DNA from: an uncultured Bacteriovoracaceae bacterium
GTDB lineage: Bacteria > Bdellovibrionota > UBA1018
Direction of reading: 5' to 3'
NCBI GenBank assembly: GCA_964563795.1
Contig: CAZLYB010000005.1
Location: 2,031-66,030 of the forward strand
DNA length: 64,000 bases
Shown piece after piece: positions 1-64,000 of the stretch (its first letter is position 1; each line of letters opens with the position of its first letter). Under the pieces are notes generated by a model. The model had not been told where the DNA came from, made no database searches, and saw only the letters and a program-made list of their open reading frames with translations. The position numbers were made by a program, and so were the translations under genes.

Positions 1-211
1 CGATCACCGGATGCCGGGGGATCAAAAAGTCGATGTCCGTCGTCCCTACCGGCTGGGCAAACGCCCGGGCGAGGCAGCGGTCATAGACGATGAGCGCGAC
101 TCCACCGCCCAAAATCAGGCTTTTCGACCATTCTCCGAAGCTTGCGCAGAGCTTTTCAAGCTCCGCCAAAATCAAATCATTGGCGTCGTTGGCGGGGAGC
201 TTAGATTTCAT
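1..211 (-). CDS. AbiEii-like nucleotidyltransferase (toxin), N-terminal fragment running off the left edge
   Basis: Not in the ORF track because it is truncated. Hand translation of the minus strand from the ATG at 211..209 gives MKSKLPANDANDLILAELEKLCASFGEWSKSLILGGGVALIVYDRCLARAFAQPVGTTDIDFLIPRHPVI... The pattern GGG-x-AL..Y....T-x-DIDF resembles the N-terminal NTase motif of DUF1814/AbiEii proteins. The gene starts 11 nt inside the 3' end of the upstream wHTH gene. Confidence 0.5.
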   Translation of the reverse strand, partial: MKSKLPANDANDLILAELEKLCASFGEWSKSLILGGGVALIVYDRCLARAFAQPVGTTDIDFLIPRHPVI

Positions 212-962
212 CGATCGCTTCAAACTCAGGCCACGAACCCAGCGATTTGAGCGCGGGAATCTTGCGAAAAAGAATCTCAGCCTGCTCTCGCCCCCGGATC
301 GGGAAAAAATAAAGGTCCAGAAAATTCAGAAGCGCGAACGCCTGCCTCCAAAGCGGGTCATCTCGGTCTTTGGAATAACGCTCTACGACGCCGCGGTAGT
401 AAGGCTCAATGAGCAGCACCTCGTAGCCCCGCTCTTGCTCAACCAGCCCGTATTCGCGCTCGATTGAACTCACGGTTTTTGGGTCGAGGACATAGGCTTC
501 CGTCGTCTCGAGGTTCGTCATGCCGGCCTGAAAAACCAACCGAGCCGCGGTATGAAGCGCAGGGACGGCGGAGGAGGCGAGGAGCCGCTCCTTCTTCGAA
601 TGGAACGCCTTCGGATCCGAAAGCGCGTATTGCCTGAGTTTATTTTTCTTCCTGAACTGGTAACGCTTGAGCCAGCGGATCAGGAGCGCTTTAGGTTCCG
701 CGAGATGGAATCTTTTTTTGGTGCTCATCCCCTGGGAACGAATGATTCCATCATATTCAAGGGCTTGAATGACTCGGTGAACCGTGAACGGCATGACCCC
801 CAAGTCGCGAGCGAGCTGGTTGATGGAAAATTCCTGAGCATCTCCCGAATGCCCCAATCCCCGCCTCCCCAAAAGCCAGAACAGCGCAAGCCCTCCCTTT
901 TTGGTGAAAGGGTCGGCGAGGGAAGGCTCTGGTCGTCTGGTAAGCAAGGGAGATCGCTTCAT
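201..962 (-). CDS. Winged-HTH protein, AbiEi-like antitoxin/transcriptional regulator
   Basis: 253-aa ORF. The N-terminal segment FSINQLARDLGVMPFTVHRVIQALEYDGIIRS looks like a wHTH. It has a roughly 150-aa C-terminal domain and is translationally overlapped with the downstream NTase-like gene. An inverted-repeat array lies in its promoter. Confidence 0.45.
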   Translation of the reverse strand: MKRSPLLTRRPEPSLADPFTKKGGLALFWLLGRRGLGHSGDAQEFSINQLARDLGVMPFTVHRVIQALEYDGIIRSQGMSTKKRFHLAEPKALLIRWLKRYQFRKKNKLRQYALSDPKAFHSKKERLLASSAVPALHTAARLVFQAGMTNLETTEAYVLDPKTVSSIEREYGLVEQERGYEVLLIEPYYRGVVERYSKDRDDPLWRQAFALLNFLDLYFFPIRGREQAEILFRKIPALKSLGSWPEFEAIDEI

Positions 963-1019
963 CTATACAAAATTTTAAACTATGCTTTTTTTTTTGTATA
1001 GCTAAATTTATTGCATAGT
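963..1019. promoter_or_regulatory. Putative operator: four CTAT(A/G)C half-sites forming two interleaved inverted repeats upstream of the AbiEi-like gene
   Basis: ctatacaaaa (963-972) is the exact reverse complement of ttttgtatag (992-1001). actatgc (979-985) is the exact reverse complement of gcatagt (1013-1019). Half-sites begin at 963, 980, 996 and 1013, so they are spaced about 16-17 nt apart. Confidence 0.45.
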
Positions 1020-1041
1020 AGCGGCGCCAGTCGCGATCTTT

Positions 1042-1623
1042 CTAAGTCTCTTTCTTGAGCGCCAAGAATCGGAACACCTTATATCCGGCCGTGGCGGAGG
1101 TGTACATGATCTTGCGGAGCACGTCGTAGTTCACGTTCTGATCGGCTTGGATGGCGATCACGCCCTCGAAGGGGAGGGGCTGGCCCTGGGCGTCGCGCTT
1201 CTGGGATTTTGAGCGCAGCAGCTCCGCCTTGTCTCGAGCCCTGAGCAAAGCGTCATAGAGCCGGGCGATGCGGCGTCCCTGTTCATCGAGATCCGTGGGA
1301 TTGATGACGTAGTTCGCCTCTTCGGAGGGGCTTCCCAGTTGCCCTGCGCTCTTCACGAAATCGACCACGCGCTCGTTCTCAAAAGTGATGGACTCCGGAG
1401 TCACGGTGATTTGGAGGCTGTCGCTTGGGACGTCGTTGGAGAGGGAGTGGGGGAGCTTGAGTCCCGGAGCGGCGCTGAAGCTATTGAGCGTCGTAGAGTA
1501 ACTTTTCAAAAGAAAGACGACGAGGATCACCAGCACGTCCATCATGCTGGTGAGCTGAAGGTCAAAAAGCCGTTGCGAGCGATGCGTTCTCCTTCGGCGG
1601 CGGATCGACCGATGAAACGGCAT
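1042..1623 (-). CDS. ExbD/TolR-family biopolymer transport protein
   Basis: Basic N-terminus followed by a single TM with the ExbD-like signature LTSMMDVLVILVVFLL. The ATG at 1623 overlaps the stop of the upstream gene (TGATG). The track ORF begins 3 nt earlier at a GTG. Confidence 0.8.
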   Translation of the reverse strand: MPFHRSIRRRRRTHRSQRLFDLQLTSMMDVLVILVVFLLKSYSTTLNSFSAAPGLKLPHSLSNDVPSDSLQITVTPESITFENERVVDFVKSAGQLGSPSEEANYVINPTDLDEQGRRIARLYDALLRARDKAELLRSKSQKRDAQGQPLPFEGVIAIQADQNVNYDVLRKIMYTSATAGYKVFRFLALKKET

Positions 1624-2222
1624 CACGCGCCTCCCAGCAGATTGCCGAAGATGATCTCGGGAAAAAGCGACTTCACGCTCTCATCCAAGCCGGTCTTCGC
1701 GTTTTTTGCGTAGATGGGGGGATCCGTCTTATCGAGGAGCCGCGTCACGTCCATCACTTGGATGAGCGCATCATAAGTCGAGGTGGCGGCCGGAACGAGC
1801 ACCACCTTAGTCTCCAGCGGAAAGCGTTGCTTGATGCCGAGAAGCGCGTCGTGGATAGGTTTGAGCTGCGGGCTTCCCGAAGCTTCATGCGGAATTTTGA
1901 TGGGCGCGATGCGGTTGAAGGGGCTCCAGATCTCGGTTTCGCGCTCTCGCAGCGTGAGGGTGAGCTGCAGGGGTTTTTCATGCAATTTTTCCTCCACGTC
2001 CCGCGCGCTCACTTGGGGAAAGGGAGACTCGATGCTGACGAGCGCGAAGAAGGAAGTGGTGAAGAGCAAAAATCCAATCAAGGTCACCATCGTATCGATG
2101 ATCGGCACGAGGTTGAGCGCTACCGAGGAGTCCGCGCTGCGTCGATGAGTTGAGGTGCGTCTTAGCACGGCTGGATGCTCCGCCGAATGCTCACTCTGCT
2201 TTCCCTGGAGTCGTTCTCCCAC
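1623..2222 (-). CDS. ExbD/TolR-family biopolymer transport protein (second copy)
   Basis: 199-aa ORF with the motif LNLVPIIDTMVTLIGFLLF, typical of ExbD/TolR N-terminal TM segments. It overlaps the end of the exbB-like gene. Confidence 0.75.
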   Translation of the reverse strand: MGERLQGKQSEHSAEHPAVLRRTSTHRRSADSSVALNLVPIIDTMVTLIGFLLFTTSFFALVSIESPFPQVSARDVEEKLHEKPLQLTLTLRERETEIWSPFNRIAPIKIPHEASGSPQLKPIHDALLGIKQRFPLETKVVLVPAATSTYDALIQVMDVTRLLDKTDPPIYAKNAKTGLDESVKSLFPEIIFGNLLGGA

Positions 2223-2859
2223 GGCGAATCGAGAGCAGATCCATGAGTTTGAGGCTGAATTCGTCGATTTCTTCCAAGATGCGGTTCGCTTTGTTGCTCA
2301 GGACCCCATGCGCCACCATCGTGAAGATCGCCGTGATCAATCCGAATGCGGTGGCGTTCATCGCTTCGCTGATGCCCTTGGCTAAAAGCGCTTGGCGCTG
2401 CGCAGGATCCGCCAGCTCAATCGCCGCAAACGAGCTGATCAGGCCTGAGACCGTGCCGAGCAAACCGAGCAGCGTGGCGAGGTTCGCGATCAGGGCCAGG
2501 TAAGAGAGTCGGCGCTCGAGCCGAGGGATCACTTCAAGACTTGCCGCATCAATCGCGTTTTGAACTTGATCTCCCTCACGAGTCGCCCGTTGAAGCCCCG
2601 CTTTGACGATGCGGGGAAGCGCGGCGCGCCCTGCGCCATTGCAAAGGCGAATGGCCCCGTCAATGTCGTTGGCGAGAACATATTTTTGAACTTCAAGCAT
2701 GAAGGAGGAGCCGTCCACCGAGTACTGCATGAACAAGCGGAGGAACCGCTCCAAGGTGAAAGCGACTGAAAGCGTCAAGGCGATGGCGATGGGGATCATC
2801 CATGGCCCACCTTTTTGGAAGGCGATGATTGCCCCGTTGATCGTGCCTGAAAGGTCCAT
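2191..2859 (-). CDS. MotA/TolQ/ExbB-family proton channel
   Basis: 222 aa with three TM segments. The C-terminal signature LLGLLGTVSGLISSF...ISEAMNATAFGLITAI is typical of ExbB/TolQ. Confidence 0.85.
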   Translation of the reverse strand: MDLSGTINGAIIAFQKGGPWMIPIAIALTLSVAFTLERFLRLFMQYSVDGSSFMLEVQKYVLANDIDGAIRLCNGAGRAALPRIVKAGLQRATREGDQVQNAIDAASLEVIPRLERRLSYLALIANLATLLGLLGTVSGLISSFAAIELADPAQRQALLAKGISEAMNATAFGLITAIFTMVAHGVLSNKANRILEEIDEFSLKLMDLLSIRRGRTTPGKAE

Positions 2860-2928
2860 GAGCGTCTCCTTTATAGAAACTCAATCTCGATGTTTGACTC
2901 TTTCAGGATAACGGATTTTGGCGGCGGG

Positions 2929-3264
2929 TCAAGCGAGGTGCTTTTGAATCGTCTGCTCAATCGCTTCCTTGGGCTGATTTCCCACCAATTGAGCGACGGC
3001 TTGTCCGCCTTTGAAGAGGATGACCGTGGGAATGCCGCGGATATGGAAACGTGCGGGAGTCTCGGGGTTCTCATCCACGTTGAGTTTGCAGACTTTCATT
3101 TTTCCCGCGTATTCATCCGCGAGTTTCTCGATGGTGGGGCCGAGCATTCGGCAGGGACCGCACCATTCGGCCCAGAAGTCGACGAGGACGAGTTGAGATG
3201 ACTTCAAAACATCCGATTCAAATCCAGGATCAGTTGCGGTATGAACATTTTTTGACTCAGACAT
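2929..3264 (-). CDS. trxA: Thioredoxin
   Basis: 111 aa with the WCGPC active site inside VLVDFWAEWCGPCRMLGP, and a full-length thioredoxin fold pattern. Confidence 0.95.
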   Translation of the reverse strand: MSESKNVHTATDPGFESDVLKSSQLVLVDFWAEWCGPCRMLGPTIEKLADEYAGKMKVCKLNVDENPETPARFHIRGIPTVILFKGGQAVAQLVGNQPKEAIEQTIQKHLA

Positions 3265-3326
3265 CGAAAACCTCTCTAATGGGGATTAATGGTGAGGAAC
3301 GTAACATTTTTTAGGGCTGATTTCTA

Positions 3327-3761
3327 GTGGCAGATCCCGTGAAATCTTCGCCCGTCCTTTCGCGAGTTCTCGCGAAAAGTGTCGACTTGCTTTTGGTTTT
3401 TACGCTCGCCCTGCTGCTCCCTTATCCCTTGGGCCCGCTCCTGGGGTTCCTCTACAGCCTGCTTGCCGACGGGATTTCTTGGAAGACGTTTCACGGGCAA
3501 AGCTTGGGGAAAAAGCTCCTCAAGCTTCAGGTGGTTCAGCAGCATTCGAGGCAGCCCATTCATTATAAGGATTCGATGATTCGAAACGCGCCGGTGGGCG
3601 TGGCGACTTTTTTCGCGATGATCCCGGTGTGGGGGTGGTTATTTTTGGGAATCTTCGGGATTCCGCTTCTCATCATGGAAGTTTATTTGATGCTGACAGT
3701 TCAAACGGGGCATCGCTTGGGCGATGTGATGGGGGATACGGAAGTGATCGCCCATTCATGA
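3327..3761 (+). CDS. RDD-family membrane protein
   Basis: 144 aa with a GTG start. Pattern R..AK.VD, TM, GQSLGKKLLKLQVV, MIRN, TM, then GHRLGDVMGDTEVI matches RDD family architecture. The stop overlaps the polA ATG (ATGA). Confidence 0.65.
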   Translation: MADPVKSSPVLSRVLAKSVDLLLVFTLALLLPYPLGPLLGFLYSLLADGISWKTFHGQSLGKKLLKLQVVQQHSRQPIHYKDSMIRNAPVGVATFFAMIPVWGWLFLGIFGIPLLIMEVYLMLTVQTGHRLGDVMGDTEVIAHS

Positions 3762-6475
3762 AAGAATTGCCCCCTTCAAAAACCCTTTACCTCATCGACA
3801 TCAGCTCATTCATTTTTCGGGCGTTTTACGCGATCCGCACGCTGACCAACCGCCATGGGGAACCTACGAACGCCATCTACGGCGTCGCGACCATGCTGAC
3901 GAAACTCATCGAGGAGGCGCAGCCTGAGCACTTGGTCGTCGCCTATGATTCGAAGGAGCCTTCCAAGCGCAAGGAGCGTTACGCCGACTACAAAGCCAAT
4001 CGGTCGGCACCGCCCGAGGATCTGATCCCGCAGTTTGATCGCATTGAGCAACTGGTCGCATGCTTGGGGATCCACTCTTACCGTAAAAGCGGGATCGAAG
4101 CCGATGATTTGATCGCGACGCTCGCCAAGCAATGGCGGGCGATTTCGGCCCAGCACCAGGTCGTCATCGTCACGGGCGACAAGGACCTCATGCAGCTCGT
4201 CGATGAGCGGGGCACGGTGTGGGATACGATGTCCGGCAAGCGATACGGCTCTCCTGAGGTCGAAGAAAAATTTGGCGTGAAGCCCTCGCAGATTCGGGAT
4301 TATCTCGCGCTCGTGGGGGATAGCTCCGACAACATTCCCGGTGTTTCGGGGATTGGCCCCAAAGGTGCGGTGGAGCTGCTTCAGGCCTACGGCACTTTGG
4401 ATGGCATTTTGGAAGCGGCGCAGGCGGGAAAGATCTCCGGCAAGAAGGGGCAGACTCTCGCGGCTTCAATCGAGGTGGCTCATCTCTCCCAGGAGCTCGC
4501 CACCGTGGATGAGGCGATCGAATTGAAATTTGACCCCGAGAAACTGAGATTTGAATTTCGCCCGGGCCAAGAGCTTTTCAGTTTTTTGAGCCAGATGGAT
4601 TTCAAGAGCCTGGCCGAAAAGTGGGCCCTCAAAGCGGGCCAAGGACACCCCCAACCCGAGAAAAGCGCGCAGGCGGGGGCTGTGAACTTCAAAACGATTC
4701 TGAGCGAGGCTGATTTTTCGGCTTTGCTCGAAACACTTTCGCGGGGGCCTGAGTTTGGTTTTGATTTGGAGACGACATCGCTCAATCCCCGTGAAGCGAA
4801 AATCGTGGGGATCGCTTTGAGCCCAACGTCTGATTCGGGCTATTATATTCCCCTCAAACACCAAGACTCGTCAGTTCGGCAGCTGGATTCCGATTTCGTC
4901 CTCAACCAACTCAAGCCTCTTCTAGAAGATCCCAAGATCAAGAAGATCGGCCAAAACTTGAAGTACGATTGGAGCGTTCTGTACGAGCACGGCATCCGGC
5001 CTCTCGGTATCGGAGCGGACACGATGGTGGCGGCATACGTGCTCGAGGCGGAAGGTCGGCATAATCTCGCGACTCTGGCGCGCCAGTACCTGGATTACGA
5101 AGTGCTCACTTATGAAGCGGTTTGCGGCCAGGGCGCTTCGCAAATCAGCTTTGATCAAGTGAGCGTGGAGCAGGCGACGCGTTATTCGGCTGAGGACGCG
5201 TGGATCGCCCATCGCCTTTGGAAGGAGCTTCAACCTCGCTTAGAAAAAGAGCATCTGATCCCGGTTTTCGCGACGGTGGATTTGCCGCTCGTGGATGTGC
5301 TCTGCAGGATGGAGCTCTCGGGAGTGTGCATCGACGCAGATTGGCTGGCCGGGCTTTCGGATCAGTTCGCCAAGGAGCTCAAGCACATCGAGGAGCGCGT
5401 GCACGCTTATGTGAAGGGCGGGCCGGTGAATTTGAACTCGCCCAAGCAATTGGCGCAACTGCTCTTTGAGGAGCTCAAGCTCCCCCCGCAATCCAAGACC
5501 AAGACGGGGTTTTCCACTGACGCGCGGGTGCTCGAAGCGCTCGCGCCTCTTCATGAAGTGCCGCGCCTGCTGCTCGAGCATCGCGAGATCGCCAAGCTCA
5601 AGGGCACCTATGTGGATCCGCTGCCATTGCTCCGCGATGCGAAGACCGGCAAGATTCATGCGGGCTTCCATCAGACGGTCGCCGCGACGGGGCGCCTTTC
5701 GAGCTCGGATCCCAACCTCCAAAACATCCCCGTCAAAACCGAGCGCGGGCGAAGCATCCGACGCGCGTTCATTCCGTGCCCCGGCAATGCCCTCGTTTCA
5801 GCTGATTACAGCCAGATTGAACTGAGATTGCTTGCGCATATGAGCGGGGATGCGGAGCTCACGCGTTCGTTTCAAGCTGAGGAAGACGTTCACGCCCGCA
5901 CCGCGAGCGAGATCTACGGCGTGGGAATGAGGGAGATCGATGACAACCAGCGTGCGGTGGCCAAGGCGATCAATTTCGGCCTGATGTACGGAAAAACCGC
6001 GTTTGGACTCTCGCAGGAGCTCAAGATTCCTCGCAAGGAAGCGCAAGCGATGATCGAGCGCTATTTTGAACGTTACAGCGGGGTGAAGTCTTTTTTGCAG
6101 GGGCAGATCGAGCATGCGAAGCAGACGGGCGCGGTCGAAACGCTCCTTGGGAGGCGCAGGAAGCTGCCGGACATCCGCTCTGCCAATCCAGCGGTGCGCG
6201 CCAACGCGGAGCGGATGGCGATGAATACGCCGATCCAAGGGACGGCGGCTGATCTCATGAAACTGGCGATGATCGAGCTCGATTCGCGCCTGAGTGAAAG
6301 CGGGCTCGGGGCGCGCATGATCATTCAGGTGCATGATGAAGTGGTGCTCGATTGCCCGAAGCATGAAGTGGATCGCGTGATTTCGCTCGTGTGCGAAGTG
6401 ATGGAAAATGCGATGCAGCTCAACGTACCTCTCAAAGTGAACGCGTCTTCCGGCGAGAATTGGGCAGTTCTTTAA
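3758..6475 (+). CDS. polA: DNA polymerase I
   Basis: 5'-nuclease N-terminus (LYLIDISSFIFRAFYA), a 3'-5' exonuclease region, and polymerase motifs (DYSQIELR, KAINFGLMYG, QVHDE). The track ORF starts at 3629, but I chose the ATG at 3758 (MKELPPSKTLYLID) because it overlaps the upstream stop. Confidence 0.97.
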   Translation: MKELPPSKTLYLIDISSFIFRAFYAIRTLTNRHGEPTNAIYGVATMLTKLIEEAQPEHLVVAYDSKEPSKRKERYADYKANRSAPPEDLIPQFDRIEQLVACLGIHSYRKSGIEADDLIATLAKQWRAISAQHQVVIVTGDKDLMQLVDERGTVWDTMSGKRYGSPEVEEKFGVKPSQIRDYLALVGDSSDNIPGVSGIGPKGAVELLQAYGTLDGILEAAQAGKISGKKGQTLAASIEVAHLSQELATVDEAIELKFDPEKLRFEFRPGQELFSFLSQMDFKSLAEKWALKAGQGHPQPEKSAQAGAVNFKTILSEADFSALLETLSRGPEFGFDLETTSLNPREAKIVGIALSPTSDSGYYIPLKHQDSSVRQLDSDFVLNQLKPLLEDPKIKKIGQNLKYDWSVLYEHGIRPLGIGADTMVAAYVLEAEGRHNLATLARQYLDYEVLTYEAVCGQGASQISFDQVSVEQATRYSAEDAWIAHRLWKELQPRLEKEHLIPVFATVDLPLVDVLCRMELSGVCIDADWLAGLSDQFAKELKHIEERVHAYVKGGPVNLNSPKQLAQLLFEELKLPPQSKTKTGFSTDARVLEALAPLHEVPRLLLEHREIAKLKGTYVDPLPLLRDAKTGKIHAGFHQTVAATGRLSSSDPNLQNIPVKTERGRSIRRAFIPCPGNALVSADYSQIELRLLAHMSGDAELTRSFQAEEDVHARTASEIYGVGMREIDDNQRAVAKAINFGLMYGKTAFGLSQELKIPRKEAQAMIERYFERYSGVKSFLQGQIEHAKQTGAVETLLGRRRKLPDIRSANPAVRANAERMAMNTPIQGTAADLMKLAMIELDSRLSESGLGARMIIQVHDEVVLDCPKHEVDRVISLVCEVMENAMQLNVPLKVNASSGENWAVL

Positions 6476-6490
6476 AAACTCCCCACTCAC

Positions 6491-8539
6491 TCAGAGTGCT
6501 TGCAGCGCGTTGAGTCCCAGCGTGGGAAGGAGGGCTGGCCAGTGGTACCAATGCGCGACTACGGGCTCTGAGTTCTCCTGATCTAGGTCCAAAACCCGCT
6601 TTTTAAGATCGCTGATCGTCGTGGGCTCCGTGAAGAGGACAGCAAGCTCCAGATCGCCCCGGTATGATCTGCGCGTGTGGTTCGGCGATCCGATCAATCC
6701 GAGCTCATCATCGATGAGGTACGCTTTGGTGTGAAGCATGGTTTTTTCGCTGTAGCGTCTCTTCTTGGGATCCTCGTTTTGCGTGTTGAAGAGTTTGCCC
6801 GACCATTTGCACACGTCGATCCCGGCTTTCAGCATGGAATTGATGAGGGAAATTTCCGCCATCTTGATCAGCGGTTGGTCCATGTATTTAGGCAAGATCA
6901 CCGAAATGAACTTCCCTCGTTTGGTGAGCGTCTGAACGGAGCCAGGTCCACACGTAGCTTTTTTCCCGGATTCCCCGAGCGCTTTCAGCTCTGGGCTGTC
7001 TTTCAGGGCGGCGAGATTCCATTCCTTCGCTTTTTGGATCAAGAGGTGAGCGGTCCACGCGTCGCTGAAGAATGCGTTTTCGATTTGGATTTTTCTCTTG
7101 GCGTGCTCCACGACCGCTTTGAAGGTTCGTTCCGTCACGCTCCCTGTGAACCAGGAGGTGACCGGGAGCGTGTAAATCAAGCGTCCGCCCCCAACTTTGC
7201 GATCCGTGGAAGCGAGCTTCGTCTCATTGCGCGCGGCTTCGCGCCCCCAGGGATCCCCGGGATCATCCAGCCGCCAGATTGGGGCCTTATCGTCGTCGAA
7301 TGCTCCGGAATTGAATCGCTCGAAGAAAAATCGGTTGATGTCGTTGACGAGCTGGCCTTTGCACAGAATGGCGACGTCGTGCCAGACGAGGTTCCTCCGG
7401 TTGAACCCCATGACCTTATCAATGATATTGCCTCCGCTCACGATCGAGCGGGATTCGTTTGAGACGAGCTTGGCATGGTTGACCGCGAAAAACGGCATCA
7501 TCTGGATCGGGAGCTTCTGGATTTCCCCTTCATTGATGAGGCGGTAACTCGCCCCGAAAAGTTCGAGCGCCGGGAGCAGGGCCCGAAGCGGCGTGACACT
7601 CCACGTGTAATTGGTTTTCAGCGGATCAAGAAAGAGTCTGACTTGAAGCGGAGGCAGGGTGCTTTGGAGGAACGCGTCGATCCGTTTGGAGCTGGAGAGG
7701 ATTTTTTGCTGTTCAGCGTCGCCGAGCGGGCTCGCTTTGAGTTTGAGCCGCGCATATTCTTTTTTTAGATTTTTAGCTTCTCTGAGGAAGGTCTTCCCGC
7801 TGGGAATCTTCTTCAGCTGACTACGACTGCGTTCGCTCAGGCGCGCGAACTCTTGTTCGACATTCTCTGAGCGAGAAAGCGTCTTTTGAATTGAAGCCGA
7901 GGACTCTCCCTCGTCCTCGAGCTGTTTTTGAAGCCAGTCGCGTTTGAGCTCAATCACCCGCTCACGGTGCCCGGAACTTGCGGCCCTCTGAAGCTGCTCG
8001 ATATCCACGAGGGCTTTTTGATTTTCCAAAAAACGGTACTCTCCGTTTTTATCGGGAAGATAAGGTTCGGTGCCTGGCGCGCTCTCGAGCTTGCTCGCGA
8101 TGCGCCTAATGTTGTTGAGTCGAGCTTGCTGCTTTTGGATTCCGCTCAGTTGCTCCAGGCTTCCTTTCTTGCCTTGGAGAAGCCAATCGTAATCGGGCAG
8201 AAGCTGAGCGATGATCTCTGCCCCCAAAATATACCCGAATCGGTCGCCGTAGAGTTCAAACTGACTGATGTTGAGAAAGAGTTTCGCATCACGAACGGTG
8301 GCGAGGGTCTCGTGCCGATGCTCGATGCCATCGACCAGGACGGTGAACTGATTGTGGGGGCGGAATTGGTAATGATGGTGCTTGCTGCGAATGGGGCGTG
8401 AGAGCTCGTCCAGGTAATCTTGGAATTCCCGGCCATTGAGGTGCTCAAAGGAGCGTTTGGAAGTATCGGCGTGCGCGGAAAATAAAAGCGAAAAAATAAC
8501 GATTCCTGAAAAAAGGCGAACTCGCATGAAAATCCTCAT
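6491..8539 (-). CDS. Secreted phospholipase D / cardiolipin-synthase-superfamily protein
   Basis: N-terminal signal peptide (MRVRLFSGIVIFSLLFSAHA). A perfect C-terminal HKD motif, HTKAYLIDDELGLIGSPNH, and a degenerate first motif, NHAKLVSNESRSIVSGGNI. A charged, coiled-coil-like region lies in the N-terminal half. Confidence 0.7.
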   Translation of the reverse strand: MRIFMRVRLFSGIVIFSLLFSAHADTSKRSFEHLNGREFQDYLDELSRPIRSKHHHYQFRPHNQFTVLVDGIEHRHETLATVRDAKLFLNISQFELYGDRFGYILGAEIIAQLLPDYDWLLQGKKGSLEQLSGIQKQQARLNNIRRIASKLESAPGTEPYLPDKNGEYRFLENQKALVDIEQLQRAASSGHRERVIELKRDWLQKQLEDEGESSASIQKTLSRSENVEQEFARLSERSRSQLKKIPSGKTFLREAKNLKKEYARLKLKASPLGDAEQQKILSSSKRIDAFLQSTLPPLQVRLFLDPLKTNYTWSVTPLRALLPALELFGASYRLINEGEIQKLPIQMMPFFAVNHAKLVSNESRSIVSGGNIIDKVMGFNRRNLVWHDVAILCKGQLVNDINRFFFERFNSGAFDDDKAPIWRLDDPGDPWGREAARNETKLASTDRKVGGGRLIYTLPVTSWFTGSVTERTFKAVVEHAKRKIQIENAFFSDAWTAHLLIQKAKEWNLAALKDSPELKALGESGKKATCGPGSVQTLTKRGKFISVILPKYMDQPLIKMAEISLINSMLKAGIDVCKWSGKLFNTQNEDPKKRRYSEKTMLHTKAYLIDDELGLIGSPNHTRRSYRGDLELAVLFTEPTTISDLKKRVLDLDQENSEPVVAHWYHWPALLPTLGLNALQAL

Positions 8540-8718
8540 GGATACATGAAAAGGCTTTAACAGTGAGGCGAAGGGGTGTCAATCTTGAGTAAGTGGTGCG
8601 CCGTGTACGGGGGAATGAGTTCAAGGCAAGTGAATCTCGGAGAGCTGAATGATCCCCTCAACGTGAGCAATAAATCCGCCGTATTCAAAATTTCCTGCAA
8701 AGATTCGCCTCCGACGAA

Positions 8719-10380
8719 CTAACCCCCCTCCACCTGCTTCCACGCTTCCAGGAAGCGCTTCACTTGGGCATCGGGATCCGCGGGGAGCTTCGCCCCTTGC
8801 GCTTGAAGGCCGCTCCAGATCTTGGGCAAAAAACCCATGTGCCGCAGGCCGGGCAGGTGGGGGATCCCGCCGTTGAAATCACTGCCGATCATGATGGATT
8901 CAACCGAAAGAGTCTGGGCGAGCTGCCGGTACTGCTCAGCGAATTTTTGGATGCTCGTTCGTCCTTCAGCGACGCTGACTCCGAGCATTTCGGAGCTCGG
9001 CATGACGCCAATGATTCCGTGCGTGCGCCGAACCTGTTCGAGTTGCTTCAACGAGAGGCCTCTCTCCGCTCCGTAAAAAGAGCGAAGGGCGGTGTGCGAG
9101 TAAAGCAGCGGTTGTCCGGCCTGTTCGAGCAGAGGGAGAAGCTCCCATTGCGCGGCGTCCGAAGCATGAGCCAAATCAATCCAGACTTTGCGGTCTAGGA
9201 GTTTTTTCGCGAGTTCACGCCCAGCCGGTGTGAGCCCGCGGGGATTCGTGCGGATTCCCTCTTCGATTCGCGGAGAAAAGAACTGTTTGATCCAAGCCCC
9301 CGGCGAGCTCCAAACGCGAAAGCCCGCGAGAAAGGCCACGCCCCCCAGCTCATCATCCGTCAAATGAAGGAGAGTGACGATGCGGATTCCCCCCTGATCG
9401 ATGAAGCGAGCCAAGTCGCTTTCAGTCTCAAGAATTCCCGAGGCCCCTTCAAGCGCGAGGACTAAAACCTTGCGCCCCTGCTTCAGCGCTTGTTCCGCCT
9501 GAGAGGAGGATCGGGCAAGGATCCATTGGGGATCCTTTTTGACGAAGGATTCCGCCGCTTGGATCTGAGCGTGAATGGATTCTTTCAGGGATGAAACCAG
9601 CCCAGGGTGCGCGTAGAGGGAAGCCACGACGATCGAAGCCCCGGATTGATCCAGGGTCAAGGGATTGATTTGCGACTGGAAGCGGCTTTCCCAGGACTGA
9701 GATTCAATGGGTCCTTCGAAGCTCCCCTTGAAAATCCAGCCGAGCCCTCTTTCCATGAAAAGATGCGCGTGGAGATCGACGCTTTGGATCGAGGCGGCAT
9801 TGATTTCAGCGCGGGAGATGGAAGCGGCAGACCAGCTGAGTCCCAGCCCAATGAACAACCAGATCAGGGGCCGTATCGAGGCGCGACCCAATTTTTGAAG
9901 GATTTTAGATCGAAAACGAATCCAATGCTGCTCTACCCGACGCGCGATCTTGGTTTCGATTTCAGGGGTGAAGCCGAAGCTGGCCACCCAGCTTCGGGCG
10001 GTTTGAAGGGCGGGCAAAATCAAAAGACTCTCGGATTCCTCCGGGGGAGTGAGGGAGGGGCGCGTTCTCCAGTGAAGGGCGGCTTGGCTCTCAATCCAGG
10101 CCCGGTAATGGGGATAAGCCCACAGGTGAAATTCCAGAGCGGCTGGCAAATGAGCTCCTCGGACCGCGGATTGCAAGAGGGTGTAAGGTGAATCATCGAG
10201 AGCTTCCGCGGTGAGCGGGGGCTTGAAGATATTCGCATCCGGGGAAAGAGATTCGTTCGGCGGTTCCCCGCGATTTTCCAAGGCGTGGAGCAAAACCGTT
10301 TCGCCGAAGAGGTCCCGCATTTCAATGAGCACTTGAGCCTGGGTAGTGAGGACCTCGACGAGGTATTCCACGAGTCTCAT
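8719..10380 (-). CDS. Membrane-anchored M19 (renal dipeptidase)-like amidohydrolase with a long N-terminal extension
   Basis: The C-terminal roughly 320 aa carry M19-like blocks: DLHAHLF, LALEGASG, RIVTLLHLTDDELGG, WIDLAHASD, LLYSHTALRS, MIGSDFNGG. A TM segment (LIWLFIGLGLSWSAASI) precedes them. I chose the start at 10380 (MRLVEYLV) because it overlaps the upstream stop (ATGA). The track ORF extends to 10560. Confidence 0.65.
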   Translation of the reverse strand: MRLVEYLVEVLTTQAQVLIEMRDLFGETVLLHALENRGEPPNESLSPDANIFKPPLTAEALDDSPYTLLQSAVRGAHLPAALEFHLWAYPHYRAWIESQAALHWRTRPSLTPPEESESLLILPALQTARSWVASFGFTPEIETKIARRVEQHWIRFRSKILQKLGRASIRPLIWLFIGLGLSWSAASISRAEINAASIQSVDLHAHLFMERGLGWIFKGSFEGPIESQSWESRFQSQINPLTLDQSGASIVVASLYAHPGLVSSLKESIHAQIQAAESFVKKDPQWILARSSSQAEQALKQGRKVLVLALEGASGILETESDLARFIDQGGIRIVTLLHLTDDELGGVAFLAGFRVWSSPGAWIKQFFSPRIEEGIRTNPRGLTPAGRELAKKLLDRKVWIDLAHASDAAQWELLPLLEQAGQPLLYSHTALRSFYGAERGLSLKQLEQVRRTHGIIGVMPSSEMLGVSVAEGRTSIQKFAEQYRQLAQTLSVESIMIGSDFNGGIPHLPGLRHMGFLPKIWSGLQAQGAKLPADPDAQVKRFLEAWKQVEGG

Positions 10381-10997
10381 TCGTAAATTCTCGAGAGCTT
10401 CATTTTTTTCCGGGCTCCCAGCATGCGGCCCAGGGATTTGATCTCGGGTCGAGCGGCGACGTACCATCGGCCGACCCATTGATTTTTTTGAGTCCCCGCG
10501 AATTCCATGAAGAGAACGATCGCTTTGGGCCAGAGTTTTTTGCGAAGGGATTGATCCCACTTTTCCACGGATCGGATCGCGACGCTCGCTTCAATCGACC
10601 AGATTCTCCAGCTCGCGCGCAGAGCTTCGGCGGCGATCGCGGATTCCCATCGACGGTCGAATCGATCCCACTTCTCGCGGCTAATCCACTTGAAAAGCGG
10701 TCGGGGGAGCTCCGTTTTTGAGGCGGGGCTGACCGCCAGGGATTCCTTTTCCAAAAGCTCAAGAAGGGAAGGGGGGAACTTCTTGAGGTTTCGGCACGCA
10801 ATGACTTGAAGCTCCAGTTGCTCCAGCAATCGCGCGTCATCCTGGCAGCCCGTGGCGAGGGAGCTCGATTTTTTAAAATGGATGTGAATGGCCAGCTCTC
10901 GGAGCAGGCTGAGTTGGAGGAGGCGCGACTGCGCGGAGTCGTGGGCGATCTTCCAGCGTTTCTGCAAGGATTTGAAAACGGGGCTCACGGGATCCAA
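10377..10997 (-). CDS. Hypothetical protein
   Basis: 206-aa ORF in an operon-like chain, overlapping both the upstream and the downstream genes. I recognise no motifs. Confidence 0.5.
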   Translation of the reverse strand: MDPVSPVFKSLQKRWKIAHDSAQSRLLQLSLLRELAIHIHFKKSSSLATGCQDDARLLEQLELQVIACRNLKKFPPSLLELLEKESLAVSPASKTELPRPLFKWISREKWDRFDRRWESAIAAEALRASWRIWSIEASVAIRSVEKWDQSLRKKLWPKAIVLFMEFAGTQKNQWVGRWYVAARPEIKSLGRMLGARKKMKLSRIYE

Positions 10998-11416
10998 GTC
11001 ACTTCATCCCAAGATTGCAGTTTCGCGGGAAGGGGACGCTCAGGTGAGCTCCCCAAAAAATCGGCATAGGAGATTCCGATGATTGGGAGGGAAAGGGTTT
11101 TGAGGTTCTTTCTCAACGCTTCCAAGGATGCCGCAGGCGGAAGGTGTCGTTTGCCAAGAGCGTCCGAAAAGCCAATTCCCAGCGCGATGAAATGAAGCGT
11201 CCTTCCTCTCCAGTCCATCGGGCAATACATGCATTCGCCCTCCTTGCCGGTGAGCTGCCCTTGACTCATGAGCCTGGAGAAAAAACCCCGCAATCTCCAA
11301 TCTAAAACGCCGAGCAAGCCGCCGTGAGGCCGTTCATTTTGGGTGCAGCTGAGCACGAGGCCCTCGATTTTTCCTGAAAAAAGAGATTCTTCGGCGTGGG
11401 TGTCCAGGGTTTTCAT
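10985..11416 (-). CDS. Hypothetical protein, possibly M17 aminopeptidase N-terminal-like (macro-like) domain
   Basis: 143 aa. The pattern LVLSCTQNE...GLLGVLDWRLRGFFSRLM..GQLTGKEGE....LHFIALGIG resembles the stand-alone N-terminal domain of leucyl aminopeptidases. This is a weak assignment. Confidence 0.35.
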   Translation of the reverse strand: MKTLDTHAEESLFSGKIEGLVLSCTQNERPHGGLLGVLDWRLRGFFSRLMSQGQLTGKEGECMYCPMDWRGRTLHFIALGIGFSDALGKRHLPPAASLEALRKNLKTLSLPIIGISYADFLGSSPERPLPAKLQSWDEVTWIP

Positions 11417-11423
11417 GGGTGGA

Positions 11424-11846
11424 TCAGGGACGATTCAAGGATTTGCGGATGGAATCCAGGATGCCGTTGACAAAGCCCGGGGTTTCCGGGGTCCCGAATT
11501 GCTTGCCGAGTTCAATGGCTTCATCGATGATGATGGAGCTCGAAGTTTCCGGAAAACGAAGCATCTCATTCACGGCCATCCTCAATAAGCAGCGGTCCAG
11601 GGAAGCCATTCGACTGACTTTCCAGTGCGTCGCGTGCCGTTCCAAAAGTTCATCAATCGATTCACGATCCAAGAGGGATCCGCTGACGAGCTCCGAGGCG
11701 AATTCCCGAAGATCTTCCGGGACTTTAAAGTGATCAAAATGCTGGTTCAAGCGGGGAATGAGCTCCGAAGGAGCTTTCTGTTCGCCGGTATCCAGGGAAT
11801 AGAGAATCTGAAGCGCGGACTCGCGCGCTCGATGCCGTGAACTCAA
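11424..11846 (-). CDS. nusB: Transcription antitermination factor NusB
   Basis: 140 aa. RHRARESALQILYSLD near the N-terminus and IIIDEAIELGKQFG...GFVNGILD are typical NusB blocks. Confidence 0.9.
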   Translation of the reverse strand: MSSRHRARESALQILYSLDTGEQKAPSELIPRLNQHFDHFKVPEDLREFASELVSGSLLDRESIDELLERHATHWKVSRMASLDRCLLRMAVNEMLRFPETSSSIIIDEAIELGKQFGTPETPGFVNGILDSIRKSLNRP

Positions 11847-12310
11847 GGGGCCTCCGTTTCAGATCCGAGAGACCCGCGCAATTCAGCCACGAATTCCTGA
11901 ACGTCCCGGAATTCCCGATAAACCGACGCAAAGCGCACATAGGCAATTTTATCCAGGCGTTGAAGCTCCTGCATGACTAAGTTTCCAATCGTCCCCGAAG
12001 GGACCTCTTTGAAGCCCAGGGCGAGCACTCGCTTTTCGACGCTGGAGACCAGCTCATCAATTCGTGAAAGGGAGATGGAGCGTTTCTGACAGGCTCTTTG
12101 CACGCCGGAGCTGATCTTCTCCCGGAGATAGGGTTCCCGTCTTCCGTCTTTTTTGATGACTGCGGGAAAAATTTCTTCCACTCGTTCATAAGTCGTAAAG
12201 CGTCCTTGGCATTCGAGGCACTCCCTGCGTCGACGAATGCTGTCATTCGTCTGATTGATCCGTGATTCGACCACTTTTGTTTCAGGCGTGCTGCAAAAAG
12301 GGCATTTCAC
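11843..12310 (-). CDS. nrdR: Transcriptional repressor NrdR
   Basis: 155 aa. MKCPFCSTPETKVVESR plus RRRECLECQGRFTTYE form the zinc ribbon, followed by an ATP-cone. Confidence 0.95.
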   Translation of the reverse strand: MKCPFCSTPETKVVESRINQTNDSIRRRRECLECQGRFTTYERVEEIFPAVIKKDGRREPYLREKISSGVQRACQKRSISLSRIDELVSSVEKRVLALGFKEVPSGTIGNLVMQELQRLDKIAYVRFASVYREFRDVQEFVAELRGSLGSETEAP

Positions 12311-12374
12311 GGGAGGACCTCCTGCACTCCATCTCTATCGGATTCTGGGCGGAGGTTCAATGAAAGCCTTGAAT

Positions 12375-13628
12375 TCAAAAGGCGTAGAGGGGGTGGCTTC
12401 GGCAAAGAGAACGGACTTCTCCTTGGACCTTCTTCAGCGTCACTTCATCCCCCTTGCTTGAAAGCACTTGGCGGATCCATTGGGCGAGCAGCTTCATTTC
12501 AGCTGATCCCAAGCCCCGCGAGGTGACCGCGGGGGTTCCAATCCGGATCCCGCTGGTGATTCGCGGAGATCGTCGGTCATCCGGCACGGCATTCTTGTTG
12601 ACGGTGATTCCTGCGAGATCCAGCCACCGCTCCGCGTCCTGGCCTGTGACGCTTCCGTCAAGAAAGGGGCTCAAATCGAGGAGCATTAGATGATTGTCCG
12701 TGCCTCCGGTGACGAGCTTGAATCCAGCGTTCATGAGCTCGTCGGCCAAAAGCGCGGCGTTGGAGACGACCCTTTTTTGGTATTCAATGAAGGATGGGGC
12801 CAGCGCTTCCTGAAAGGCGACGGCCTTGGCCGCGATCACGTGCATCAGAGGCCCACCCTGAATTCCCGGAAAAATCTGGGAGTTCACGGCTTTAATGGCT
12901 TCCTGAGACGAAAGAATCAAGCCTCCTCGCGGGCCACGAAGCGTTTTATGCGTCGTTGAAGTCGAATAGGTCGCATGGGGGACGGGCGAGGGGTGAAGGC
13001 CTGCCGCAACTAACCCCGCGATATGGGCCATGTCAACGACCAGCTTGGCGCCGGATCGCGCTGCGATCTCCGAAAACGCTTGAAAATCGATGAGCCGGGG
13101 ATAGGCGCTCGCCCCCGCGACGATGACTTTCGGGCGTTCGCGTTTGGCGATTTCCTCAATCTGATCATAATCGAGCCGATGCGTCTGGGAGTGAAGGCCG
13201 TAGCTCACCACGCGAAAGAGCTTGCCGCTGAAGTTCACCGGGCTCCCGTGAGTCAGGTGTCCGCCATGGGCGAGATCCATGCCGAGCAGCGTGTCTCCCG
13301 GTTTCATCAATGCCAGATAGACGGCCATATTGGCTTGCGAGCCGGAGTGAGGCTGAACGTTCGCGGCCTCCGCCCGAAACAAGCGCTGGGCCCTTTCAAT
13401 GGCGAGGGATTCCACTTGATCCACGAACTCGCATCCACCGTAATAACGCTTATGGGGATATCCTTCGGCGTATTTATTCGTGAGCACCGAGCCCTGAGCT
13501 TCGAGAACCGCGCGGCTCACGACGTTTTCCGAGGCGATGAGTTCAAGACCCTCTTCTTGGCGTTTGAGCTCGCGCCCAATCGCAGCGGAGATTTCAGGGT
13601 CAACGGCGTTTAAAGGGCGATTTTCCAT
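12375..13628 (-). CDS. glyA: Serine hydroxymethyltransferase
   Basis: 417 aa with [20 protein letters not shown] and the PLP-lysine block [14 protein letters not shown]. Confidence 0.97.
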
Positions 13629-13630
13629 GA

Positions 13631-14092
13631 TCAGGGGGATTCACTTTCTAGTTGGGAGAGCTGCGTGATGCGTTGGAGGTGACGAGCTTCGGAGAGGGGT
13701 TTCGCGAGCAGCCAGCTCTGGACAATTTCCGCGGCGTATGGAGCGGCCAAGAAGCGCCCTCCTAGGCACAGGACGTTGGCGTGGTTGTGCTCGCGGGCGA
13801 AGCGCGCTGAAACTGGGTTTTCAACCAAGGCGGCTCGAATGCCCTTGCATTTATTGGCTGCGATGCTCATTCCAATGCCGCTGCCGCAGATTAAAATCCC
13901 GAGAGGGGCCTGTCCTTTTTGAATCGCTTGGCAGAGTCGCAGGGCGAATTGAGGGTAGTCGACGGAGGCCGTCTCTCGATCCGTCCCGAGATCCATCCAT
14001 TTCAAGGTCTTGAGGTGCATCTGAAGCGCCTGCTTCAAGCCAAAGCCCGCATGGTCCGATGCGATGAGAAGCGGGGCAGAGAGGTCCGTCAC
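13631..14092 (-). CDS. rpiB: Ribose-5-phosphate isomerase B
   Basis: 153 aa with SDHAGFGLK and [16 protein letters not shown], which are RpiB/LacAB blocks. Confidence 0.9.
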
Positions 14093-15402
14093 GAAATATC
14101 CCTTCCGAAGATCAGGCTCGCGTTGGTGCCGCCAAAGCCGAAGCTATTGGAAAGGCTGTAAGGGGTGGGCCAGGTTTTCGCTTGTTGAGGAGTGAAATCA
14201 AAGCCCAGTTTTTTGCACTCCGGGTCCAAGTTTTCGAGGTTGATGGTGGGAGGAATTTTCCCGTCCCTCATGGCGAGAATGCAGAAAAGCGCCTCCAGCG
14301 ATCCAGCAGCCCCGAGCAGGTGCCCCGTCATGGATTTGGTGGAGCTAATTTTCAGATGCTTCGTTCCTGAGGGAAAAACTGATGCGATGGCCTTGATTTC
14401 TTCGACATCACCCGCGGGAGTGGAAGTGCCGTGGGCGTTCACATAGGCGATTTTCTCGGGAGCGAGATTTGCGTCAGCCAAAGCCAAGCTCATCGCGCGC
14501 CGGCCTCCCTCCCCGTCAATCGAAGGGGAGGTGAGGTGATGCGCGTCCCCAGTGGCGCCGTATCCCAGAACCTCAGCGTAAATTTTAGCCCCTCGCCTGC
14601 GCGCATGCTCCAGCTCCTCGAGAACGAGAATCGCAGAACCCTCTCCCATGACGAAACCGTCGCGATCCCGGTCAAAGGGTCGAGACGCCTTCAGCGGAGC
14701 TTCATTACGTGTGGAAAGCGCGCGCATCGCCGCGAAACCCGCGATCCCCATCTCACAGATAACGGCCTCGCTGCCGCCTGCGAACATCACATCGGCTTCC
14801 CCGCGTTGAATGAGGCGAAAGGACTCCCCAATGCTATGCGCGCTAGAGGCGCAAGCCGTGACGCTGCAAAAGTGAGGGCCCCTGAGGTTCAAGAGCACGC
14901 TCAACTGACCAGACGCCATATTGGGAATCGATTGCGTAATGAAGAACGGAGTGACGCGCCGGTATCCCTTGGCCAGGAAATCGTCGTGCACTGCTTGAAT
15001 CTCGGGGAGCCCCCCCATTCCTACGCCGATGTTGATTCCCATGCGATCAGAATTGAGTTGCTCACGTTGAGCGTCGAGCCCCGAGTCCTCATAGGCCTCA
15101 AGTCCCGCAGCCAGCGCGAAATGGACGTAGCGCCCAACGCGCCGGGCATCCTTGGCGTTGGCCGCTTGGGTCACCGCGGCTTCCGCGCGCCCCCGAGGAT
15201 AAAAGGGGCCCGATGCTCGAGTGACGTCAAAACCGCGCACTTCCGCCGCGAAAGTGACGGGGCTTTCCTGAGGATCAAAAAGAGTGATCGGCCCTGGTCC
15301 TGGCTTGCCTTCGAGGGCATGGCCCCAAGACTCGCGGGCCGTGAGACCGAGGGGGCTGACGGCCCCGATGCCGGTGACAACGACTCGCTTTTTCATTGGC
15401 AA
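14089..15402 (-). CDS. fabF: 3-oxoacyl-ACP synthase II
   Basis: 437 aa with RVVVTGIGAVSPLG, the active-site Cys context (TACASSAHSIG), NAHGTSTP and SNSFGFGGTNASL. Confidence 0.95.
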   Translation of the reverse strand: MPMKKRVVVTGIGAVSPLGLTARESWGHALEGKPGPGPITLFDPQESPVTFAAEVRGFDVTRASGPFYPRGRAEAAVTQAANAKDARRVGRYVHFALAAGLEAYEDSGLDAQREQLNSDRMGINIGVGMGGLPEIQAVHDDFLAKGYRRVTPFFITQSIPNMASGQLSVLLNLRGPHFCSVTACASSAHSIGESFRLIQRGEADVMFAGGSEAVICEMGIAGFAAMRALSTRNEAPLKASRPFDRDRDGFVMGEGSAILVLEELEHARRRGAKIYAEVLGYGATGDAHHLTSPSIDGEGGRRAMSLALADANLAPEKIAYVNAHGTSTPAGDVEEIKAIASVFPSGTKHLKISSTKSMTGHLLGAAGSLEALFCILAMRDGKIPPTINLENLDPECKKLGFDFTPQQAKTWPTPYSLSNSFGFGGTNASLIFGRDIS

Positions 15403-15405
15403 AGC

Positions 15406-15648
15406 TTAGTGGGTGGATTTGGAAGCGATGTACTTGACGACGTCTCCGACGGTCTTCATCTTTTCAGCGTCTTCGTCCGGGATATCGAGGTCGAATTCCT
15501 CTTCCATCGTCATGACGAGTTCGACGATATCCAAGCTGTCGGCTCCGAGGTCATCGATGAATGAAGCATTTTGAAGCACCTTTTCAGGCTCAACCGCCAG
15601 CTGATCGCAGATGATGTTACGAACTCTTTCTTCTACCGTTGCAGACAT
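15406..15648 (-). CDS. acpP: Acyl carrier protein
   Basis: 80 aa with the phosphopantetheine site [14 protein letters not shown]. Confidence 0.95.
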
Positions 15649-15686
15649 TTTCGCATTCTCCTCAATGCTTCAATTGGATCCAATTC

Positions 15687-16439
15687 CTATATGTACATTC
15701 CACCATTGATCCCGATGACTTGACCTGTGATGAAACGACTCGCAGGTGAAGCCAGGAATGAGACGAGCGATGCGACGTCTTCCGGGGATCCAAAAAACCC
15801 GAGTGGAATGTTTCGCAGAATCGCCTCTTTTTGCGCTTCAGTCAAGGCCAGAGTCATATCCGTCGAGATGAATCCGGGCGTGATGACGTTGACTCGGATG
15901 TTGCGGCTCGCGAGCTCCTTGGCGATGCTTTTGCTGAAACCGATGAGCCCGGATTTTGCGGCGGCATAAGCGGACTGGCCCGCATTGCCGCACTCGCCGA
16001 TGACCGAAGCGATTTGAAGGATGCAGCCCTTTCTCTGTTTCATCATTTGAGCGGAGGCCGCGCGGGAGCAGTAGATTGCCCCTTTGAGGTCGACCTCAAG
16101 CATGCGGTCCAAATCCTCGTCCTTGAGGCGCACGAGGAGAGCGTCAATGGAGATCCCCGCATTATTGATCAATGCCGAAACGGGTCGATGAAAAGTCGAG
16201 AGAATCCAGTCGAACTTCTCGCGCACGCTCGCGGAGTCGGAGACGTCAAAGCCGCAGGGCACGGCGTGCCCCCCTTCGCGTTCAATGGACGCGGCGAGCT
16301 CGCGCGCCGTTTCTTCCCGCGAAGCGTAGTTGATCACGACGAAGTAGCCGTCCCGCGCGAGCTGGCGGCAAATCGCGGCTCCGATCCCCCGGGAGCCGCC
16401 AGTCACAAGAGCGATCGGTTTTGAAGCATCATTTGTCAT
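15687..16439 (-). CDS. fabG: 3-oxoacyl-ACP reductase
   Basis: 250 aa SDR with VTGGSRGIGAAI, NNAG and YAAAK motifs, in fab-cluster context. Confidence 0.93.
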   Translation of the reverse strand: MTNDASKPIALVTGGSRGIGAAICRQLARDGYFVVINYASREETARELAASIEREGGHAVPCGFDVSDSASVREKFDWILSTFHRPVSALINNAGISIDALLVRLKDEDLDRMLEVDLKGAIYCSRAASAQMMKQRKGCILQIASVIGECGNAGQSAYAAAKSGLIGFSKSIAKELASRNIRVNVITPGFISTDMTLALTEAQKEAILRNIPLGFFGSPEDVASLVSFLASPASRFITGQVIGINGGMYI

Positions 16440-17467
16440 GCGCGGGCTCCTTGGATGAAAGACTCCATTGCGGAGAGGTTCGCGGCGCAGTTCATTTGAG
16501 CTGATTCCGCGGAAACTTTCAGGGGGGCGGCGATTCGCTTGAGAAGCCCGCTTAAAACCTTGCCCGGTCCGAACTCGATGAAGCGAGTGAATTCGGATTG
16601 CAAAAGCGCTTCAACGGAATGCTTCCAGAGCACCGGATGATCGATCTGCCGGATCAAGAGCTCCAGGATCGTTGAATGCTCCGAACTCATGCGGCCCGTC
16701 ACATTTGGTACATAAGGACAGTTTAAAGATCGGGGCAGAGAGGTCTGGGGGAGCTGCGAAAAAAGTTCGGCCATCGTCTCGCGCGCCGGCTTCATCAGCG
16801 AGCAATGGAACGGGGCGCTCACGGGAAGCGGAATCGCCTTCACTCGATTCCACTCCGGGCGCGTAGACAGGAGCTGAGCGGCGATCTCAATGGCGTCCTT
16901 CGAGCCCGCGATCACGGTCTGCTCCGGCGAATTGAAATTGGCGGGTTCCACCAGCGCCTCGACTTCAAAGGAATTTTCTTCGGAGGAGGATGACCCTCGG
17001 GCTTCAGAGGCTTTCCGGGTGGCGAGCTCGCAGAGCGCTTTCGTATCCTGCTCCGTCATGCCCAAAAGCGCCGTCATGGCGCCTTGGTTGAGCGGAACGG
17101 CCTTCTGCATCGCTAGACCTCGCGCGCGCACCCATTGAACGGCGGGCGCGAAGGGGAGGGCTCCCGCCGCTACTAAGGCGGAGTATTCCCCCAGCGAATG
17201 CCCGGCGGTCGCAGATGGACGGTACTCCAACTCTTTTTCAGCCACACGAAAAGCGGCGACGGCGGCGGTCAGCAAGCAAGGCTGAGTGTTCTCGGTGCGA
17301 GTGAGGTCGCTTTCCGGCCCATCGAAGCAAAGGCGTTTCAAATCAACGCTCAGCGCATCCGAAGCCTCCTCGAAGGTTTCGCGGGCGACGGGGAATTGCT
17401 GATAAAGATCCTTTCCCATCCCGACGTGCTGTGAGCCTTGTCCCGGAAAAAGCGCGACCGTTTTCAT
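16436..17467 (-). CDS. fabD: Malonyl-CoA:ACP transacylase
   Basis: 343 aa with FPGQGSQ and the GHSLGEYSAL active-site serine block. Confidence 0.93.
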   Translation of the reverse strand: MKTVALFPGQGSQHVGMGKDLYQQFPVARETFEEASDALSVDLKRLCFDGPESDLTRTENTQPCLLTAAVAAFRVAEKELEYRPSATAGHSLGEYSALVAAGALPFAPAVQWVRARGLAMQKAVPLNQGAMTALLGMTEQDTKALCELATRKASEARGSSSSEENSFEVEALVEPANFNSPEQTVIAGSKDAIEIAAQLLSTRPEWNRVKAIPLPVSAPFHCSLMKPARETMAELFSQLPQTSLPRSLNCPYVPNVTGRMSSEHSTILELLIRQIDHPVLWKHSVEALLQSEFTRFIEFGPGKVLSGLLKRIAAPLKVSAESAQMNCAANLSAMESFIQGARA

Positions 17468-17470
17468 GAT

Positions 17471-18481
17471 TCAACCCCACCGTAAGAGCAATGATCCCGA
17501 AGTGAGACCCGCGCCAAAAACATTGAGCAAGAGGAGCTGATTCTCGCGAATGCGACCATCCCGGACCGCCTCGTCCAAAAGAGCGGGGACGGTAGCCGCG
17601 GAAGTATTGCCGTATTGCTTAAGATTCACGAGCACTCGATCCATGGGTAGCCCCACGCGTTTTGCGGTGGCTTCCAAGATGCGCAAATTCGCCTGATGGG
17701 GGAGCATCCAGTCCAAATCCTCAAGCTTCAATCCATTGGCCTGCAAGGCTTCAAAGGTCAACTCGGAAAGTGTTTTCACCGCGGATTTAAAAATTTCCTT
17801 CCCCTTCATCCGCATTTTATCCAGCCCCTGCGCTCGGTGCTCTTCGGTCGTCTCTTGATTGGACCCTCCGGTCTCGATGAAGAGATAGTCCCATTCGCTC
17901 CCATCGGAGCGCAGGTGGTGGGAAAGAATCCGGCGCGAAGAGCCTGCCTCGGTCCGCTCAACGACCACGGCGCCCGCCCCATCGCCGAAAAGGATGCAGG
18001 AGGAACGGTCTTTCCAGTTGGTCATCGTGCTCAAGACATCGCTTCCAATGACCAGCGAGGTTTTGACTTGCCCGGTCTGGATGAATTGATCAGCGACGGC
18101 CAGAGCGAAAACAAAGCCCGAGCAGACCGCGTTGAGGTCCAAGGCCCAGGCTTTGCGCGCCTTCAATTTTTCTTGGAGGAGGCACGCCGAGGAAGGCATG
18201 GGCAAATCGGGCGAGCACGTCGCGAACAGGATTTGGTCGATTTCTTCGGGGTGTTTTCCCGCCATTTCCAAGGCCTGAAGGGCGGCACGGTACGCTAGCG
18301 AGGAGTTTCGCTCGTTCGGATCCTTGGGATCCATGATTCGGCGCTCAGAAATCCCCGTGCGCTCGCGGATCCATTCATCCGTAGTATCGATCGTGCGACT
18401 GAGCTCTTCGTTATGAAGACTTCTTTTGGGAAAAGCGGAACCCGTCCCGGTGATGCGGGACGCGTATCGGCTGAGCTGCAT
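17471..18481 (-). CDS. fabH: 3-oxoacyl-ACP synthase III
   Basis: 336 aa with the active-site Cys context NAVCSGFVFAL, then HQAN and GNTSAA blocks. Confidence 0.93.
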   Translation of the reverse strand: MQLSRYASRITGTGSAFPKRSLHNEELSRTIDTTDEWIRERTGISERRIMDPKDPNERNSSLAYRAALQALEMAGKHPEEIDQILFATCSPDLPMPSSACLLQEKLKARKAWALDLNAVCSGFVFALAVADQFIQTGQVKTSLVIGSDVLSTMTNWKDRSSCILFGDGAGAVVVERTEAGSSRRILSHHLRSDGSEWDYLFIETGGSNQETTEEHRAQGLDKMRMKGKEIFKSAVKTLSELTFEALQANGLKLEDLDWMLPHQANLRILEATAKRVGLPMDRVLVNLKQYGNTSAATVPALLDEAVRDGRIRENQLLLLNVFGAGLTSGSLLLRWG

Positions 18482-18490
18482 CGCGGTCGA

Positions 18491-18688
18491 TTAAGCCGTC
18501 GGATTCGCGGCAGGAAGGTTCAAAACCTGCTTTTTGCCGTAAAAGCCGCAAGCGCAGACGCGATGAGGGCGCGTCGGCTCGTTGCAGTTGGGGCAAGAAA
18601 CCAGGGTGGTTTTTTCCATGCGATTGCCCGAGGCAAAGCGCCTCATATTGCGTCGGCTTCGAGAAACTTTCTTTTTAGGTGCTGCCAT
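18491..18688 (-). CDS. rpmF: 50S ribosomal protein L32
   Basis: 65 aa with MAAPKKKVSRSRRNMRR and a CPNC...C.C zinc ribbon. Confidence 0.9.
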   Translation of the reverse strand: MAAPKKKVSRSRRNMRRFASGNRMEKTTLVSCPNCNEPTRPHRVCACGFYGKKQVLNLPAANPTA

Positions 18689-18709
18689 AGTGAAATCTCC
18701 ACGTCTTCT

Positions 18710-19357
18710 TTATTGCAAATTCTTCAATGAAGCAAAGGCTGAATGCGAAAAAAGCTTGCTGCAGGCGCAGTTTCCGCGGTTGAAGTCGATTCCGCAGCTG
18801 GGGCAGACCCCTTTGCAGTCCTCTTTGCAGAGCGGCTGAAAAGGGATTTGCAGCCGAAGCTGCTCGGTGAGGACGTCACTGAGTTCAATGAAGTCCTCAG
18901 TGAGAAACGTCATTTCAAAATCGGAGGAATCTTCGTCATGCGCCCGCCCATGCAGTTGTTTGGAGGGGTGACCTCGGTGGTCCACCCCGGCCAAAACGGG
19001 GTCTTGGCAGAACAAAGCGGAAAATTGAGTGTCGCAGGGGAGCCGAAATGATTGGCCGCAGCGGCTGCAAAGGAGGTTCAGGGAAGTGGCGATTTTTCCT
19101 GTGATGACAACCACTTCGTCGACTTTTCGAAGGTTGAAGTGAAGATCGGCCGCACGGAGCTTGGGCTTGTTGGTCAGCCCGCGTGCCAAGTTCAGGGCGC
19201 TGGTTTGATCATCATCAAATTCATCGAGATTTTCGATGGCTTTGATGACCCAGGCATCCTTCTCTGAGAAGTCGAGAAGCTTCTCTTGTTGAGTAATTTC
19301 GTTCAGATGGACTTTCATAAAGGTGACGACATTACCCGGGAATAGGGTGGGTGTCAA
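18710..19357 (-). CDS. YceD/DUF177-family protein (large-subunit ribosomal assembly-associated)
   Basis: It sits immediately upstream of rpmF, as in the canonical yceD-rpmF arrangement. It has the CSRC...C..DCKGVCPSCG Cys motifs typical of DUF177. The more likely start is the internal ATG at 19318 (MKVHLNEIT). Confidence 0.75.
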   Translation of the reverse strand: MTPTLFPGNVVTFMKVHLNEITQQEKLLDFSEKDAWVIKAIENLDEFDDDQTSALNLARGLTNKPKLRAADLHFNLRKVDEVVVITGKIATSLNLLCSRCGQSFRLPCDTQFSALFCQDPVLAGVDHRGHPSKQLHGRAHDEDSSDFEMTFLTEDFIELSDVLTEQLRLQIPFQPLCKEDCKGVCPSCGIDFNRGNCACSKLFSHSAFASLKNLQ

Positions 19358-19413
19358 ATAGTCGGTTATTGGGTTAAGGAGGGCCTCTTATCTGCGAGGT
19401 TGATCATCTCGGT

Positions 19414-20430
19414 TCATCTCTCAATGCGTGCGGGCTGGCTCGAAGTGCACGCTGCGTATCGCTTGAGTAGCGCTTTCTTGGAATCGCCCGTCCGCATCGC
19501 CTCTGCCATCACCCAGCGCCGAAAGGCCTCTGGCAAAAGCAAACCGCCCCCCGCGAGTGCGCCGTTTTCAAGTCGGCACGCGCCATCCACATTCCTCACC
19601 TTGAGCGGCCCGAACTGAAACCACTGATTCGCTGGCATCCCCGCTGCGGTCACGCAATCGGATACAAAGCAGATTCGATTTCTGGGATGCAGTTTGAGCG
19701 TCCAGTCGATCACTGTAGGATGCACATGGACTTGATCCAAAATGAGTTCAATCCAAACGTTGGGATTGCCGAGTGCCGCGCCCAAAACGCCTGGGGCCCG
19801 CTGATGAAAATTCAACGCGTTCCACGCATGGGTGACTTGGCTAAATCCGGAATCGAACGCTCGCGTGGCCTGTTCTTGAGTTGCCTGTGAGTGCCCGATG
19901 GAGAGGCGGATGCGACGGGGCTTTGCCCACTCCGTGAGGGCTAGAAGTTCGCGCTTGGAAAGCGCCTCAGGGGCCAAAGTGACGATTCGGATCGTCTTTT
20001 GGCTCAGTTCCCAAAGTTCTTTGAGCTCAGAGAGCTGAAAGGGTCGCAAAAACTGGGGAGGGTGAGCCCCACAGCACTGGGTATTGAGATAAGGCCCTTC
20101 CAAATGGATCCCCAGGGGGCGGGTTTTGGGGGTTCGATCTCCAGAATGGGCACGAAACTGAGTGATCCATTGGCCAAGTCGCTGGACCGTTTCTTTCAGC
20201 TGCGGCCAATCCGATGAAACTGTGGTAGGACAAAAAGCAGCCATCCCAGCCTTCCAAAGGCGTTGGGTGAGCCAATCGAGTTGAGAAATGGGGGCGCTTG
20301 AAAGGTCCACGCCAAATGCCCCATGAAAATGCAGATCGACCGCTTGAACTTGATTTAACAAGGACTTTGGTGAAATGGTCTTGACTGCGGCACGGTTGCG
20401 TGGCACCTCAAAAAACATATCATGCTGCAA
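19414..20430 (-). CDS. N-acetylglucosamine-6-phosphate deacetylase-like amidohydrolase
   Basis: 338 aa with NagA-like blocks DLHFHGAFGVD, IHLEGPY, VTLAPE, IGHSQAT, THAWNA and FVSDC. Confidence 0.65.
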   Translation of the reverse strand: MQHDMFFEVPRNRAAVKTISPKSLLNQVQAVDLHFHGAFGVDLSSAPISQLDWLTQRLWKAGMAAFCPTTVSSDWPQLKETVQRLGQWITQFRAHSGDRTPKTRPLGIHLEGPYLNTQCCGAHPPQFLRPFQLSELKELWELSQKTIRIVTLAPEALSKRELLALTEWAKPRRIRLSIGHSQATQEQATRAFDSGFSQVTHAWNALNFHQRAPGVLGAALGNPNVWIELILDQVHVHPTVIDWTLKLHPRNRICFVSDCVTAAGMPANQWFQFGPLKVRNVDGACRLENGALAGGGLLLPEAFRRWVMAEAMRTGDSKKALLKRYAACTSSQPARIER

Positions 20431-21045
20431 TTACACAAGAAAGTGATATCCCTCATGAGTCTGACAAAGAACAAAAGGCCCGCGCCCGCAACTGCCAAGA
20501 AGGCAGCTCCAGCCCCGGCCAAAGCGAAACCTCAACCCTCAGCAGCCAAGAAAAAGGCGGAACCCAAACCCGTTGCAGTCGCCGCGAGCTCTGCCAAAAC
20601 AGCCCCCGCCCCTCAGAAAGCAGCGGGAAAAGAAAAGAAAAGCGGTTCAGCCGCGGGTAAGAGAGCTTCTTCGGGCAGCCGGGGCGGCTCGAATTTGCAC
20701 AGCTCGGAGATGTGCCGAGAGGTAGCTTGCGAAGGCCTTTCCACGACTGGCGGGTATTGCCGGCTGCACTACATCAAAAATTGGAAAAAGATCAAACGCA
20801 AGGAACTCATCCTGAAGGAGAAGAAGCTCAATCAATATATTGAGGAATTGGTCGCCAAGTACCCGGATAAATACATCGAGGCGATTCGCCAGGATTTGGC
20901 GAGCGACAAGGATTTCGCCAAAGTGATTTATGACTTGGATCTTGACGAAGGAGTGGATGATTTTGACGTCGAGGGTGGGGAGTCCGTGGATTCGGTGATT
21001 GACACGATCCGGCGCGACTTTGATGACGAAGGTGAGGGCTTCTAA
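20422..21045 (+). CDS. Lys/Ala/Pro-rich histone H1/AlgP-like protein with a central CCCH knuckle and an acidic tail
   Basis: The N-terminus is KKAAPAPAKAKPQPSAAKKKAEPKP.... This is followed by CREVACEGLSTTGGYCRLHY (C-x4-C-x9-C-x2-H), a basic helix (KNWKKIKRKELILKEKK) and an acidic C-terminus (DLDLDEGVDDFDVEGGE...DDEGEGF). A more plausible start is the ATG at 20455 (MSLTKNK). Confidence 0.6.
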   Translation: MLQLHKKVISLMSLTKNKRPAPATAKKAAPAPAKAKPQPSAAKKKAEPKPVAVAASSAKTAPAPQKAAGKEKKSGSAAGKRASSGSRGGSNLHSSEMCREVACEGLSTTGGYCRLHYIKNWKKIKRKELILKEKKLNQYIEELVAKYPDKYIEAIRQDLASDKDFAKVIYDLDLDEGVDDFDVEGGESVDSVIDTIRRDFDDEGEGF

Positions 21046-21051
21046 AGCCGC

Positions 21052-21585
21052 TCAATGAAGTTTTTTTCGGCTCGGATCGTTTTGATCGAGCCATTGATCC
21101 GCGAGCTGATCCAGCTTGAGGTTCGTGCGGTCGACTTTGAAGTAGATCGTGTGCTTTCTTGCCGGGGCTTCCGTCCATCGCAAGGGGAGGCCTTCAATCT
21201 GGCTCAGAGGCTGACTCTGGATCGCTTCCCAATCCGCGAGATTTTTTTTCGACAAGAGCACTGAAAAAAGCGACTCGAGCGCATCCACGCACTCGGAGAG
21301 CAGGTCGTGGAGCGAAGGGGCGCTCGCCTGGGGATCGAAGTCGCAGCTTGCGAATCCCGAATAAGCTTGAATTTGGTTGGACTGGGTCAAAGAAACGCAA
21401 AGAACAATTTCATCCGCGAATACTTCACCGTACACTTCAAAGCTCGGCGTGGAGCGGGCGGAAGTGAGCTCTTTCAGCTCGCCCTGATAATGCGTTCCAA
21501 AGACCCCCCTCACGAGTTTGAGGTAGTCGTGCGGGAGGAGGGAGGGTTTGCCGGATTTATTGTTTCTGCGTTCGAGGGTTTGCAT
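21052..21585 (-). CDS. Hypothetical protein
   Basis: 177-aa ORF lying between convergent and co-directional neighbours. I recognise no motifs. Confidence 0.45.
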   Translation of the reverse strand: MQTLERRNNKSGKPSLLPHDYLKLVRGVFGTHYQGELKELTSARSTPSFEVYGEVFADEIVLCVSLTQSNQIQAYSGFASCDFDPQASAPSLHDLLSECVDALESLFSVLLSKKNLADWEAIQSQPLSQIEGLPLRWTEAPARKHTIYFKVDRTNLKLDQLADQWLDQNDPSRKKLH

Positions 21586-21602
21586 GAAAGTTCTTTCCTA
21601 TT

Positions 21603-22748
21603 TTAGATCATTCCCGCAGGCAATTTTTCAAGTCGGGGGAGTTCTTTGAGTTGGAGGATGAGCTCCAGTTTTTTCTTTCCACGCTGGATTTGCGCTGAAA
21701 GCTTGTCGTCGGGCTTGTGCTTGGCCAGAATGCGCTCGGCTTCGTTGGGTTCGAGCGTCGGGGTGCCCGCAAGGCTCAGCAGAATATCGCCCTGCTGAAG
21801 CCCCGCGAGATCGGCGGGGCCCTCCGAAACCAGGTTGTAAATGAGAACGCCTTTGTTTGAGCCGAGTCGGTAATAACGGGCCAAGGGAAGGGTGACTTTT
21901 TCGCCGAGAATTCCCAGCCAAGGCCGAACGACGCGGCCCAATTTTTTAAGATCCGGGAGACTGTTCTTGGCTTCATTGACCGGGATGGCGAATCCAAGCC
22001 CCCCGCTTTGCCCCGTCTTTGAAAAAATCACGGTATTGATCCCGATCACTTCCCCTTTCAGGTTGAACAAGGGGCCGCCGCTGTTTCCAGGATTGATGGA
22101 GGCATCAGTTTGGAGAAAATTATCAAAAGGCCCTTGGCCGATGGTGCGGTTTTTCGCGCTGATGATCCCCAAGGTCACGGTGTGCTGAAGCCCGAAAGGA
22201 TTGCCGACCGCGAAGACGGATTCGGCGATGCGGACCGTCTCGGAGTTCCCGAGGATCACGGGCTTCAGGTCCTTTGGCGGCGTTTTCTTCCCTTTTTCCT
22301 GAATCTGCAGGAGGGCTAAATCCGTTTTCTGATCTTTCCCGACGATCCTCGCCGTGAATTGCCGTTTATCCAAGAGCGTGACCGCCACTTCATCGGCTTG
22401 ATCGACGACATGGTCATTGGTGAGGATGTATCCCTCGGAATCAATCAAAAGACCGGAGCCCAGCGAGGTCTGCTTTCTTTCTTGGGGAATGCCCCAGAGC
22501 CGCATGAATTCATCCATTCCCAAAACTTGCGTCGTGTAAATCGTCGTCGAGCTGATGTTGACCACGCTGGGAAGGATTTTTTCGACAAGATCTGGAAGGT
22601 TGGGCGGAGGAGGGGGAGAGGCCCACGCAACGCCGACATCGGAGTGGGGAGAGGTGGCTGAAGGGGCGCTTGACAGCGAAGAAGAGGGTGATTTTTGGCA
22701 GCTTGTCAGTAGGGTCAGCAGGAGGCAAAATCGAATCGCTTTGGGCAT
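21603..22748 (-). CDS. HtrA/DegP-family serine protease with one PDZ domain (lipoprotein)
   Basis: Catalytic blocks TNDHVV, DLALLQI and GNSGGPLFN, with a PDZ-like GVLIYNLVSEGPADLAGLQQGDIL. I chose the start at 22748 (MPKAIRFCLLLTLLTSC, which contains a lipobox). The track ORF extends to 22826. Confidence 0.88.
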   Translation of the reverse strand: MPKAIRFCLLLTLLTSCQKSPSSSLSSAPSATSPHSDVGVAWASPPPPPNLPDLVEKILPSVVNISSTTIYTTQVLGMDEFMRLWGIPQERKQTSLGSGLLIDSEGYILTNDHVVDQADEVAVTLLDKRQFTARIVGKDQKTDLALLQIQEKGKKTPPKDLKPVILGNSETVRIAESVFAVGNPFGLQHTVTLGIISAKNRTIGQGPFDNFLQTDASINPGNSGGPLFNLKGEVIGINTVIFSKTGQSGGLGFAIPVNEAKNSLPDLKKLGRVVRPWLGILGEKVTLPLARYYRLGSNKGVLIYNLVSEGPADLAGLQQGDILLSLAGTPTLEPNEAERILAKHKPDDKLSAQIQRGKKKLELILQLKELPRLEKLPAGMI

Positions 22749-22824
22749 TTGCAATGGACCTCGTTCAGAGTTAGTTTCAGTAGCAAAAAACCGCCCGCTT
22801 TGCGAGGGGAAGGAGAGCATTTTC

Positions 22825-24000
22825 ATGACGGAAGCTTGGATCGTTGGGACGGCTCGTACGCCGATCGGAAGTTTTCAAGGTAGTTTGGCTTCGGTGCCCG
22901 CGCCAAAATTAGGAGCCGCGGCGATTCAAGGCGCCTTGTCGCGCGCCGGGGTAAAGCCCCAATCCGTGTCGGAGGTCATCCTGGGCAACGTGCTTTCGGC
23001 TGGGGTGGGGCAGGCTCCCGCCCGGCAGGCCCTGATTTATTCGGGCATCCCGAATTCCGTACCCGCGATGACGATCAATAAAGTTTGTGGAAGCGGCATG
23101 AAGGCCATCATGCTCGGCGTTCAGTCCATCCTAACCGGCGAGAGCGAGATCGTGGTCTCGGGCGGGATGGAAAGTATGAGCCTTTCCCCTTATCTGCTTG
23201 AAAACGCGCGTTCGGGTTTTCGAATGGGGCATCAAAGCGCCGTGGATTCGATGATCCGCGACGGTCTGTGGGATCCCTACCAGAGTCAGCATATGGGCCA
23301 GTGCGCCGAGCTTTGCGCTCGCGAACGCCAATTCTCGCGCCAAGCTCAGGATGATTACGCCATTCAGAGCTTCAAGCGCGCCCAAGAAGCGCAAAAGCAG
23401 GGCAAGTTCAAGGTGGAGATCGCGCCAGTGCAGGTCCCCTCCAAAAAGGAACCGATCATCGTGGATCAAGACGAAGGCCCCGGCAAAGCGCAGTTCGATA
23501 AGATTCCCGGGCTGAAGCCGGTGTTCGATCCCAAGGGAACCGTGACCGCGGCGAACGCTTCGACCATCAATGACGGCGCGGCGGCGCTGGTGCTCGCTTC
23601 AACGGATGCGGTTAAAAAACACGGGCTCAAGCCTTTGGCCAAAATCGTGTCCTCCGGCACGTTCGCGCAGGACCCCAATTGGTTTACCACTTCGCCGATC
23701 GAGGCGATGCGGCGCGCTCTCACCAAGGCGAATTGGCCGATGGAGAGCGTGGATCTCGTCGAGGTGAATGAGGCGTTCGCGGTCGTCGCGCTCGCGGTTC
23801 AAAAAGAGCTCGGCATTCCCAATGAGAAGTACAACGTCTGGGGCGGAGCGATCTCGCTCGGGCATCCGATCGGGGCGAGCGGTGCGCGCATCGTGGTGAC
23901 GCTGCTTTCGGCGCTGATGGATCGGGGCCTAAAACGCGGGATGGCGGGCATTTGCATCGGGGGCGGAGAAGGCACGGCTCTCTGCATTGAGCGCGTATGA
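22825..24000 (+). CDS. Acetyl-CoA acetyltransferase (thiolase II)
   Basis: I chose the start MTEAWIVGTARTPIGSF. Active-site blocks are NKVCGSGMKA, NEAFA and GGAISLGHPIGASG, with a C-terminal CIGGGEG. Confidence 0.95.
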   Translation: MTEAWIVGTARTPIGSFQGSLASVPAPKLGAAAIQGALSRAGVKPQSVSEVILGNVLSAGVGQAPARQALIYSGIPNSVPAMTINKVCGSGMKAIMLGVQSILTGESEIVVSGGMESMSLSPYLLENARSGFRMGHQSAVDSMIRDGLWDPYQSQHMGQCAELCARERQFSRQAQDDYAIQSFKRAQEAQKQGKFKVEIAPVQVPSKKEPIIVDQDEGPGKAQFDKIPGLKPVFDPKGTVTAANASTINDGAAALVLASTDAVKKHGLKPLAKIVSSGTFAQDPNWFTTSPIEAMRRALTKANWPMESVDLVEVNEAFAVVALAVQKELGIPNEKYNVWGGAISLGHPIGASGARIVVTLLSALMDRGLKRGMAGICIGGGEGTALCIERV

Positions 24001-24689
24001 ATAAGATCGTCGCCGACGCGCGGGAAGCCACGCGCGACATCGCGGATGGCGCGGTGCTCGCGATCGGGGGCTTCGGGCTCTGCGGAATCCCCGAGAATTG
24101 CATTCAGGCGCTCGTCGAGCGGGGAACGAAGAACCTCACTTGCATCTCGAACAACGCGGGCGTCGATGACTTTGGAATCGGACTCATGCTGCAAAAGCGG
24201 CAAGTCAAAAAAATGATCGCAAGCTACGTGGGCGAGAACAAGCTCTTCGAGTCGCTGTTCTTGAGTGGCGAGATGGAAGTGGAGCTCACGCCGCAAGGCA
24301 CTCTCGCGGAGAAGCTTCGCGCCGCGGGCGCCGGGATTCCCGCGTTCTATACTCCAACGGGAGTGGGAACGAAGATCGCCGAAGGGAAGGAAACGCGCGA
24401 GTTCCATGGGCGCAAGTTCATCTTGGAGCAGGCGCTCCACGCGGATTTCGGGCTCGTGAAAGCGTGGAAGGGCGATGCGTGGGGCAATCTCGTGTTTAGA
24501 AAAACCGCGCGCAACTTCAATCCGTTGGTCGCGGTCGCGGGGAAGATCACGATCGCGGAGGTGGAGGAGCTCGTGCCGCTCGGGGCGCTCGATCCCGATC
24601 AGGTTCACGTCCCCGGCATTTACGTGAAGCGGATTTTTCAGGGAAAAAACTATCAAAAGCGAATTGAGAAACGGACGGTACGCTCATGA
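23997..24689 (+). CDS. 3-oxoacid CoA-transferase subunit A
   Basis: 230 aa with the [11 protein letters not shown] block, coupled to the thiolase by an ATGA overlap. Confidence 0.9.
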
Positions 24690-25357
24690 GCGCTACAATA
24701 GGGCTCACGCGCGAGCAGATCGCGATGCGCATCGCCCAGGAACTCAAAGACGGCTACACGGTGAATTTGGGAATTGGAATTCCCACGTTGGTGGCCAATT
24801 ACATTCCTCAAGGCATGACGGTAATCCTCCAAAGTGAGAACGGAATCTTGGGCGTAGGTCCTTATCCAGGCGCCGCCGAGATCGATCCCGATCTCATCAA
24901 CGCGGGCAAGGAGACGGTGACTGTGCTCCCCGGAAGCGCGTTTTTTTCAAGCGCAGATTCGTTTGCGATGATCCGCGGAGGCCATGTGGATCTGACCGTG
25001 CTGGGCGCCATGGAAGTCGATGAGCGAGGCGATCTCGCCAATTGGATGGTACCTGGCAAAGTCGTCAAGGGCATGGGTGGCGCGATGGATTTGGTGGCGG
25101 GCGCCAAGAATGTGATCGTGGCCATGCAGCACGTCTCGAAGGATGGAGCGAGCAAGATTCTGTCCCGCTGCACGCTCCCGCTCACAGGCGTGGGTGTGGT
25201 GAATAAAGTGGTGACTGAGCTCGCGCTGCTCGAGCGCACGGCGGAGGGCTTCGTGCTCCGTGAGCGCGCGCCGGGGGTCAGCGTCGAGCAGATCAGGCGA
25301 GCAACCGCGGCCAAAATGCATGCTCCGGCATCCGTGCCGGAGATGTGTTTGAATTGA
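24686..25357 (+). CDS. 3-oxoacid CoA-transferase subunit B
   Basis: 223 aa with the LQSENGILG block (catalytic Glu context), coupled to subunit A by an ATGA overlap. Confidence 0.9.
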
Positions 25358-25368
25358 ACGGCAACGCT

Positions 25369-27468
25369 TTAATAGCGCTTCAAATCCCCGAATTTGGGGA
25401 GCACTTTATCGTTGTAGTATCTCCAGATCTCGTATTGGCTCATTTTCGCGCCGTTTTGATCGCTGCCCTGGACCAGTGAGGGGAGACCTTCCGCTTCCAT
25501 CGTGAGATCGCGCATCAATGAGACCAGAAAAATCTTCAGATTATGAGCGGACTTTTGGTACCAGTCGCCCAGGCTGACGATCTTCTCGTGATCCCCGTCA
25601 AATTGCTCGAACGCCGCTTTCCACCATTCGATTCTCGAGAAAGTCATTCTGGCGTCTTGCGTTTTTTTCTGAGTTTTCTCGGGGAGACGGTTGAATTGAG
25701 CGAGGCTTTCGTCAAGGGATCGGCTCAATTCAATGAGGTGAGGCGTCAGCGATTGAAGCTCCGCTTTTTCAGTGAGCGTCAGGATTCGGTTCGCATGGGC
25801 CTTGATTTTCAAGAGTTGATCCTTCAATTGATCTGCGGGATCAGCTGAGAGCGCGAGAGCTACGGATTTCGGGTCTTCGCCGGGGTTCAATAACTTGCAG
25901 CTGAATCGGTAATGAGTTTCCGAATCGCTTTTGCCCTCAGCAGCTACTGAGAAGGCGACATTGAAGGATTCAACCGCCCCTCTTTTCAAGATCAACGCCG
26001 CTGGGATGGGCCACGCTTCATTTTCATTCCGAGCCGTCAAAAGCCCGCCCTGTATGTCTTTCATGCGAATCATCATTCTTTCATTGGGCTGCGTTGACTC
26101 TGGATTGAGGCTGACGGTCAGTCCCAGCTCAAAATCAGGTCTTGGGCGCTCCAATTGAAAGTGGACATGTATGGCTCGCCCTCCGCTTTGAGGATGGTCC
26201 GGCTCGATTCGAAAGGCGTAAAATTCATTATCAGGCGCATTATGCCTGAGAAGAGGATGCTGAATCGTGATCGGCGCATTTTCATTCAGGGATTCATTTC
26301 GAAATGCGCACGCGATTTCTTGGAGCGGGTCCCAGATTTTAGCGGGAGTTTTGATCCCGGTGATGGACCTTCCGGTGCCGCCTTTCTTATAAAAATCTTT
26401 CGCCGAGGGCAGGCTCAGCGCGAGCTTGGCGTGAGTGCCATCCGGAAAGATTTCCTTCGCGTCCCGGTCCACGAACAACGAGATCTCGTTGAGAATCGAA
26501 AAAGTCTTGAAATGCAGAACCGTCGTTTGATCGATAAGTCTTGTGAAATCTCCCACTGGGACCTGGGTCCGAGCGAGTTCGGGCCGGACATCCTTGAAGT
26601 CATGGCAAAACCCGAAAGCTTGTTCCACGCTGGAAAAATAAGCCTCCAGGGACTCGTGGAGCGCTGCGGGATAAGGGGATTTTTTCGGGTCTGTTTCTGC
26701 GTCAAAGTCGAGCTGGCTCAGGGTTTTTCCGAATTCTTCGAGGCTCGAGCAAATCTCGTCCCCGTTGCTTTTTGAGACTAATTGGGTCTGGATTTTTTTC
26801 AACATGCCGCTGAGCTCCTCGGAGGCACCTTGGAGCCTTGCAATTCGCTCGGGGTTTGGCATCAGAATCGCTTTATGCTTCAGAATCGCTTTTTGCAGGC
26901 TGATTGCTGCGTGTTGATTGAATCCATAGATGTGGGCGAGCTCGTGGCCGATCAGCGCGCGTAGTTCTAAATCCAGTGCACTCGGGGGAATGCGGGTGAG
27001 CTTTTCCTGGTTGAGGAAGATTTTCCCGCTTTGCGTGACGCACGCCTCTTCTTCAGCGCTCTCTTGCTTGATGCAGGGCGAGGTTTGAATCGTTTCGATC
27101 TCAGGCCCGGGGGACTTCAAGAGTTCGTTGATTCCAAGGGTCTTGGTAGAGGTGCCCTCGAGAATCCCTTTGAAGACTTCATTCGCTTTGGGTTCAAAGC
27201 GGGAGTTCCCTCCTTGAATTTCAAGCTCGGCGCGGTGAAAGATGTTTCGAAGCTGATGCTGCCAGTCTTGAGTGGCCGCGACAATTTCTTCGGGAGTGCT
27301 CTTGGATCCGCTGCCGCCGGATCCATCCACCCCTCCTGAGCTTGCCGCTGAGGAATGGTCCGTGGTGCGGGCAGGCTGGTCTTTCCCACATCCGTTTCCG
27401 AGAAGTATCAAGAACACCAAGCTCGTCGCCTGAAACCCTGCTTTTTTATATAGTTTCAATTTTTCCAT
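25369..27468 (-). CDS. Lipoprotein with HExxH zinc-metalloprotease motif, otherwise unknown
   Basis: 699 aa. It has a signal/lipobox (SLVFLILLGNGC) and a single LIGHELAHIYGF motif about 180 aa in. The remainder is unassignable. Confidence 0.55.
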   Translation of the reverse strand: MEKLKLYKKAGFQATSLVFLILLGNGCGKDQPARTTDHSSAASSGGVDGSGGSGSKSTPEEIVAATQDWQHQLRNIFHRAELEIQGGNSRFEPKANEVFKGILEGTSTKTLGINELLKSPGPEIETIQTSPCIKQESAEEEACVTQSGKIFLNQEKLTRIPPSALDLELRALIGHELAHIYGFNQHAAISLQKAILKHKAILMPNPERIARLQGASEELSGMLKKIQTQLVSKSNGDEICSSLEEFGKTLSQLDFDAETDPKKSPYPAALHESLEAYFSSVEQAFGFCHDFKDVRPELARTQVPVGDFTRLIDQTTVLHFKTFSILNEISLFVDRDAKEIFPDGTHAKLALSLPSAKDFYKKGGTGRSITGIKTPAKIWDPLQEIACAFRNESLNENAPITIQHPLLRHNAPDNEFYAFRIEPDHPQSGGRAIHVHFQLERPRPDFELGLTVSLNPESTQPNERMMIRMKDIQGGLLTARNENEAWPIPAALILKRGAVESFNVAFSVAAEGKSDSETHYRFSCKLLNPGEDPKSVALALSADPADQLKDQLLKIKAHANRILTLTEKAELQSLTPHLIELSRSLDESLAQFNRLPEKTQKKTQDARMTFSRIEWWKAAFEQFDGDHEKIVSLGDWYQKSAHNLKIFLVSLMRDLTMEAEGLPSLVQGSDQNGAKMSQYEIWRYYNDKVLPKFGDLKRY

Positions 27469-27555
27469 ATCAAATCTCCTTGAGTGGGAGAGGTATGACG
27501 CGAGAGGCTATATCTTTCTATATAAAATTAGTCAATTTTAGCCTTAAAAGATAAC

Positions 27556-27594
27556 TAACTAGATAATTTAAAATTATAACTATCTAGTTATAAT
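27556..27594. promoter_or_regulatory. Perfect 10-bp inverted repeat overlapping a consensus -10 box upstream of the DUF4423-like regulator gene
   Basis: taactagata (27556-27565) and tatctagtta (27581-27590) are exact reverse complements with a 15-nt spacer. TATAAT lies at 27589-27594 and a possible -35 TTTAAA at 27567-27572. Confidence 0.45.
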
Positions 27595-28405
27595 GAAAAA
27601 TATGGATATTTATAAATTTAACTCATACAAAGAATACGTTAATGAAAAAGTTAAGTTAATGCCTCAGCGGGGTCGCGGTCAGTTTCGAAAGATGGCTGAG
27701 GTGCTTCGAGTGCATCCTGTGTACATGACGCAAGTTTTACGGGGTGAGAAAGAGATTTCGTTTGAGCATGGGTTGAGGCTCGCCTCTTATCTGCGGCTCA
27801 ATGAACGCGAAAAAGAATTCTTCATGCTTCTACTTCAGCATGCTCGTGCGGGTGATGCGGAACTCAGAGAGTATTGCGGGAAAAGAATCGAGGAGTTCCG
27901 CGAGAAATCCCAGGAGTTGAGCGAGCGGCTTCGGCAGAAGCAGGAACTGACCGAAGCGACCCGAGCCGTTTTTTATTCAAGCTGGATTTATAGCGGGGTC
28001 AGGCTTTTGAGTTCTGTCTCGGGGTTCCATTCGCCCGCGCAAATCGCCGCTTATTTCAAATTGTCGATTGAGGTGGTGCAGGAGGTGGTGGATTTTTTAG
28101 TTGATGCGGGGCTTTGCCTGTTTGAGGGCGGTGAGCTTAAAATCGGGCCAGCCGTCACCCATTTGGAGTCAGGGTCGCTTTTGGTGAAGTCACGTCAGGT
28201 TCAGTGGAGGGCAAAGGCGCTGGAGAGAATGGATCATCGAGCGCCAGATGAGCTTTTCTACACGGGGCCGATGGCGCTTTCGCGCGAGGCTCGAGCGCAG
28301 ATTCGACAAGAGCTGTTGGAGCTCATCGAGAGGGCGACGAAGCTCGCTTCTGAGTCGCCCTCTGAAGAACTGAGTTGCCTGAATATTGATTGGTTCAGCT
28401 TTTAG
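27593..28405 (+). CDS. DUF4423/TIGR02147-like HTH protein
   Basis: 270 aa. The N-terminal YKEYVNEKVKLMPQRGRGQFRKMAEVLRVHPVYMTQVLRGEKEIS resembles the HTH region of the TIGR02147 paralogous family, judged from memory of that family. The true start may be the ATG at 27602, with a leaderless mRNA or a very short leader. Confidence 0.5.
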   Translation: MKNMDIYKFNSYKEYVNEKVKLMPQRGRGQFRKMAEVLRVHPVYMTQVLRGEKEISFEHGLRLASYLRLNEREKEFFMLLLQHARAGDAELREYCGKRIEEFREKSQELSERLRQKQELTEATRAVFYSSWIYSGVRLLSSVSGFHSPAQIAAYFKLSIEVVQEVVDFLVDAGLCLFEGGELKIGPAVTHLESGSLLVKSRQVQWRAKALERMDHRAPDELFYTGPMALSREARAQIRQELLELIERATKLASESPSEELSCLNIDWFSF

Positions 28406-28413
28406 TGTTCACG

Positions 28414-28788
28414 CTATTTAGTGACTTTGTAGTGGCCCACGCCTTGGTAGATGGATGATTTTGGCGTGATGCTGATCAAGTGAAGTTTTTTTCCGCTCGA
28501 GAGGAGGAGGAGCTGGGCGTCTGCGAGATTTTCTCCATCAAGAAGGAGCTCTCCTTTGGGTTTTTGGGTTCGGGCATCCAGTAATTCGATGGCCAGGGGA
28601 TTGATGAGGGTGACTTCTCCGTTGCCAAGATTGATGCTGACTTGATGCTGAAAAGTAGAGCCAATGATGCTGCCGCTGAGTTCTTGGGCTTCTTCGGCGT
28701 TAGGAGCTTTGATGTAAATTCCTGCGTAAGCATTTGATTTTAAAATGAAAGAAAAGGCGATGACAGTAAGTGCGATGATTTTTTTCAT
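28414..28788 (-). CDS. Small secreted protein, unknown function
   Basis: The start MKKIIALTVIAFSFILKSNAYA is a clear Sec signal peptide. The track ORF extends to 28815. Confidence 0.5.
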   Translation of the reverse strand: MKKIIALTVIAFSFILKSNAYAGIYIKAPNAEEAQELSGSIIGSTFQHQVSINLGNGEVTLINPLAIELLDARTQKPKGELLLDGENLADAQLLLLSSGKKLHLISITPKSSIYQGVGHYKVTK

Positions 28789-28933
28789 AAATTCCTCTCT
28801 GAGAGAATGACGCATACCATAATGAGCGAAGCGTTTCAGTTGTTAAAGCCCGTCGAATGAGGCTTGACAGAGTCTTTATAATTAGTTAATAATTAATTAT
28901 ATTATTAATTTTAATTAACAAAAGGCATTTTAA

Positions 28934-29911
28934 ATGAAATTCTGGATTGGATTTAAGGGGTTAGCGGTTTACGGCTTGAGCGTTGGGATTTTGCTTCACG
29001 CACCTTCAGTTCACGCCGCGGGATCTAATACCTGCACCCCGAGTGCTTCAGGCCTTTCCACTCCTAAGCCTCTTCGTGAAGTCGTGCTGAGACCCGTGAG
29101 CACGCTTCCGTTTCAGCTCCCCAATGGGACGCGAGTCGACCTCAGCACTGATTTGAACACGATGCTGGGAACCGCGGTGACTCAAACGGGGATTTTCGCT
29201 CCGACCGATGGATTCAGCCTCAGCTCTGACCCCTGCGCTCAGAGGGTTGAGATCCGGGCGGCGGTGACGGCCATGCAATTCGACACGATGTCTGCCAACG
29301 TCCGCGTGAGCTTTGGTTACTCCCCTGCGGGAGAGACCCGGCTCAACCTCACGCAGCTCAGCGCGAGTGCGGGCGTGCGGGTGGGAACGATCGCGATGGA
29401 TTTCAGCGTCTGGCGCTGCGTGGGTTCGCGGTGCACCCAGATCGCGGCTCAGTCGGCCAACCAAGCGACCGTGGGGACGAACCTCAGTTTTCAAGTGGAT
29501 TTCAATCTCATCAAAACCGCCTCTGATCTGACCTGGAACACCGCTCTGGGCTCCCTGCTTGCGAAGATCATGAACAAGGGGCTGACAGCCCTGGCGAGTT
29601 CTACGCGGGTGGATCTGCTGCCCTGGAGCGCGTCGGTCCTGACTTATCGGCCGGAGTCGGGCTTGATTTACCTCGATGCCGGTTCATTCTCCCTGCTTGC
29701 GCCCAATCAGGCGCTTGAGATCGACACGCTGGAGCGCTCCTCCGGACAATGCGAAGTTTACAAGAGCGTCGCTTACGCGCACACGACGCAGGTGGATCTG
29801 ATGAGCAGCGAGGCTCAAGTCGACCAGATTTTTGATGCTCGGGGCGTTCGCGCCGGCGATGTGATCATGGTCCGCGTGGTTCCTGTTTCTTCAGCAGGCA
29901 GTAAGAAATAA
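28934..29911 (+). CDS. Secreted beta-rich protein, unknown function
   Basis: 325 aa with a signal peptide ending SVHA-AGS. It is Ser/Thr/Ala/Val-rich. Its stop overlaps the ATG of the next gene (TAATG). Confidence 0.55.
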   Translation: MKFWIGFKGLAVYGLSVGILLHAPSVHAAGSNTCTPSASGLSTPKPLREVVLRPVSTLPFQLPNGTRVDLSTDLNTMLGTAVTQTGIFAPTDGFSLSSDPCAQRVEIRAAVTAMQFDTMSANVRVSFGYSPAGETRLNLTQLSASAGVRVGTIAMDFSVWRCVGSRCTQIAAQSANQATVGTNLSFQVDFNLIKTASDLTWNTALGSLLAKIMNKGLTALASSTRVDLLPWSASVLTYRPESGLIYLDAGSFSLLAPNQALEIDTLERSSGQCEVYKSVAYAHTTQVDLMSSEAQVDQIFDARGVRAGDVIMVRVVPVSSAGSKK

Positions 29912-32214
29912 TGAGAAAAGCCCTTCTCGCGCTCGCCCTTTCCGCTTGGATCTGCGTTTTTGAGGCGCAGGGCGCGGCGAAAAAACCGCCCGCCGCACCA
30001 GAAGCTCTGTCCGCCGGCAAGCGGGTGATTGCGATCGAGCCGATTCAAAATGTCCGAATTGAGCTTCCGGATCAGCGATTCCATGATTTTGGATCGGATT
30101 TTCAGGCCGCCCTTTCGACGCGGCTGGAGCAGAGCGGGAAATTCATCGTCGTGGATCCCGAGCCTGTCGATCTGGCCGGCCGTGCTCAGCTCAAGCGCGC
30201 CGGCGTGGCGAGCGAATTCCACTGGCCTTCCAGCTCCGTGCCCGCCGCCACGGTGAGATTCGTCGTCGAGGCTTTGAGTTTGCAGACGGGCTCTCGAGGC
30301 GGGCGGATGTTCTACGGCTTCAATCCCGAATTTCGGACGGAATTCAACAACGGCGTGAACTCGCTCCCCAATGAATTCCCGCTTTCAAGCGTGCAGTTTC
30401 AGTCCAATTGGTTTGACCGGACTTTTGATTCCAAGGGGAGCGCGCCTTTTGATTCCCTCTCAGGACTTGATTTGGGCGAAGGGTTTCAAATTCAAGCGCT
30501 CGCCGCTTGGCTCGATGTGAAGTACGCCACCTATCAATCCCGGCTTCAGTTGCGAGTCGAGGTGGACGCTCCTTTGATCGGGCGCTCCGATGCGCGCGCC
30601 ATTCAGGTCAATGGGAAGGGGTACTTCTTCGACCTCTCGGGGGCGTATCTCCAATACAGCGCGGGAATCCAAGTGGCCCGCTCCGATGCCATGCTTCAAG
30701 CGATGCGAAAGGCCGTGGACGGGGCCTACGAAGCCATTGAGCGATCTTTTTCGGATTTGCCGTTGACCGCGCGAATCGATGCCACCTTGCCCGATCAAGG
30801 CGACCAGATCCTGCTCGGGACGGGCTTTAACGCCCAGATTGTTCCGGGGACTCAATATGAAGTGATTGGCAGCCGCTCCTCAGCGGGTCAGCCCTCCTTG
30901 ATTGAGGTAGTGGAAAGTCTTGAGGATGGGGCAGTCGCCAAGTGGGTTTCGGGTCCTCGCGATTGGGTTCAGCCAGGCGCATTGGTTTTGCAAAAAGGAT
31001 TCGAAGCGGCTCCAGCGGCTGAGGAGCTCGTCGCGCGGAAGGCTCCTGAATCTCGCCTCTCGGTGGCCTCGATCCAAGCGGCTTCTGCTTCAGCGAATTC
31101 TTTTCAGGCGCGTGAACTCGTCGCCTCGGAGACCGTGGATCTGCCCTGGACGAACCTTAAAAAAGCGGACTTAAAGGGAGTCATTCGGGAAACACCGCTC
31201 TGGAAGGCCATTTTAAAAAGCCTCGTGCAAAGCTGGACGCTGCCATATCGGATCTGGAGGTTTTTTCAGTACGATCGCGGGTACCAGGTTTCCGCGGATG
31301 GCGCGTTTTCAGAGCAGGGGAGCGGCGAGAGCTCAGTCGAAAAAGGATTGATGGATTGGGTGAGGGCGTCGCGCTCGGAGCCTTGGGCGCAGCAAATCGG
31401 AGCGTCGTCCTTGCCTCTCGGTCAGCCCGCCAATTCGGATGGCCCGCTGGTGGCGGTTCTTGATAGCGGCGTGGATTACAATCACCCCATTTTGCACGAT
31501 TCGATTTTTGAGGATCGGGGAAGCCGGGGTTGGGATTTTATTTCTGGGGATGAGCGCCCTTATGATGATCATTATCACGGGACGGAAGTGGCGAGTTTGA
31601 TTTTGGCCGTCGCTCCCCAGGCCCGGATCCTGCCGGTGAAAGTATTTAACCCCTACGGGATCACGGATTCAGCGGCTCTATTGGCGGGATTTCAATACGC
31701 CTTGAAGCAAGGGGCGAAGGTCATCGTCTGCGCTTGGGCGACTCGGGTTTATTCCAAGGCGATTGAGCTGGGAGTCCAACAGGCTCAAGAGCAGGGAGTC
31801 CTCGTGATCGCCGCAGCGGGGGATCGTGGGGATTCGCTTCGGGATGTTCCCGCTTATCCCGCGGCTTGGTCCAGTCGCTATGATAACGTGCTGACCGCGG
31901 TTTCGGTCGACCCTCAAGATCGCCTCGTGCAAGTCTCGGGACGCTGGTCAAATTTTGATCCTCAAGGGGTCACGATCGCCGCCCCTGGGCTTCAGATTCG
32001 AGTTGCCAACCCCAGAAATCGAAAGGATTGGAGCACTTCTACCTCGATGTCAGCCGCTTTGGTGGCGGGAGCTGCGCTTCGCATCCTCCAGGAGCCTTCT
32101 GCGAGGCATCTGCAAGCCCCTCAGCTTCGTCAGCAACTCATGGATGAGGCGGATCGCGTCGCTTCGCTCGGGGCTCAAGTGGCGGGCGGATTGCGATTGA
32201 GGCTCAGGAAATAA
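29911..32214 (+). CDS. Secreted S8 subtilisin-like peptidase with a large N-terminal non-protease region
   Basis: 767 aa with a signal peptide. The C-terminal roughly 280 aa carry the S8 triad contexts VAVLDSGVDYNHP, HGTEVASL and STSMSAALVAGAA. The N-terminal roughly 60-aa stretch KRVIAIEPIQN...FQAALSTRLEQSGKFIVVD is reminiscent of CsgG/LpoB-like lipoprotein folds, but this is weak. Confidence 0.75.
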   Translation: MRKALLALALSAWICVFEAQGAAKKPPAAPEALSAGKRVIAIEPIQNVRIELPDQRFHDFGSDFQAALSTRLEQSGKFIVVDPEPVDLAGRAQLKRAGVASEFHWPSSSVPAATVRFVVEALSLQTGSRGGRMFYGFNPEFRTEFNNGVNSLPNEFPLSSVQFQSNWFDRTFDSKGSAPFDSLSGLDLGEGFQIQALAAWLDVKYATYQSRLQLRVEVDAPLIGRSDARAIQVNGKGYFFDLSGAYLQYSAGIQVARSDAMLQAMRKAVDGAYEAIERSFSDLPLTARIDATLPDQGDQILLGTGFNAQIVPGTQYEVIGSRSSAGQPSLIEVVESLEDGAVAKWVSGPRDWVQPGALVLQKGFEAAPAAEELVARKAPESRLSVASIQAASASANSFQARELVASETVDLPWTNLKKADLKGVIRETPLWKAILKSLVQSWTLPYRIWRFFQYDRGYQVSADGAFSEQGSGESSVEKGLMDWVRASRSEPWAQQIGASSLPLGQPANSDGPLVAVLDSGVDYNHPILHDSIFEDRGSRGWDFISGDERPYDDHYHGTEVASLILAVAPQARILPVKVFNPYGITDSAALLAGFQYALKQGAKVIVCAWATRVYSKAIELGVQQAQEQGVLVIAAAGDRGDSLRDVPAYPAAWSSRYDNVLTAVSVDPQDRLVQVSGRWSNFDPQGVTIAAPGLQIRVANPRNRKDWSTSTSMSAALVAGAALRILQEPSARHLQAPQLRQQLMDEADRVASLGAQVAGGLRLRLRK

Positions 32215-32227
32215 AGCGTGCTGAAGC

Positions 32228-34024
32228 TTATTGAGTGGATCGAGGAAGAGCGCTTTTAGTGGCGTCGATTCCGGTTCGAAGCGCACCGCCTGGCAGCGTA
32301 TTGATGACGAGCTGGGAGTGCGAGATCGGCGGCTTTCCCGACGAGTAGAGTTGAAGGTACAGGAAGTAGTTTCTGACGATTGAAGCCACGTATTCCCGGG
32401 TTTCCCGAAAAGGAATCAAATCCAAAAAAAGCAATCGATCGGTGACGGGATAGCGCTTCACCCAGGTATCCACGTGATCAGGTCCCGCGTTATAGGCAGC
32501 GAGCGCAAGCTCCGCATCCCCTTCGTAACGAGCCAGAAGCCCCGAGAAGAATCGGACGCCGAGTCTGACGTTGGTTTTTGCGTCGAAAAGCGCTTTCTTC
32601 GGGACGTGTTCCATTTTTTTAGCGGTATTGGGCATGAGCTGCATGAGCCCCATGGCTCCGGCTGGGCTTCGAGCCCGTTCATTGAAGGCGCTCTCCTGAC
32701 GAATGAGGGAGAGGATCAGATAGGGGTCGATTTTCGTTTGAAAGGGCTCAATAAGCTCAAAGCGGTATCGGGGATACATCATGCCGAGCGTGACCTTGGA
32801 GAGGGTCGAGGCGTCTTGGCGGAAGGATTCCGCGAGCACTTGAAATTTGCGGATGACGTCGCCGGAGCGTTTCAAAAGAACCGCGAGATACAGCTTAAAT
32901 CCCGCTTCCGTGGGGGCGGCTTCGCTCAAGATTTTTTCCAGGATGGGCATCGCGGAGCTGAGCTTGCCCAGGGATTGGAGCGTTTCGACAGCTTGGATGT
33001 TGAGGTTCAGCTCGGGTTTGATTTGAGAGCGAAACAAGATCTCGGGGTCGCGATCCGAAAAATGGGAGAGTTCCTTGGAAGTGATCGCGAGCAAGCCATG
33101 GAGGCTTAAGGGATAGCTTCGAGTCAATTGCTCAAGCGAATGGGCAGCGCTTCGAGAAGAAGCGCCCTGGGGGTTGAGCTTCTTCTGGCAATAAATCCTC
33201 CAGTAGAAGGATCGGGACTGGTATTCCGTGGCTTCGGGGCGTTCCAAAATTTTGGCGAAAAGAGCGTCGGCATCCTCAAAGCGATTTTCCCAAAGACTCA
33301 AAAGTCCTAGCCGGTAAGCCGCCTTGGTGGCTGAAAGATCAGTCCCGCAGCCCGCTGCCCTCTTGTAGAGCTGAATCGCGAGCTCGCGATATGCCGGATC
33401 CGGGAAGGACTCTTCGGCTTTTAGCCCGAGAGTGGTGGCGAGCGGTCCCATGGAGCAGTCCTTGGATTCCAGGACTTTTTTGGCGACTTCCTGCAGGGAG
33501 GAATAACCTTGAAATCGCTTCAGCGCGCGAATCAAGAAGACTTCCGAAGCCTCGCTCAGAGTTTTGAGGTCGGCGCTCTCAAAGGCCTGAGTGAGGGAGG
33601 AGAGCGTTTTTTTCGTGGCCTTATCCAGACGGGTCGAGGGGTCTCGTCCCTCTGAGGGCAGGATCAAGAGGCAAAAAGGATTGATGCCCACTTCGGTGGC
33701 GCAGTCATCGATGAGTTTTTCCTTGAGGGAGCGCTGAGTTTTCGAGCGGTTTTGGGCGATTTGCAGGTAAAGGGAGGCGTCATCCTGAAGCTGGCTTTTG
33801 ATTTCCTCAGGCTCGTGCATGAGGCCGCTCAGGCTTTCGTCTTTGAGGATCTGACTCAGCAGGACTTTGGGCAGCGGGGGGCCCATCTCGCTCACGGGCG
33901 GGGTGGCCGGGTCCATGCGCTCAGGCTCGATGAAGCCCGGCTGGGCGGCCGCGCTCCAGAAGATCCCGGGAAGCGCGCCTAGGATGAAAAATAAGGGTGG
34001 GTGGCTCGTTTTTCTCATCAGCAC
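32228..34024 (-). CDS. Soluble lytic murein transglycosylase (Slt70-like)
   Basis: 598 aa with a signal peptide, a long helical N-terminal region and a C-terminal SLT domain (IRQESAFNERARSPAGAMGLMQLMP, AAYNAGP). Confidence 0.85.
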   Translation of the reverse strand: MLMRKTSHPPLFFILGALPGIFWSAAAQPGFIEPERMDPATPPVSEMGPPLPKVLLSQILKDESLSGLMHEPEEIKSQLQDDASLYLQIAQNRSKTQRSLKEKLIDDCATEVGINPFCLLILPSEGRDPSTRLDKATKKTLSSLTQAFESADLKTLSEASEVFLIRALKRFQGYSSLQEVAKKVLESKDCSMGPLATTLGLKAEESFPDPAYRELAIQLYKRAAGCGTDLSATKAAYRLGLLSLWENRFEDADALFAKILERPEATEYQSRSFYWRIYCQKKLNPQGASSRSAAHSLEQLTRSYPLSLHGLLAITSKELSHFSDRDPEILFRSQIKPELNLNIQAVETLQSLGKLSSAMPILEKILSEAAPTEAGFKLYLAVLLKRSGDVIRKFQVLAESFRQDASTLSKVTLGMMYPRYRFELIEPFQTKIDPYLILSLIRQESAFNERARSPAGAMGLMQLMPNTAKKMEHVPKKALFDAKTNVRLGVRFFSGLLARYEGDAELALAAYNAGPDHVDTWVKRYPVTDRLLFLDLIPFRETREYVASIVRNYFLYLQLYSSGKPPISHSQLVINTLPGGALRTGIDATKSALPRSTQ

Positions 34025-34259
34025 TCTTGTTTGGGTTCGGCTTTTGGGGGCACTAACTTGATCATTATGAATGAACTGAGGGGCGGATCAAGGAAGAAGG
34101 ACGGGGTCAAGAAATTGGCTGGCTGCTTCTGAGAATGAAGCGTCGTCTCGGTTGCGGAAAAAAAATCGTTCGCGAGCGTTGATTTTGGGGGGGAGTGTGG
34201 TATTTCGACCCCTCCTTTAAGCAGGGGTGGGTTTCAGCAACAAAAGATGAGGCAACCGG

Positions 34260-37200
34260 GTGGGGCGCGATCGATTTTTTTATTTAAAGAAAATTCAAAA
34301 TCATTTGAGGCAAATCCTCGTTTTGACGCTTTGTTTTCAAGTGAGCCTACCTCTCGGCGTGGTCTTGCGTCCCTCCGCTTCCGTCGCGATCGCAGGCCCT
34401 GAAGATGAATTGCGGGAGGTCCTTGCCGGCCTTGATACCACCGACGCGACGCAGCCCCCTCCGCGAGTTGACCCTTCCCATTTGTCTGGGCAGCGGCTCA
34501 AGATTACTCTCTCCGATGGCACCGTTGAGTTTGACGGGTCATTGGATGAGCTCGATCTCAGTCGCCCTTCCATTGCGATCGGGGATTTTTCCAAAGTCCA
34601 AGTCGCCGTTACTCCGGAGGGACTTGTTTTCACGATGTCGCTCAAAGGAGGCAAGATCGCTCAGCAGCTGATTCCACTGCCAGGGATTGTCGCAACGACG
34701 AGATTGCAGGGAGACCGGGAGTTTTTCGCCGTAATGGATGATCAGGGCCGGGTTTTGGTGATGGATGCGGGACTCATGCCTGGAACCCTCTTTGATGCGC
34801 CTCAGCTCGCCAATTTCGTGGTTCAGCTCCGCCTTTCTCCAGGACAAGCGCAGAATGCGCGATTGAACTTCGTCTCAAGGGGATTGAGGCCGGTTTCATC
34901 GGGCTTGGATCAAGTCAGTGACGGGGGAGATTTACTCATCACGGATCATTCCTCAGGGAGCGCGGTTCCGCTTTCAGCTCCGATCAGCCGCGATGTTTTG
35001 CATGCAAAAGTCGCGGAAGCCGAAGCGCTCACCGCGGTGACGAATCTCCTCGCTGGTCCCCGGGCTCAGTCCGGCGGGCTCGTGCGCACCGTGTTTGCTC
35101 TTTTAAGGGATCGTGAATTGGTCGCCGCTTACCGGGAGTTGACCCAGACGATGGATCCCGCTTTAGCTCGCACGTTTCAAAGCTTGAGCACCAGAATGGT
35201 GACGAGCTTGCTCGCTCGAGCCAGCGTCAACCAAAGCCAGCAAACCCAGAACCGCTCTCGAGTGAAGGATCGAATATCGAGGAAAGGGTGGGTCGATTCT
35301 TATGAAAAGATTCAGGCGAAGGCCCGGCAGATGCTTGAGAGAAAGAATAGCTTTTTTCAAAAAGTCAGGCAGAAGATCGGCTTTTACAAAAACGGCGAGC
35401 TGACCCCAGCGTTAGCCGAGAATATGCAGGCAGGACTGGACAACGGTGATTTTGCCGAGATGACGCCGCTTTTGATCGAAGCCGTCTTGAAAGACGCGAC
35501 CCAAGGTAAAAAAACATGGAAGGATTTTTTGACTCCCCAAGTCTTGCGCTGGTCCGCGGCTTTGGCGGGAGGAGTCGCAGTCGGAGCAGGTTCAGGATGG
35601 ATGATGCGGCATGGTTTCATGCCGCATTGGATTCAATTCACGCTTCATCGCGCTTATCACCTCTTTACGCCCGATGTCCTTCAGGATCGCCCCTACAGTA
35701 TTACGCTTTTGAAAAGCGCGGCCTCGCTCGTGACTCTGACGATTCCCGTCATGTTCACGCTGACGTGGGCGGCTTCAGCGATGATGAGATGGAAGCTGGG
35801 TCCCAGTGGCGCTTTTGTGAGGACGGGCAATCGACTCAATGCCGAGGTTTTTTATCCAATTTATCATCGGTTGATCGGGTTTTTTAGGCAACCCAATCTC
35901 ATGGTGGCGGCGCAAAATGATCTTCCTTCCAGCAGAAGAGTCACCCCGAGTTCAACGTTAGGGCAGAGGTTTAATCTCGATCAAAACTTTCGCCTAGGGC
36001 TGATGAATCCTTTTCAAAGCCGAGAGTCATTCGAAGCTGAAAAAGAGTTGAAATTAAAGCTTCTGACTGGGGCTGCCCGAGCTGAGCAAGACCGTCGAGC
36101 AACCGCCATGGCCCTGGCTTTGATGATCGTGAGCACCGAGAACGGCGAGATCGATCCTGCGGCGCTGGCCATCGCGATCGGGGAAAGCGGGGATTCAGGC
36201 GTGATTCCTGAGACGATTTATGCGCGTTTAGCGGAGGACCCCGCGCTTTGGAAAAAGTACGAGCAAGCGCATGAAGAGCTCATTCGCATGATGGAACGGC
36301 TTCAACTCAATGGCGCCCCTCTGCTGAGCCAAATCGACCCTCAGGAGCTCAGTCATTATTTATCGGCGGCTCAGGTCGTCGCGCGGCAATTGACGGTGGA
36401 GAAAAACAAGCCCGTGCTTGAAAAGTGCGCTCGGCTTTGGAGAAAGGCGACTCGAGCGCTGAGAGTGGGGAGCGCGAGTTTTGCGGTGAATGAGCGCCGC
36501 TTTTTGAAAGTTTATGAGGCGAGTGATTTCGTCAAGCGGCTCGTGACCCAGTCTTACATTATCGACCAGCTCATCGTTATTTTTCAGGTGGCCTTATTTA
36601 GCGAACGCGCGAACCTCAAAAATCCTTCAGCTCTCTTTGCGGATGCGAATGGCCCAGCTTACACGAATAAGGGTTTTTTCGCGGAGATGATCGAACAAAC
36701 TTTGATCGGCTGGCTGGCCTTTAGCTCTCAAATCGCGCTCGTGTATGGAAGGGCGGCTAAAATTACGGAATCTCGTTACGATGCGCCTCAGTACCAAGAG
36801 TCTTTGGGGGATGAAAAGACGGAGAGTTTTTTTAGCGGCATCCTGGATTATGTCATGAACGCCCTTAACCTCAAAGAGGCCGATTATGCGCGGCGAGTCT
36901 TTTTGAAGCGCCTTACGAGCAGCCTCAGCACAGTCCAATCGGGCTGGATCTTTGGTGTCTTTTCTCGAGTTGCTTCCGGCGTGCAGACCTTCACTCAGGC
37001 TCAGCTGCCTTGGCTAGCAGTCTACATCGCAAGCACCCCGGTTTTTGGATGGATCTGGGGATTGTCACGAGGGCTTGAAATGTCCGAGGATAAAATGGGC
37101 GCGCGAAAAGAAGAGTGGGACAATATCCGCGTCAGACTCATGCAAGGATTGGAGATCCAGGATGACGCTCAGATTCGAAGCGCTGTCCAAGAACTCAGGG

Positions 37201-37778
37201 CCATCTACGCCCGGGAAGGCGTCGCGCTCCCTGAGGTTTTGCAGACGAATCTCGCGCAGGTGGAGCAGTTTTTCTCGCTCTCCGGATCTGAGCGCGTGCT
37301 CGTGAATGACTGGTTCAATGAGGGGATCAAAGCGCTGATGGAGCTCGATCGGGCTCTCCACGCTGAGGAAGGAGGCGATGAAGCGGTCGCCCAGGCGGAG
37401 GCTCAGCTTCGGGCGCGATATCAGGAGAGCCCAATAGAACTTTTGGAGCGCGTGAATCAGCTGCGGGGGGAGGCGCTTTTGGAGTACGCCCGAAAAAATC
37501 CCCCTTATAACACTAAAATTCATGGTCTCGTGAGTTGGGGAGTGAATGCTTTTATCGCGATCGCAACCACGATGCTTGCGGTTCCGCTTTACGTTTTTTC
37601 ATTCAGGCCCGATGTGAATTGGGGGTTTTGGTTGCCTGCCATGACCGCTTATGCGGGCGCGTTTTATACGAGCGCCTATTATGGGCTAGATTACCTGGCG
37701 AAAAAATTCCCGCTTTTCCGAGGCGAAGTCGACCCCCGCAAGACCTGGAGCCGCTGCCGGCAAGCGCTCCGGCTTTAA
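34260..37778 (+). CDS. Large (1172 aa) polytopic membrane protein, unknown function
   Basis: A single long ORF with a GTG start and an N-terminal signal/anchor. It has several hydrophobic clusters around residues 430-520, 800-830, 900-950 and 1100-1150, separated by helical soluble regions. I recognise no catalytic motifs. Confidence 0.6.
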   Translation: MGRDRFFYLKKIQNHLRQILVLTLCFQVSLPLGVVLRPSASVAIAGPEDELREVLAGLDTTDATQPPPRVDPSHLSGQRLKITLSDGTVEFDGSLDELDLSRPSIAIGDFSKVQVAVTPEGLVFTMSLKGGKIAQQLIPLPGIVATTRLQGDREFFAVMDDQGRVLVMDAGLMPGTLFDAPQLANFVVQLRLSPGQAQNARLNFVSRGLRPVSSGLDQVSDGGDLLITDHSSGSAVPLSAPISRDVLHAKVAEAEALTAVTNLLAGPRAQSGGLVRTVFALLRDRELVAAYRELTQTMDPALARTFQSLSTRMVTSLLARASVNQSQQTQNRSRVKDRISRKGWVDSYEKIQAKARQMLERKNSFFQKVRQKIGFYKNGELTPALAENMQAGLDNGDFAEMTPLLIEAVLKDATQGKKTWKDFLTPQVLRWSAALAGGVAVGAGSGWMMRHGFMPHWIQFTLHRAYHLFTPDVLQDRPYSITLLKSAASLVTLTIPVMFTLTWAASAMMRWKLGPSGAFVRTGNRLNAEVFYPIYHRLIGFFRQPNLMVAAQNDLPSSRRVTPSSTLGQRFNLDQNFRLGLMNPFQSRESFEAEKELKLKLLTGAARAEQDRRATAMALALMIVSTENGEIDPAALAIAIGESGDSGVIPETIYARLAEDPALWKKYEQAHEELIRMMERLQLNGAPLLSQIDPQELSHYLSAAQVVARQLTVEKNKPVLEKCARLWRKATRALRVGSASFAVNERRFLKVYEASDFVKRLVTQSYIIDQLIVIFQVALFSERANLKNPSALFADANGPAYTNKGFFAEMIEQTLIGWLAFSSQIALVYGRAAKITESRYDAPQYQESLGDEKTESFFSGILDYVMNALNLKEADYARRVFLKRLTSSLSTVQSGWIFGVFSRVASGVQTFTQAQLPWLAVYIASTPVFGWIWGLSRGLEMSEDKMGARKEEWDNIRVRLMQGLEIQDDAQIRSAVQELRAIYAREGVALPEVLQTNLAQVEQFFSLSGSERVLVNDWFNEGIKALMELDRALHAEEGGDEAVAQAEAQLRARYQESPIELLERVNQLRGEALLEYARKNPPYNTKIHGLVSWGVNAFIAIATTMLAVPLYVFSFRPDVNWGFWLPAMTAYAGAFYTSAYYGLDYLAKKFPLFRGEVDPRKTWSRCRQALRL

Positions 37779-37781
37779 AGG

Positions 37782-38828
37782 CTAGCCCACTGACCCGATC
37801 GCGAACTCCCCGACCGGGGGCTCGGTCAACCAATCCGTACGGCTGAGCTTGGCCAAGGTTTGAAAAGGACCATTGCCCAGAGCGCACGCTCCGAGTCCCA
37901 CGGCGCTTGCCGCGAGGTAGAGATTCTGAAAGAGGCCACCCAGCTCCTTTAAGATCAAGGCGTAGGCGAAGTCCTCGTATTTCCAGGCAGTGCGCGCAAA
38001 GCGCGCGGAGATGCTGAAGTGGATCCAGTTGTCGCCGCTGAGGTCCGCCGCGCGCCGGGCTCGATCTCGAAGCTCCCGGGCTTCTTCATTGAAAGGAGAA
38101 AGCATTTCGAGCGCGTGCTCGTTTGAGAGGTAGCGGTAAACGCCGGGCGGGAGGCCTACTGCACCATTTTCTGGGATGACGGGGTAGATTTCGAGCGGAT
38201 ATTTCGCACCTCCGCTGGGGTAGCTACGGTGGGAGGGCTCTCCTTGAGGAATTCCAGAGCGGACTCGGGCTGAAAGATCGAGAAGCGATCCGAGCTGAGA
38301 GAGCGTGAGTGGAGGCCCTGTAAAATCTCTTGCTGAATGCCGTTGGTTAAGAGCCGTCGTGAGATCGAGGGAAATTTCTTTGGCGTCGGGCAAAAAAATG
38401 GGGTTCTCCGTGCGGGACGGTAAATGGGGAGCCTCCTCGGGAATCGCATCGCGGAAACGATAAGTTCCTCCTTTCCCTAAGCGGGATCGCACATGGAATA
38501 GCAGTTCGTGCGGGGTCCAATGTCTCAAGATGTCAGACTCACCTGCGTTATTTTCCCGATCTGCAATCCAGAGGATCTCGTTGCGTTGCAAGTCGGCGAC
38601 GATTTCAGCGAGTTGCGTGGCCGGGAGCGTCGTTTGGATTTCATCGAGGGATGTCGGCGAGGCGAACTGATGAAGTAAACCCAGGATTTCGGGATTCTTA
38701 AGGCGGATGCTTCGAACGGCGGCCGGTGAGGCGATGTGGCATTGGCCATCGAGCCAGGACACCACTGCGAAGCGCGAGACGACATAGCGGATCGGGGCGG
38801 ATAAAGAGGGTTGCATCAGCGTCATCAT
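37782..38828 (-). CDS. SagB-type (nitroreductase-superfamily) FMN dehydrogenase with an N-terminal RRE-like extension
   Basis: 348 aa with blocks typical of SagB/ThcOx-type dehydrogenases: WTPHELLFHVRS, NQRHSARDF, SYPSGGAKYPLEIYPV, GVYRYL..EHAL, KYEDFAYALILKELGGLFQNLYLAASAVGLGACALG. An additional N-terminal domain of about 100 aa precedes them. Confidence 0.75.
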   Translation of the reverse strand: MMTLMQPSLSAPIRYVVSRFAVVSWLDGQCHIASPAAVRSIRLKNPEILGLLHQFASPTSLDEIQTTLPATQLAEIVADLQRNEILWIADRENNAGESDILRHWTPHELLFHVRSRLGKGGTYRFRDAIPEEAPHLPSRTENPIFLPDAKEISLDLTTALNQRHSARDFTGPPLTLSQLGSLLDLSARVRSGIPQGEPSHRSYPSGGAKYPLEIYPVIPENGAVGLPPGVYRYLSNEHALEMLSPFNEEARELRDRARRAADLSGDNWIHFSISARFARTAWKYEDFAYALILKELGGLFQNLYLAASAVGLGACALGNGPFQTLAKLSRTDWLTEPPVGEFAIGSVG

Positions 38829-39094
38829 AATGACCCTGCGGATGATTAGCGAGCTCGAAGAACCTGTCTCCGATGAAAACTAAAAAGGTTTCGAATCTAG
38901 GAAATGAGTTGATGTTCTCAATCAAGATTCAGAAAAATTTTATCAAGCATAAAAATTTAAAATTTAGATAAAAACCTCTGTTTTTAGGCTTTTTTTAACG
39001 CACCGTTAGTTGAACTCGAGTGGCCCATTATTTAACATGTATTTAGCATCACTCAAAAGGGGGGGATGATCCCTTTCTTTTTCCAAAGGAGGAC

Positions 39095-39274
39095 ATGATG
39101 AGGACGCTAAGTTGGATACTGAGTTCTTTTTCGGTCTTAGGGTCGGCAGTCTTGCGGCACGATGGGGCGAAAAATCCAGAGATCTTTGAGATCACCGATC
39201 AGATGGTGGAAGCAGACTTGCTCCCCTATGAAGATTGCAGCCATTGCGGCGGCTGCCGTCGAGGCGATCGCTAA
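39095..39274 (+). CDS. Unannotated 59-aa Cys-rich peptide, candidate RiPP precursor
   Basis: At 59 aa it is below the 60-aa cut-off of the ORF track. Hand translation gives MMRTLSWILSSFSVLGSAVLRHDGAKNPEIFEITDQMVEADLLPYEDCSHCGGCRRGDR, ending at a TAA stop at 39272-39274. An AAAGGAGG Shine-Dalgarno lies at 39085-39092, 2 nt before the first ATG and 5 nt before the second. A 14-bp hairpin follows directly downstream. Confidence 0.65.
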   Translation: MMRTLSWILSSFSVLGSAVLRHDGAKNPEIFEITDQMVEADLLPYEDCSHCGGCRRGDR

Positions 39275-39279
39275 GAAAT

Positions 39280-39323
39280 GCGGACTCCCAGGTTGCGGGG
39301 TTTACCTCGACCTGGGAGTCCGC
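39280..39323 (+). terminator. Perfect 14-bp stem-loop immediately after the peptide gene (attenuator or partial terminator, or a transcript-stabilising hairpin)
   Basis: gcggactcccaggt (39280-39293) is the exact reverse complement of acctgggagtccgc (39310-39323). The loop is 16 nt. The hairpin is followed by tattaatat rather than a clean U-tract. Confidence 0.55.
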
Positions 39324-39389
39324 TATTAATATCGCACGATGAAAGAAGTGCGATGGTTCGAACTGCCCTTTTCCTCGAGGCGATCCACA

Positions 39390-40889
39390 ATGCGATGTCT
39401 CCTTGCGATCCTACCGCTCCTCGGGATGATTGGCGCGAGTTGCCGAAGCGAGCCCGTCACTCAGATTCGATATGTATCTGATTTGCCCCTGCGCACCTCG
39501 ATCAATCTTAGAAATCCAAAACTCGAAACCGAAAATCTGCTCGTGGCGCAGCTTTGGTCGCCGCTCGTGGAGTGGGATGGAGCTAACGAGTTTTTGCCCG
39601 CGATCGCTGACAAGTGGTCGCACGATTTGGAGCGCCGACACTGGGTGTTTCGGATCCGAGAGGGCTTGAAATGGGCCGATGGCTCCGACTTGACTGCGAG
39701 TGCCGTGGTACGATCCTTTGAAGATCTCCTCGCTCGTACGCGGAATCGAGGATTTCGCGATCAAGTAAAGCGAGTGAGGGTATCCCAGTCGAACGAAATC
39801 ACCCTGGATCTGAAGGCCTATAGCGAGCATTTCTTGCCGACATTGACGTGGTTCACCGGCTACATCGCTGATCCGAGCAACTATCGAGACCCCAAAGCCG
39901 GGTTAATCGATCTGAAGGACCCACGCACTCGCTTCAGTGGCCCTTATCGCATCAAACAATGGAATCAGAACCATCTCGAACTTGAGGCGAATCCTCATTC
40001 ACCGGTGGTCGATCCCCATTTAGTTCTGCCGGTTTCCTACCAAGGAGGCGTCCCTCCGACTGAGATGGTTGCCCGGGTCGAGCGCAATGAAGCGGATATT
40101 GCGCGGCTTTACTCGGATTCTGTGCCGACCGCGGAGCTTGAACGCCTTCGGTCCCTGGGGCATCAGACTTTTGGGGATAGTGCTCGGGGCACCGTAGCGG
40201 GTTTCGTCGTTGGACGAGGGGGCGCTGACCGTATTTCTTCTCGGGATCGAAGTTACCTGTTTCGTCGCTTAGTCGAAGCTTTTCGGGAGGACGTGCGCGT
40301 TGGCCGCAAAGATCTCTCCTTGCTTCCGGTGGGGATAACGCCGCCGCTTGCCCAAGGGAGCCTATCGGAGCACGAATGGAATCTCCTCATCGAGGGCCTC
40401 CCAGCCCAGCCCAGCCGACGCTTTACTGTTCAAGTTTTCGTGGCGCGACCCCTCCAATCGGGCTCCGCTTACCAGATCGCGCGACGCGCGTTGATCTCGT
40501 CACCCGTGGATTTTCACGAAGTGGTCTTTGATCCCGAGCGTCCAGAATCGGCCGAGACCAGGCGCCGTGAAAGCGGTGATTTCGATCTTCTTTATTACGC
40601 ACACCCCGTCGATTTTCGCACGTCGGGAGCCATGTGGCAGAAATTTGCGGAAATTCAGGAATATCGTCACCCTCCCTTGACCACCCGCGAGGTCCAGCGG
40701 GTTACTTTAGCGCGGCCCGCGCTTCAGAGCGCCCTCTTCTCAGAATTCGAGAAGAAGAACGCGAGGGACCCTTTCTTCATTCCGCTCTTGAGGGTTTCTC
40801 GGCTCTTGATCGTCAGCAAAAGGCTCAAACTTGCCTCCGACGCCGCGAACCAATACGTCTTACGTTTTTGGAAAGTCCGAAACCAATAA
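39390..40889 (+). CDS. Family-5 (DppA/OppA-like) solute-binding lipoprotein, orphan
   Basis: I chose the start MRCLLAILPLLGMIGASC (lipobox) with GAGG 9 nt upstream. The block ADKWSHDLERRHWVFRIREGLKWADGSDLTASAVVRSFE is typical of SBP_bac_5. No permease or ATPase genes are nearby. The track ORF begins at 39339. Confidence 0.7.
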   Translation: MRCLLAILPLLGMIGASCRSEPVTQIRYVSDLPLRTSINLRNPKLETENLLVAQLWSPLVEWDGANEFLPAIADKWSHDLERRHWVFRIREGLKWADGSDLTASAVVRSFEDLLARTRNRGFRDQVKRVRVSQSNEITLDLKAYSEHFLPTLTWFTGYIADPSNYRDPKAGLIDLKDPRTRFSGPYRIKQWNQNHLELEANPHSPVVDPHLVLPVSYQGGVPPTEMVARVERNEADIARLYSDSVPTAELERLRSLGHQTFGDSARGTVAGFVVGRGGADRISSRDRSYLFRRLVEAFREDVRVGRKDLSLLPVGITPPLAQGSLSEHEWNLLIEGLPAQPSRRFTVQVFVARPLQSGSAYQIARRALISSPVDFHEVVFDPERPESAETRRRESGDFDLLYYAHPVDFRTSGAMWQKFAEIQEYRHPPLTTREVQRVTLARPALQSALFSEFEKKNARDPFFIPLLRVSRLLIVSKRLKLASDAANQYVLRFWKVRNQ

Positions 40890-40906
40890 ATGAAGAGGAG
40901 TTCGGT

Positions 40907-41515
40907 ATGAGTTACCTGAAAAACTTGGAAACCATCCGTAAGAAGCATTTTCCCATGTCTTTTCCCGACGGAAATCAAGCGGTACTCGCGTCATCGGCCG
41001 AGATTGATCGCTTGATGGATTCTCTTTGGAGCAAGGTTTTTGGTTCATTTGATTCGGAGCTCGCCAAATATCAGCTCTCTGTCGAGCGGCGCGACAGGGA
41101 TGCGGAACTCTTCCAAGGTTATTATTCCGCCGTTCACCGGGAAGGCGTGATTTTTCGGAATGCCGCCGGAAACGATTTCGGTTGGTTCTTCGGGGACGCC
41201 GAAGATTTTCATACATTTTATTTAAGAAATGGGGGGTTTGCTCCTGAAGCGAGGGGGGCAGGCATTGCGGGACAGTTCCTAGGCAGGTTTTTAAATTATC
41301 TGCGGGATCTCGGTTATGAGAGAGTGACGGCCCAGGTGCAGCCCAATAATTCGCCCATGCTGATCAGCTATTTGAAGCAGGGTTTTGTCATCGAGGGGAT
41401 GAACCTCGACGAACGTTGGGGGCCTTTGGTGAAATTCCTTTATCTCCTTCATCCTGACCGTCAGGTCGGATTTGAGAAAGTTTTTCGGCTGCGCTCAGTT
41501 CAGTCAAAGGGATGA
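40907..41515 (+). CDS. GNAT-family N-acetyltransferase
   Basis: I chose the start MSYLKNLE with GAGGAG 8 nt upstream. The acetyl-CoA motif context is EARGAGIAGQFLGRFLNYLRDLGYERV...NNSPMLISYLKQGFVIEG. Confidence 0.7.
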   Translation: MSYLKNLETIRKKHFPMSFPDGNQAVLASSAEIDRLMDSLWSKVFGSFDSELAKYQLSVERRDRDAELFQGYYSAVHREGVIFRNAAGNDFGWFFGDAEDFHTFYLRNGGFAPEARGAGIAGQFLGRFLNYLRDLGYERVTAQVQPNNSPMLISYLKQGFVIEGMNLDERWGPLVKFLYLLHPDRQVGFEKVFRLRSVQSKG

Positions 41516-42489
41516 AGCAAGAATCGGTCGGCAGGATGAAACTGGCCTGGGGCACGCCGTTCTCGGGCGCTCTTCACGCGTGGATTGGCCAGATAGAACT
41601 CGCGCGCTGCCACGTAGGGCTGGCTAAAATGGAGCGGCAAAAGCAATTTGTTTTGAGCCTGAATGACAAAGTAACGCGGTGAAAGGGTCTTGAGCCGAGT
41701 AAATCGGGTTGCGGATCGCAAACTGGATGAGTCGATGAGCGTTTCGTCAAAAGAAACCGATGAAGAGGCGCACATTGAGGGGTTCACCCCAAGAATCAGC
41801 TCCAGGAGTCGCGCGACATCGGGTTCCATTGAGATGAGGTGATGCCGAGCCAGGTCGGCATCCCTGGACTTCTTGCTGGGGCAATCCCCTCGCGCGCGGT
41901 GGGCATGCACCGAGGCGAGCCACTCCAGAGTCGCTTTGCGGCTCGCGAATGAAACGCTCGGGCCGGTTCCCATTCCCAAGTGCCAGCAGCCATGCATCGG
42001 CGAACGGCTCGCAGCGAGACAGACCACGATCCCCGGGTCCGCGCTGGAGAGCTGTACGACTCGCAGTTGACCTTCCTGAGTGAGGTTGCGGGCGGTTTCA
42101 ACGAGCGGATGGGGGTGATCGACCTCCCGAGCTGGGGTTTCACTGAGCCAATGGTAGAGCAGGGCGTCACGCTCGACGAGTTCCGCATAGGCGCCTGCCT
42201 TCGCCGATTCTTCAGAAAAGTTGGCTGAAAGCCCTGTGCGACTCTGCAGATCGAGATTGGATTGGGTGATGGCGACGCTCTCTAAAGCCTCCATGAGGCA
42301 GCGAATGGCTTGGACGCGCCGACTTTCGTCAACCGCGCCGCCGAGGAAGTCCTGGTTTGGCCCCAATTTGACGGAAACGAATCCTGCCCACGCCGGCCCA
42401 ATCCGAGTGAGCGTACGCCAAGAGGTTTCTAGGGTAACCCCTGCCATTTTCAGAGCCGTTTGACGGAAAAACCAATCTAATAATTTCAT
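41500..42489 (-). CDS. YcaO-superfamily protein (short, stand-alone)
   Basis: 329 aa with three blocks laid out as in YcaO domains: GGAVDESRRVQAIRCLMEALESVA, then TGLSANFSEESAKAGAYAELVERDALLYHW, then VVCLAA....HLGMGTGPSVSFASRKATLEWLASV. The C-terminus ends ...LLHPFD. The 3' end overlaps the GNAT gene by 16 nt in convergent orientation. Confidence 0.65.
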   Translation of the reverse strand: MKLLDWFFRQTALKMAGVTLETSWRTLTRIGPAWAGFVSVKLGPNQDFLGGAVDESRRVQAIRCLMEALESVAITQSNLDLQSRTGLSANFSEESAKAGAYAELVERDALLYHWLSETPAREVDHPHPLVETARNLTQEGQLRVVQLSSADPGIVVCLAASRSPMHGCWHLGMGTGPSVSFASRKATLEWLASVHAHRARGDCPSKKSRDADLARHHLISMEPDVARLLELILGVNPSMCASSSVSFDETLIDSSSLRSATRFTRLKTLSPRYFVIQAQNKLLLPLHFSQPYVAAREFYLANPRVKSARERRAPGQFHPADRFLLHPFD

Positions 42490-42527
42490 AGTTGACTATT
42501 TGCGTCAATTCTTCTATTCCTCGCCCT

Positions 42528-44699
42528 ATGATGGAGGAATCGCCTCATTTTTTGACCTATTTCTACGCGCGCTTTCGCAGAGTGGTGCCGGTCATGGGAG
42601 GGGTCGTTCTCTGTTTGGCGATCGGAGTCGCCGCAAGTATCTGGCTCCGTCACACTCAAGTTCGGTATGCCTTGCAGCAGTTTGTACTTGCGTCGTCGTA
42701 CGAAGAGAATCCTCGAACTGTTCATAGTTACCTTCGTCTCGTTCACTCCACCGTCCAGGCCGCGCTGAACTCCGGATCTTTGGGGGATTCGAAGTGGGTT
42801 GGGGCCGCCTCGTTGACCCTCGTTCTTTGTCAGTCGGGAACCGTCGTGGCGCGATTCCCTATTTGGGATGTTACGGGAACGTGGTCCTGTCAGGGAGATA
42901 AGAATTATGAAGTGGGTGCCCTGCGGATCCGAACTCCTGTGCCATTCATTGGAGAGAACGTTGTCTTGGAAGCACGGGCTGTCGCACCCTGGATCGATGC
43001 CTGGTCAGTCTCGATTGGCACCTCACTCCTCCTTTTGGGCCTCACCATTTGGGGAATTGCATACCGGAGCCGACGCGAGCGCTGGCAAATCCACTCCGTA
43101 TTCCAATGCTTGGACCATGATCTGGCCGACATCCCCCCGATGACTTCCAAAATGCCGATCTGGCCCCATTGGACGCCTCAGGCGGTCGTCTTTCTGCGAG
43201 AAAAAATCTTGCAACTCCGAAAGCGTCTGCAGACCTTACAGGAAGAGCAGTCTCGGGCGCGGGCGGATGCGGCGGTTGGCGAGGTAGCCGAACAAGTGGC
43301 CCATGATATTCGTTCCCCTCTGACGGTTCTTGAATACGCCTCGCGTGAACTCTCAGAGATTCCCGAGGGGAAAAGGGTTCTTTTTTACAATGCCGTCAGT
43401 CGGATTCGGGCGATCGCCACCGACTTGGGCCATATGAGCGAAGGACTCAAGGGCGAGGACGGCTCATCCGTGGTGAGTCGCCGATCTGCGGAGCGACCAG
43501 TGGAAGCTTCCCCTCTTTTGCCGATACTCCAAGAAATCCTGGCGGAAAAACGGGTTCAATACATCGGCCGTCCTGGCCTTAAGTTCGAATTGGTTCTTGA
43601 GGAATCCGCCTATCATCAATTCGTCAAAGTCCGCGTCGATGACTTCAAACGCATTCTTTCGAACCTGATCAATAATTCGGCCGATTCCATTGCAGCGGCA
43701 GGGGTCATTCAAGTTAGGGTGGAGAGGGATTCGGCGGAGGTGCGGGTGTCGATTTCAGATACCGGCCGAGGAATTCCCGCTGAGATTTTGGAGCGACTTG
43801 GAACTCGGGGAGCCAGCTTCGAAAAGCCTGGTGGGATGGGGCTGGGCCTTTATCATGCCCGTCGCTGCATCGAAGATTGGTCTGGGGTCTTGGAGATCCA
43901 GTCGAATCCTGGGTGCGGAACGACCATTGGGCTTCGTCTGCAGGCGGTCACGCCGCCTCGCTGGTTTTTGCCTCGCCTTTCCATCCCAGCGAATTCCACG
44001 TTCGTCATTGTGGATGATGACCCTTCCATTCACGCTCTCTGGGAAGAGCGATTTTCGTCGTTTCATGAAAATGGAAAGGGCACTCGGTTCGAACTCCTGC
44101 ATTTTCATTCGGCGCCTGATTTCACCCTCTGGATGACGGACCGAAAGCTTCCGGAGACCCGTTCGGGACTTCGCTTCTTGATTGATCTCGATTTAGGCAA
44201 GGGCTCATCCAGCGGTCTTGAGTTGATCAAGGCCCATGATTTGCGCCGTCATGTGACGTTGGTCACCAGCCGGCACGATGATTCCCAAGTCCGCGAGCAA
44301 TGTGTGGCCTTGGGCTGCACTCTGCTTCCGAAGTGCTGCGCCGAGCGAATTCCGATTGAATTCGCCAATCCCGTTGAGCATTGGGACGCCATTTTAATCG
44401 ATGACGATCCGGAAATTCGCTGGATGTGGGGGGAAGTCGCCTTGCAGACGCATCATCGATTCCGCAGTTTCGAATCGGTGCAGTCCTTTCTAGCCATAAT
44501 CGATGAGATCAGCTTCGATACGCCGATCTATGTGGATTCTCGGCTCGGAGATGGCCTGCGCGGCGAAGACCTGGCGCAGGAACTTCGAGTGCGTGGGTTT
44601 ACCAAGATTTACCTGACCACGGGCTTGCCTCACGCGCATTTTCCACAAATGTCTTGGGTGGATTCTATTGTCGATAAGCGGGCGCCCTGGGCTTTGTGA
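42528..44699 (+). CDS. Hybrid sensor histidine kinase with two C-terminal receiver domains
   Basis: Two N-terminal TM segments, H-box VAHDIRSPL, HATPase blocks (NLINNSADS, DTGRGIP, GGMGLGLY). Two REC-like domains follow (VIVDDDPS...FLIDLDLG...LVTS...LPK and ILIDDDPE...IYVDSRLG...LTTG...VDK). The start is uncertain; the track ORF starts at 42492. Confidence 0.8.
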   Translation: MMEESPHFLTYFYARFRRVVPVMGGVVLCLAIGVAASIWLRHTQVRYALQQFVLASSYEENPRTVHSYLRLVHSTVQAALNSGSLGDSKWVGAASLTLVLCQSGTVVARFPIWDVTGTWSCQGDKNYEVGALRIRTPVPFIGENVVLEARAVAPWIDAWSVSIGTSLLLLGLTIWGIAYRSRRERWQIHSVFQCLDHDLADIPPMTSKMPIWPHWTPQAVVFLREKILQLRKRLQTLQEEQSRARADAAVGEVAEQVAHDIRSPLTVLEYASRELSEIPEGKRVLFYNAVSRIRAIATDLGHMSEGLKGEDGSSVVSRRSAERPVEASPLLPILQEILAEKRVQYIGRPGLKFELVLEESAYHQFVKVRVDDFKRILSNLINNSADSIAAAGVIQVRVERDSAEVRVSISDTGRGIPAEILERLGTRGASFEKPGGMGLGLYHARRCIEDWSGVLEIQSNPGCGTTIGLRLQAVTPPRWFLPRLSIPANSTFVIVDDDPSIHALWEERFSSFHENGKGTRFELLHFHSAPDFTLWMTDRKLPETRSGLRFLIDLDLGKGSSSGLELIKAHDLRRHVTLVTSRHDDSQVREQCVALGCTLLPKCCAERIPIEFANPVEHWDAILIDDDPEIRWMWGEVALQTHHRFRSFESVQSFLAIIDEISFDTPIYVDSRLGDGLRGEDLAQELRVRGFTKIYLTTGLPHAHFPQMSWVDSIVDKRAPWAL

Positions 44700-44715
44700 G
44701 CGGTCGAGCGGATCC

Positions 44716-45438
44716 CTATTGGAGGGGGGCTGCCGATGGGTTCGCGAGCTGCGTGCTCACCCCATTGCCTGAAAGCGCGTAGAGATCCGGCGGTGAAAAC
44801 CGGATTTCCAAGTTCAGCGGCATCAATTTGCGGCGCAGGTTGAAGAGATGGACATCCAGGGTTTTGCTGCTGATGGAGATGTTTTTCCAGACCTGCGAGA
44901 GGATTTCCTTGCGGGTGATGCCATGGGTCTTCGCGCGGTGGAGCATTGAGAAAATTTGAAGCTCCTTCGCGGTCAATTGAGCGAAGGAATTCTCATTGCG
45001 GCGGATGGCGAGCTCAGTGGGGTCGAAGAAAACGCCGGGAAAGCAAGAAGCCTTCTCCTGCTTGCTCATGAGGCGCTCGACTTTGACGATGAGCTCCGCT
45101 TTTGTGAAGGGCTTGGTGAGGTAATCAGCGGCGCCTTCATTGAAGCAGGTTCTGAGAATGTCGAGATCATCGCATGAGGAGACGATGATGATGGAGCAGG
45201 AAAGGCTTTTGACCTCGGACTCCTTGCCCAAAAAACTCAAAAAGTTGCCATCCGGAAGCCTGAGGTCGGCGACTAGAAGATCCGGCGTTTCGCCCGGCTT
45301 CATTTCCTTCAGCGCATTTTTTAAATCACCTAAGTTTGAGAACGATCGGTAACGATACCGCAGCTCGAGAATCTCGCGATACACGAACTCGACATCAGAG
45401 TCATCTTCGAGCACCCAAATCACTTGTTCTGACTTCAT
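44716..45438 (-). CDS. OmpR/PhoB-type response regulator
   Basis: I chose the start MKSEQVIWVLEDD, which overlaps the kinase stop (ATGA). It has a REC domain (LLVADLRLPDG) plus a winged-helix output (LTAKELQIFSML...SSKTLDVHLFNLRRKL). Confidence 0.85.
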   Translation of the reverse strand: MKSEQVIWVLEDDSDVEFVYREILELRYRYRSFSNLGDLKNALKEMKPGETPDLLVADLRLPDGNFLSFLGKESEVKSLSCSIIIVSSCDDLDILRTCFNEGAADYLTKPFTKAELIVKVERLMSKQEKASCFPGVFFDPTELAIRRNENSFAQLTAKELQIFSMLHRAKTHGITRKEILSQVWKNISISSKTLDVHLFNLRRKLMPLNLEIRFSPPDLYALSGNGVSTQLANPSAAPLQ

Positions 45439-47114
45439 GGTAAAACCTCGCTCCAGTGTTCTAATGGAGTATTTCGCGTAAGTCCCGTGCTTTGAGCAAG
45501 GGGCATCATCAGCCAAAAACTTGTACCCGGTCTATTTTGATCCACTATTGAGAGTTGCCCCCCGTGATTCTCGATCAACCGCCGAGTCAATCTCAATCCG
45601 AGGCCACGCTTGGATCCTGATTTGAGATCGACTCCATTCTGGTCATTGGAAATAAACTTTTCAAATTCGGCGGCGCTTAGCCCTGTGCCGTTATCGCTGA
45701 TGGTTAGCTCTATGAAAAAGGGATTCAGGGCTTGAAGGCGAACCTGAATTTGAGGGTCATGGGTCCGATGGCTGAAGAGATTCTCAAGGCTATTGCGGTA
45801 AAGATTGTCGAGGATGTGTACCAAATCCAAGGGAGCGATTTTAACCGTTAATGAAGCGAGTTCAGGAGAGCAAGTGAATCGTGCTTTCTTAAAATCCTCG
45901 GGCCCAAATTGAAGCTCCAGGAGTTTCATCACATTTTGGTGGGCTTCCATGAAGTTGGTTTCTGAGTGGGCTATGGAAGGGTTTTTGCCGTGAGTCTTCA
46001 AGGACGTCACCAGCTGTTGGATGCGATTGAAGTTGGCGCTCAATTTTTCGAGATAAAGACCGCGACGGGGGGAGTCGGGGCTCTCCGTCAGCTCATTCAA
46101 GACGTAGCTCGCCGCATGCAGCGGACCGCTCAGGTCGTGGGCGATGAGCGCCGACATCTCCCCGAGTTGCTTGTAGCGGTTTTTCTCGGATTCCTCGATC
46201 ACCACGAGCGCAAGCTCCCGCTGGCTGAGTTTGAGCCTCTTGCTGAGCAGGTTGTAAGAGCTTTCGAACTTGGCGAGCAAAGGCGAGGTGTGCGAGGGAA
46301 GCGTCACAAGATCCCCGTTGAAATCCATCCGATCCATCTGATGAAAGAGCTCCATGAGCGCTTGAATGAAGGAGCTTCTTGCGAGGTACCAAATTCTGCC
46401 GAAGAGGGCCGCCCCCAAGGCGGCGATCAGCGTCATAGCGAGCAAGGTAGGGGTGCGCTCAGTGAACAAGTTGGAATGGAGAGTCATGATTTGCAGGCTC
46501 AACGTGAAGAAGGCGATGGAGATCAAGGAGATGATCTCATGGTTCTTGAATTGTTCCTGACCTTTCAAAAGCTCGAAGGCTTCGGAGAAATCAAAGCGCT
46601 CATGAAGCTCCCGGATCTTTCGCGAGAGGAAAATATGCGAATCCAGGAACGATGCTCCGTAGAAGTAGCAGAGGTTCACGGCCATGATCCCCAGCATCAT
46701 CAATGCTTGCTCCTGATTGCTGATGGAGTGTTTCCAGAAAAAAATCACGATGAGGAGGGCAGGAAGCGCTCTCAAGAAACTCCCGCCACAGAGAAACTTC
46801 GCGCGTCGGGCGGGAAATCTCGAGAACGATTCGAGAAGGGTTTTTTTCTGAGAGGTGCCAAAGTGCTGAATCTGACTGAAGTCGAGTTCGGGGAAGAACG
46901 AAGCGCTCTCCGGGTAAAGCCATAAAAATCCTCTGCGGTCGATGGCTCTAAAGACCGCATATGAGAGGGCATCCACGGCCATCATGACGAAAAATTCGAG
47001 CAGAGAGGGTCTGAGCAAAAGAATGATCGGCGGGGCGAAGCCCAGGTAAATGAACAACCAGCTCAAAGGGCTGACGCAATCGGATAGGGATCGTTGGCGT
47101 GGGAATTTGAGCAT
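45435..47114 (-). CDS. Membrane sensor histidine kinase
   Basis: 559 aa with a polytopic N-terminus, H-box IAHDLSGPL and HATPase blocks (NLYRNSLEN, DNGTGL, GLGLRL). Confidence 0.85.
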   Translation of the reverse strand: MLKFPRQRSLSDCVSPLSWLFIYLGFAPPIILLLRPSLLEFFVMMAVDALSYAVFRAIDRRGFLWLYPESASFFPELDFSQIQHFGTSQKKTLLESFSRFPARRAKFLCGGSFLRALPALLIVIFFWKHSISNQEQALMMLGIMAVNLCYFYGASFLDSHIFLSRKIRELHERFDFSEAFELLKGQEQFKNHEIISLISIAFFTLSLQIMTLHSNLFTERTPTLLAMTLIAALGAALFGRIWYLARSSFIQALMELFHQMDRMDFNGDLVTLPSHTSPLLAKFESSYNLLSKRLKLSQRELALVVIEESEKNRYKQLGEMSALIAHDLSGPLHAASYVLNELTESPDSPRRGLYLEKLSANFNRIQQLVTSLKTHGKNPSIAHSETNFMEAHQNVMKLLELQFGPEDFKKARFTCSPELASLTVKIAPLDLVHILDNLYRNSLENLFSHRTHDPQIQVRLQALNPFFIELTISDNGTGLSAAEFEKFISNDQNGVDLKSGSKRGLGLRLTRRLIENHGGQLSIVDQNRPGTSFWLMMPLAQSTGLTRNTPLEHWSEVLP

Positions 47115-47304
47115 GGGTATTTTAGCGAGGACTTAATTTTTATTTACCGTCGGTTTTATCAGCCACTCATCACATCATTCACAGCATTCGCAAAAAACGA
47201 GGTCAATCAACGAAATTAAACTTAGGTTATGTATCAAAAAATAAAGGGTTTTGCAACTTAAAAGTGGACGAGATTTGCCTCGGAATCGGGACTGGATCAC
47301 CCCA

Positions 47305-48777
47305 TTAATCGCACGCGGGGTGCTTCTGCATGGGGGGATTGGCCTTCCGGTATTCCTCTTCGGTGATGAGCTTGCCATCCGTCAGTTGAACGAGGTTGAT
47401 GGGTGGGGCCTCCAACTGCTCTTTTGAGCAGAGAGGGAGGGTGTGAGGAGTTTTCATTTGGGTGAGGTCGATTCCGAGAAGGAGAGAGGAGTAGGTCGAA
47501 TGAGATTCACCTTCCCAGAACGTGCTTTTCTTATTCTTTTGGCGGTTAAGCGCGATGCGGTACTCGAACTGGGAAGGAGGTTCTACTTTAAGCGTTGGGT
47601 TGAAACGGTATTCCTCATCATAGGAAAACTGAAATTTTTGACTCATGCTTTTAGGAAAAATAAAGTCCAGGGTCTTCTTTCGGCCGACGGCCTCGCTCTT
47701 CACGCAAAGAGGATCAGCAGAGGTGGCCTTAGTGCCTAAGCTGAAAATCCAGCGGTAAATAAAGGTATTCGGGAGGCTTTTCCTCCAGGTCTGATCGATC
47801 TCGTTCATTTTTGGGTCGTTGTTCCCCAAAACGTCAACTAATCCGCAATGGCTGATATTGAGCTTTTCATGTTCTTTGCACTCTGTTTTTGCGGGTTCTC
47901 CGGTCATGGGGTCAGGAACGCACGCCAGATGAGTGAAAATGAAATGAGGTTTGAACCGGGAAGGTAAAGGGAGGAGGTATTGCTCGAAAATTTTTTTCAT
48001 GAGTTTCCGATGTTCATCGGCATCTATCTCACTTTGTAAAATCCCGATCACGGAGCCTGCTTCATTGAGGACGGGGGAACCTGAATTGCCGTGGACAGCC
48101 GTGCACCCAACGGCGACCCCTGTTTTAGCCCACTGGGTAACGCTGATGATGTTCAGGAGGGAACTCATGACGATCGGGCAGGATTTTGTTTCGATGAGGC
48201 CGCTGGCGTGTTCATCCGAAAGGTGGAGGGGAGTGACCTGAATCGTCATTATTTTTTGGTGATGATGAATCCCGCTGCGATCCACGGGAATGGGAGCGAT
48301 CGCCTCCGCGTCCTGAACTTCAAAAAACGCGTAATCCGGTGAGAGAGCACCGCTTTTTTCATGCGCGAGGAGGCGTCGGCACTGAAAAAACGGCTTCACG
48401 TTTTGATCTTTCCTGAGCACCTTGATGCCCAGGAGCTGGGAGCAATCCTGGGTGGATCCGGCTTTCTTGAGAGAATCCGGAATGCAATGGCTATTGGTCG
48501 CTACCACGTTTTTTGAGACGAACGAGCCGGTGCATTGTTTGAGGGCAGGCGCGCTCTCATCGCCGAAGTTCGCGAGGATCAGTCCCACGTTTTCGGGACA
48601 GTCCTGATCCGGCATGCACGTGAGCGAGGCGCGTTCCAGCTCACTTTGAAGGCTTTGATAATTCGCGGGAGTATAGACGTAGTGGTCGGACCCCATGCGC
48701 TGGGAGGATTGATTGCCGCAAGCCGCGAACAAAATGAGAAGCAGGGGTAAAGGCAGGGTCGCTTTTATTTTAAACAC
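47305..48777 (-). CDS. Trypsin-like (S1/V8-like) serine protease lipoprotein
   Basis: 490 aa with a lipobox (LLLILFAAC), His context VATNSHC and Ser context HGNSGSPVLN. It contains many Cys residues. Confidence 0.7.
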   Translation of the reverse strand: MFKIKATLPLPLLLILFAACGNQSSQRMGSDHYVYTPANYQSLQSELERASLTCMPDQDCPENVGLILANFGDESAPALKQCTGSFVSKNVVATNSHCIPDSLKKAGSTQDCSQLLGIKVLRKDQNVKPFFQCRRLLAHEKSGALSPDYAFFEVQDAEAIAPIPVDRSGIHHHQKIMTIQVTPLHLSDEHASGLIETKSCPIVMSSLLNIISVTQWAKTGVAVGCTAVHGNSGSPVLNEAGSVIGILQSEIDADEHRKLMKKIFEQYLLPLPSRFKPHFIFTHLACVPDPMTGEPAKTECKEHEKLNISHCGLVDVLGNNDPKMNEIDQTWRKSLPNTFIYRWIFSLGTKATSADPLCVKSEAVGRKKTLDFIFPKSMSQKFQFSYDEEYRFNPTLKVEPPSQFEYRIALNRQKNKKSTFWEGESHSTYSSLLLGIDLTQMKTPHTLPLCSKEQLEAPPINLVQLTDGKLITEEEYRKANPPMQKHPACD

Positions 48778-48922
48778 TGAAAATGTTTACTAAATAAAAA
48801 TGGAGAGATCAAGTCAGCAATTCGTTAGGAGTGGGGTTAAAGACGCACAAAGTGCCAACGAATGCGCAGGCCGAACGGCGCCGCAAGCTTTGATGCTGGC
48901 TCGGTTCTTCGCTCGCCAGGCC

Positions 48923-48945
48923 TTGATTCGCGTCACGCGAATCAA
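48923..48945. repeat. Perfect 10-bp-stem palindrome in the chromosome/phage-block junction
   Basis: ttgattcgcg (48923-48932), loop tca, then cgcgaatcaa (48936-48945). The arms are exact reverse complements. Confidence 0.8.
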
Positions 48946-49114
48946 GTGGTGGACTCACCTGGAAGACTTTCTAACTGCCTGCTTGCCAATGTCAGCCTGA
49001 AACCTATTGAAAAGACAGGGTTCTACCGTGGCGGAGTCTCTAACCAGACTAGCCTATCGGAACTCTCTCTAACCCGCAATTCCGAATCTTGCGGGAAAAA
49101 ATGGGGGAAGGCTT

Positions 49115-50092
49115 ATGGCCAAGCGCATGACGGATTCGGAAAAATGGGGCAAACAGTGGTTTAGACTTTTACGGCCCAAACTCAAATGCATGTGGGAATA
49201 CCTGCGAGACAACTGTGATCTCGCGGGCATCTGGAGCGAGGACTACGGGCTCGCATCGTTTCAGATTGGCGACGACATTACCTGGGAGGAAGTTCAAGAA
49301 GCCTTCGGTGAGCGTGTTGTCCGAATCGGCAAAGACAAAATTTTCCTGCCTGGCTTCATCGAATTTCAATACGGCACCTTGTCGGAAGACTGCAAGCCGC
49401 ACATTGCTGCCATCAAAGCCCTGCGCAAGCACGGTATTGACCCTGTAAGCCTTACCCTATCCAAAGAAAAACAAACTCTGATTCCTGAAACCCCGACCGA
49501 TCCAAAGGGTTCCCAAACCCTTACCGAAGGGTTTGCAAAGGGTATGGATACCCTTAAAGACAAAGATAAAGACAAGGAGACGGATCAAGATAAAGAAAAG
49601 GATCAAGATAAAGAAAAAGGCGAAAAAACTTTAACGCAGGAAGCTACGCCTGCGGAAGATCCGCCACCGAAAAAGCCCGCAAAGAAATCCCCACCGAAGC
49701 CACCCCAGGACATTGACCTGCCAGAGATTGCCTTGCTCTGGAATGAACTCATTGACGAGCGTTTGCCCAAGATTCGGGAGATGGCCCATAATAGCGCCCG
49801 CCGAACTGCCTGCGACAAGCGATGGGATGAGCGGCCCGACCGCGCCTATTGGACTTCGGTCATCGAAAAAATTAACTCGACGCCTTTTTGCCTCGGCACG
49901 AACAAGCGCGGTTGGAAGGCCGACATCGAGTTTCTGACCCGACCCGATAACCACGCCAAAATTCTCGAAGGCAAATACGACTGGTCCGCGCCGCACGCGA
50001 ACGGTCTAGCTGGCCGAACGAAAACCACGCACGAACGAACTGAAAGCCTCGATGCCCAAATCGACGCGATGATGTCGGAGGATTTGCAATGA
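49115..50092 (+). CDS. Phage replication initiation / replisome-organiser-like protein
   Basis: 325 aa. The N-terminus (SEKWGKQWFRLLRPKLKCMWEYLRDNCDLAGIW) resembles phage replisome organiser N-domains. A DK/E-rich linker follows, then a C-terminal domain ending TRPDNHAKILEGKYD. The RBS GGGGGAAGG precedes the ATG. Confidence 0.5.
   Translation: MAKRMTDSEKWGKQWFRLLRPKLKCMWEYLRDNCDLAGIWSEDYGLASFQIGDDITWEEVQEAFGERVVRIGKDKIFLPGFIEFQYGTLSEDCKPHIAAIKALRKHGIDPVSLTLSKEKQTLIPETPTDPKGSQTLTEGFAKGMDTLKDKDKDKETDQDKEKDQDKEKGEKTLTQEATPAEDPPPKKPAKKSPPKPPQDIDLPEIALLWNELIDERLPKIREMAHNSARRTACDKRWDERPDRAYWTSVIEKINSTPFCLGTNKRGWKADIEFLTRPDNHAKILEGKYDWSAPHANGLAGRTKTTHERTESLDAQIDAMMSEDLQ
49583..49618 (+). repeat. 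18-nt tandem duplication inside the DK-rich linker of the replication gene
   Basis: gatcaagataaagaaaag (49583-49600) is followed by gatcaagataaagaaaaa (49601-49618). Together they encode DQDKEK DQDKEK. Confidence 0.85.
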
Positions 50093-50973
50093 ACCAGCAA
50101 ACACTCACGCCCCCCGTTGCACCCGAACTCCGGTGCGAAGCCTGCAACAAGCCACGCACTCCGCGACTCAAACCAGGCTGGGAAGCAAACTACAAGCCAG
50201 GCTCTATCGTGCCCGCGGCGTTTGCCGTCGTGCTTTGCTACGAGTACGACGAACATCCCGAGTGCGCCTCCTCCGTCGAAAGAATTCGCATCGACGAAGA
50301 CCGCCGTCGCAAGGCTGAAGAAATTCAAAAACAACGCACAGACCGGCTCACGCAATGGAAACAGCGCCCGAACTTTCCGCGAGACCTCGATCGCAAAACC
50401 TTCCAGACGTTCAAGGTCATTCCGGAAAACGAGCGTGTCGTGCGATTGCTTCAAAGCTGGCGATCAAACGACGATTTCGGATTTCTTCTCATGGGGCCTG
50501 CGGGCTGCGGAAAAAGCCATCTCGCCTTGGCGTTCGCTCAATCGGTCGCACACCAAATTCTTGCTCGTAGCACGCAAGCGCCGCTTCCGGCCTACTACCC
50601 GGTAACGGAACTTCTCGCTGAAATCAAGCGCGGTGACTTTGAGCTTCCGGATCGCGTGCGCAGTTCAGCGCCGGTGATTCTGGACGACCTCGGCACCGAG
50701 CACATTACCGAGTGGAGCCGTGAAGTTTTTTATCGCGTCTTCGATTACCGCCTCAGTCAACGATTTCCAACGATCGTCACGACGAACCTGACAATGGACG
50801 AGCTGAAGGAACGGCTGCATGAACGCATCGTTTCTCGGATCATCGGCCAGTGCATCCCGCTCACGATGAAAGGCAAAGATCATCGGAGCGAAGAAATCAT
50901 GGCTAGGTTCCGCATGATCTCCGCCCGTGCTGGAACCACGCTGCCCGCAAAGAGGGAGGCGACCAGCGCATGA
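50089..50973 (+). CDS. DnaC/IstB-like AAA+ helicase loader
   Basis: 294 aa with Walker A LLMGPAGCGKSHLA and Walker B PVILDDLGTE, plus a TTNL sensor block. It is coupled to the upstream gene by an ATGA overlap. Confidence 0.8.
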   Translation: MNQQTLTPPVAPELRCEACNKPRTPRLKPGWEANYKPGSIVPAAFAVVLCYEYDEHPECASSVERIRIDEDRRRKAEEIQKQRTDRLTQWKQRPNFPRDLDRKTFQTFKVIPENERVVRLLQSWRSNDDFGFLLMGPAGCGKSHLALAFAQSVAHQILARSTQAPLPAYYPVTELLAEIKRGDFELPDRVRSSAPVILDDLGTEHITEWSREVFYRVFDYRLSQRFPTIVTTNLTMDELKERLHERIVSRIIGQCIPLTMKGKDHRSEEIMARFRMISARAGTTLPAKREATSA

Positions 50974-51152
50974 GCCAAACCAATTTCTCCCACAACCACA
51001 CATTCGCGCGAGCTGGTGTTTGTTCCCCATTCACCAGTTCCGCGAAGGACGGCGAGCGCCCTGAATCCATGTTGCCGCATGCTCAGGAAGCCGGAACCAA
51101 AAGCTCCGGTCAGCTCGCCGTCTTCTTTTCTTCAACACGGAGGACACGATGA
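50970..51152 (+). CDS. Small hypothetical protein
   Basis: 60-aa ORF whose start and stop each overlap the neighbouring genes by 4 nt (ATGA-type). Support comes only from this coupling pattern. Confidence 0.3.
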   Translation: MSQTNFSHNHTFARAGVCSPFTSSAKDGERPESMLPHAQEAGTKSSGQLAVFFSSTRRTR

Positions 51153-51400
51153 ACTCTGCTCAAGGAATTCAAGGAAATGGAAAAACTTTCAGTGGACCAA
51201 GCTCTGTATGTCTTATTTGCAAACGAGTTCTACGCCATCCACGTTCTATCGCTATTGGCATGGGAAAAACTTGTGGCCGGAAATTTCCTGGCACGTATGA
51301 ACGCCTGGCTCACGAGGCGGAAGGCCAACAAAGTTTCATCGCCGATTCCGGATGCGTGAAGAATCCCGATGACAGCGGTTCAGGAGGTTCGCAATGTTGA
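51149..51400 (+). CDS. DUF6011-like small Cys protein
   Basis: 83 aa. CLICKRVLRHPRSIAIGMGKTCGRKF resembles the C-x2-C...S...G-x-G-x-x-C signature I recall for phage DUF6011 proteins. Confidence 0.4.
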   Translation: MNSAQGIQGNGKTFSGPSSVCLICKRVLRHPRSIAIGMGKTCGRKFPGTYERLAHEAEGQQSFIADSGCVKNPDDSGSGGSQC

Positions 51401-51729
51401 AGTCTCTCAAGATCGTTGACTACTTCGACACGCCTGAAGTCTTGGATGCTTCGATTACGGCGATCCCCGGTAACGCGAGTTCGCCTCTTCAAGTGATCGC
51501 TTCACTCGCAAAAACATCTTACCAACTCATCGTCGCGGATTCCGCGCAGCAAATGGTCGGCGTCTACAAGGGGGCTTCGGGACAAGAGCAGCTTGAATGC
51601 ATCATTGGCCCAGGCGTTCGCGAAGTCGATGTCTCACTTCACCGCGGAACTCGGATCAGTTTGCGTTCGATGACTCCTGATCCGGTGAACTACGGTCAGC
51701 TCTGCTTACAGTTCTTGGGGGATACCTAA
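51394..51729 (+). CDS. Phage hypothetical protein (beta-rich)
   Basis: 111-aa ORF in the coupled chain. Confidence 0.45.
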   Translation: MLKSLKIVDYFDTPEVLDASITAIPGNASSPLQVIASLAKTSYQLIVADSAQQMVGVYKGASGQEQLECIIGPGVREVDVSLHRGTRISLRSMTPDPVNYGQLCLQFLGDT

Positions 51730-52023
51730 ATGGTCAAAGGCATTTTTGAAATTCTCAACAAGATTTTCAATTCAGGCACGAACGCTCTGAAAGTGGAAGG
51801 CACGCTTTCGACTGCGGATGCGATTTACGCCACGCGAGTCGATGAAGTTTCCGCCTCGCTTACTTACGTCGGCAAAGCGCTTGCCGGCACTTCCGATTCG
51901 GACCCTCTTTGGCAGGTTCAGCGAATTCAAGTTTCAGGTGCAGTGACAACCGTTCAATTTGCCGATGGCAATACGAACTTTGACAACATTTGGGCTAACC
52001 GCGGAAGCCTATCTTACTCGTAA
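51730..52023 (+). CDS. Phage hypothetical protein (beta-rich)
   Basis: 97-aa ORF that starts on the base after the upstream stop. Confidence 0.45.
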   Translation: MVKGIFEILNKIFNSGTNALKVEGTLSTADAIYATRVDEVSASLTYVGKALAGTSDSDPLWQVQRIQVSGAVTTVQFADGNTNFDNIWANRGSLSYS

Positions 52024-52036
52024 AGGGGGAAAAGAC

Positions 52037-52447
52037 ATGAGCAAATCAAACGCGACAGAAAACGACGTAGTAAAGAAACTCTTCAACAATACGGCGATAC
52101 CTTGGGATGCGAACACAAATTTGTACGTCGCACTCCACACCGCCGATCCTGGTGAGGGCGGAGATCAAACCACGAGCGAAGCGACCTACACGAGCTACGC
52201 ACGTGTGGCGGTTTCAAGAGACGCTTTGGGCTGGACGATCGCCGGGAACCAATCAGCGAACACAGGCGCGATCTCCTTTCCGCAATGCACAGGCGGATCG
52301 AACACGATCACGCACGTTTCGATTGGGACGCTGCCAAGTGGTGCCGGCCAGATTCTTTATTCGGGCGCTCTGAATTCTCCGCTCGCCGTTTCCAATCTCA
52401 TCACGCCGCAGTTTCCAGCCGCGGCTCTACAGGTTCAGGAGGACTAA
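52037..52447 (+). CDS. Phage structural-like protein
   Basis: I chose the start MSKSNATENDVVKKLFNNTAIPW, preceded by AGGGGGA. This N-terminal pattern recurs in phage virion-associated proteins of unknown function, as far as I remember. The track ORF begins at 51959. Confidence 0.45.
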   Translation: MSKSNATENDVVKKLFNNTAIPWDANTNLYVALHTADPGEGGDQTTSEATYTSYARVAVSRDALGWTIAGNQSANTGAISFPQCTGGSNTITHVSIGTLPSGAGQILYSGALNSPLAVSNLITPQFPAAALQVQED

Positions 52448-52449
52448 TC

Positions 52450-53325
52450 ATGGGGTTTTCATCAATCGACGCATTGGTAAATGCGATCACAGTAAGTGGG
52501 AAGTTCAACAAAACGCAGTGGAACAAAATCACGGGAGCCGCGGCTTACACCGCGGGTCGCTGGTACAACACATTCACGCTGGCCGGTACGCCGGTCGCCG
52601 GGAACTATACCGGCACCGCTTTGAATGCGGTTCAGCTTAACGATGCTTCCCAGGGGGCCATGTGGCATGGCGGAAACGTAAGTCCCGACACCAAGCACCT
52701 GCTCAACGTCGGTGCGGTGACTGCCGTTGCGACGGGAGTGCCTACCACGCTGATGCTTGTGGACCTTTTGCTCTACTATCCCGGCATCAACATGAACGTG
52801 GCGACACTTCAAACGCTCGTCAACGGTGTGGGCCTTCCGAGGTACACGACTGGTGAGGGTGTGCGAGGGTTTCTTGAAATCACTGCGACAACAGGCGCGA
52901 CCGCGCACAACCTCTCGTACAACTATACCGACGAGGGCGGAACGGCAGGTTCAGTCAATCCCGTCACCGTGGCATGCACGGCATCTGCGATCATTCCGCA
53001 TCTTACGCATTCGGGATTGGCTGCCAACAACTACGGGCCGTTTCTCCCACTTGCAAACGGAGACCGCGGAATACGATCGGTGCAAACCGTTCAACTTTCG
53101 GTGGCGTCGGGAGCGGCGGGAACGGCGTCTCTTGTTCTCTGCAAGCCGCTTGCGCAGCTCCCTCTCACGACCCTTGGGGTTCAGTCCGAGCGAGACCTGC
53201 TTTTCCAAATGCCGTCGCTTCCGAAAATCGAAGACGGTGCGTGCTTGGCGTGGCTCATGTTCACGGGAGCAGCGACCGCGGCAAACACCAACTTCAACGG
53301 ATACCTCGATGAAGGTTGGAACTAA
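52450..53325 (+). CDS. Phage structural-like protein (candidate major virion protein)
   Basis: 291 aa from MGFSSIDALVNAITVSG. It is Gly/Thr/Ala/Asn-rich and looks like a beta protein. The track ORF begins at 52285. Confidence 0.4.
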   Translation: MGFSSIDALVNAITVSGKFNKTQWNKITGAAAYTAGRWYNTFTLAGTPVAGNYTGTALNAVQLNDASQGAMWHGGNVSPDTKHLLNVGAVTAVATGVPTTLMLVDLLLYYPGINMNVATLQTLVNGVGLPRYTTGEGVRGFLEITATTGATAHNLSYNYTDEGGTAGSVNPVTVACTASAIIPHLTHSGLAANNYGPFLPLANGDRGIRSVQTVQLSVASGAAGTASLVLCKPLAQLPLTTLGVQSERDLLFQMPSLPKIEDGACLAWLMFTGAATAANTNFNGYLDEGWN

Positions 53326-53900
53326 TGCTGAGACCCAATACTGACATCAACACTCAGTATCCGATGAGTTTCCGAGGGGCAAACTTCGGGGTCGCCGTGC
53401 GTTCTGTGCAAGGTGGCCCCGGAGCTTTGTCTGCCCGAAGGTTCAACGCCGACTACATCGACGCGATTCCAGTGGGCTACAGACCCAGCGACTCTTATGC
53501 GCCGGCGATGAAGGACGGCGGTCTCGGCGTGACGTTTGGAAACCAATCGGCGGGCGTGGTGAGCGCGGCCCCCCTTGAGGGAATTGCCGATCTTTCGACC
53601 ACGATCTCGGGGCTTGGCATTGTGGCAAGTGCTGCGCTCACGGGACTGAAATTCGCCGATGCATTGATCTCTGCGTTTGGTGGATTTTCAAATGCCGGCT
53701 TGCTTGGACCTGCCAATCTCTTTGCGCTCATTCGGATTGGATTTCAACCGTCTGCGGATGAAATCGCCGCGGCGGTTTGGTCGCGGGTCACGGGTCTGCA
53801 TTCGGGTGAAACGGGAACTTTTGGAAAAACGGTCGGAGACAACATCGACGGAAAAATATCGGCAACGCTCAAGAAATCCACTTGGCTTGCTCTGAAGTGA
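53325..53900 (+). CDS. Phage structural-like protein
   Basis: 191 aa starting at an ATG that overlaps the upstream stop (TAATG). The C-terminal AAAVWSRVTGLHSGETGTFGKTVGDNIDGKIS is a pattern I associate with phage fibre or appendage proteins. Confidence 0.4.
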   Translation: MLRPNTDINTQYPMSFRGANFGVAVRSVQGGPGALSARRFNADYIDAIPVGYRPSDSYAPAMKDGGLGVTFGNQSAGVVSAAPLEGIADLSTTISGLGIVASAALTGLKFADALISAFGGFSNAGLLGPANLFALIRIGFQPSADEIAAAVWSRVTGLHSGETGTFGKTVGDNIDGKISATLKKSTWLALK

Positions 53901-53910
53901 GGAACTGACA

Positions 53911-54153
53911 ATGAACTGGAAAGAAAAATTAACTAGGCTTTTGAATCTCATCTATGCGCGGTGCCTTGGATACTTTTGGACGCCGTGCCCGAGATGCGGC
54001 GCAAAGTTCGGCGAGCATGAACTGAGAGGCGTCTGCCCAACCGCAGCATTTGAAGTCGAAGAAAAGCAGGCCAAGTTTTACCGATTCGTTTGCCCACACT
54101 GCAAGCGTCTCGAAATCCCAAGCGATCAGCTTGGCCGGTACGTGATTATTTAA
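53911..54153 (+). CDS. Zinc-ribbon miniprotein
   Basis: 80 aa with CPRC...CPHC. Confidence 0.45.
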   Translation: MNWKEKLTRLLNLIYARCLGYFWTPCPRCGAKFGEHELRGVCPTAAFEVEEKQAKFYRFVCPHCKRLEIPSDQLGRYVII

Positions 54154-54163
54154 GGGGAACAAA

Positions 54164-54349
54164 ATGGCAAAATCAAAATTCGTAGCCGTGGCTCTGGACG
54201 CTGATTCCGGGCAGACAGTAAAACTAGAAAATAGTCCCGCAGGAGAAGGCGCAATCCGCATTCGACTGAAGGACCAGGAGGCCATTGACCTGTGGCTTTC
54301 TGATTTGAAGACGATTCTTCGTGAACTCGAAAGCTGGCAGGAAAGCTAA
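54164..54349 (+). CDS. Small hypothetical protein
   Basis: 61-aa ORF in the chain. Confidence 0.35.
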   Translation: MAKSKFVAVALDADSGQTVKLENSPAGEGAIRIRLKDQEAIDLWLSDLKTILRELESWQES

Positions 54350-54354
54350 GGTTC

Positions 54355-54780
54355 ATGTCGCTCAAGCGGTTCGCAGCTCACTACGCAAGAAAGATGGGGC
54401 TTTCGCAGAAAAGCGAATCCTACGTCAAAGCTCAACCCACGGCGGTTGACGGCTACAATTTTCCGTCGAAGTTTCACGCCGCGGTTTACTGCGAACTCAA
54501 GCTCTGGTGCCTCACGGACGAGTATGAAAATCTCCGCATTGAGCAGCGCCTTCACGTTTGCGGAAACCTCTACTGGAAATCTGACTTCGTGATTTTCAAT
54601 AAGTCGCGAGAGACCGATGAAGCGCACGAGGCTAAGGGTTTTGAGAACATGCGCTTTCGCACCATTTGTCAGGCGTGGAAGGGTGTCGGGCCGATGGACC
54701 TCTTCATTTGGAAAGGCGATCACCGCCGTCCGTCGATCGCAAAAATTATCAGGGGGAAACCTTATGCCGTTCAAGAGTGA
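54355..54780 (+). CDS. DUF1064-like PD-(D/E)xK nuclease
   Basis: 141 aa. The layout VDGYNFPSKFHAAVYCELKL...LRIEQRLHV....YWKSDFVIF......EAKGFEN matches F-x-S-K-x-E...Q...DF...E-x-KG of DUF1064 phage nucleases. Confidence 0.5.
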   Translation: MSLKRFAAHYARKMGLSQKSESYVKAQPTAVDGYNFPSKFHAAVYCELKLWCLTDEYENLRIEQRLHVCGNLYWKSDFVIFNKSRETDEAHEAKGFENMRFRTICQAWKGVGPMDLFIWKGDHRRPSIAKIIRGKPYAVQE

Positions 54781-54952
54781 AGCGCAAAGACGCAAGTTCG
54801 CCGAACTCGTCGCCCAAGGAAAGATGAGCCAAGAGACTTTCGACGAATGGAATCGCCACACACCGAAGGGACGACTGCCCGAGCGGATTCGCCCCAAGAA
54901 ACAAAATTTTTCTCAGCCAAACCCACAAAGGAAACCACATGGAAAAAAGTAA
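54764..54952 (+). CDS. Small basic phage protein (MPFKSEAQRRKF... type)
   Basis: 62 aa with RBS AGGGGGA upstream. It overlaps the previous gene by 17 nt. The N-terminal M-P-x-K-S-x-A-Q motif is common in small phage proteins. Confidence 0.45.
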   Translation: MPFKSEAQRRKFAELVAQGKMSQETFDEWNRHTPKGRLPERIRPKKQNFSQPNPQRKPHGKK

Positions 54953-55406
54953 ACCTGTTGGCATCGAACTCAAATATTCGGATCTCTCGAACTTTCACAT
55001 CGACTCAACGCTCGCTCGAATGGCCGAGGTCGTGACTGATGGGCACTCGGCCTACAAGATTAAGAAAATGTGCCGTGCCGTGAACGATGCCAAGAAAAAG
55101 ATCGCAGGCGAATATGATGAAGAAATAGTGAAGAAATTTTCAAAGAAAGATGAATCTGGTAACGTCGTGCGCGTTCAGCCCGACAAAGACCCTCTTGGCT
55201 TTGTTCCGGACGACGACCAGAAGGAAGGGCTCAAAGACGCCTTCAAAGCCTTTGGTGAGAAAACAATTTTGATTGATCGTCCGCCGCTCACGCTTCACGA
55301 CCTGCGCGACATGCCGATGTCGGCGCTCGATCAAGATAGTCTAAAGAATCTGATCGACGATTCCGAGGCAGAGCGCAATCATCCGATGCTTGCCCGCGTG
55401 AAGTGA
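54939..55406 (+). CDS. Phage hypothetical protein
   Basis: 155-aa charged ORF. Confidence 0.45.
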   Translation: MEKSKPVGIELKYSDLSNFHIDSTLARMAEVVTDGHSAYKIKKMCRAVNDAKKKIAGEYDEEIVKKFSKKDESGNVVRVQPDKDPLGFVPDDDQKEGLKDAFKAFGEKTILIDRPPLTLHDLRDMPMSALDQDSLKNLIDDSEAERNHPMLARVK

Positions 55407-55418
55407 GGAAAAACTAAC

Positions 55419-55610
55419 GTGGCCTGCTTATATAAATGCGATGGATGCGGTAAAGAACAGAAGGCAAACGAAGCCGATCATCGGTATTTTAAGCCTTCTC
55501 AGTGGTTTCAACGATCGGATCAAGACGGCATTCAAGATGCCTGTTCTCGTGAGTGCATCGAAGAAGTCGGAAAGAAAACGGGTAAAACAAAAGTTGTGAT
55601 TCCGATTTGA
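55419..55610 (+). CDS. Cys-rich miniprotein
   Basis: 63 aa with a GTG start. It has CLYKCDGC...CSREC. Confidence 0.35.
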   Translation: MACLYKCDGCGKEQKANEADHRYFKPSQWFQRSDQDGIQDACSRECIEEVGKKTGKTKVVIPI

Positions 55611-55711
55611 ACAAGCCCCCGCAATGCGCCTTCAGGCCGCAAAGGCCACGCATATTTCAGTCGTGTGATCCCGAGCGATGCGGAAATCGGGATAATATTT
55701 TTGAGGTTACT

Positions 55712-55885
55712 ATGGATGATTTTGAAAGAGCAGTCGATCATTTGCTTTACGTTTTTATGCAAGCAACTTGGAATCGACGGAAGCAAAAATACGATCACAA
55801 AAAAAATATCACCTACGCGCATGCGCAGGCGTTTCTCATTGAGATGGGAAAAATAAAACCAGAAGAATGCGCATATAAATGCTAA
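55712..55885 (+). CDS. Small hypothetical protein
   Basis: 57 aa from MDDFERAVDHLLYV, with GAGG upstream. The track ORF starts at 55607 with a non-ATG codon. Confidence 0.3.
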   Translation: MDDFERAVDHLLYVFMQATWNRRKQKYDHKKNITYAHAQAFLIEMGKIKPEECAYKC

Positions 55886-56268
55886 TTGCGTGAAAGCGCC
55901 TCGCCTTGAAGTGACCAGGGGTTGAGTCCGCGCGGCACCGGCCCGTCGGCCTGATTGGAGTTGGATTGGCTCGTTTGCGCGGGCGCAGAGCCGTAGCCTG
56001 CTTGAGTGCCGAGTCCGCCGGCGTTTGGAAAACTCGGATAGGCATTTGCGTTGATTGCTTGCTGATAGGCTTGCATCTGGCCTTGGAGCTGTTGCTGCAT
56101 CCCTGGGATCATGGAGCTTGCCGCGTTTTGAGCGGTGTTCGCGTTGCCTTGCTGGGTCTGCACAAAGGAACTCCACGGGTTCGTCCCGTAGTCAGGCGTT
56201 GGAAGAAAATTTAGGTATCCGTTTGGATCGTAGGATACGTCACCGTACCCCGATTCGTAACCAGCCAT
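55882..56268 (-). CDS. Gln/Asn/Gly-rich phage protein with NPWS motifs
   Basis: 128 aa of low-complexity Q/N/G/A sequence with DYGTNPWSSF and RGLNPWSLQG. Confidence 0.45.
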   Translation of the reverse strand: MAGYESGYGDVSYDPNGYLNFLPTPDYGTNPWSSFVQTQQGNANTAQNAASSMIPGMQQQLQGQMQAYQQAINANAYPSFPNAGGLGTQAGYGSAPAQTSQSNSNQADGPVPRGLNPWSLQGEALSRN

Positions 56269-56271
56269 AAC

Positions 56272-56505
56272 TTATTCTCCCATGTCGCCGAGATCGTCTT
56301 TCGGGCCGTACTTCGTGTTGTAGTGCTCGACCAAATCTTTGATTGAAGAAATGGCTTTGTGCTTTCGGCCCGCGCGTTTTCCTATTTTTTTCATTCGATC
56401 TTTGTCCTGCTTGATCTCCTCGGCTCGCATAAGCGTATCCATGTCGGAGTCCGCTTGCCATTCGTCTTCAGAATCTTTGGGTGATTTCACTGCTTGCGCT
56501 TTCAT
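56272..56505 (-). CDS. Small charged phage protein
   Basis: 77 aa from MKAQAVKSPKD. The ATG overlaps the upstream stop (ATGA). The track ORF extends to 56541. Confidence 0.4.
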   Translation of the reverse strand: MKAQAVKSPKDSEDEWQADSDMDTLMRAEEIKQDKDRMKKIGKRAGRKHKAISSIKDLVEHYNTKYGPKDDLGDMGE

Positions 56506-58019
56506 TGTTCCTTCTCCTTTTCTCGCACGATGTTTGACCACGTATTTCTGGCCGCAGAATCGAGCACGCCGCGCGAGCCGCGACCGATCGTATCTGCCAT
56601 TTTTCCTCTGAGCGTGCGCCCACTCGTCGAAGTGAGTCCGGTGACTCCTTTCTTGAGGAGAAGCGCCCCGAGCGCTCCTTCGCCGGGCTGTTGCCCAGAT
56701 AAAGCAGCGCCGCCGGCACCGGCTCCGAGAAGCATCAAATCAACCGCAGTGAGATCAAGCGGGCCGCGGCGCTCGGCCACGCGATTCGCAATTTGCGTTA
56801 CCTTGTCCGTCACTAGCGGACTCGTCGATCCATAGAGCACATTCGCATCGAGAAGTTCTTTGTGGAGTTTTGGGTCCACTTTTTTCACGGCCTCTTCAAC
56901 GCCTTGAGCGAGATCACCAGAAATTGCTTTCTTCGCTTTCGTCGAGAGAGAGGCTTCGGTGCCCTGTGCATAACCCGAATCCTTGATGAGCTGATTGACG
57001 AAGCTCTTGAGTTCGGTCGCTTCTTTGGCCGACATTTCTCCGCCTGTTTTCTGCCAGGCATAGAGGATTCGGTCGTCGATTTCTTTGGCGAGGTCGGCTG
57101 CCTCGGGCGTAGCTTTCTTGCGAAGCTCAGAGGCAAAGTCCATTGCGGGCTGCATGGCGTCCATCAGGGGAACAGTCGCGCCTTTCTGAGAGGCTTCATC
57201 TAAAATCGAGCCGATCCGTTCGCCTGCCTGTTTATTGACCTCGGCCAGCTTTTCGGCAGCCTCGGTCATGTTCCCGGAGAACTTCGCATCTTGAAGAATT
57301 TTTGAAGGTGACAGGGCCTTGCCCTCTTGCTTGGCGAAGCGATCGACTTCCTCGAACGCCTTTCGGTAAAGTCCTCGTGACCTGGCGCGTTGTAGTCCTT
57401 CGATGGGGTTCAAGACAGCGTTTGCGACTCGGCCCGCTTTATTCAGTCCAGCCTCATTGGCTAGGCCCACGCCGCGAGCAAGCGCCGGCAATGCGCCCTT
57501 GGCGGCTCCCTCTTTGGCGACAGCGCTCAAGCCCCCTGAAAGGTAGGTCAGAGGGTCTGTGCCCACGGTTAAAGCAAAATCAGCCACGTCGCCAGGCGAG
57601 AGGTCATACCAATGGCCCTTGGCTCCTGGGAGGTAGTCGGACACCGATGGGCCGCGGGGGATTTGAAGGCCCGCCCGCTTCAAAAGCTCGCCGGGCTCCG
57701 GATAGCTCGCGCTCATCGAAAGAGCGTCTTGACGCTCCTTATCATTATATACGTCTTTCCCTGTCAGCTTCTCAAGGCCGTAGGCAAGCGCCGGCCCTGT
57801 CGTCGCACCTCGCACGTAATCGAGCGCCTGTCCCGCTTTCTGCAAATATTTGGGGATCGACTCTCGGAGTCGCGTGGTCATGGGACGTTCAGAATCGAGC
57901 TTCGCAAGCTCGGCTTGCTCGGCAGCGCTGAGTCCGGCAGAGGCAGGCTGGGCGGCTGCACCTTTGGATTCACCTTCGAGCTGGGCGAGTTCGGCTTGTT
58001 CTTCTGGAGTGAGCGCCAT
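56502..58019 (-). CDS. Large Ala/Glu/Lys-rich virion-internal-like protein
   Basis: 505 aa, predicted helical and Ala-rich, with a Gly/Ala hydrophobic patch near the C-terminus (LMLLGAGAGGAALSG). Confidence 0.45.
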   Translation of the reverse strand: MALTPEEQAELAQLEGESKGAAAQPASAGLSAAEQAELAKLDSERPMTTRLRESIPKYLQKAGQALDYVRGATTGPALAYGLEKLTGKDVYNDKERQDALSMSASYPEPGELLKRAGLQIPRGPSVSDYLPGAKGHWYDLSPGDVADFALTVGTDPLTYLSGGLSAVAKEGAAKGALPALARGVGLANEAGLNKAGRVANAVLNPIEGLQRARSRGLYRKAFEEVDRFAKQEGKALSPSKILQDAKFSGNMTEAAEKLAEVNKQAGERIGSILDEASQKGATVPLMDAMQPAMDFASELRKKATPEAADLAKEIDDRILYAWQKTGGEMSAKEATELKSFVNQLIKDSGYAQGTEASLSTKAKKAISGDLAQGVEEAVKKVDPKLHKELLDANVLYGSTSPLVTDKVTQIANRVAERRGPLDLTAVDLMLLGAGAGGAALSGQQPGEGALGALLLKKGVTGLTSTSGRTLRGKMADTIGRGSRGVLDSAARNTWSNIVREKEKEQ

Positions 58020-59443
58020 TATTTACCTCCCGCCTTTTTCTTCAAATAGTCTCGTCGCGCGTCCTTCATCGCTTGAGTCGCATCCGCCGGAAGCGCAGTC
58101 GAGCCGTCGTAGGCTTTCGTTTGAGTGGGCTTCACGTTCACGCCGGCATCCACGCCGGGTAGAGCTTTTTTGAAACGGCTTTCTCCGAGACCGATCGAGC
58201 CATACGCTTCGGCACCTTGCTTGGCGTGAACATCACGGTAAGCGTTGATCGCTTCTTTGGCTGCGCCTTTATACTGATTCACGAGTCCCAAAATTTCTGT
58301 CTTCGTTTCGGGAGTGAGTTCGCCAGTGGTGAGCGTTTCCAGATTTTGCGTCAATCGGCTCAAGACATCCTGCGGAGCTGCCGTGCCGGCCTGCTCGTAG
58401 TAGCTCAAGTTTCCGACTTCGCCGCGGGCTCTTGCGAGAATCGTCTCGACGGTCTTTTTCGTGAGCTTGCTCCCCGGACCAGCGTTCCCGATCAGGCTTT
58501 CCACTTCCTTCGAGAAGTTCAGAGATTTGCTGAAAGGCTCGATCGACTTGTTGAATTTTCCCTGCACGTCTCGAATCGCACGCGCATCAAGAGGCATGAC
58601 AGGTCTCCCGCCAGCTTTCATCGAAGGATCTTGCGCTTCGGCGGCCCGCTTATTGATGAAATCCTGATAGAGCATTTCTTGCATCGTACCGGCCTTCTGT
58701 TTTCCGATGGCGTCGATGATTGTTTTCGCAAGGTCTTTGCGATCATCCTGAATTTTGAGCATATAATCAGCCAAGCGTTTCTGCCGGTCTTGCGGTGGCG
58801 CGTATCCGGCGAGAAGGCGCGAGCCTGTAAGTGAATCGGTCAATGCTGCCAGCGGCGCGAGATTGAGCTGCGCGGGAGCTTGGGCCTCCATCGTAAGAAG
58901 ATCGCGAATATCATTGATGCCTTTCATCTGCTCCTGAATCGCGGGGGTTTGCATCGCCGACTCATAGGAGGATTGCCATTCGTCGGGGCTCATCGTGAGC
59001 ATGCGCTGCACGTTGGTTCGACCGCCGGCTTTTCCGGTAGTCGTATCGCTTTCCTGTAAGCCGGAGCCTTTCGGAACAGATTTGACCGAAGGCTCGGGCA
59101 AATTGGGAATTTGAATTTTACTGAACACGCCAGGTGTTGCGCTCGGAACCGAAGGGCTACCTACGGCCTGGCCTTGCGCTTCGGCCCGGCGCTGATTCAT
59201 GAGCGCAGTCGCCTCGTCAGAATTCATCGCCAGCATTTGCGCTTTTGGGTCTACTTGCAGGCGTTTTAAAATCGGGCTTACGTCACGGCTGATATTCCGA
59301 ATCTCCTGCATGGCATCTTCAGGAGAAACAATTCCCATCGCCAACGCCTGTTGGCCCATCGAAGCGATTTTCTTCGTATCCTCGGCGGGATTTTGCATCA
59401 TATTGAGCAAATCCCACGTGTTTGCTTTTCTCCCCGTTGGCAT
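58019..59443 (-). CDS. Large virion-internal-like protein
   Basis: 474 aa, helical and Met/Gln/Ala-rich. Its stop overlaps the downstream ATG by 1 nt. Confidence 0.45.
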   Translation of the reverse strand: MPTGRKANTWDLLNMMQNPAEDTKKIASMGQQALAMGIVSPEDAMQEIRNISRDVSPILKRLQVDPKAQMLAMNSDEATALMNQRRAEAQGQAVGSPSVPSATPGVFSKIQIPNLPEPSVKSVPKGSGLQESDTTTGKAGGRTNVQRMLTMSPDEWQSSYESAMQTPAIQEQMKGINDIRDLLTMEAQAPAQLNLAPLAALTDSLTGSRLLAGYAPPQDRQKRLADYMLKIQDDRKDLAKTIIDAIGKQKAGTMQEMLYQDFINKRAAEAQDPSMKAGGRPVMPLDARAIRDVQGKFNKSIEPFSKSLNFSKEVESLIGNAGPGSKLTKKTVETILARARGEVGNLSYYEQAGTAAPQDVLSRLTQNLETLTTGELTPETKTEILGLVNQYKGAAKEAINAYRDVHAKQGAEAYGSIGLGESRFKKALPGVDAGVNVKPTQTKAYDGSTALPADATQAMKDARRDYLKKKAGGK

Positions 59444-59455
59444 ATCTTCGCCTCC

Positions 59456-59866
59456 TTAGTAGCTATAACCGCCCATGCTCCACGGATTCCGTGAGTACAA
59501 CTCAGGAGCGAGCGAATACCTGGGTGCCGCCATCATTGGACTTTGCTGGGGTGCGGTTACGACCTGAACACTTGTCGGAGTGGAATACTGCTTGTCCATG
59601 TTTTGCAGTAGTTTCTCGTTAAAGTTTTTGTTGAAGTCGCGGGATTCGATCGACTGTCCTAGCATTGCGCCCGTGCTCCCAAATTGCATTGCCGACCCCA
59701 GCGGGTCAGCTTCTTGAATTTGGGTACTCGGTGTTAAGCCGGTCCAAGGCGAATAGCGAATCTCCGCTGCTCGCAGTTTGCGTTGTCTATCTTCCTTTGG
59801 CCGATCAACCAGCTCTGATTTCAGAAGCCCGACGCCGGCACCAATGGCAAGTGCGATTATTGGCAT
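59456..59866 (-). CDS. Small membrane-anchored phage protein with C-terminal NPWS motif
   Basis: 136 aa with an N-terminal TM (MPIIALAIGAGVGLL) and a C-terminal ...LYSRNPWSMGGYSY. Confidence 0.45.
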   Translation of the reverse strand: MPIIALAIGAGVGLLKSELVDRPKEDRQRKLRAAEIRYSPWTGLTPSTQIQEADPLGSAMQFGSTGAMLGQSIESRDFNKNFNEKLLQNMDKQYSTPTSVQVVTAPQQSPMMAAPRYSLAPELYSRNPWSMGGYSY

Positions 59867-60264
59867 AGTACCCTCCCAAAGTTAGCCACACCGTCGTCTG
59901 TTTTGGTGAGGCCATGTCGTTCAAATCGCTCCATGAGCCTTGGAAGGTTCGTAGAGCAACAAATCATTTCAAAACCCTGCTTACGCCCTTCTTGCGTGAG
60001 GCTTTCAATCAGAGCATCCAGTCCCGCATTCCGGATCGCGCCTGGTGCATGGGGGTTGGAGACGAGATGCCCAATAATTGCGGCACCAGCGTCGGAGCGA
60101 AAAAGAAATCCGCCGCAAATCGGTTTTTCGCCAGAGAGCACGAGCTTTCCGATCGGCGGAAGAAATCGGGGGTTGGGAGGCGGAAAATCTCTTTTCTCCC
60201 ACCACGATTTGAGTATTGGAAAGTCGAGTTCCAAGCGAATTGGAATCACTCTAAGCTCATGCAT
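59857..60264 (-). CDS. GNAT-fold-like protein (phage-encoded)
   Basis: 135 aa from MHELRVIP. The tail NAGLDALIESLTQEGRKQGFEMICCSTNLPRLMERFERHGL resembles GNAT motif A/B topology. Confidence 0.4.
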   Translation of the reverse strand: MHELRVIPIRLELDFPILKSWWEKRDFPPPNPRFLPPIGKLVLSGEKPICGGFLFRSDAGAAIIGHLVSNPHAPGAIRNAGLDALIESLTQEGRKQGFEMICCSTNLPRLMERFERHGLTKTDDGVANFGRVLCQ

Positions 60265-60679
60265 CGGAAAACTCCAAAAGGTGCTCAAGTAGGATGGAGC
60301 CCTGGAAGTTTCGCACCCCAATGATGCGGAATCCGACTTTCATCGCCATCTTGAGCATGACGGTATTTTTATTTTCGATAAGAGTTGTGATCCGTTTGTA
60401 GCGGGGTTTGCACCACTCCACGAAGGCTTGGTAGCCTATCCATGACAAGGATGTTGATTGGGTGCCAGGGAAGGCACCGCCAAATTGCCAATAGATAGTC
60501 TCATGATCGAACTCGCGGCAGGTCACGTATCCCATGAGTTCCTTTTCCGTTCGGACAAGCAGAGCAAAGTCGATCCGGTCCCAATGTGCGGGCTTTTTCT
60601 TCCCAAAGGCAATCAAGTGAGCGTTTTCGCTCATCGGCTCCCAATCCTTGACTGAGATTTTTTCAACAATGGGAATCAT
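60257..60679 (-). CDS. GNAT-fold-like protein (phage-encoded)
   Basis: 140 aa from MIPIVEKISV. The tail TLIENKNTVMLKMAMKVGFRIIG resembles the GNAT C-terminal N-x-x-A-x-x-x-Y-x-K-x-GF block. Confidence 0.4.
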   Translation of the reverse strand: MIPIVEKISVKDWEPMSENAHLIAFGKKKPAHWDRIDFALLVRTEKELMGYVTCREFDHETIYWQFGGAFPGTQSTSLSWIGYQAFVEWCKPRYKRITTLIENKNTVMLKMAMKVGFRIIGVRNFQGSILLEHLLEFSDA

Positions 60680-61446
60680 TTTTTCCCCGCATTCTCTGTG
60701 GCCTGCGCTTGGCGATTGGACGCCCAGGCTTGCATTTGTTGTTGATAGAGCATTTGGTTCCACTGGTTTCTCCGCTCGTTCTCAGCCTGAGTTCTTTGGA
60801 GATCAGACTGCCGCGCATTTTCCCAAAGATTTTCCTTTTGAAGTTGGGCTTGCAGGTTTGAGTTTTCCATTCCTGGAAGCATGCCGAGCTGAGAGATTCG
60901 ATTTTGCTCGTCGTTAATCCCAATTTGCATGCGGTTGAGTCCGCCCTGCCTGCCAACATCCTGAGACATAGCAAGGAGATTTCTTGCGCCGCCAGCGGTG
61001 AGTCGTTCTCGTGCTCCGCCTGAAAGTCCACCTCGCATCGCAAGATCGGCTTCGGCTTGCGCTTGGGAAGACCTGGCTTCCTGTTTGGCTCGATCTCTGG
61101 CGTCGGCTTCTTCGGCAAATTGTTTTCTCGTCGATAGCTTGGCCCAGCTTGAAGGGCCGCGTCTCAGCGCTTCGTTTCGGAACGCTTCAAGTCCGCGGGT
61201 ATCTAGCGCCAATGCATCGAGGCGCTTTTGGACTTCAGGAGCAAAGGCCATCGAAAGCGGATCATAGACTTGCTGATAACCGGGCTGTGTCGGCTGCGCT
61301 TCATACTGTGGCGTGACTTTTTCTCCCCATCCTGTGAAGTTAAATGGGTCGAACATCGCGCCCACTTTTGATTTTCCACCGCGACTCCAATCAAAGGGGT
61401 TGGCACCGTAAACGATGTTATCCGCAGTGCTATACTGGTTTTTCAT
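60676..61446 (-). CDS. Gln/Arg-rich coiled-coil phage protein
   Basis: 256 aa with an N-terminal GANPFDWSRGG and a long Q/R/E/A-rich helical region. Confidence 0.45.
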   Translation of the reverse strand: MKNQYSTADNIVYGANPFDWSRGGKSKVGAMFDPFNFTGWGEKVTPQYEAQPTQPGYQQVYDPLSMAFAPEVQKRLDALALDTRGLEAFRNEALRRGPSSWAKLSTRKQFAEEADARDRAKQEARSSQAQAEADLAMRGGLSGGARERLTAGGARNLLAMSQDVGRQGGLNRMQIGINDEQNRISQLGMLPGMENSNLQAQLQKENLWENARQSDLQRTQAENERRNQWNQMLYQQQMQAWASNRQAQATENAGKK

Positions 61447-61457
61447 CTTTGCCTCCC

Positions 61458-62501
61458 TTAGCTCATCTCATCGTAATGGCTTAAATCTGGTTCAACCTCG
61501 TCATCGTTGTCCGGTTCCATATTGGTGAGCGTGTCGATCATTTGCTCGCGCTGTTGCTTGAGTTGAACGACCGCTTTTGTGAACCTGGGATCGCCCACGT
61601 CTTTGTCGAGGATCTGAACCTTGACGTACTGTTGGAGGAAGGCGGCGAACTCAGGGATGTCGATGATTGTTGCGTCGATGATCGCTGTTGTGGCCGCCAC
61701 CCGCAGAGTGTGAAAGCCCGTGCCCGGCGTGGTGAGGTCAATTGAAGTGCCGGCTTTTGCGTTGGCCAACGAGGAAGCCAGCTTTATTTGATTATCTGAC
61801 ACTCTGATCGCGTAGTAAACGATGTTTTCGACAAGTGGAGCTGGGAGGCCCCCACTATTGGCTTTTAGCTTCACCTGATCTCCGGTCACGTAAGGCACCA
61901 GTGGTGCGAGCGAAAGGATGTCGGTGCCCGTATTCACGGCAGCCGGAAGAAGGTTTTCCGGATTCGTGTATTCCCCTGGCAAGGGAATCCGATTGGCCTG
62001 GCGGATGTACCAGCGCTGCATGGGGGTAAACGGCGAAGAAAGCGGCGGGAGCACCGCAGTTTCGCGCGATGGCGGGTAAATTACAAAGCGCCTTTGTCCT
62101 GGCGCATCATTAGTCAGGTTGTGACGATACCATTCGTTTTGCCCGAACTGATTGGAGACGGCGATCAGCTCGAACTTGTTTCGCATCCGGAATTTTTTGA
62201 CCGGATAAATGATCGAGCCGTTTGCGTAGACCACACCGCGCAGCTTATTTGCGAAAATGTTCTTGGGCATCGGGTACTCCGAGACGCCCACTTGCAGCGG
62301 CACGTAGTCGGAAGTTAAAAAGTAATCCTCGTGGAGATTCGTGATCTCCGCTTCAGCGTCGTCGATGCCGTCGTTGAAATACCCAATCAACTCTTCGTAG
62401 GTGACGAATTTTTCTTCCGGGTCTTCCTCGTTTAAAACGAGATCGAGTTTCACCTTGTCTGCATGGTCCTTGAAGGTCCAAAGTTTTTGTTCATCGCTCA
62501 T
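61458..62501 (-). CDS. Phage structural-like protein
   Basis: 347-aa ORF in the virion-like module. I cannot assign a family. Confidence 0.45.
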   Translation of the reverse strand: MSDEQKLWTFKDHADKVKLDLVLNEEDPEEKFVTYEELIGYFNDGIDDAEAEITNLHEDYFLTSDYVPLQVGVSEYPMPKNIFANKLRGVVYANGSIIYPVKKFRMRNKFELIAVSNQFGQNEWYRHNLTNDAPGQRRFVIYPPSRETAVLPPLSSPFTPMQRWYIRQANRIPLPGEYTNPENLLPAAVNTGTDILSLAPLVPYVTGDQVKLKANSGGLPAPLVENIVYYAIRVSDNQIKLASSLANAKAGTSIDLTTPGTGFHTLRVAATTAIIDATIIDIPEFAAFLQQYVKVQILDKDVGDPRFTKAVVQLKQQREQMIDTLTNMEPDNDDEVEPDLSHYDEMS

Positions 62502-62504
62502 AGC

Positions 62505-63662
62505 TCACCCCCGCCAGCCTTGTACGGCCATTGAAATTTCGAGAAACATATCGCCGCTCGTGACAGCAACGCTGCTCCCGTTGAGCTTCGTAAAGGCATT
62601 GCTCGCGCCGGCGTTTGCAAAAAAGAGCCTGTCCGTGCTCGTGTTGTCGTAGAAAAGAACGTAGGTGTTGTTGCCCGACCAAAAGGCAGCCGATCCGCCA
62701 TTGGTGACGTGAAAGGCAAGCCCCAGGTTGTAGCCTCGGGCGTTGATTGAGACTTTAGTCGTGTCCACACGGATATTGTTCGGAAAGCGCACATCGGCGA
62801 TAGCAGCCGCGGTCGTGCCCGCTCGAAAGGTCCACTTGAAAATGATTCGATCGCCGTCTCTTCGCCACTGGTAGTGCGTAAGCGTTTGCGTTCCAAAGTT
62901 CGTGATGGCCGATGGATTTGCGTAGGTTGTCGATCGCCATTCCTTCGGGTAATCGCGAATGAGCGTGCGCCAATTTGCGCCGTCGGATTGAAGCGTGATC
63001 CGCTCCCGATACGTGCAAAGAGTCGTGCTGGCTTGGCCGTCGATCGTCTGCGTGGTCTTAAACGGAAGGACTTGGTGTTGGATAAAATTGTCGTCGTTCT
63101 TCTGAAACTGAACGCTTCTCCCTTTGGAAAGCGTTGCATCCGGAAGTGTGACCGCAGTTGAGTCGGAGTCGTTGGGTGTGCCGATTAAAATGAGATCGTC
63201 GGAATCTTGAACGGCGTAGGCTCGAATAACGGACGTGATGTTTCCGTTCTTTCCTGGGATCGTCGGAATCTTTGCAAAAAAATCTTCAGTGTCCGCTTCG
63301 CTTGGATTGATTTGGCTTGCGTCGCGGAAATAGGTTCCAACAAAGCAGCGCACGCGCACGGAGTTCGTCGTCGAGACGTTGATAAACTCGTCGTCAAAAA
63401 GATCGTGATTAAAAGTGCAGACGCCGGGGCCAGTGACTTTGGAACGAATGATGTCCTTCGGAGCGAAGCCAAGACCGTGCGGGACTCTTTGCTCGCTCAC
63501 GGCTCCGTCGAAGGTGAATTCCAAAAACTTGAAATTGAGGAGCTGATTCTGCTCCAAAAAATAGCGAGCTAGAGCGTTGAAGTTTTCCCGGATATAAACG
63601 TCCGTGATTTCTTTCACCGCAAGCGGCGGATTGGAGCGGTTGCCCTTGGATTGATTTATCAT
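62505..63662 (-). CDS. Phage structural-like protein (possible fibre or receptor-binding component)
   Basis: 385 aa. The N-terminal block VPHGLGFAPKDII is a pattern I associate with phage appendage proteins. The C-terminal half is beta-rich. Confidence 0.4.
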   Translation of the reverse strand: MINQSKGNRSNPPLAVKEITDVYIRENFNALARYFLEQNQLLNFKFLEFTFDGAVSEQRVPHGLGFAPKDIIRSKVTGPGVCTFNHDLFDDEFINVSTTNSVRVRCFVGTYFRDASQINPSEADTEDFFAKIPTIPGKNGNITSVIRAYAVQDSDDLILIGTPNDSDSTAVTLPDATLSKGRSVQFQKNDDNFIQHQVLPFKTTQTIDGQASTTLCTYRERITLQSDGANWRTLIRDYPKEWRSTTYANPSAITNFGTQTLTHYQWRRDGDRIIFKWTFRAGTTAAAIADVRFPNNIRVDTTKVSINARGYNLGLAFHVTNGGSAAFWSGNNTYVLFYDNTSTDRLFFANAGASNAFTKLNGSSVAVTSGDMFLEISMAVQGWRG

Positions 63663-63988
63663 GGGGTGTTCTCCCCACGGCTTTCAGCTCCGGCGTAAGC
63701 AGCTCCCAGCTCGCCGAAATTGCTGAAGTGAAGCAGATACGAGAGAAGCGATAGACGCTGTTCCTTCACGACGCCGCGGATGACCCAAGTCGCGGTAGCG
63801 TCGTTGGTCGATTTGTTATCGGGATCAAGAAACGTGAGCAGGTTTCCTGCGACCGAGGCAACGGTGAATTCCTGCTCAAAGTTATCCGTTGAAAATGCGA
63901 TCCGCATGTCGTCGGCGTCAAGCGGCCAAACGATCGCGGTGTATCCCGAAGGCGTTGCAATGGTCGCAGTCTTTGCGGTCGCATCCAC
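63659..63988 (-). CDS. Phage hypothetical protein
   Basis: 109-aa ORF whose stop overlaps the downstream ATG (ATGA). Its start lies close to the window edge. Confidence 0.4.
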   Translation of the reverse strand: MDATAKTATIATPSGYTAIVWPLDADDMRIAFSTDNFEQEFTVASVAGNLLTFLDPDNKSTNDATATWVIRGVVKEQRLSLLSYLLHFSNFGELGAAYAGAESRGENTP

Positions 63989-64000
63989 ATTGGCAGTAGC

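Follow-up and report, generated by a model that had tools for sequence, protein, structure and literature searches.

The YcaO/SagB locus analysed here is better described as a peptide modification-plus-sensing cassette to which this lineage has added an azoline oxidase than as a pared-down LAP antibiotic cluster. The part of it that is conserved is a cassette of four genes, previously undescribed, which encode a small Cys peptide, a family-5 solute-binding protein (SBP) lipoprotein, a minimal YcaO and a hybrid histidine kinase. The locus lies in a stretch of DNA of 64,000 nucleotides (hereafter, the window). Comparison with related loci showed that the genes for the kinase, YcaO and SBP are adjacent in all eight lineages with sufficient flanking sequence, and in two lineages (L005 and L041/42) the SBP and YcaO genes are co-directional and abutting, in an operon-like arrangement. 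No further gene was shared among the cassette loci, and no metal-resistance or metal-transport genes were conserved with the cassette. The pairing of YcaO with a SagB-type dehydrogenase, on which an earlier note on this DNA had built its reading, is not the conserved unit: SagB is present in one of the eight loci, and the other seven loci with a YcaO of this family have neither SagB nor the GNAT. Azole formation therefore cannot be the general chemistry of the cassette, and SagB is a lineage-specific accessory outside it.

The six elements that had been listed within positions 37782-42489 (the dehydrogenase, a Cys-rich peptide ORF, a strong hairpin, the SBP, a GNAT and the YcaO-like protein) were each found in their places. 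The list had omitted the hybrid histidine kinase at 42492-44699 (plus strand), which is part of the conserved unit. The absences that had been claimed also hold, since no E1/ThiF protein, C39 peptidase, ABC exporter or ABC permease was found in a Pfam scan of the 47 window ORFs; likewise, neither a dedicated leader peptidase of any kind nor an ABC or MFS exporter was found at the locus. In local HMM scans of the 64 kb, YcaO and SagB were each detected once. The suspicion of a predatory or deltaproteobacterial-type host agreed with the Bdellovibrionota-like flavour of the window, in which DUF4423 and many secreted proteases were found, and all of the relatives that have a name are Bacteriovoracaceae MAGs.

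The YcaO (329 aa; 41500-42489, minus strand) is genuine but minimal. It matched PF02624 with 49.3 bits (cutoff 25.7), the match being limited to residues 82-218, and scored 34.1 bits against TIGR03604 (SagD), far under the cutoff of 219. The AlphaFold2 model (pLDDT 84, pTM 0.86) gave only YcaOs as the top Foldseek matches, led by that of Methanopyrus kandleri (6ci7, E 3e-11) and followed by E. coli YcaO, LynD and McbD (top PDB entries 6ci7, 4q86, 6pe3, 4v1v and 6gos), and similarity to the PDB sequences of stand-alone YcaOs was undetectable by profile search. The motifs ExxE (E67/E70), ExxERD (E103/E106/R107/D108), KxxxE (K185/E189) and a C-terminal HPFD are retained. Residues E67, E70, E103, E106, R107, D108, K185, E189, H326 and P327 are invariant in the family and are also found in canonical YcaOs of 376-433 aa; we take these acidic and basic motifs to be the ATP-Mg2+ site, as mapped via published work on E. 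coli YcaO. The family itself is rare and wholly unannotated, comprises about ten lineages and has invariant Cys and His residues of its own. No E1 or RRE domain was found in the YcaO, the model of which shows no wHTH domain, and the only RRE-like element in the window is the ThcOx domain of SagB. Without an E1-like or RRE partner, the recognition of a substrate by this YcaO is unexplained, which counts against the sensing reading proposed below.

The dehydrogenase (348 aa; 37782-38828, minus strand) is a genuine SagB/ThcOx-type FMN azoline oxidase. It scored 136.4 bits against TIGR03605 (cutoff 78.4) and also matched PF00881; an N-terminal ThcOx (RRE-like) domain (PF22767, 52.7 bits) is followed by a domain of nitroreductase fold that carries a GGAKYP motif. 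The nearest PDB entry by sequence was ThcOx/CyaGox (E 1.8e-36), and the Foldseek matches of the AlphaFold2 model were all azoline oxidases, namely ThcOx (E 3e-24), BmdC and McbC in this order. The region of the PSGGxxYP motif reads YPSGGAKYPLEIY and keeps the Lys-Tyr that, from published BcerB work, is presumably the active-site pair, and R201, Y203, G207, L212 and E213 are invariant across 11 relatives. Azol(in)e chemistry at the locus is plausible and at the same time unproven. The genes for SagB and the peptide diverge from a common AT-rich intergenic region (38829-39094), their putative promoter region. Two minus-strand matches of sigma-70 type occur in it, at a frequency no higher than in shuffled sequence, and the ribosome-binding site of the peptide gene is immediately preceded by a small hairpin that has a T-run (39056-39076).

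The peptide gene (59 aa; 39095-39274, plus strand) is real, with an AAGGAGG ribosome-binding site 5 nt upstream of its start and a position that is kept in related loci. The peptide, which has no Pfam or NCBIfam match and of which the C-terminus is CSHCGGCRRGDR, consists of a Sec-signal-like N-terminus MMRTLSWILSSFSVLGSA/VL (the slash marks the putative cleavage site), an acidic linker and the Cys-rich C-terminal part DCSHCGGCRRGDR. This N-terminus resembles a Sec signal peptide and not the leader of a classical LAP. A small ORF is located directly 5' of the SBP gene in five of the five loci that have a sequenced upstream region free of a divergent kinase gene. These ORFs encode 49-93 aa, have a strong SD sequence and carry 2-4 Cys toward the C-terminus, and by hydropathy and inspection all five peptides have a basic n-region, a hydrophobic core of 15-18 residues and an AXA-like site. 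When a defined peptide-ORF filter was run over 373 kb, it gave eight matches, which were these five syntenic ORFs and three others. Conservation of the peptide in syntenic loci stands for its position and not for its Cys spacing: the N-terminus is better conserved and the Cys-rich core is variable, like those of RiPP precursors. The homology between the peptides is weak, as leave-one-out HMM tests recovered two of the five at rank 1, and this also weighs against the sensing reading. On the ground of synteny alone, the peptide is a putative substrate of the YcaO. Between the peptide and SBP genes, a stable hairpin with a 16-bp main stem (39280-39323, plus strand) has a folding energy of -39 kcal/mol (z-score -7.4; 0 of 200 shuffles folded equally well). 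It has no Rfam match, a comparable hairpin is present in L037 and not in L001, L003 or L036, and its probable role is that of a partial terminator or of an element that stabilises the mRNA.

The SBP and the GNAT had been regarded as unusual members of such a locus. The SBP, however, is an obligate partner, and the GNAT is found in this window only. The SBP gene (39390-40889, plus strand, from the likely start in an ORF that spans 39339-40889) encodes a family-5 protein (PF00496, SBP_bac_5, 75 bits), and the protein is a lipoprotein because the Cys ending the signal sequence (lipobox) is invariant in five orthologues. It is an orphan, as no ABC permease or ATPase gene was found beside it in the 64-kb window, in 21 kb of L001 or in 17 kb of L037. 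We regard it as a putative periplasmic receptor for the peptide of the cassette or a peptide-metal complex. The neighbourhood of L037 contains a cupredoxin and a cytochrome c. The GNAT-type acetyltransferase (202 aa; likely gene extent 40907-41515, plus strand) matched PF00583 with 23.7 bits (cutoff 20.7) and no NCBIfam entry, and its gene, of lower GC (0.50), sits between the SBP and YcaO genes. The hybrid sensor histidine kinase (735 aa; 42492-44699, divergent from YcaO; PF02518, 72 bits) has two TM segments around a periplasmic domain in which a Cys pair is conserved, followed by HisKA/HATPase and C-terminal receiver-like domains. Its orthologues, with 31-34% identity that includes the periplasmic part, adjoin YcaO in L001, L003, L005, L036, L037, L040 and L044.

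These results suggest that the locus is more like a circuit that senses a modified peptide than like a classical gene cluster for an antibiotic. The peptide would be synthesised with an N-terminal Sec-type signal sequence, and the stand-alone YcaO in the cytoplasm would use ATP to activate the amides next to the C-terminal Cys residues, forming thiazolines. In this genome only, the adjacent ThcOx/SagB flavoprotein would oxidise the thiazolines to thiazoles, and the GNAT may attach a further acyl group. The modified peptide would leave by the general Sec pathway with cleavage of its signal sequence, after which the orphan SBP may bind it in the periplasm, possibly as a metal complex, and relay the signal to the adjacent hybrid kinase. 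On this scheme, the cassette would be a RiPP-based autocrine/quorum or metal-reporting circuit and no antibiotic factory. There are precedents for parts of this scheme: bufferins are made from RiPP precursors with Sec signals, the Cys residues of which are modified in the cytoplasm before export to the periplasm as metal binders (PMC11626156, PMC12452194), and YejA, a family-5 SBP, mediates the uptake of an azole peptide (PMC10128002). We infer azoline chemistry, Sec export and SBP binding from the genes described above and the signalling from SBP to kinase from their adjacency alone; the SBP could alternatively feed a distant Opp/Nik-type permease. We therefore hold this modified-peptide sensing circuit tentatively, at slightly less than an even chance.

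An unlikely alternative is a periplasmic metal-buffering peptide like the bufferins (PMC11626156), in which the YcaO-modified peptide would chelate Cu, Ni or Zn, and the SBP and kinase would handle or report the metal and not a peptide signal. The Sec-signal-like precursors with CxxC-type motifs would suit such a role, as would the Cys pair in the periplasmic domain of the kinase and the cupredoxin and cytochrome c near the L037 cassette. In addition, the closest PDB relatives of the SBP are metal or metallophore binders of the CntA, AapF and NikA types (E 1e-22 to 1e-20). However, the preference for NikA-type over OppA-type proteins is small (1e-22 vs 1e-18), the spacing of the Cys motifs is not conserved, and genes for metal resistance or transport do not accompany the cassette.

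We consider it rather more improbable that the locus is a classical LAP/TOMM antibiotic cluster, in which YcaO and SagB would produce a thiazole peptide toxin, with the SBP and GNAT serving for uptake or self-protection. A Gly/Cys/Ser-rich C-terminal core does have a genuine YcaO and a genuine azoline oxidase no more than 4.7 kb away, the closest relatives of SagB belong to classical clusters with fused E1-YcaO proteins of 730 aa and small precursors, and N-acetylation by a GNAT occurs in goadsporin. Nevertheless, it is the SBP and kinase that always accompany this YcaO family, while SagB and the GNAT are missing elsewhere in it, and neither an E1/RRE partner nor genes for a leader protease, export or immunity occur in the window. 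The core contains merely three Cys and one Ser, and the hydrophobic, signal-like N-terminus of the peptide differs from the hydrophilic leaders of the precursors beside the SagB relatives.

It is decidedly improbable that the YcaO modifies a protein such as the SBP or kinase ahead of its export or insertion, or has a non-RiPP role, with the peptide being unmodified and secreted or membrane-bound and SagB a stray left from a cluster that has been lost. Such a role would fit L005, the most distant cassette, where the kinase, SBP and YcaO genes are present, the peptide gene was not detected and IS fragments flank the locus; this cassette also weighs against the sensing reading. It would also fit the translational adjacency of SBP and YcaO in L005 and L041/42, the poor alignability of the peptides and the top fold match to a YcaO that thioamidates a protein (McrA). 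On the other hand, peptide genes with strong SD sequences occupy one position in five lineages, and the SagB gene is intact, of host-like composition, with the family motifs kept and a promoter region in common with the peptide gene. Moreover, the neighbouring short-YcaO clades (L006 and L020), which are found beside SagB-like genes, PqqD/RRE proteins and Cys-rich cores, clearly act on peptides. Finally, the formation of thioamides or an amidine in place of azolines, with the cassette and its logic unchanged, is very improbable: thioamide (McrA) and amidine/bottromycin chemistry typically involves stand-alone YcaOs without E1 and the M. kandleri enzyme that was the top Foldseek match forms thioamides, but no TfuA or sulfur-delivery gene was found in domain scans of the window, an azoline oxidase is the only tailoring enzyme encoded nearby, every lineage has Cys-rich cores, and the best NCBIfam score was to the SagD family (34 bits) vs 12 bits for methan_mark_1.

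The locus shares with LAP/TOMM systems (McbBCD, SagBCD, goadsporin) a YcaO, an FMN dehydrogenase of the SagB/McbC type and a small gene whose product ends in a Cys/Gly/Ser-rich core, and a GNAT is also present in the goadsporin system. Unlike these systems, it lacks an E1-like/Ocin-ThiF (C) protein and a fused RRE as well as a leader protease and an ABC exporter, its YcaO is about 100 aa shorter and under the cutoff of the SagD-family HMM, the N-terminus of the precursor is signal-peptide-like, and the YcaO keeps company with an SBP and a kinase, not with SagB. As a compact, partner-independent domain, the YcaO is similar to the stand-alone YcaOs of McrA thioamidation (M. kandleri, M. jannaschii) and of bottromycin (BotC/BotCD), whereas the mcr operon, TfuA and the bottromycin genes are not present here. 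The dehydrogenase has 30% identity to ThcOx/CyaGox (PDB 5lq4), and in both a ThcOx-type N-terminal domain precedes the nitroreductase-fold FMN domain; ThcOx/CyaGox has about 470 aa and two N-terminal domains against 348 aa and one, and the cyanobactin genes (PatA/PatG proteases, PatD-type heterocyclase) are absent here. The proposed product would resemble bufferins and oxazolins (PMC11626156, PMC12452194), in which Sec-type precursors have Cys converted to heterocycles in the cytoplasm and give a periplasmic product. These use an MNIO (DUF692) with a DUF2063 partner and not YcaO, neither domain was found in the scanned window ORFs, and bufferin clusters, unlike the cassette, have no obligate SBP and histidine kinase. 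The SBP belongs to the same SBP_bac_5 fold family as MbnE of methanobactin operons, YejA (phazolicin), CntA/NikA and the pheromone receptor PrgZ, precedents which bind RiPPs, azole peptides, metal-chelate complexes and peptide pheromones. They deliver to ABC permeases, whereas the constant neighbour of the cassette SBP is a histidine kinase, with no permease or ATPase genes. The systems LuxP-LuxQ, TorT-TorS and ChvE-VirA involve other SBP families and small-molecule ligands, and none of them is known to be linked with a peptide gene and an enzyme for peptide modification; in each of them, no transporter genes accompany the neighbouring genes for a periplasmic binding protein and a hybrid kinase that has a periplasmic domain, and by its genes alone the cassette has the same arrangement.

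Comparison of the window with other loci that encode relatives of its YcaO indicated that the conserved unit consists of four genes, for a small Cys-containing peptide, a family-5 solute-binding protein (SBP) lipoprotein, a minimal YcaO and a hybrid histidine kinase, and the existence of this conserved cassette is highly probable. The case is computational throughout and is drawn from eight lineages. Flanking DNA was recovered for eight further lineages, seven of which had enough flank for neighbouring genes to be read, and wherever flank exists the YcaO gene adjoins the orthologous SBP_bac_5 lipoprotein gene and the kinase gene. In six lineages the SBP and YcaO genes converge; in two they abut and run in the same direction. 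The locus comparison revealed no further common genes beyond the cassette. All six elements of the azol(in)e RiPP locus that the earlier note had placed at 37782-42489 were recovered by ORF mapping and domain scans. The azol(in)e reading is supported in part, the enzymes being genuine, but needs to be reframed: the SagB-type dehydrogenase and GNAT genes are confined to the window among the cassette loci compared, whereas the SBP and kinase genes are conserved. Transposase genes lie directly beside the cassette in locus L001 (13135-14823) and on both flanks in locus L005 (5292-5702 and 11028-11585), including Mu-like, DDE and IS91 fragments; their presence in two lineages suggests that the cassette occupies variable regions and is possibly mobile. 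AbiEi/AbiEii-type toxin-antitoxin genes occur at the edge of the window (201-962, minus strand) and near the cassette in locus L037 (2471-4587).

In the window, the 59-aa peptide ORF (39095-39274) is preceded at 5 nt by an AAGGAGG ribosome-binding site. A same-strand small ORF lies upstream of the SBP gene in all five loci (the window, L001, L003, L036 and L037) in which sequence upstream of the SBP gene is available and not taken up by a divergent kinase gene. These ORFs encode 49-93 aa, each with a strong Shine-Dalgarno (SD) sequence. Their N-termini open with a basic residue or two and all have Trp at position 6-7, followed by a hydrophobic stretch of 15-18 residues, an AXA-like site and a polar linker, and the variable C-termini contain two to four Cys (DCSHCGGC, DCSSCG, DCGCGECFNC, CSTPLLCCADC and LCDAFGICLVC). 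As judged from the sequences, the peptide shows the typical build of a RiPP precursor: its N-terminal part is conserved and its Cys-rich end hypervariable. The N-terminus looks like a Sec signal peptide, with cleavage predicted after Ala18 in the window peptide. When a filter (ATG start, SD, 40-120 aa, hydrophobic N-terminus, a basic residue among positions 1-8, and two or more Cys beyond residue 25) was applied to the 373 kb of the window and loci, eight ORFs passed, five of which were exactly the five peptides. Although this contrast is somewhat inflated because the filter was designed after the peptides had been seen, chance is not a credible explanation for them. Leave-one-out HMMs recovered two of the five peptides at rank 1; sequence homology is thus weak, and conservation is mainly positional and architectural. 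The small Cys-rich ORF expected in syntenic loci was therefore upheld in position and architecture (5/5) but only weakly in sequence, and no recognisable peptide gene was found in L005, the most distant cassette, from a Bacteriovoracaceae MAG, where it is flanked by IS fragments. A candidate ORF downstream of the YcaO gene in L005 was rejected as antisense to an IS91-type transposase fragment. The peptide HMM detected no second copy anywhere.

The strong hairpin described after the peptide ORF (39280-39323) was reproduced (-39 kcal/mol, z = -7.4), and Rfam gave no match in the window or around it. A hairpin 3' of the peptide gene is present in two of the five loci only and was rejected as a conserved feature of the cassette. 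A small GC hairpin (AAAGGGGGGGATGATCCCTTT) with a T-run at 39056-39076, immediately 5' of the peptide ribosome-binding site, may be an attenuator or may be meaningless. In L037, a secreted 373-aa protein (11025-12146, minus strand) with the papain-like active-site motif QGSAGYCYAYAA adjoins the 93-aa peptide gene, and may be a periplasmic processing protease of that lineage only.

The convergent YcaO gene (41500-42489) encodes 329 aa, of which only the central third matches PF02624 (49 bits), and the protein falls below the SagD-family model (34 bits vs 219). The confident fold matches of its AlphaFold2 model (pLDDT 84, pTM 0.86) were all solved YcaOs, namely those of M. kandleri (6ci7, E 3e-11), E. 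coli and M. jannaschii, LynD and McbD, in agreement with the assignment made from the sequence in the earlier note. No YcaO emerged when PDB sequences were searched with a profile of the family; fold comparison alone succeeded. The acidic motifs common to canonical YcaOs are invariant (E67/E70, E103/E106/R107/D108, K185/E189 and a C-terminal HP(F/I)D). C168, W169, H197, C203 and H217 are also invariant in this family and absent from canonical YcaOs, and the Cys and His residues among them may form a metal site. This YcaO is rare. A word-indexed search of 5.8 billion clustered proteins with it alone returned two relatives (41-43% identity), and a five-sequence profile gained little over the single query. 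The family was found only by exhaustive HMMER against 1.84 billion representatives, which gave 13 proteins at E <= 1e-30, the complete ones all of 330-341 aa. Every member with a source name is called 'hypothetical protein'. For one member, P0125 in locus L041, the 5' end of a 16S rRNA gene lies ~530 nt downstream (about 1855-2286) and could give the taxonomy of that lineage. When metagenome contigs were compared with the family alignment, the matches listed were distant, mostly long YcaOs only, with the generic ELxERDA pattern dominant.

A scan of genome contigs gave two Bacteriovoracaceae MAG loci, L005 with the cassette and L006 with a different short-YcaO cluster. The short YcaOs of L006 and L020, which belong to neighbouring clades, are accompanied by SagB-like genes, PqqD/RRE proteins and Cys-rich cores. 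These loci (L006 8491-13983 and L020 4642-10582) represent a different RiPP-like cluster type with a PqqD/RRE protein, a 278-324-aa YcaO, a SagB-like protein and a JmjC/cupin protein. L020 has a fusion of the PqqD/RRE with a core that ends in YASYCACNCCSYCDNCTCSDC, and also an HTTM-like membrane protein; in L006 the gene directly upstream of that for the YcaO encodes a secreted Cys-rich repeat protein of 174 aa.

The SagB-type dehydrogenase proposed for the window was confirmed as a 348-aa protein (37782-38828, minus strand; TIGR03605 136 bits vs a cutoff of 78), with a nitroreductase fold, an N-terminal PF22767 ThcOx domain and an intact family motif YPSGGAKYPLEIY. Among solved structures the protein is closest to the cyanobactin azoline oxidase ThcOx/CyaGox (sequence E 1.8e-36, fold E 3e-24), followed by the thiazoline oxidases BmdC and McbC. 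A local HMM scan found one SagB and one YcaO in the 64 kb. Codon and GC analysis gave no sign of a foreign origin for the SagB gene, whose composition is host-like; the GNAT gene (40907-41515), a weak match (PF00583 23.7 bits vs a cutoff of 20.7), was the one mildly atypical gene. The SagB and peptide genes have a promoter region in common, and repeat and promoter scans of their intergenic region gave nothing above chance. Convergent with the SagB gene lies that of a 1172-aa predicted membrane protein (34260-37778, plus strand), which has no Pfam/NCBIfam match and is not kept beside the cassette elsewhere. No E1/ThiF, C39 peptidase, exporter or ABC permease was found among the 47 window ORFs scanned, in line with the missing parts already noticed. 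The window is chromosomal (PolA, SHMT, fabHDGF), and DUF4423, S8 protease, trypsin-like protease and SLT genes hint at a Bdellovibrio-like host, in line with the predatory or deltaproteobacterial-type bacterium suspected earlier. After an IstB-like ATPase gene (50089-50973) come about a dozen ORFs of 150-500 aa that lack any Pfam match, and this region (49115-63662) may represent a mobile element or prophage remnant.

The family-5 SBP lipoprotein (probable true start 39390; PF00496 75 bits) was also correctly named, and the lipobox Cys does not vary among its orthologues. Among solved structures it is closest to the metal/metallophore binders CntA, AapF and NikA, with OppA slightly behind, and no ABC permease/ATPase lies beside the SBP gene in any locus. 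The hybrid histidine kinase gene (42492-44699, plus strand), just beyond the region considered in the earlier note, has orthologues of 31-34% identity across lineages, periplasmic domain included. Around residues 100-160, six of the seven orthologues have a conserved Cys pair (LCxGxxVxASVPRW...C), which L005 lacks; the pair may form a disulfide or serve in metal/thiol sensing. Convergent with this gene lies an OmpR-type response regulator and histidine kinase pair (44716-47114, minus strand), which is not conserved in the other loci.

Bufferins undergo cytoplasmic conversion of their Cys residues to heterocycles and then leave through Sec for the periplasm (PMC11626156, PMC12452194). By analogy, the ATP-dependent YcaO would modify the C-terminal Cys of the peptide in the cytoplasm before its export. 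The chemistry would be cyclodehydration to thiazoline, as suggested by the Cys-rich cores, by the best NCBIfam match of the YcaO (the SagD family, not the thioamidation family), and by the sole lineage with an added tailoring enzyme, the window, where this is an azoline oxidase that is intact, host-like and served by a promoter region in common with the peptide. The SBP and kinase would form a binding-protein-dependent sensor rather than an importer, since the SBP has no permease/ATPase in any locus and always adjoins the kinase. The peptide could be the ligand by itself or in complex with a metal, because the solved relatives of the SBP are metal/metallophore binders slightly ahead of OppA; the family-5 SBP YejA handles the azole peptide phazolicin (PMC10128002). 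This whole chain, built on anatomy, synteny and precedent, has in our estimate a little under an even chance of being right. The boldest proposal, that a YcaO-made thiazol(in)e peptide with a Sec signal in place of a classical leader is exported and then serves, alone or metal-loaded, as the cognate ligand of an orphan SBP switching the hybrid kinase, is tentative and doubtful.

Among the alternatives, a bufferin-like metal-buffering role for the peptide is rather unlikely; it overlaps the sensor model and is inseparable from it in silico. A classical LAP antibiotic cluster, to which genuine SagB and YcaO enzymes would point, is unlikely, as SagB is not conserved, no partner, protease, exporter or immunity gene is present, and the peptide leader is unlike those of the precursors of SagB relatives. 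The peptide-less L005 cassette and the weak peptide homology favour a YcaO that modifies something other than the peptide, which we regard as quite improbable. Installation of a thioamide or amidine, with which the YcaO agrees in its stand-alone architecture and its best fold match, is very improbable.

The enzymology of YcaO proteins is well studied. In full-text searches, neither the coupling of a YcaO with an SBP and a kinase nor a Sec signal on a YcaO precursor was found described. If confirmed, the new elements would be a minimal YcaO clade of ~330 aa, seemingly without need for an E1-like/RRE partner, passage of YcaO substrates through the general Sec pathway, and a RiPP enzyme and peptide in fixed genetic coupling with a binding protein and sensor kinase. 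This coupling points to signalling or metal sensing, not antibiosis, and together with the signal-type precursor would surprise a specialist. The sensor model, if true, would describe the first YcaO-based RiPP autoinducer/reporter circuit in Gram-negative, probably predatory, bacteria. Since the cassette has four genes only, its reconstitution is simple and the hypothesis directly testable, with the window as a natural 'plus oxidase' variant able to report on the chemistry. The cassette would also provide a first way into the biology of modified peptides in Bdellovibrionota-like bacteria.

With respect to known systems, YcaO and SagB/ThcOx both belong to known superfamilies. The locus is not a member of the TOMM/LAP clusters, being below the SagD cutoff and without E1/RRE partner, protease and exporter. 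It is not a bufferin locus, because the MNIO and the DUF2063 protein are absent, nor an ABC importer operon, because the permease is absent. Sec-signal precursors are described as highly unusual among bacterial RiPPs, with experimental proof in native producers only for MNIO-modified bufferins (PMC11626156, PMC12452194). The locus plausibly works as a hybrid that combines the chemistry of LAPs, Sec export of the bufferin type and binding-protein sensing as in LuxP/LuxQ.

Follow-up and report, generated by a model that had tools for sequence, protein, structure and literature searches.

A probable exported peptide with modified cysteines, encoded by a small gene kept together with a minimal YcaO, a family-5 binding lipoprotein and a sensor kinase

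The ORF at 39095-39274 of the 64-kb window (by which we mean the whole stretch of DNA analyzed here) is almost certainly a real gene; its product is most likely an exported peptide with modified cysteines, of an undescribed kind. Our best explanation is that its 58-aa product is the precursor of a peptide that would be exported by a Sec signal, carry thiazol(in)e rings made by YcaO and SagB, and play a role in the periplasm as the YcaO-made equivalent of the bufferins, whose precursors bear signal peptides, a reading to which we give a probability of about one half. The ORF, its ribosome-binding site, its conserved position and design, and the identities of the neighboring genes are established, whereas translation, export, the chemistry and the roles of the binding protein and kinase are inferred. 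Judged from gene content, its conserved partners are a YcaO, an orphan family-5 solute-binding lipoprotein and a sensor kinase, while a SagB dehydrogenase is accessory and found in this genome only. The features of the locus are listed below, with the evidence in brackets.

37782-38828, minus strand: SagB/ThcOx-type FMN peptide dehydrogenase (TIGR03605, 136 bits vs. 78; Pfam Nitroreductase and ThcOx N-terminal domains)
39010-39038, plus strand: candidate promoter, TTGAAC at 39010-39015, 17 nt, TAACAT at 39033-39038 (weak match)
39085-39092, plus strand: Shine-Dalgarno motif AAAGGAGG (read in the sequence; AAGGAGG also in the sister loci L017 and L019)
39098-39274, plus strand: small gene, 58-aa peptide MRTLSWILSSFSVLGSAVLRHDGAKNPEIFEITDQMVEADLLPYEDCSHCGGCRRGDR (ORF, public gene call, sister counterparts, profile match)
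39098-39169, plus strand: signal-peptide-like N terminus, residues 1-24, made of M-R, the h-region TLSWILSSFSVL(GSAVL) and R-H-D-G-A (hydropathy, layout of the sisters)
39233-39256, plus strand: Cys cluster D46-C47-S-H-C50-G-G-C53, putative modified core (sequence, sister alignment)
39280-39323, plus strand: strong stem-loop between the peptide stop codon and the gene of the solute-binding protein, SBP (fold -39.1 kcal/mol, z -7.4; no U-run after it)
39390-40889, plus strand: orphan family-5 solute-binding lipoprotein, MRCLLAILPLLGMIGAS-C... (Pfam SBP_bac_5, 75 bits)
40907-41515, plus strand: GNAT acetyltransferase, last gene of the peptide-SBP operon (Pfam Acetyltransf_1)
41500-42489, minus strand: minimal stand-alone YcaO, 329 aa, convergent with the peptide operon (Pfam YcaO)
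42529-44699, plus strand: hybrid sensor histidine kinase, divergent from YcaO (HATPase_c and receiver-like matches)

The Small ORF and Its Translation Start

A preliminary description of this DNA had proposed a 59-aa ORF at 39095-39274 on the plus strand, preceded by a AAAGGAGG Shine-Dalgarno motif and tandem ATG codons. Its translation was reproduced from the sequence; the motif is found at 39085-39092, the two ATGs at 39095 and 39098, and the TAA stop codon at 39272-39274 (plus strand). The spacer between motif and start codon is 2 nt for the first ATG, which would give the 59-aa product, and 5 nt for the second. Because AAGGAGG, 5 nt and ATG follow one another in both sister loci, and because a public gene finder already calls the 58-aa form (P0001), translation most likely starts at the second ATG, 39098, and not at the first as had been proposed. 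The gene is indeed missing from the ORF list supplied with the sequence, which is a threshold effect, as the listing defaults to 60 aa and the 59-aa ORF falls one residue short. Upstream, the suggested promoter lies at the coordinates claimed for it, but matches the consensus at 8 of 12 positions, under the 9 of 12 that our promoter scan demands, and was not reported by that scan.

AAGGAGG occurs 16 times in the 64-kb window, and only at the 39085 site and one other is it followed, 3-10 nt downstream, by an independent ORF of more than 50 aa. A third such site, at 11245 (minus strand), was discarded, as it lies inside a 143-aa ORF. The codon usage of the small ORF is the best of the six frames and weakly coding-like (+1.0 bit, vs. 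14 ± 9 for the neighboring genes), a score as low as that of 8% of real-gene windows. It is the sum of two unequal parts, codons 1-24 scoring -7.5 bits, with a rare-codon bias, and codons 25-58 scoring +8.5 bits, with a normal coding bias.

Searches with the peptide returned little. A word-indexed search of 5.8e9 protein clusters found only the peptide itself, and an exhaustive phmmer search of 1.84e9 representatives added two spurious repeat proteins. A metagenome tblastn scan gave no match, and no record in public contigs was identical to the 58-aa product. Nothing in Pfam or NCBIfam, their bufferin models included, matched the peptide even at a threshold of E 10.

Two Sister Loci Share the Gene Order and the Peptide Design

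Relatives of the YcaO were found in only two loci among 5.8 billion protein clusters, at 41-43% identity. In both (L017, over a 21-kb region, and L019, over 5.7 kb), the same module is present, made of a sensor kinase, the YcaO, an SBP5 lipoprotein and a small ORF, such that each of the three known YcaOs of this subfamily has a peptide of like design beside it. A further locus, L018, is identical to L017. The sister ORFs, of 56 aa (L017/L018) and 58 aa (L019), had escaped gene calling and lie directly upstream of the orthologous SBP gene; in each, AAGGAGG precedes the ATG by exactly 5 nt. The four genes of the module are syntenic orthologs, with identities of 41-43% for YcaO, 27-32% for the histidine kinase, 26-31% for the SBP and ~32% over 53 aa for the peptide. 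The motif, its spacing, the length of the ORF and the design of the peptide recur in two lineages that differ in G+C content (63% and 53%).

An open reading frame of like length is present in both sisters. A profile built from the two sister peptides ranked the window peptide first of 5,597 six-frame ORF segments, with an E value of 8e-4. The two other leave-one-out profiles of the three, as well as pairwise tblastn and phmmer, did not recover the third peptide, the similarity being marginal, and the conservation described here is that of three loci, a small sample.

These comparisons bear on the possibility that the ORF arose by chance in a noncoding leader, the Shine-Dalgarno-like motif and the hairpins belonging to an untranslated regulatory RNA ahead of the SBP gene. 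The low codon bias of the ORF as a whole would fit such an origin, as would the lack of a homolog in protein databases and in the metagenome tblastn scan and the hairpins on either side. Against it stand the retention, across three diverged lineages, of an open frame of equal length, the identical geometry from Shine-Dalgarno motif to ATG and the same N- and C-terminal peptide features in all three, the leave-one-out profile match at E 8e-4, the best coding score of the six frames, and the lack of a matching family in Rfam. We thus consider a chance ORF very improbable.

The Peptide Combines a Signal-Like N Terminus with a C-Terminal Cys Cluster

Each of the three peptides begins with M-(G)-R-[ST]-x-x-W-[IL] and continues with 17-19 apolar residues, and the hydropathy of the window peptide peaks at 1.57 over residues 5-19. 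The two sister ORFs have in common an M-R start, 17-19 hydrophobic residues up to an AxA motif, an acidic middle and a C-terminal “DC...C” cluster. The conserved N-terminal layout, judged by inspection of the three peptides, is that of an n-h-c arrangement: M-R, 17-19 hydrophobic residues, a P/G break and AxA. In L017 it reads MR / SSIWIWSFVVTLLLQVV / PGRHAVA before T, and in L019 MGR / TVAWLIALTVVLFSFMGL / RSQQAQA before A, each with a clear AxA site. The window peptide lacks a clean AxA, having D at position -3 of “HDGA”; GSA before V is a weak alternative, which would make a short signal. From this layout we infer that the N terminus is a Sec-type signal peptide, although the Arg-flanked apolar stretch of 17-19 residues could be a membrane anchor instead.

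Beyond the hydrophobic segment, each of the three peptides is negatively charged overall (net -4 to -5). Of the features first ascribed to the product, the hydrophobic start and the acidic middle recur in both sisters, while the basic tail finds no counterpart, the sister tails being acidic. The C-terminal Cys clusters read DCSHCGGC in the window, DCSSCG in L017 and DCGCGECFNC in L019, and in each peptide “DC”, a further Cys and a Gly lie equally far from the C terminus. The C-x2-C-x2-C pattern seen earlier is thus present (C47, C50 and C53 in 58-aa numbering) but is not a conserved one: related loci keep D-C, at least one more Cys and the Gly, and not the spacing of the three cysteines. A RiPP precursor and a Sec-exported Cys peptide had been put forward as alternatives. 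Given the n-h-c layout and the bufferin precedent discussed below, both readings are probably right, and it is their opposition that falls away.

A Binding Lipoprotein and a Sensor Kinase Accompany the Peptide Gene

The SBP gene, whose longest ORF starts at 39339, encodes a protein with a lipoprotein-type signal, and its orthologs (26-30%) follow the peptide gene in L017 and L019. Its best solved relatives are NikA structures, which it matches in its N-terminal part only (E 7e-9). Among the scanned neighbor genes, none belongs to a permease or ATPase family of ABC transporters, and none is listed for L017. The kinase (longest ORF from 42492) has two transmembrane segments and a periplasmic domain of ~120 aa, and its orthologs (27-32%) are likewise divergent from YcaO in both sister loci. 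Among the scanned genes of the module, there is no conserved protease or ABC exporter.

A hairpin comparable to that found after the peptide stop codon is present in L019 (z -5.5), where it covers the ribosome-binding site and the start codon of the SBP gene, and the hairpin of L017 is weak. Rfam holds no family for the hairpins or the leader region. In the window, hairpins flank the small ORF on both sides. In the explanation that we prefer, the hairpin after the stop codon would lead to more peptide transcript than SBP/GNAT transcript.

A Minimal YcaO Is the Best-Conserved Gene of the Module

The YcaO gene lies 2.2 kb downstream of the peptide gene, and its product matches Pfam PF02624 with 49.3 bits (cut-off 25.7) while staying under the TIGR03604 cut-off (34 vs. 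219 bits). It is the best-conserved gene of the module, and is found with the peptide in all three loci. All residues that do not vary in an alignment of 9 diverse YcaOs are retained in the protein (E67, E70, E103, E106, R107 and H326-P-F), and with them both E-x-x-E pairs and the C-terminal HPF/HPI. With residue roles assigned from conservation and general knowledge, the enzyme looks catalytically intact.

Searches with the YcaO gave no match to PDB sequences, no match in a tblastn of plasmids, and, in a metagenome scan with the YcaO alignment, only distant YcaOs of other architecture; a search for a PxPxP motif in the YcaO literature was without result. No RRE-containing E1-like/ocin-ThiF partner was found among the neighbor genes with Pfam and NCBIfam, and most azoline-forming YcaOs need such a partner (PMC5589413). 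The AlphaFold model, made from a 3-sequence alignment, is poor (pLDDT 52.7), and with this low-confidence model the top Foldseek matches are the YcaO structures 6CI7, 4Q85 and 6PE3, at TM-scores of ~0.3. The best fold matches are to the YcaOs of M. kandleri, E. coli and M. jannaschii, the model being of low confidence here too. The M. kandleri and M. jannaschii enzymes are TfuA-independent, thioamide-forming archaeal YcaOs.

Because these partner-independent, thioamide-forming archaeal YcaOs are the best fold matches, thioamidation has to be weighed as an alternative: the peptide would be exported as we propose, but YcaO would install backbone thioamides (or an amidine), and SagB would be unrelated or a later addition. 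In line with this, the YcaO is minimal and without a partner, the sister loci are without any dehydrogenase, and the first motif is E-x-x-E-S/T, where cyclodehydratases have E-x-x-E-R, a deviation also seen in the TfuA-linked YcaO of L011. The fold matches come from a low-confidence model with TM-scores of ~0.3, however, the module holds no TfuA or sulfur-transfer gene, the conserved core residues are cysteines, the nucleophiles from which azolines form, and SagB adjoins the peptide gene in this genome. Thioamide formation is, on balance, improbable.

A second alternative is that the peptide is not modified at all, and acts as a small exported or membrane-anchored Cys peptide on the kinase and the SBP, with YcaO serving another target. 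It could then be a regulator like MgrB, whose conserved cysteines face the periplasm, or a peptide that senses thiols or metals in the periplasm. The likeness to MgrB-PhoQ lies in a peptide of ~50 aa, an N-terminal hydrophobic helix, cysteines that are predicted to be periplasmic, and a genetic tie to a histidine kinase that senses the periplasm. MgrB, a membrane peptide of 47 aa, is an inhibitor of PhoQ (PMC2789325, PMC8404706). An unmodified peptide would be consistent with a design in which an Arg-flanked apolar helix (17-19 residues) leads into a short tail that contains 2-4 Cys, with the co-conservation of kinase and SBP with the peptide in all three loci, and with a YcaO that has no RRE partner and sisters that have no SagB. 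However, the YcaO is as strictly conserved with the peptide as the kinase is (three of three), is the best-conserved gene and is apparently intact; SagB stands directly beside the peptide gene here, with no other candidate substrate in sight; and at E ≤ 0.01 none of the three peptides matches a Pfam small-protein family, MgrB included. The sequence is unrelated to that of MgrB, which moreover needs neither a modifying enzyme nor a binding protein, whereas YcaO and SBP are co-conserved here. We take an unmodified peptide seriously as a possibility, but one that is unlikely.

SagB and GNAT Are Present Only in This Genome

The SagB gene is divergent from the peptide gene, at a distance of 266 bp, and its product has the K-Y motif (…GGAKYP…). 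The claim that the small gene sits at the center of the locus is borne out, with a SagB-family dehydrogenase (136 vs. 78 bits) and a YcaO (49 vs. 25.7) as neighbors. To our knowledge, SagB enzymes act on azolines only, in TOMM/LAP pathways. No SagB homolog is found in the 21 kb of L017 or the 5.7 kb of L019. The nearest relatives of SagB (41%) belong to other YcaO clusters, where they stand beside small precursors with C-terminal Cys cores and charged, nonhydrophobic leaders. The loci reached through SagB, by genome scan and protein search (≤41%), were considered as sister loci and rejected: they are different YcaO clusters with unrelated precursors, and therefore not sisters of this locus.

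At the start of the GNAT gene, AAGAGGAG, 6 nt and ATG follow one another, 18 nt after the SBP stop codon, and tblastn found no match to the gene in L017 or L019. An S8 protease with a weak PatA/G-like match lies 7 kb away and is missing from the sister loci. With neither SagB nor GNAT in the sister loci, azole formation would not be the conserved chemistry of the module.

SagB and GNAT also raise the question of a classical TOMM/LAP precursor, in which the hydrophobic N terminus would be a cytoplasmic leader (bound, for instance, by the ThcOx-type domain of SagB), to be cut by a protease before release through an exporter, with the SBP and kinase having a part in immunity, uptake or regulation. 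The resemblance is considerable in this genome: a short precursor with a C-terminal Cys/Ser/Gly core adjoins SagB, with a YcaO-domain enzyme in the same locus, a hairpin follows the precursor gene, and a GNAT closes the operon as in goadsporin, where a GNAT carries out N-acetylation; the S8 protease with its weak PatA/G-like match, 7 kb off, could be added. However, SagB, GNAT and the S8 protease are all absent from the sister loci, and the conserved partners are the SBP5 lipoprotein and the kinase. The conserved N terminus has an n-h-c layout with AxA sites, unlike a hydrophilic leader, the precursors near the closest SagB relatives having charged, nonhydrophobic ones. No E1-like/ocin-ThiF (RRE) partner, leader protease or ABC exporter is conserved here, SagB alone carries an N-terminal domain of ThcOx type, and the YcaO, at 329 aa, is minimal and highly divergent. 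A classical TOMM/LAP precursor thus appears quite unlikely.

Discussion

In the explanation that we prefer, the N-terminal 17-25 residues would form a Sec-type signal peptide, as the conserved n-h-c layout suggests. Before export, the stand-alone YcaO would use ATP to activate backbone amides by the C-terminal cysteines (at D-C, H-C and G-C) and form thiazolines, which in this genome the adjacent SagB would probably oxidize to thiazoles. Sec and signal peptidase would take the place of the leader protease and ABC exporter of classical clusters, and a mature acidic peptide of ~33-40 aa, bearing heterocycles or thiols, would act in the periplasm together with the SBP5 lipoprotein and the kinase. 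It may be a metal-binding peptide, akin to bufferins or methanobactin, which the NikA-like SBP would bind in its loaded form, or a signal of the cell's own making, sensed through SBP and kinase. That a Sec signal competes with modification in the cytoplasm counts against this explanation.

A precedent exists in the bufferins and oxazolins, whose precursors have Sec signal peptides and heterocycles formed from Cys, with binding of Cu in the periplasm (PMC12452194). There, an N-terminal Sec signal, here predicted, stands in for a leader, the cysteines are turned into heterocycles in the cytoplasm, and the product is periplasmic without a dedicated exporter, a course that we can only propose for the present peptide. 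The enzymes differ, however, being MNIO (DUF692) and DUF2063 proteins rather than YcaO with or without SagB, and no member of these Pfam families was found among the scanned neighbors or in the sister loci. The peptides share no sequence similarity either, and bufferin clusters are without the SBP5-kinase module.

Methanobactin offers another likeness, as a ribosomal peptide with cysteines that is turned into a heterocycle-bearing metal binder, which is what we propose here. Its operons encode an OppA-like periplasmic binding protein, MbnE (PMC7558416), and the present locus has in common with them a binding protein of the OppA/NikA family without ABC permease genes (PMC7558416). In contrast, MbnB/MbnC, the TonB receptor, the MATE exporter and an MbnA-type precursor are absent among the scanned neighbors, MbnA has no signal peptide, and the SBP of the window shows no detectable preference for MbnE over other proteins of family 5, its best solved match being NikA.

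More tentatively, the four genes may form a self-contained periplasmic circuit, in which a Sec-exported peptide, heterocyclized by the minimal, partner-less YcaO and possibly present as a metal complex, would be recognized by the NikA-like lipoprotein, which would inform the kinase; we regard this full circuit as rather unlikely. In keeping a small precursor, a modifying enzyme and a sensor kinase together, the module resembles the AgrBDCA and ComQXPA cassettes, and its peptide and receptor parts diverge faster (26-32%) than its enzyme (41-43%), as they would in a pheromone cassette. These cassettes differ in belonging to monoderm bacteria and in having membrane-embedded receptors, other enzymes and no SBP, and a signaling role is, in our case, putative. 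If true, the circuit would be a YcaO-based pheromone or metallophore-sensing system of diderm bacteria, and the first YcaO RiPP class with a signal peptide replacing the leader.

Sec-signal-bearing precursors are highly unusual for bacterial RiPPs, and are experimentally documented only for the MNIO-modified bufferins (PMC12452194). At a 60-aa ORF cut-off, the key gene of loci like this one stays hidden, and two of the three family members are uncalled in public assemblies. If the peptide is what we propose, YcaO chemistry would extend to precursors with Sec signals, and a minimal, partner-independent bacterial YcaO would gain a clear candidate substrate. A modified peptide would moreover be tied to a sensor kinase and to a binding protein of family 5 that lacks a transporter, in a periplasmic circuit for sensing peptides or metals that could be tested with four genes.

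A Small ORF with Its Own Translation Signals

From the sequence alone, the preliminary description had proposed a 59-aa ORF preceded by a Shine-Dalgarno motif. We recovered the frame, its translation as quoted there and the motif exactly where they had been placed:

39085-39092, + strand: Shine-Dalgarno motif AAAGGAGG
39095-39274, + strand: open frame, 59-aa product, with a TAA stop at 39272-39274
39280-39323, + strand: 44-nt stem-loop 3′ of the stop (−39 kcal/mol, z −7.4)

The ORF track did miss this frame, because it lies one residue under the 60-aa default of the ORF listing, but the gene is not new to gene finders, since the protein collection holds a 58-aa product (P0001) identical to the peptide from its second Met. 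Tandem ATGs are present, 2 and 5 nt from AAAGGAGG, but the 59-aa start is not favored: in the two sister loci described below, AAGGAGG is followed by exactly 5 nt and ATG, which is the geometry of the second codon and makes 39098 the most likely start of the window gene. Of the 16 AAGGAGG copies in the window, just two, this site included, lie ahead of an independent ORF longer than 50 aa. The suggested promoter (TTGAAC, 39010-39015; TAACAT, 39033-39038) lies where it had been located but is weak, matching 8 of 12 consensus positions and going unreported by a promoter scan.

By codon usage, the ORF frame ranks first of six. Its overall score of +1.0 bit is low for a gene (neighboring genes, 14 ± 9 in 58-codon windows, 8% of which score as low), and the intergenic DNA beside it averages −12. 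The deficit lies wholly in codons 1–24 (−7.5 bits; AGG, CTA, ATA, AGT, TTA), while codons 25–58 score +8.5 bits, normal for coding sequence. We regard a chance ORF within a regulatory leader as highly improbable.

Directly 5′ of the Shine-Dalgarno lies a G-rich hairpin followed by CTTTTTCC (39056-39083, + strand), which the scan marked as terminator-like and which could thus be a 5′-UTR attenuator; the fold lacks significance (z −1.15), and no counterpart was seen in sister locus L019.

A Four-Gene Module Shared with Two Other Loci

The genes around the small ORF are as follows:

37782-38828, − strand: SagB-family peptide dehydrogenase (TIGR03605, 136 bits against a cut-off of 78)
39390 (probable start), + strand: family-5 solute-binding protein (SBP) downstream of the peptide gene, with a lipoprotein-type start (MRCLLAILPLLGMIGAS-C)
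40907-41515, + strand: GNAT, with its own ribosome-binding site 18 nt past the SBP stop
41500-42489, − strand: YcaO, 329 aa (Pfam score 49 bits, cut-off 25.7), convergent with SBP and GNAT
42529 (probable start), divergent from YcaO: hybrid histidine kinase (two TM segments, ~120-aa periplasmic domain)

The SBP start was deduced by comparison with its orthologues; the protein is a divergent family-5 member that, among solved structures, best matches NikA nickel/metallophore-binding proteins (E 7e-9, over the N-terminal third only).

The window YcaO has two relatives in the whole collection, P0112 (43% identity) and P0113 (41%). The corresponding contigs are L017 (616 kb, with L018 an identical fragment of it) and L019. 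Both loci show the arrangement of the window, with the kinase divergent from YcaO and YcaO convergent with the SBP5 gene, and both carry, directly 5′ of the SBP5 gene and on the same strand, a small ORF that is uncalled in its assembly:

L017 sister peptide, 56 aa: MRSSIWIWSFVVTLLLQVVPGRHAVATDGHRADQKASLSGFDPSDCSSCGIESDGG
L019 sister peptide, 58 aa: MGRTVAWLIALTVVLFSFMGLRSQQAQAAPIQMSDDIRQTSSDCGCGECFNCEEVMRE

Pairwise identities are 41–43% for YcaO, 27–32% for the kinase, 26–31% for the SBP and ~32% over 53 residues for the peptide. The G+C contents (54.7% in the window, 63% in L017, 53.4% in L019) point to well-separated lineages. Neither L017 nor L019 has a counterpart of SagB, GNAT, a 1172-aa protein or the downstream response regulator; by gene content, the conserved unit is thus peptide, SBP5, YcaO and kinase, so far known from three loci. 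In L017, the module has an IS481-family transposase (4635-5762) ~2.3 kb away on its kinase side, and the peptide gene directly adjoins a Mu-like transposase (13135-14793), which hints at a mobile or rearranged region.

A metagenome tblastn scan with the window peptide gave no match. A word-indexed search of 5.8 billion clusters returned only the peptide itself, and exhaustive phmmer of 1.84 billion representatives added two spurious repeat proteins. Against a 316-kb background, tblastn and phmmer left the three peptides unconnected; a profile of the two sister peptides ranked the window peptide first of 5,597 six-frame ORF segments (leave-one-out, E 8e-4), and the other two such profiles failed to recover their target. 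Because sequence similarity taken alone is marginal, the case for a conserved gene rests on several features jointly: position 5′ of the SBP5 gene, length (56–58 aa), the same translation signals, a common N-terminal motif (M-(G)-R-[ST]-x-x-W-[IL]), an apolar segment of 17–19 residues, a net acidic remainder (−4 to −5) and a “D-C” that lies ~12 residues before the end and has more Cys and Gly after it. The Cys cluster noted earlier is present, but C-x2-C-x2-C is not conserved as such.

By inspection, the L017 and L019 N-termini read as textbook signal peptides (charged n-region, apolar h-region, P/G break, AVA|T or AQA|A). In the window peptide, the n- and h-regions are accompanied by only a weak candidate cleavage site (GSA|V), and the N-terminus may instead be a signal anchor. 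An unmodified Cys peptide, exported or anchored and acting on the kinase and SBP, is a possible but rather doubtful alternative; the small membrane peptide MgrB, which can control a sensor kinase (PMC2789325, PMC8404706), is a precedent for such a pairing. Against this alternative stands the conservation of YcaO together with the peptide.

None of 200 shuffles of the stem-loop at 39280-39323 was equally stable; it has no U-run and no Rfam match. A strong hairpin (z −5.5) also lies between the peptide and SBP genes in L019, covering the SBP start, and the one in L017 is weak. The L019 hairpin (14–15 bp; 3940-4030 on the locus's − strand) pairs the SBP GAGG and ATG with the gene's first codons, suggesting translational control of SBP downstream of the peptide gene.

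Wider Surroundings

A 1172-aa protein with hydrophobic, apparently membrane-spanning stretches (34260-37778, + strand) ends 3 bp from the convergent SagB stop and has no Pfam or NCBIfam match. A 767-aa S8 subtilase comes directly after a secreted 325-aa protein (28934-32214, + strand; stop overlapping start at 29911); the subtilase has weak PatA/PatG-type and mycosin-type matches and lies 7 kb from the peptide gene. A second two-component pair (44716-47114, − strand) comes right after the hybrid kinase, and a prophage-like block occupies ~49100-64000. No tRNA genes were found in the window.

44716-45516, − strand: OmpR-type response regulator of the second pair
45435-47114, − strand: histidine kinase of the second pair, 559 aa
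49115-50092: replication-initiation O-like protein, prophage-like block
50089-50973: DnaC-like helicase loader, prophage-like block
61458-62501: weak baseplate-wedge match, prophage-like block

The YcaO Enzyme and Its Probable Chemistry

The window YcaO consists of a minimal domain. When it was aligned with its two relatives and six YcaOs from other loci (nine in all), the only invariant columns were E67, E70, G86, A96, E103, L104, E106, R107, A182 and H326 of the C-terminal H-P-F/I; the window subfamily keeps them all. We take E67/E70 and E103/E106 to be the paired E-x-x-E motifs at the ATP/Mg site, and H-P-F/I to be the C-terminal motif reaching into the active site. A PDB sequence search with this protein gave no significant match. 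The AlphaFold model, built from a three-sequence alignment, is poor (pLDDT 52.7); its best Foldseek matches, LynD and the YcaO structures of M. kandleri, E. coli and M. jannaschii, support a YcaO fold and nothing beyond.

Azoline-forming YcaOs mostly need an RRE-bearing partner, partner-independent ones being rare (PMC5589413), and no such partner is encoded among the neighboring genes scanned. By its Foldseek matches, the enzyme may resemble partner-independent, thioamide-forming archaeal YcaOs. Together with the missing partner, this speaks for a thioamide rather than an azoline on an otherwise identical exported precursor, which we nevertheless hold to be quite unlikely. The best argument for an azoline is that SagB has been recruited next to the peptide gene, from which it diverges across an AT-rich spacer of 266 bp; Pfam further assigns the protein Nitroreductase and ThcOx N-terminal domains, and it contains the K-Y motif. 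A classical TOMM precursor with a cytoplasmic leader would fit this enzyme pair, but two hallmarks are lacking, the RRE partner and a hydrophilic leader accompanied by its protease and exporter, and the scanned neighboring genes include no ABC permease/ATPase, E1-like/ocin-ThiF, TfuA, MNIO or DUF2063 family; we consider it unlikely.

Relatives of SagB reach at most 41% identity. Their loci were rejected as sister loci, being other YcaO clusters with unrelated, hydrophilic-leader precursors that end in short Cys cores (e.g., ...KAGLNACIDSTWCC, ...KAGECEDHGACITK). The nearest (L011 and L012, 41%) adjoin a fused 730-aa YcaO, L011 additionally having TfuA and a second YcaO. Their small precursors (L011, 15644-16060; L012, 2918-3079) share the leader motif K(K/R)(I/L)RVR(S/T)xVKAG before a short Cys core and look like a separate, coherent RiPP family.

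A Proposed Exported, YcaO-Modified Precursor

Each unusual element of the mechanism that we propose has a precedent. Bufferins/oxazolins have precursors with Sec signal peptides, called highly unusual for bacterial RiPPs, carry Cys-derived heterocycles and bind copper in the periplasm (PMC12452194); methanobactin loci contain a gene for an OppA-like periplasmic binding protein but none for a permease (PMC7558416); and MgrB pairs a small peptide with a sensor kinase. The window peptide is a member of none of these families: the enzymes defining bufferins and methanobactins are absent, the peptide matches no Pfam family and the two TOMM features are missing.

We conclude that the small ORF is a real gene, and we put at about one half the probability that it encodes an exported precursor modified by YcaO. 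The two interpretations first posed as alternatives, RiPP precursor and Sec-exported peptide, probably both apply, and that earlier reading is partly supported. The peptide would be the substrate of the co-conserved YcaO, with the Sec pathway and signal peptidase standing in for a leader protease and dedicated exporter; YcaO would cyclize the Cys cluster to thiazolines, which, in this genome only, the adjacent SagB would oxidize to thiazoles. The best description of the locus is a modified-peptide system of the YcaO type, in which the precursor is signal-peptide-like and a pair of SBP5 and kinase is conserved, and for which we infer the function and chemistry: once mature, the acidic peptide would act alongside the lipoprotein SBP and the kinase in the periplasm, as a metal-binding peptide or a self-produced signal.
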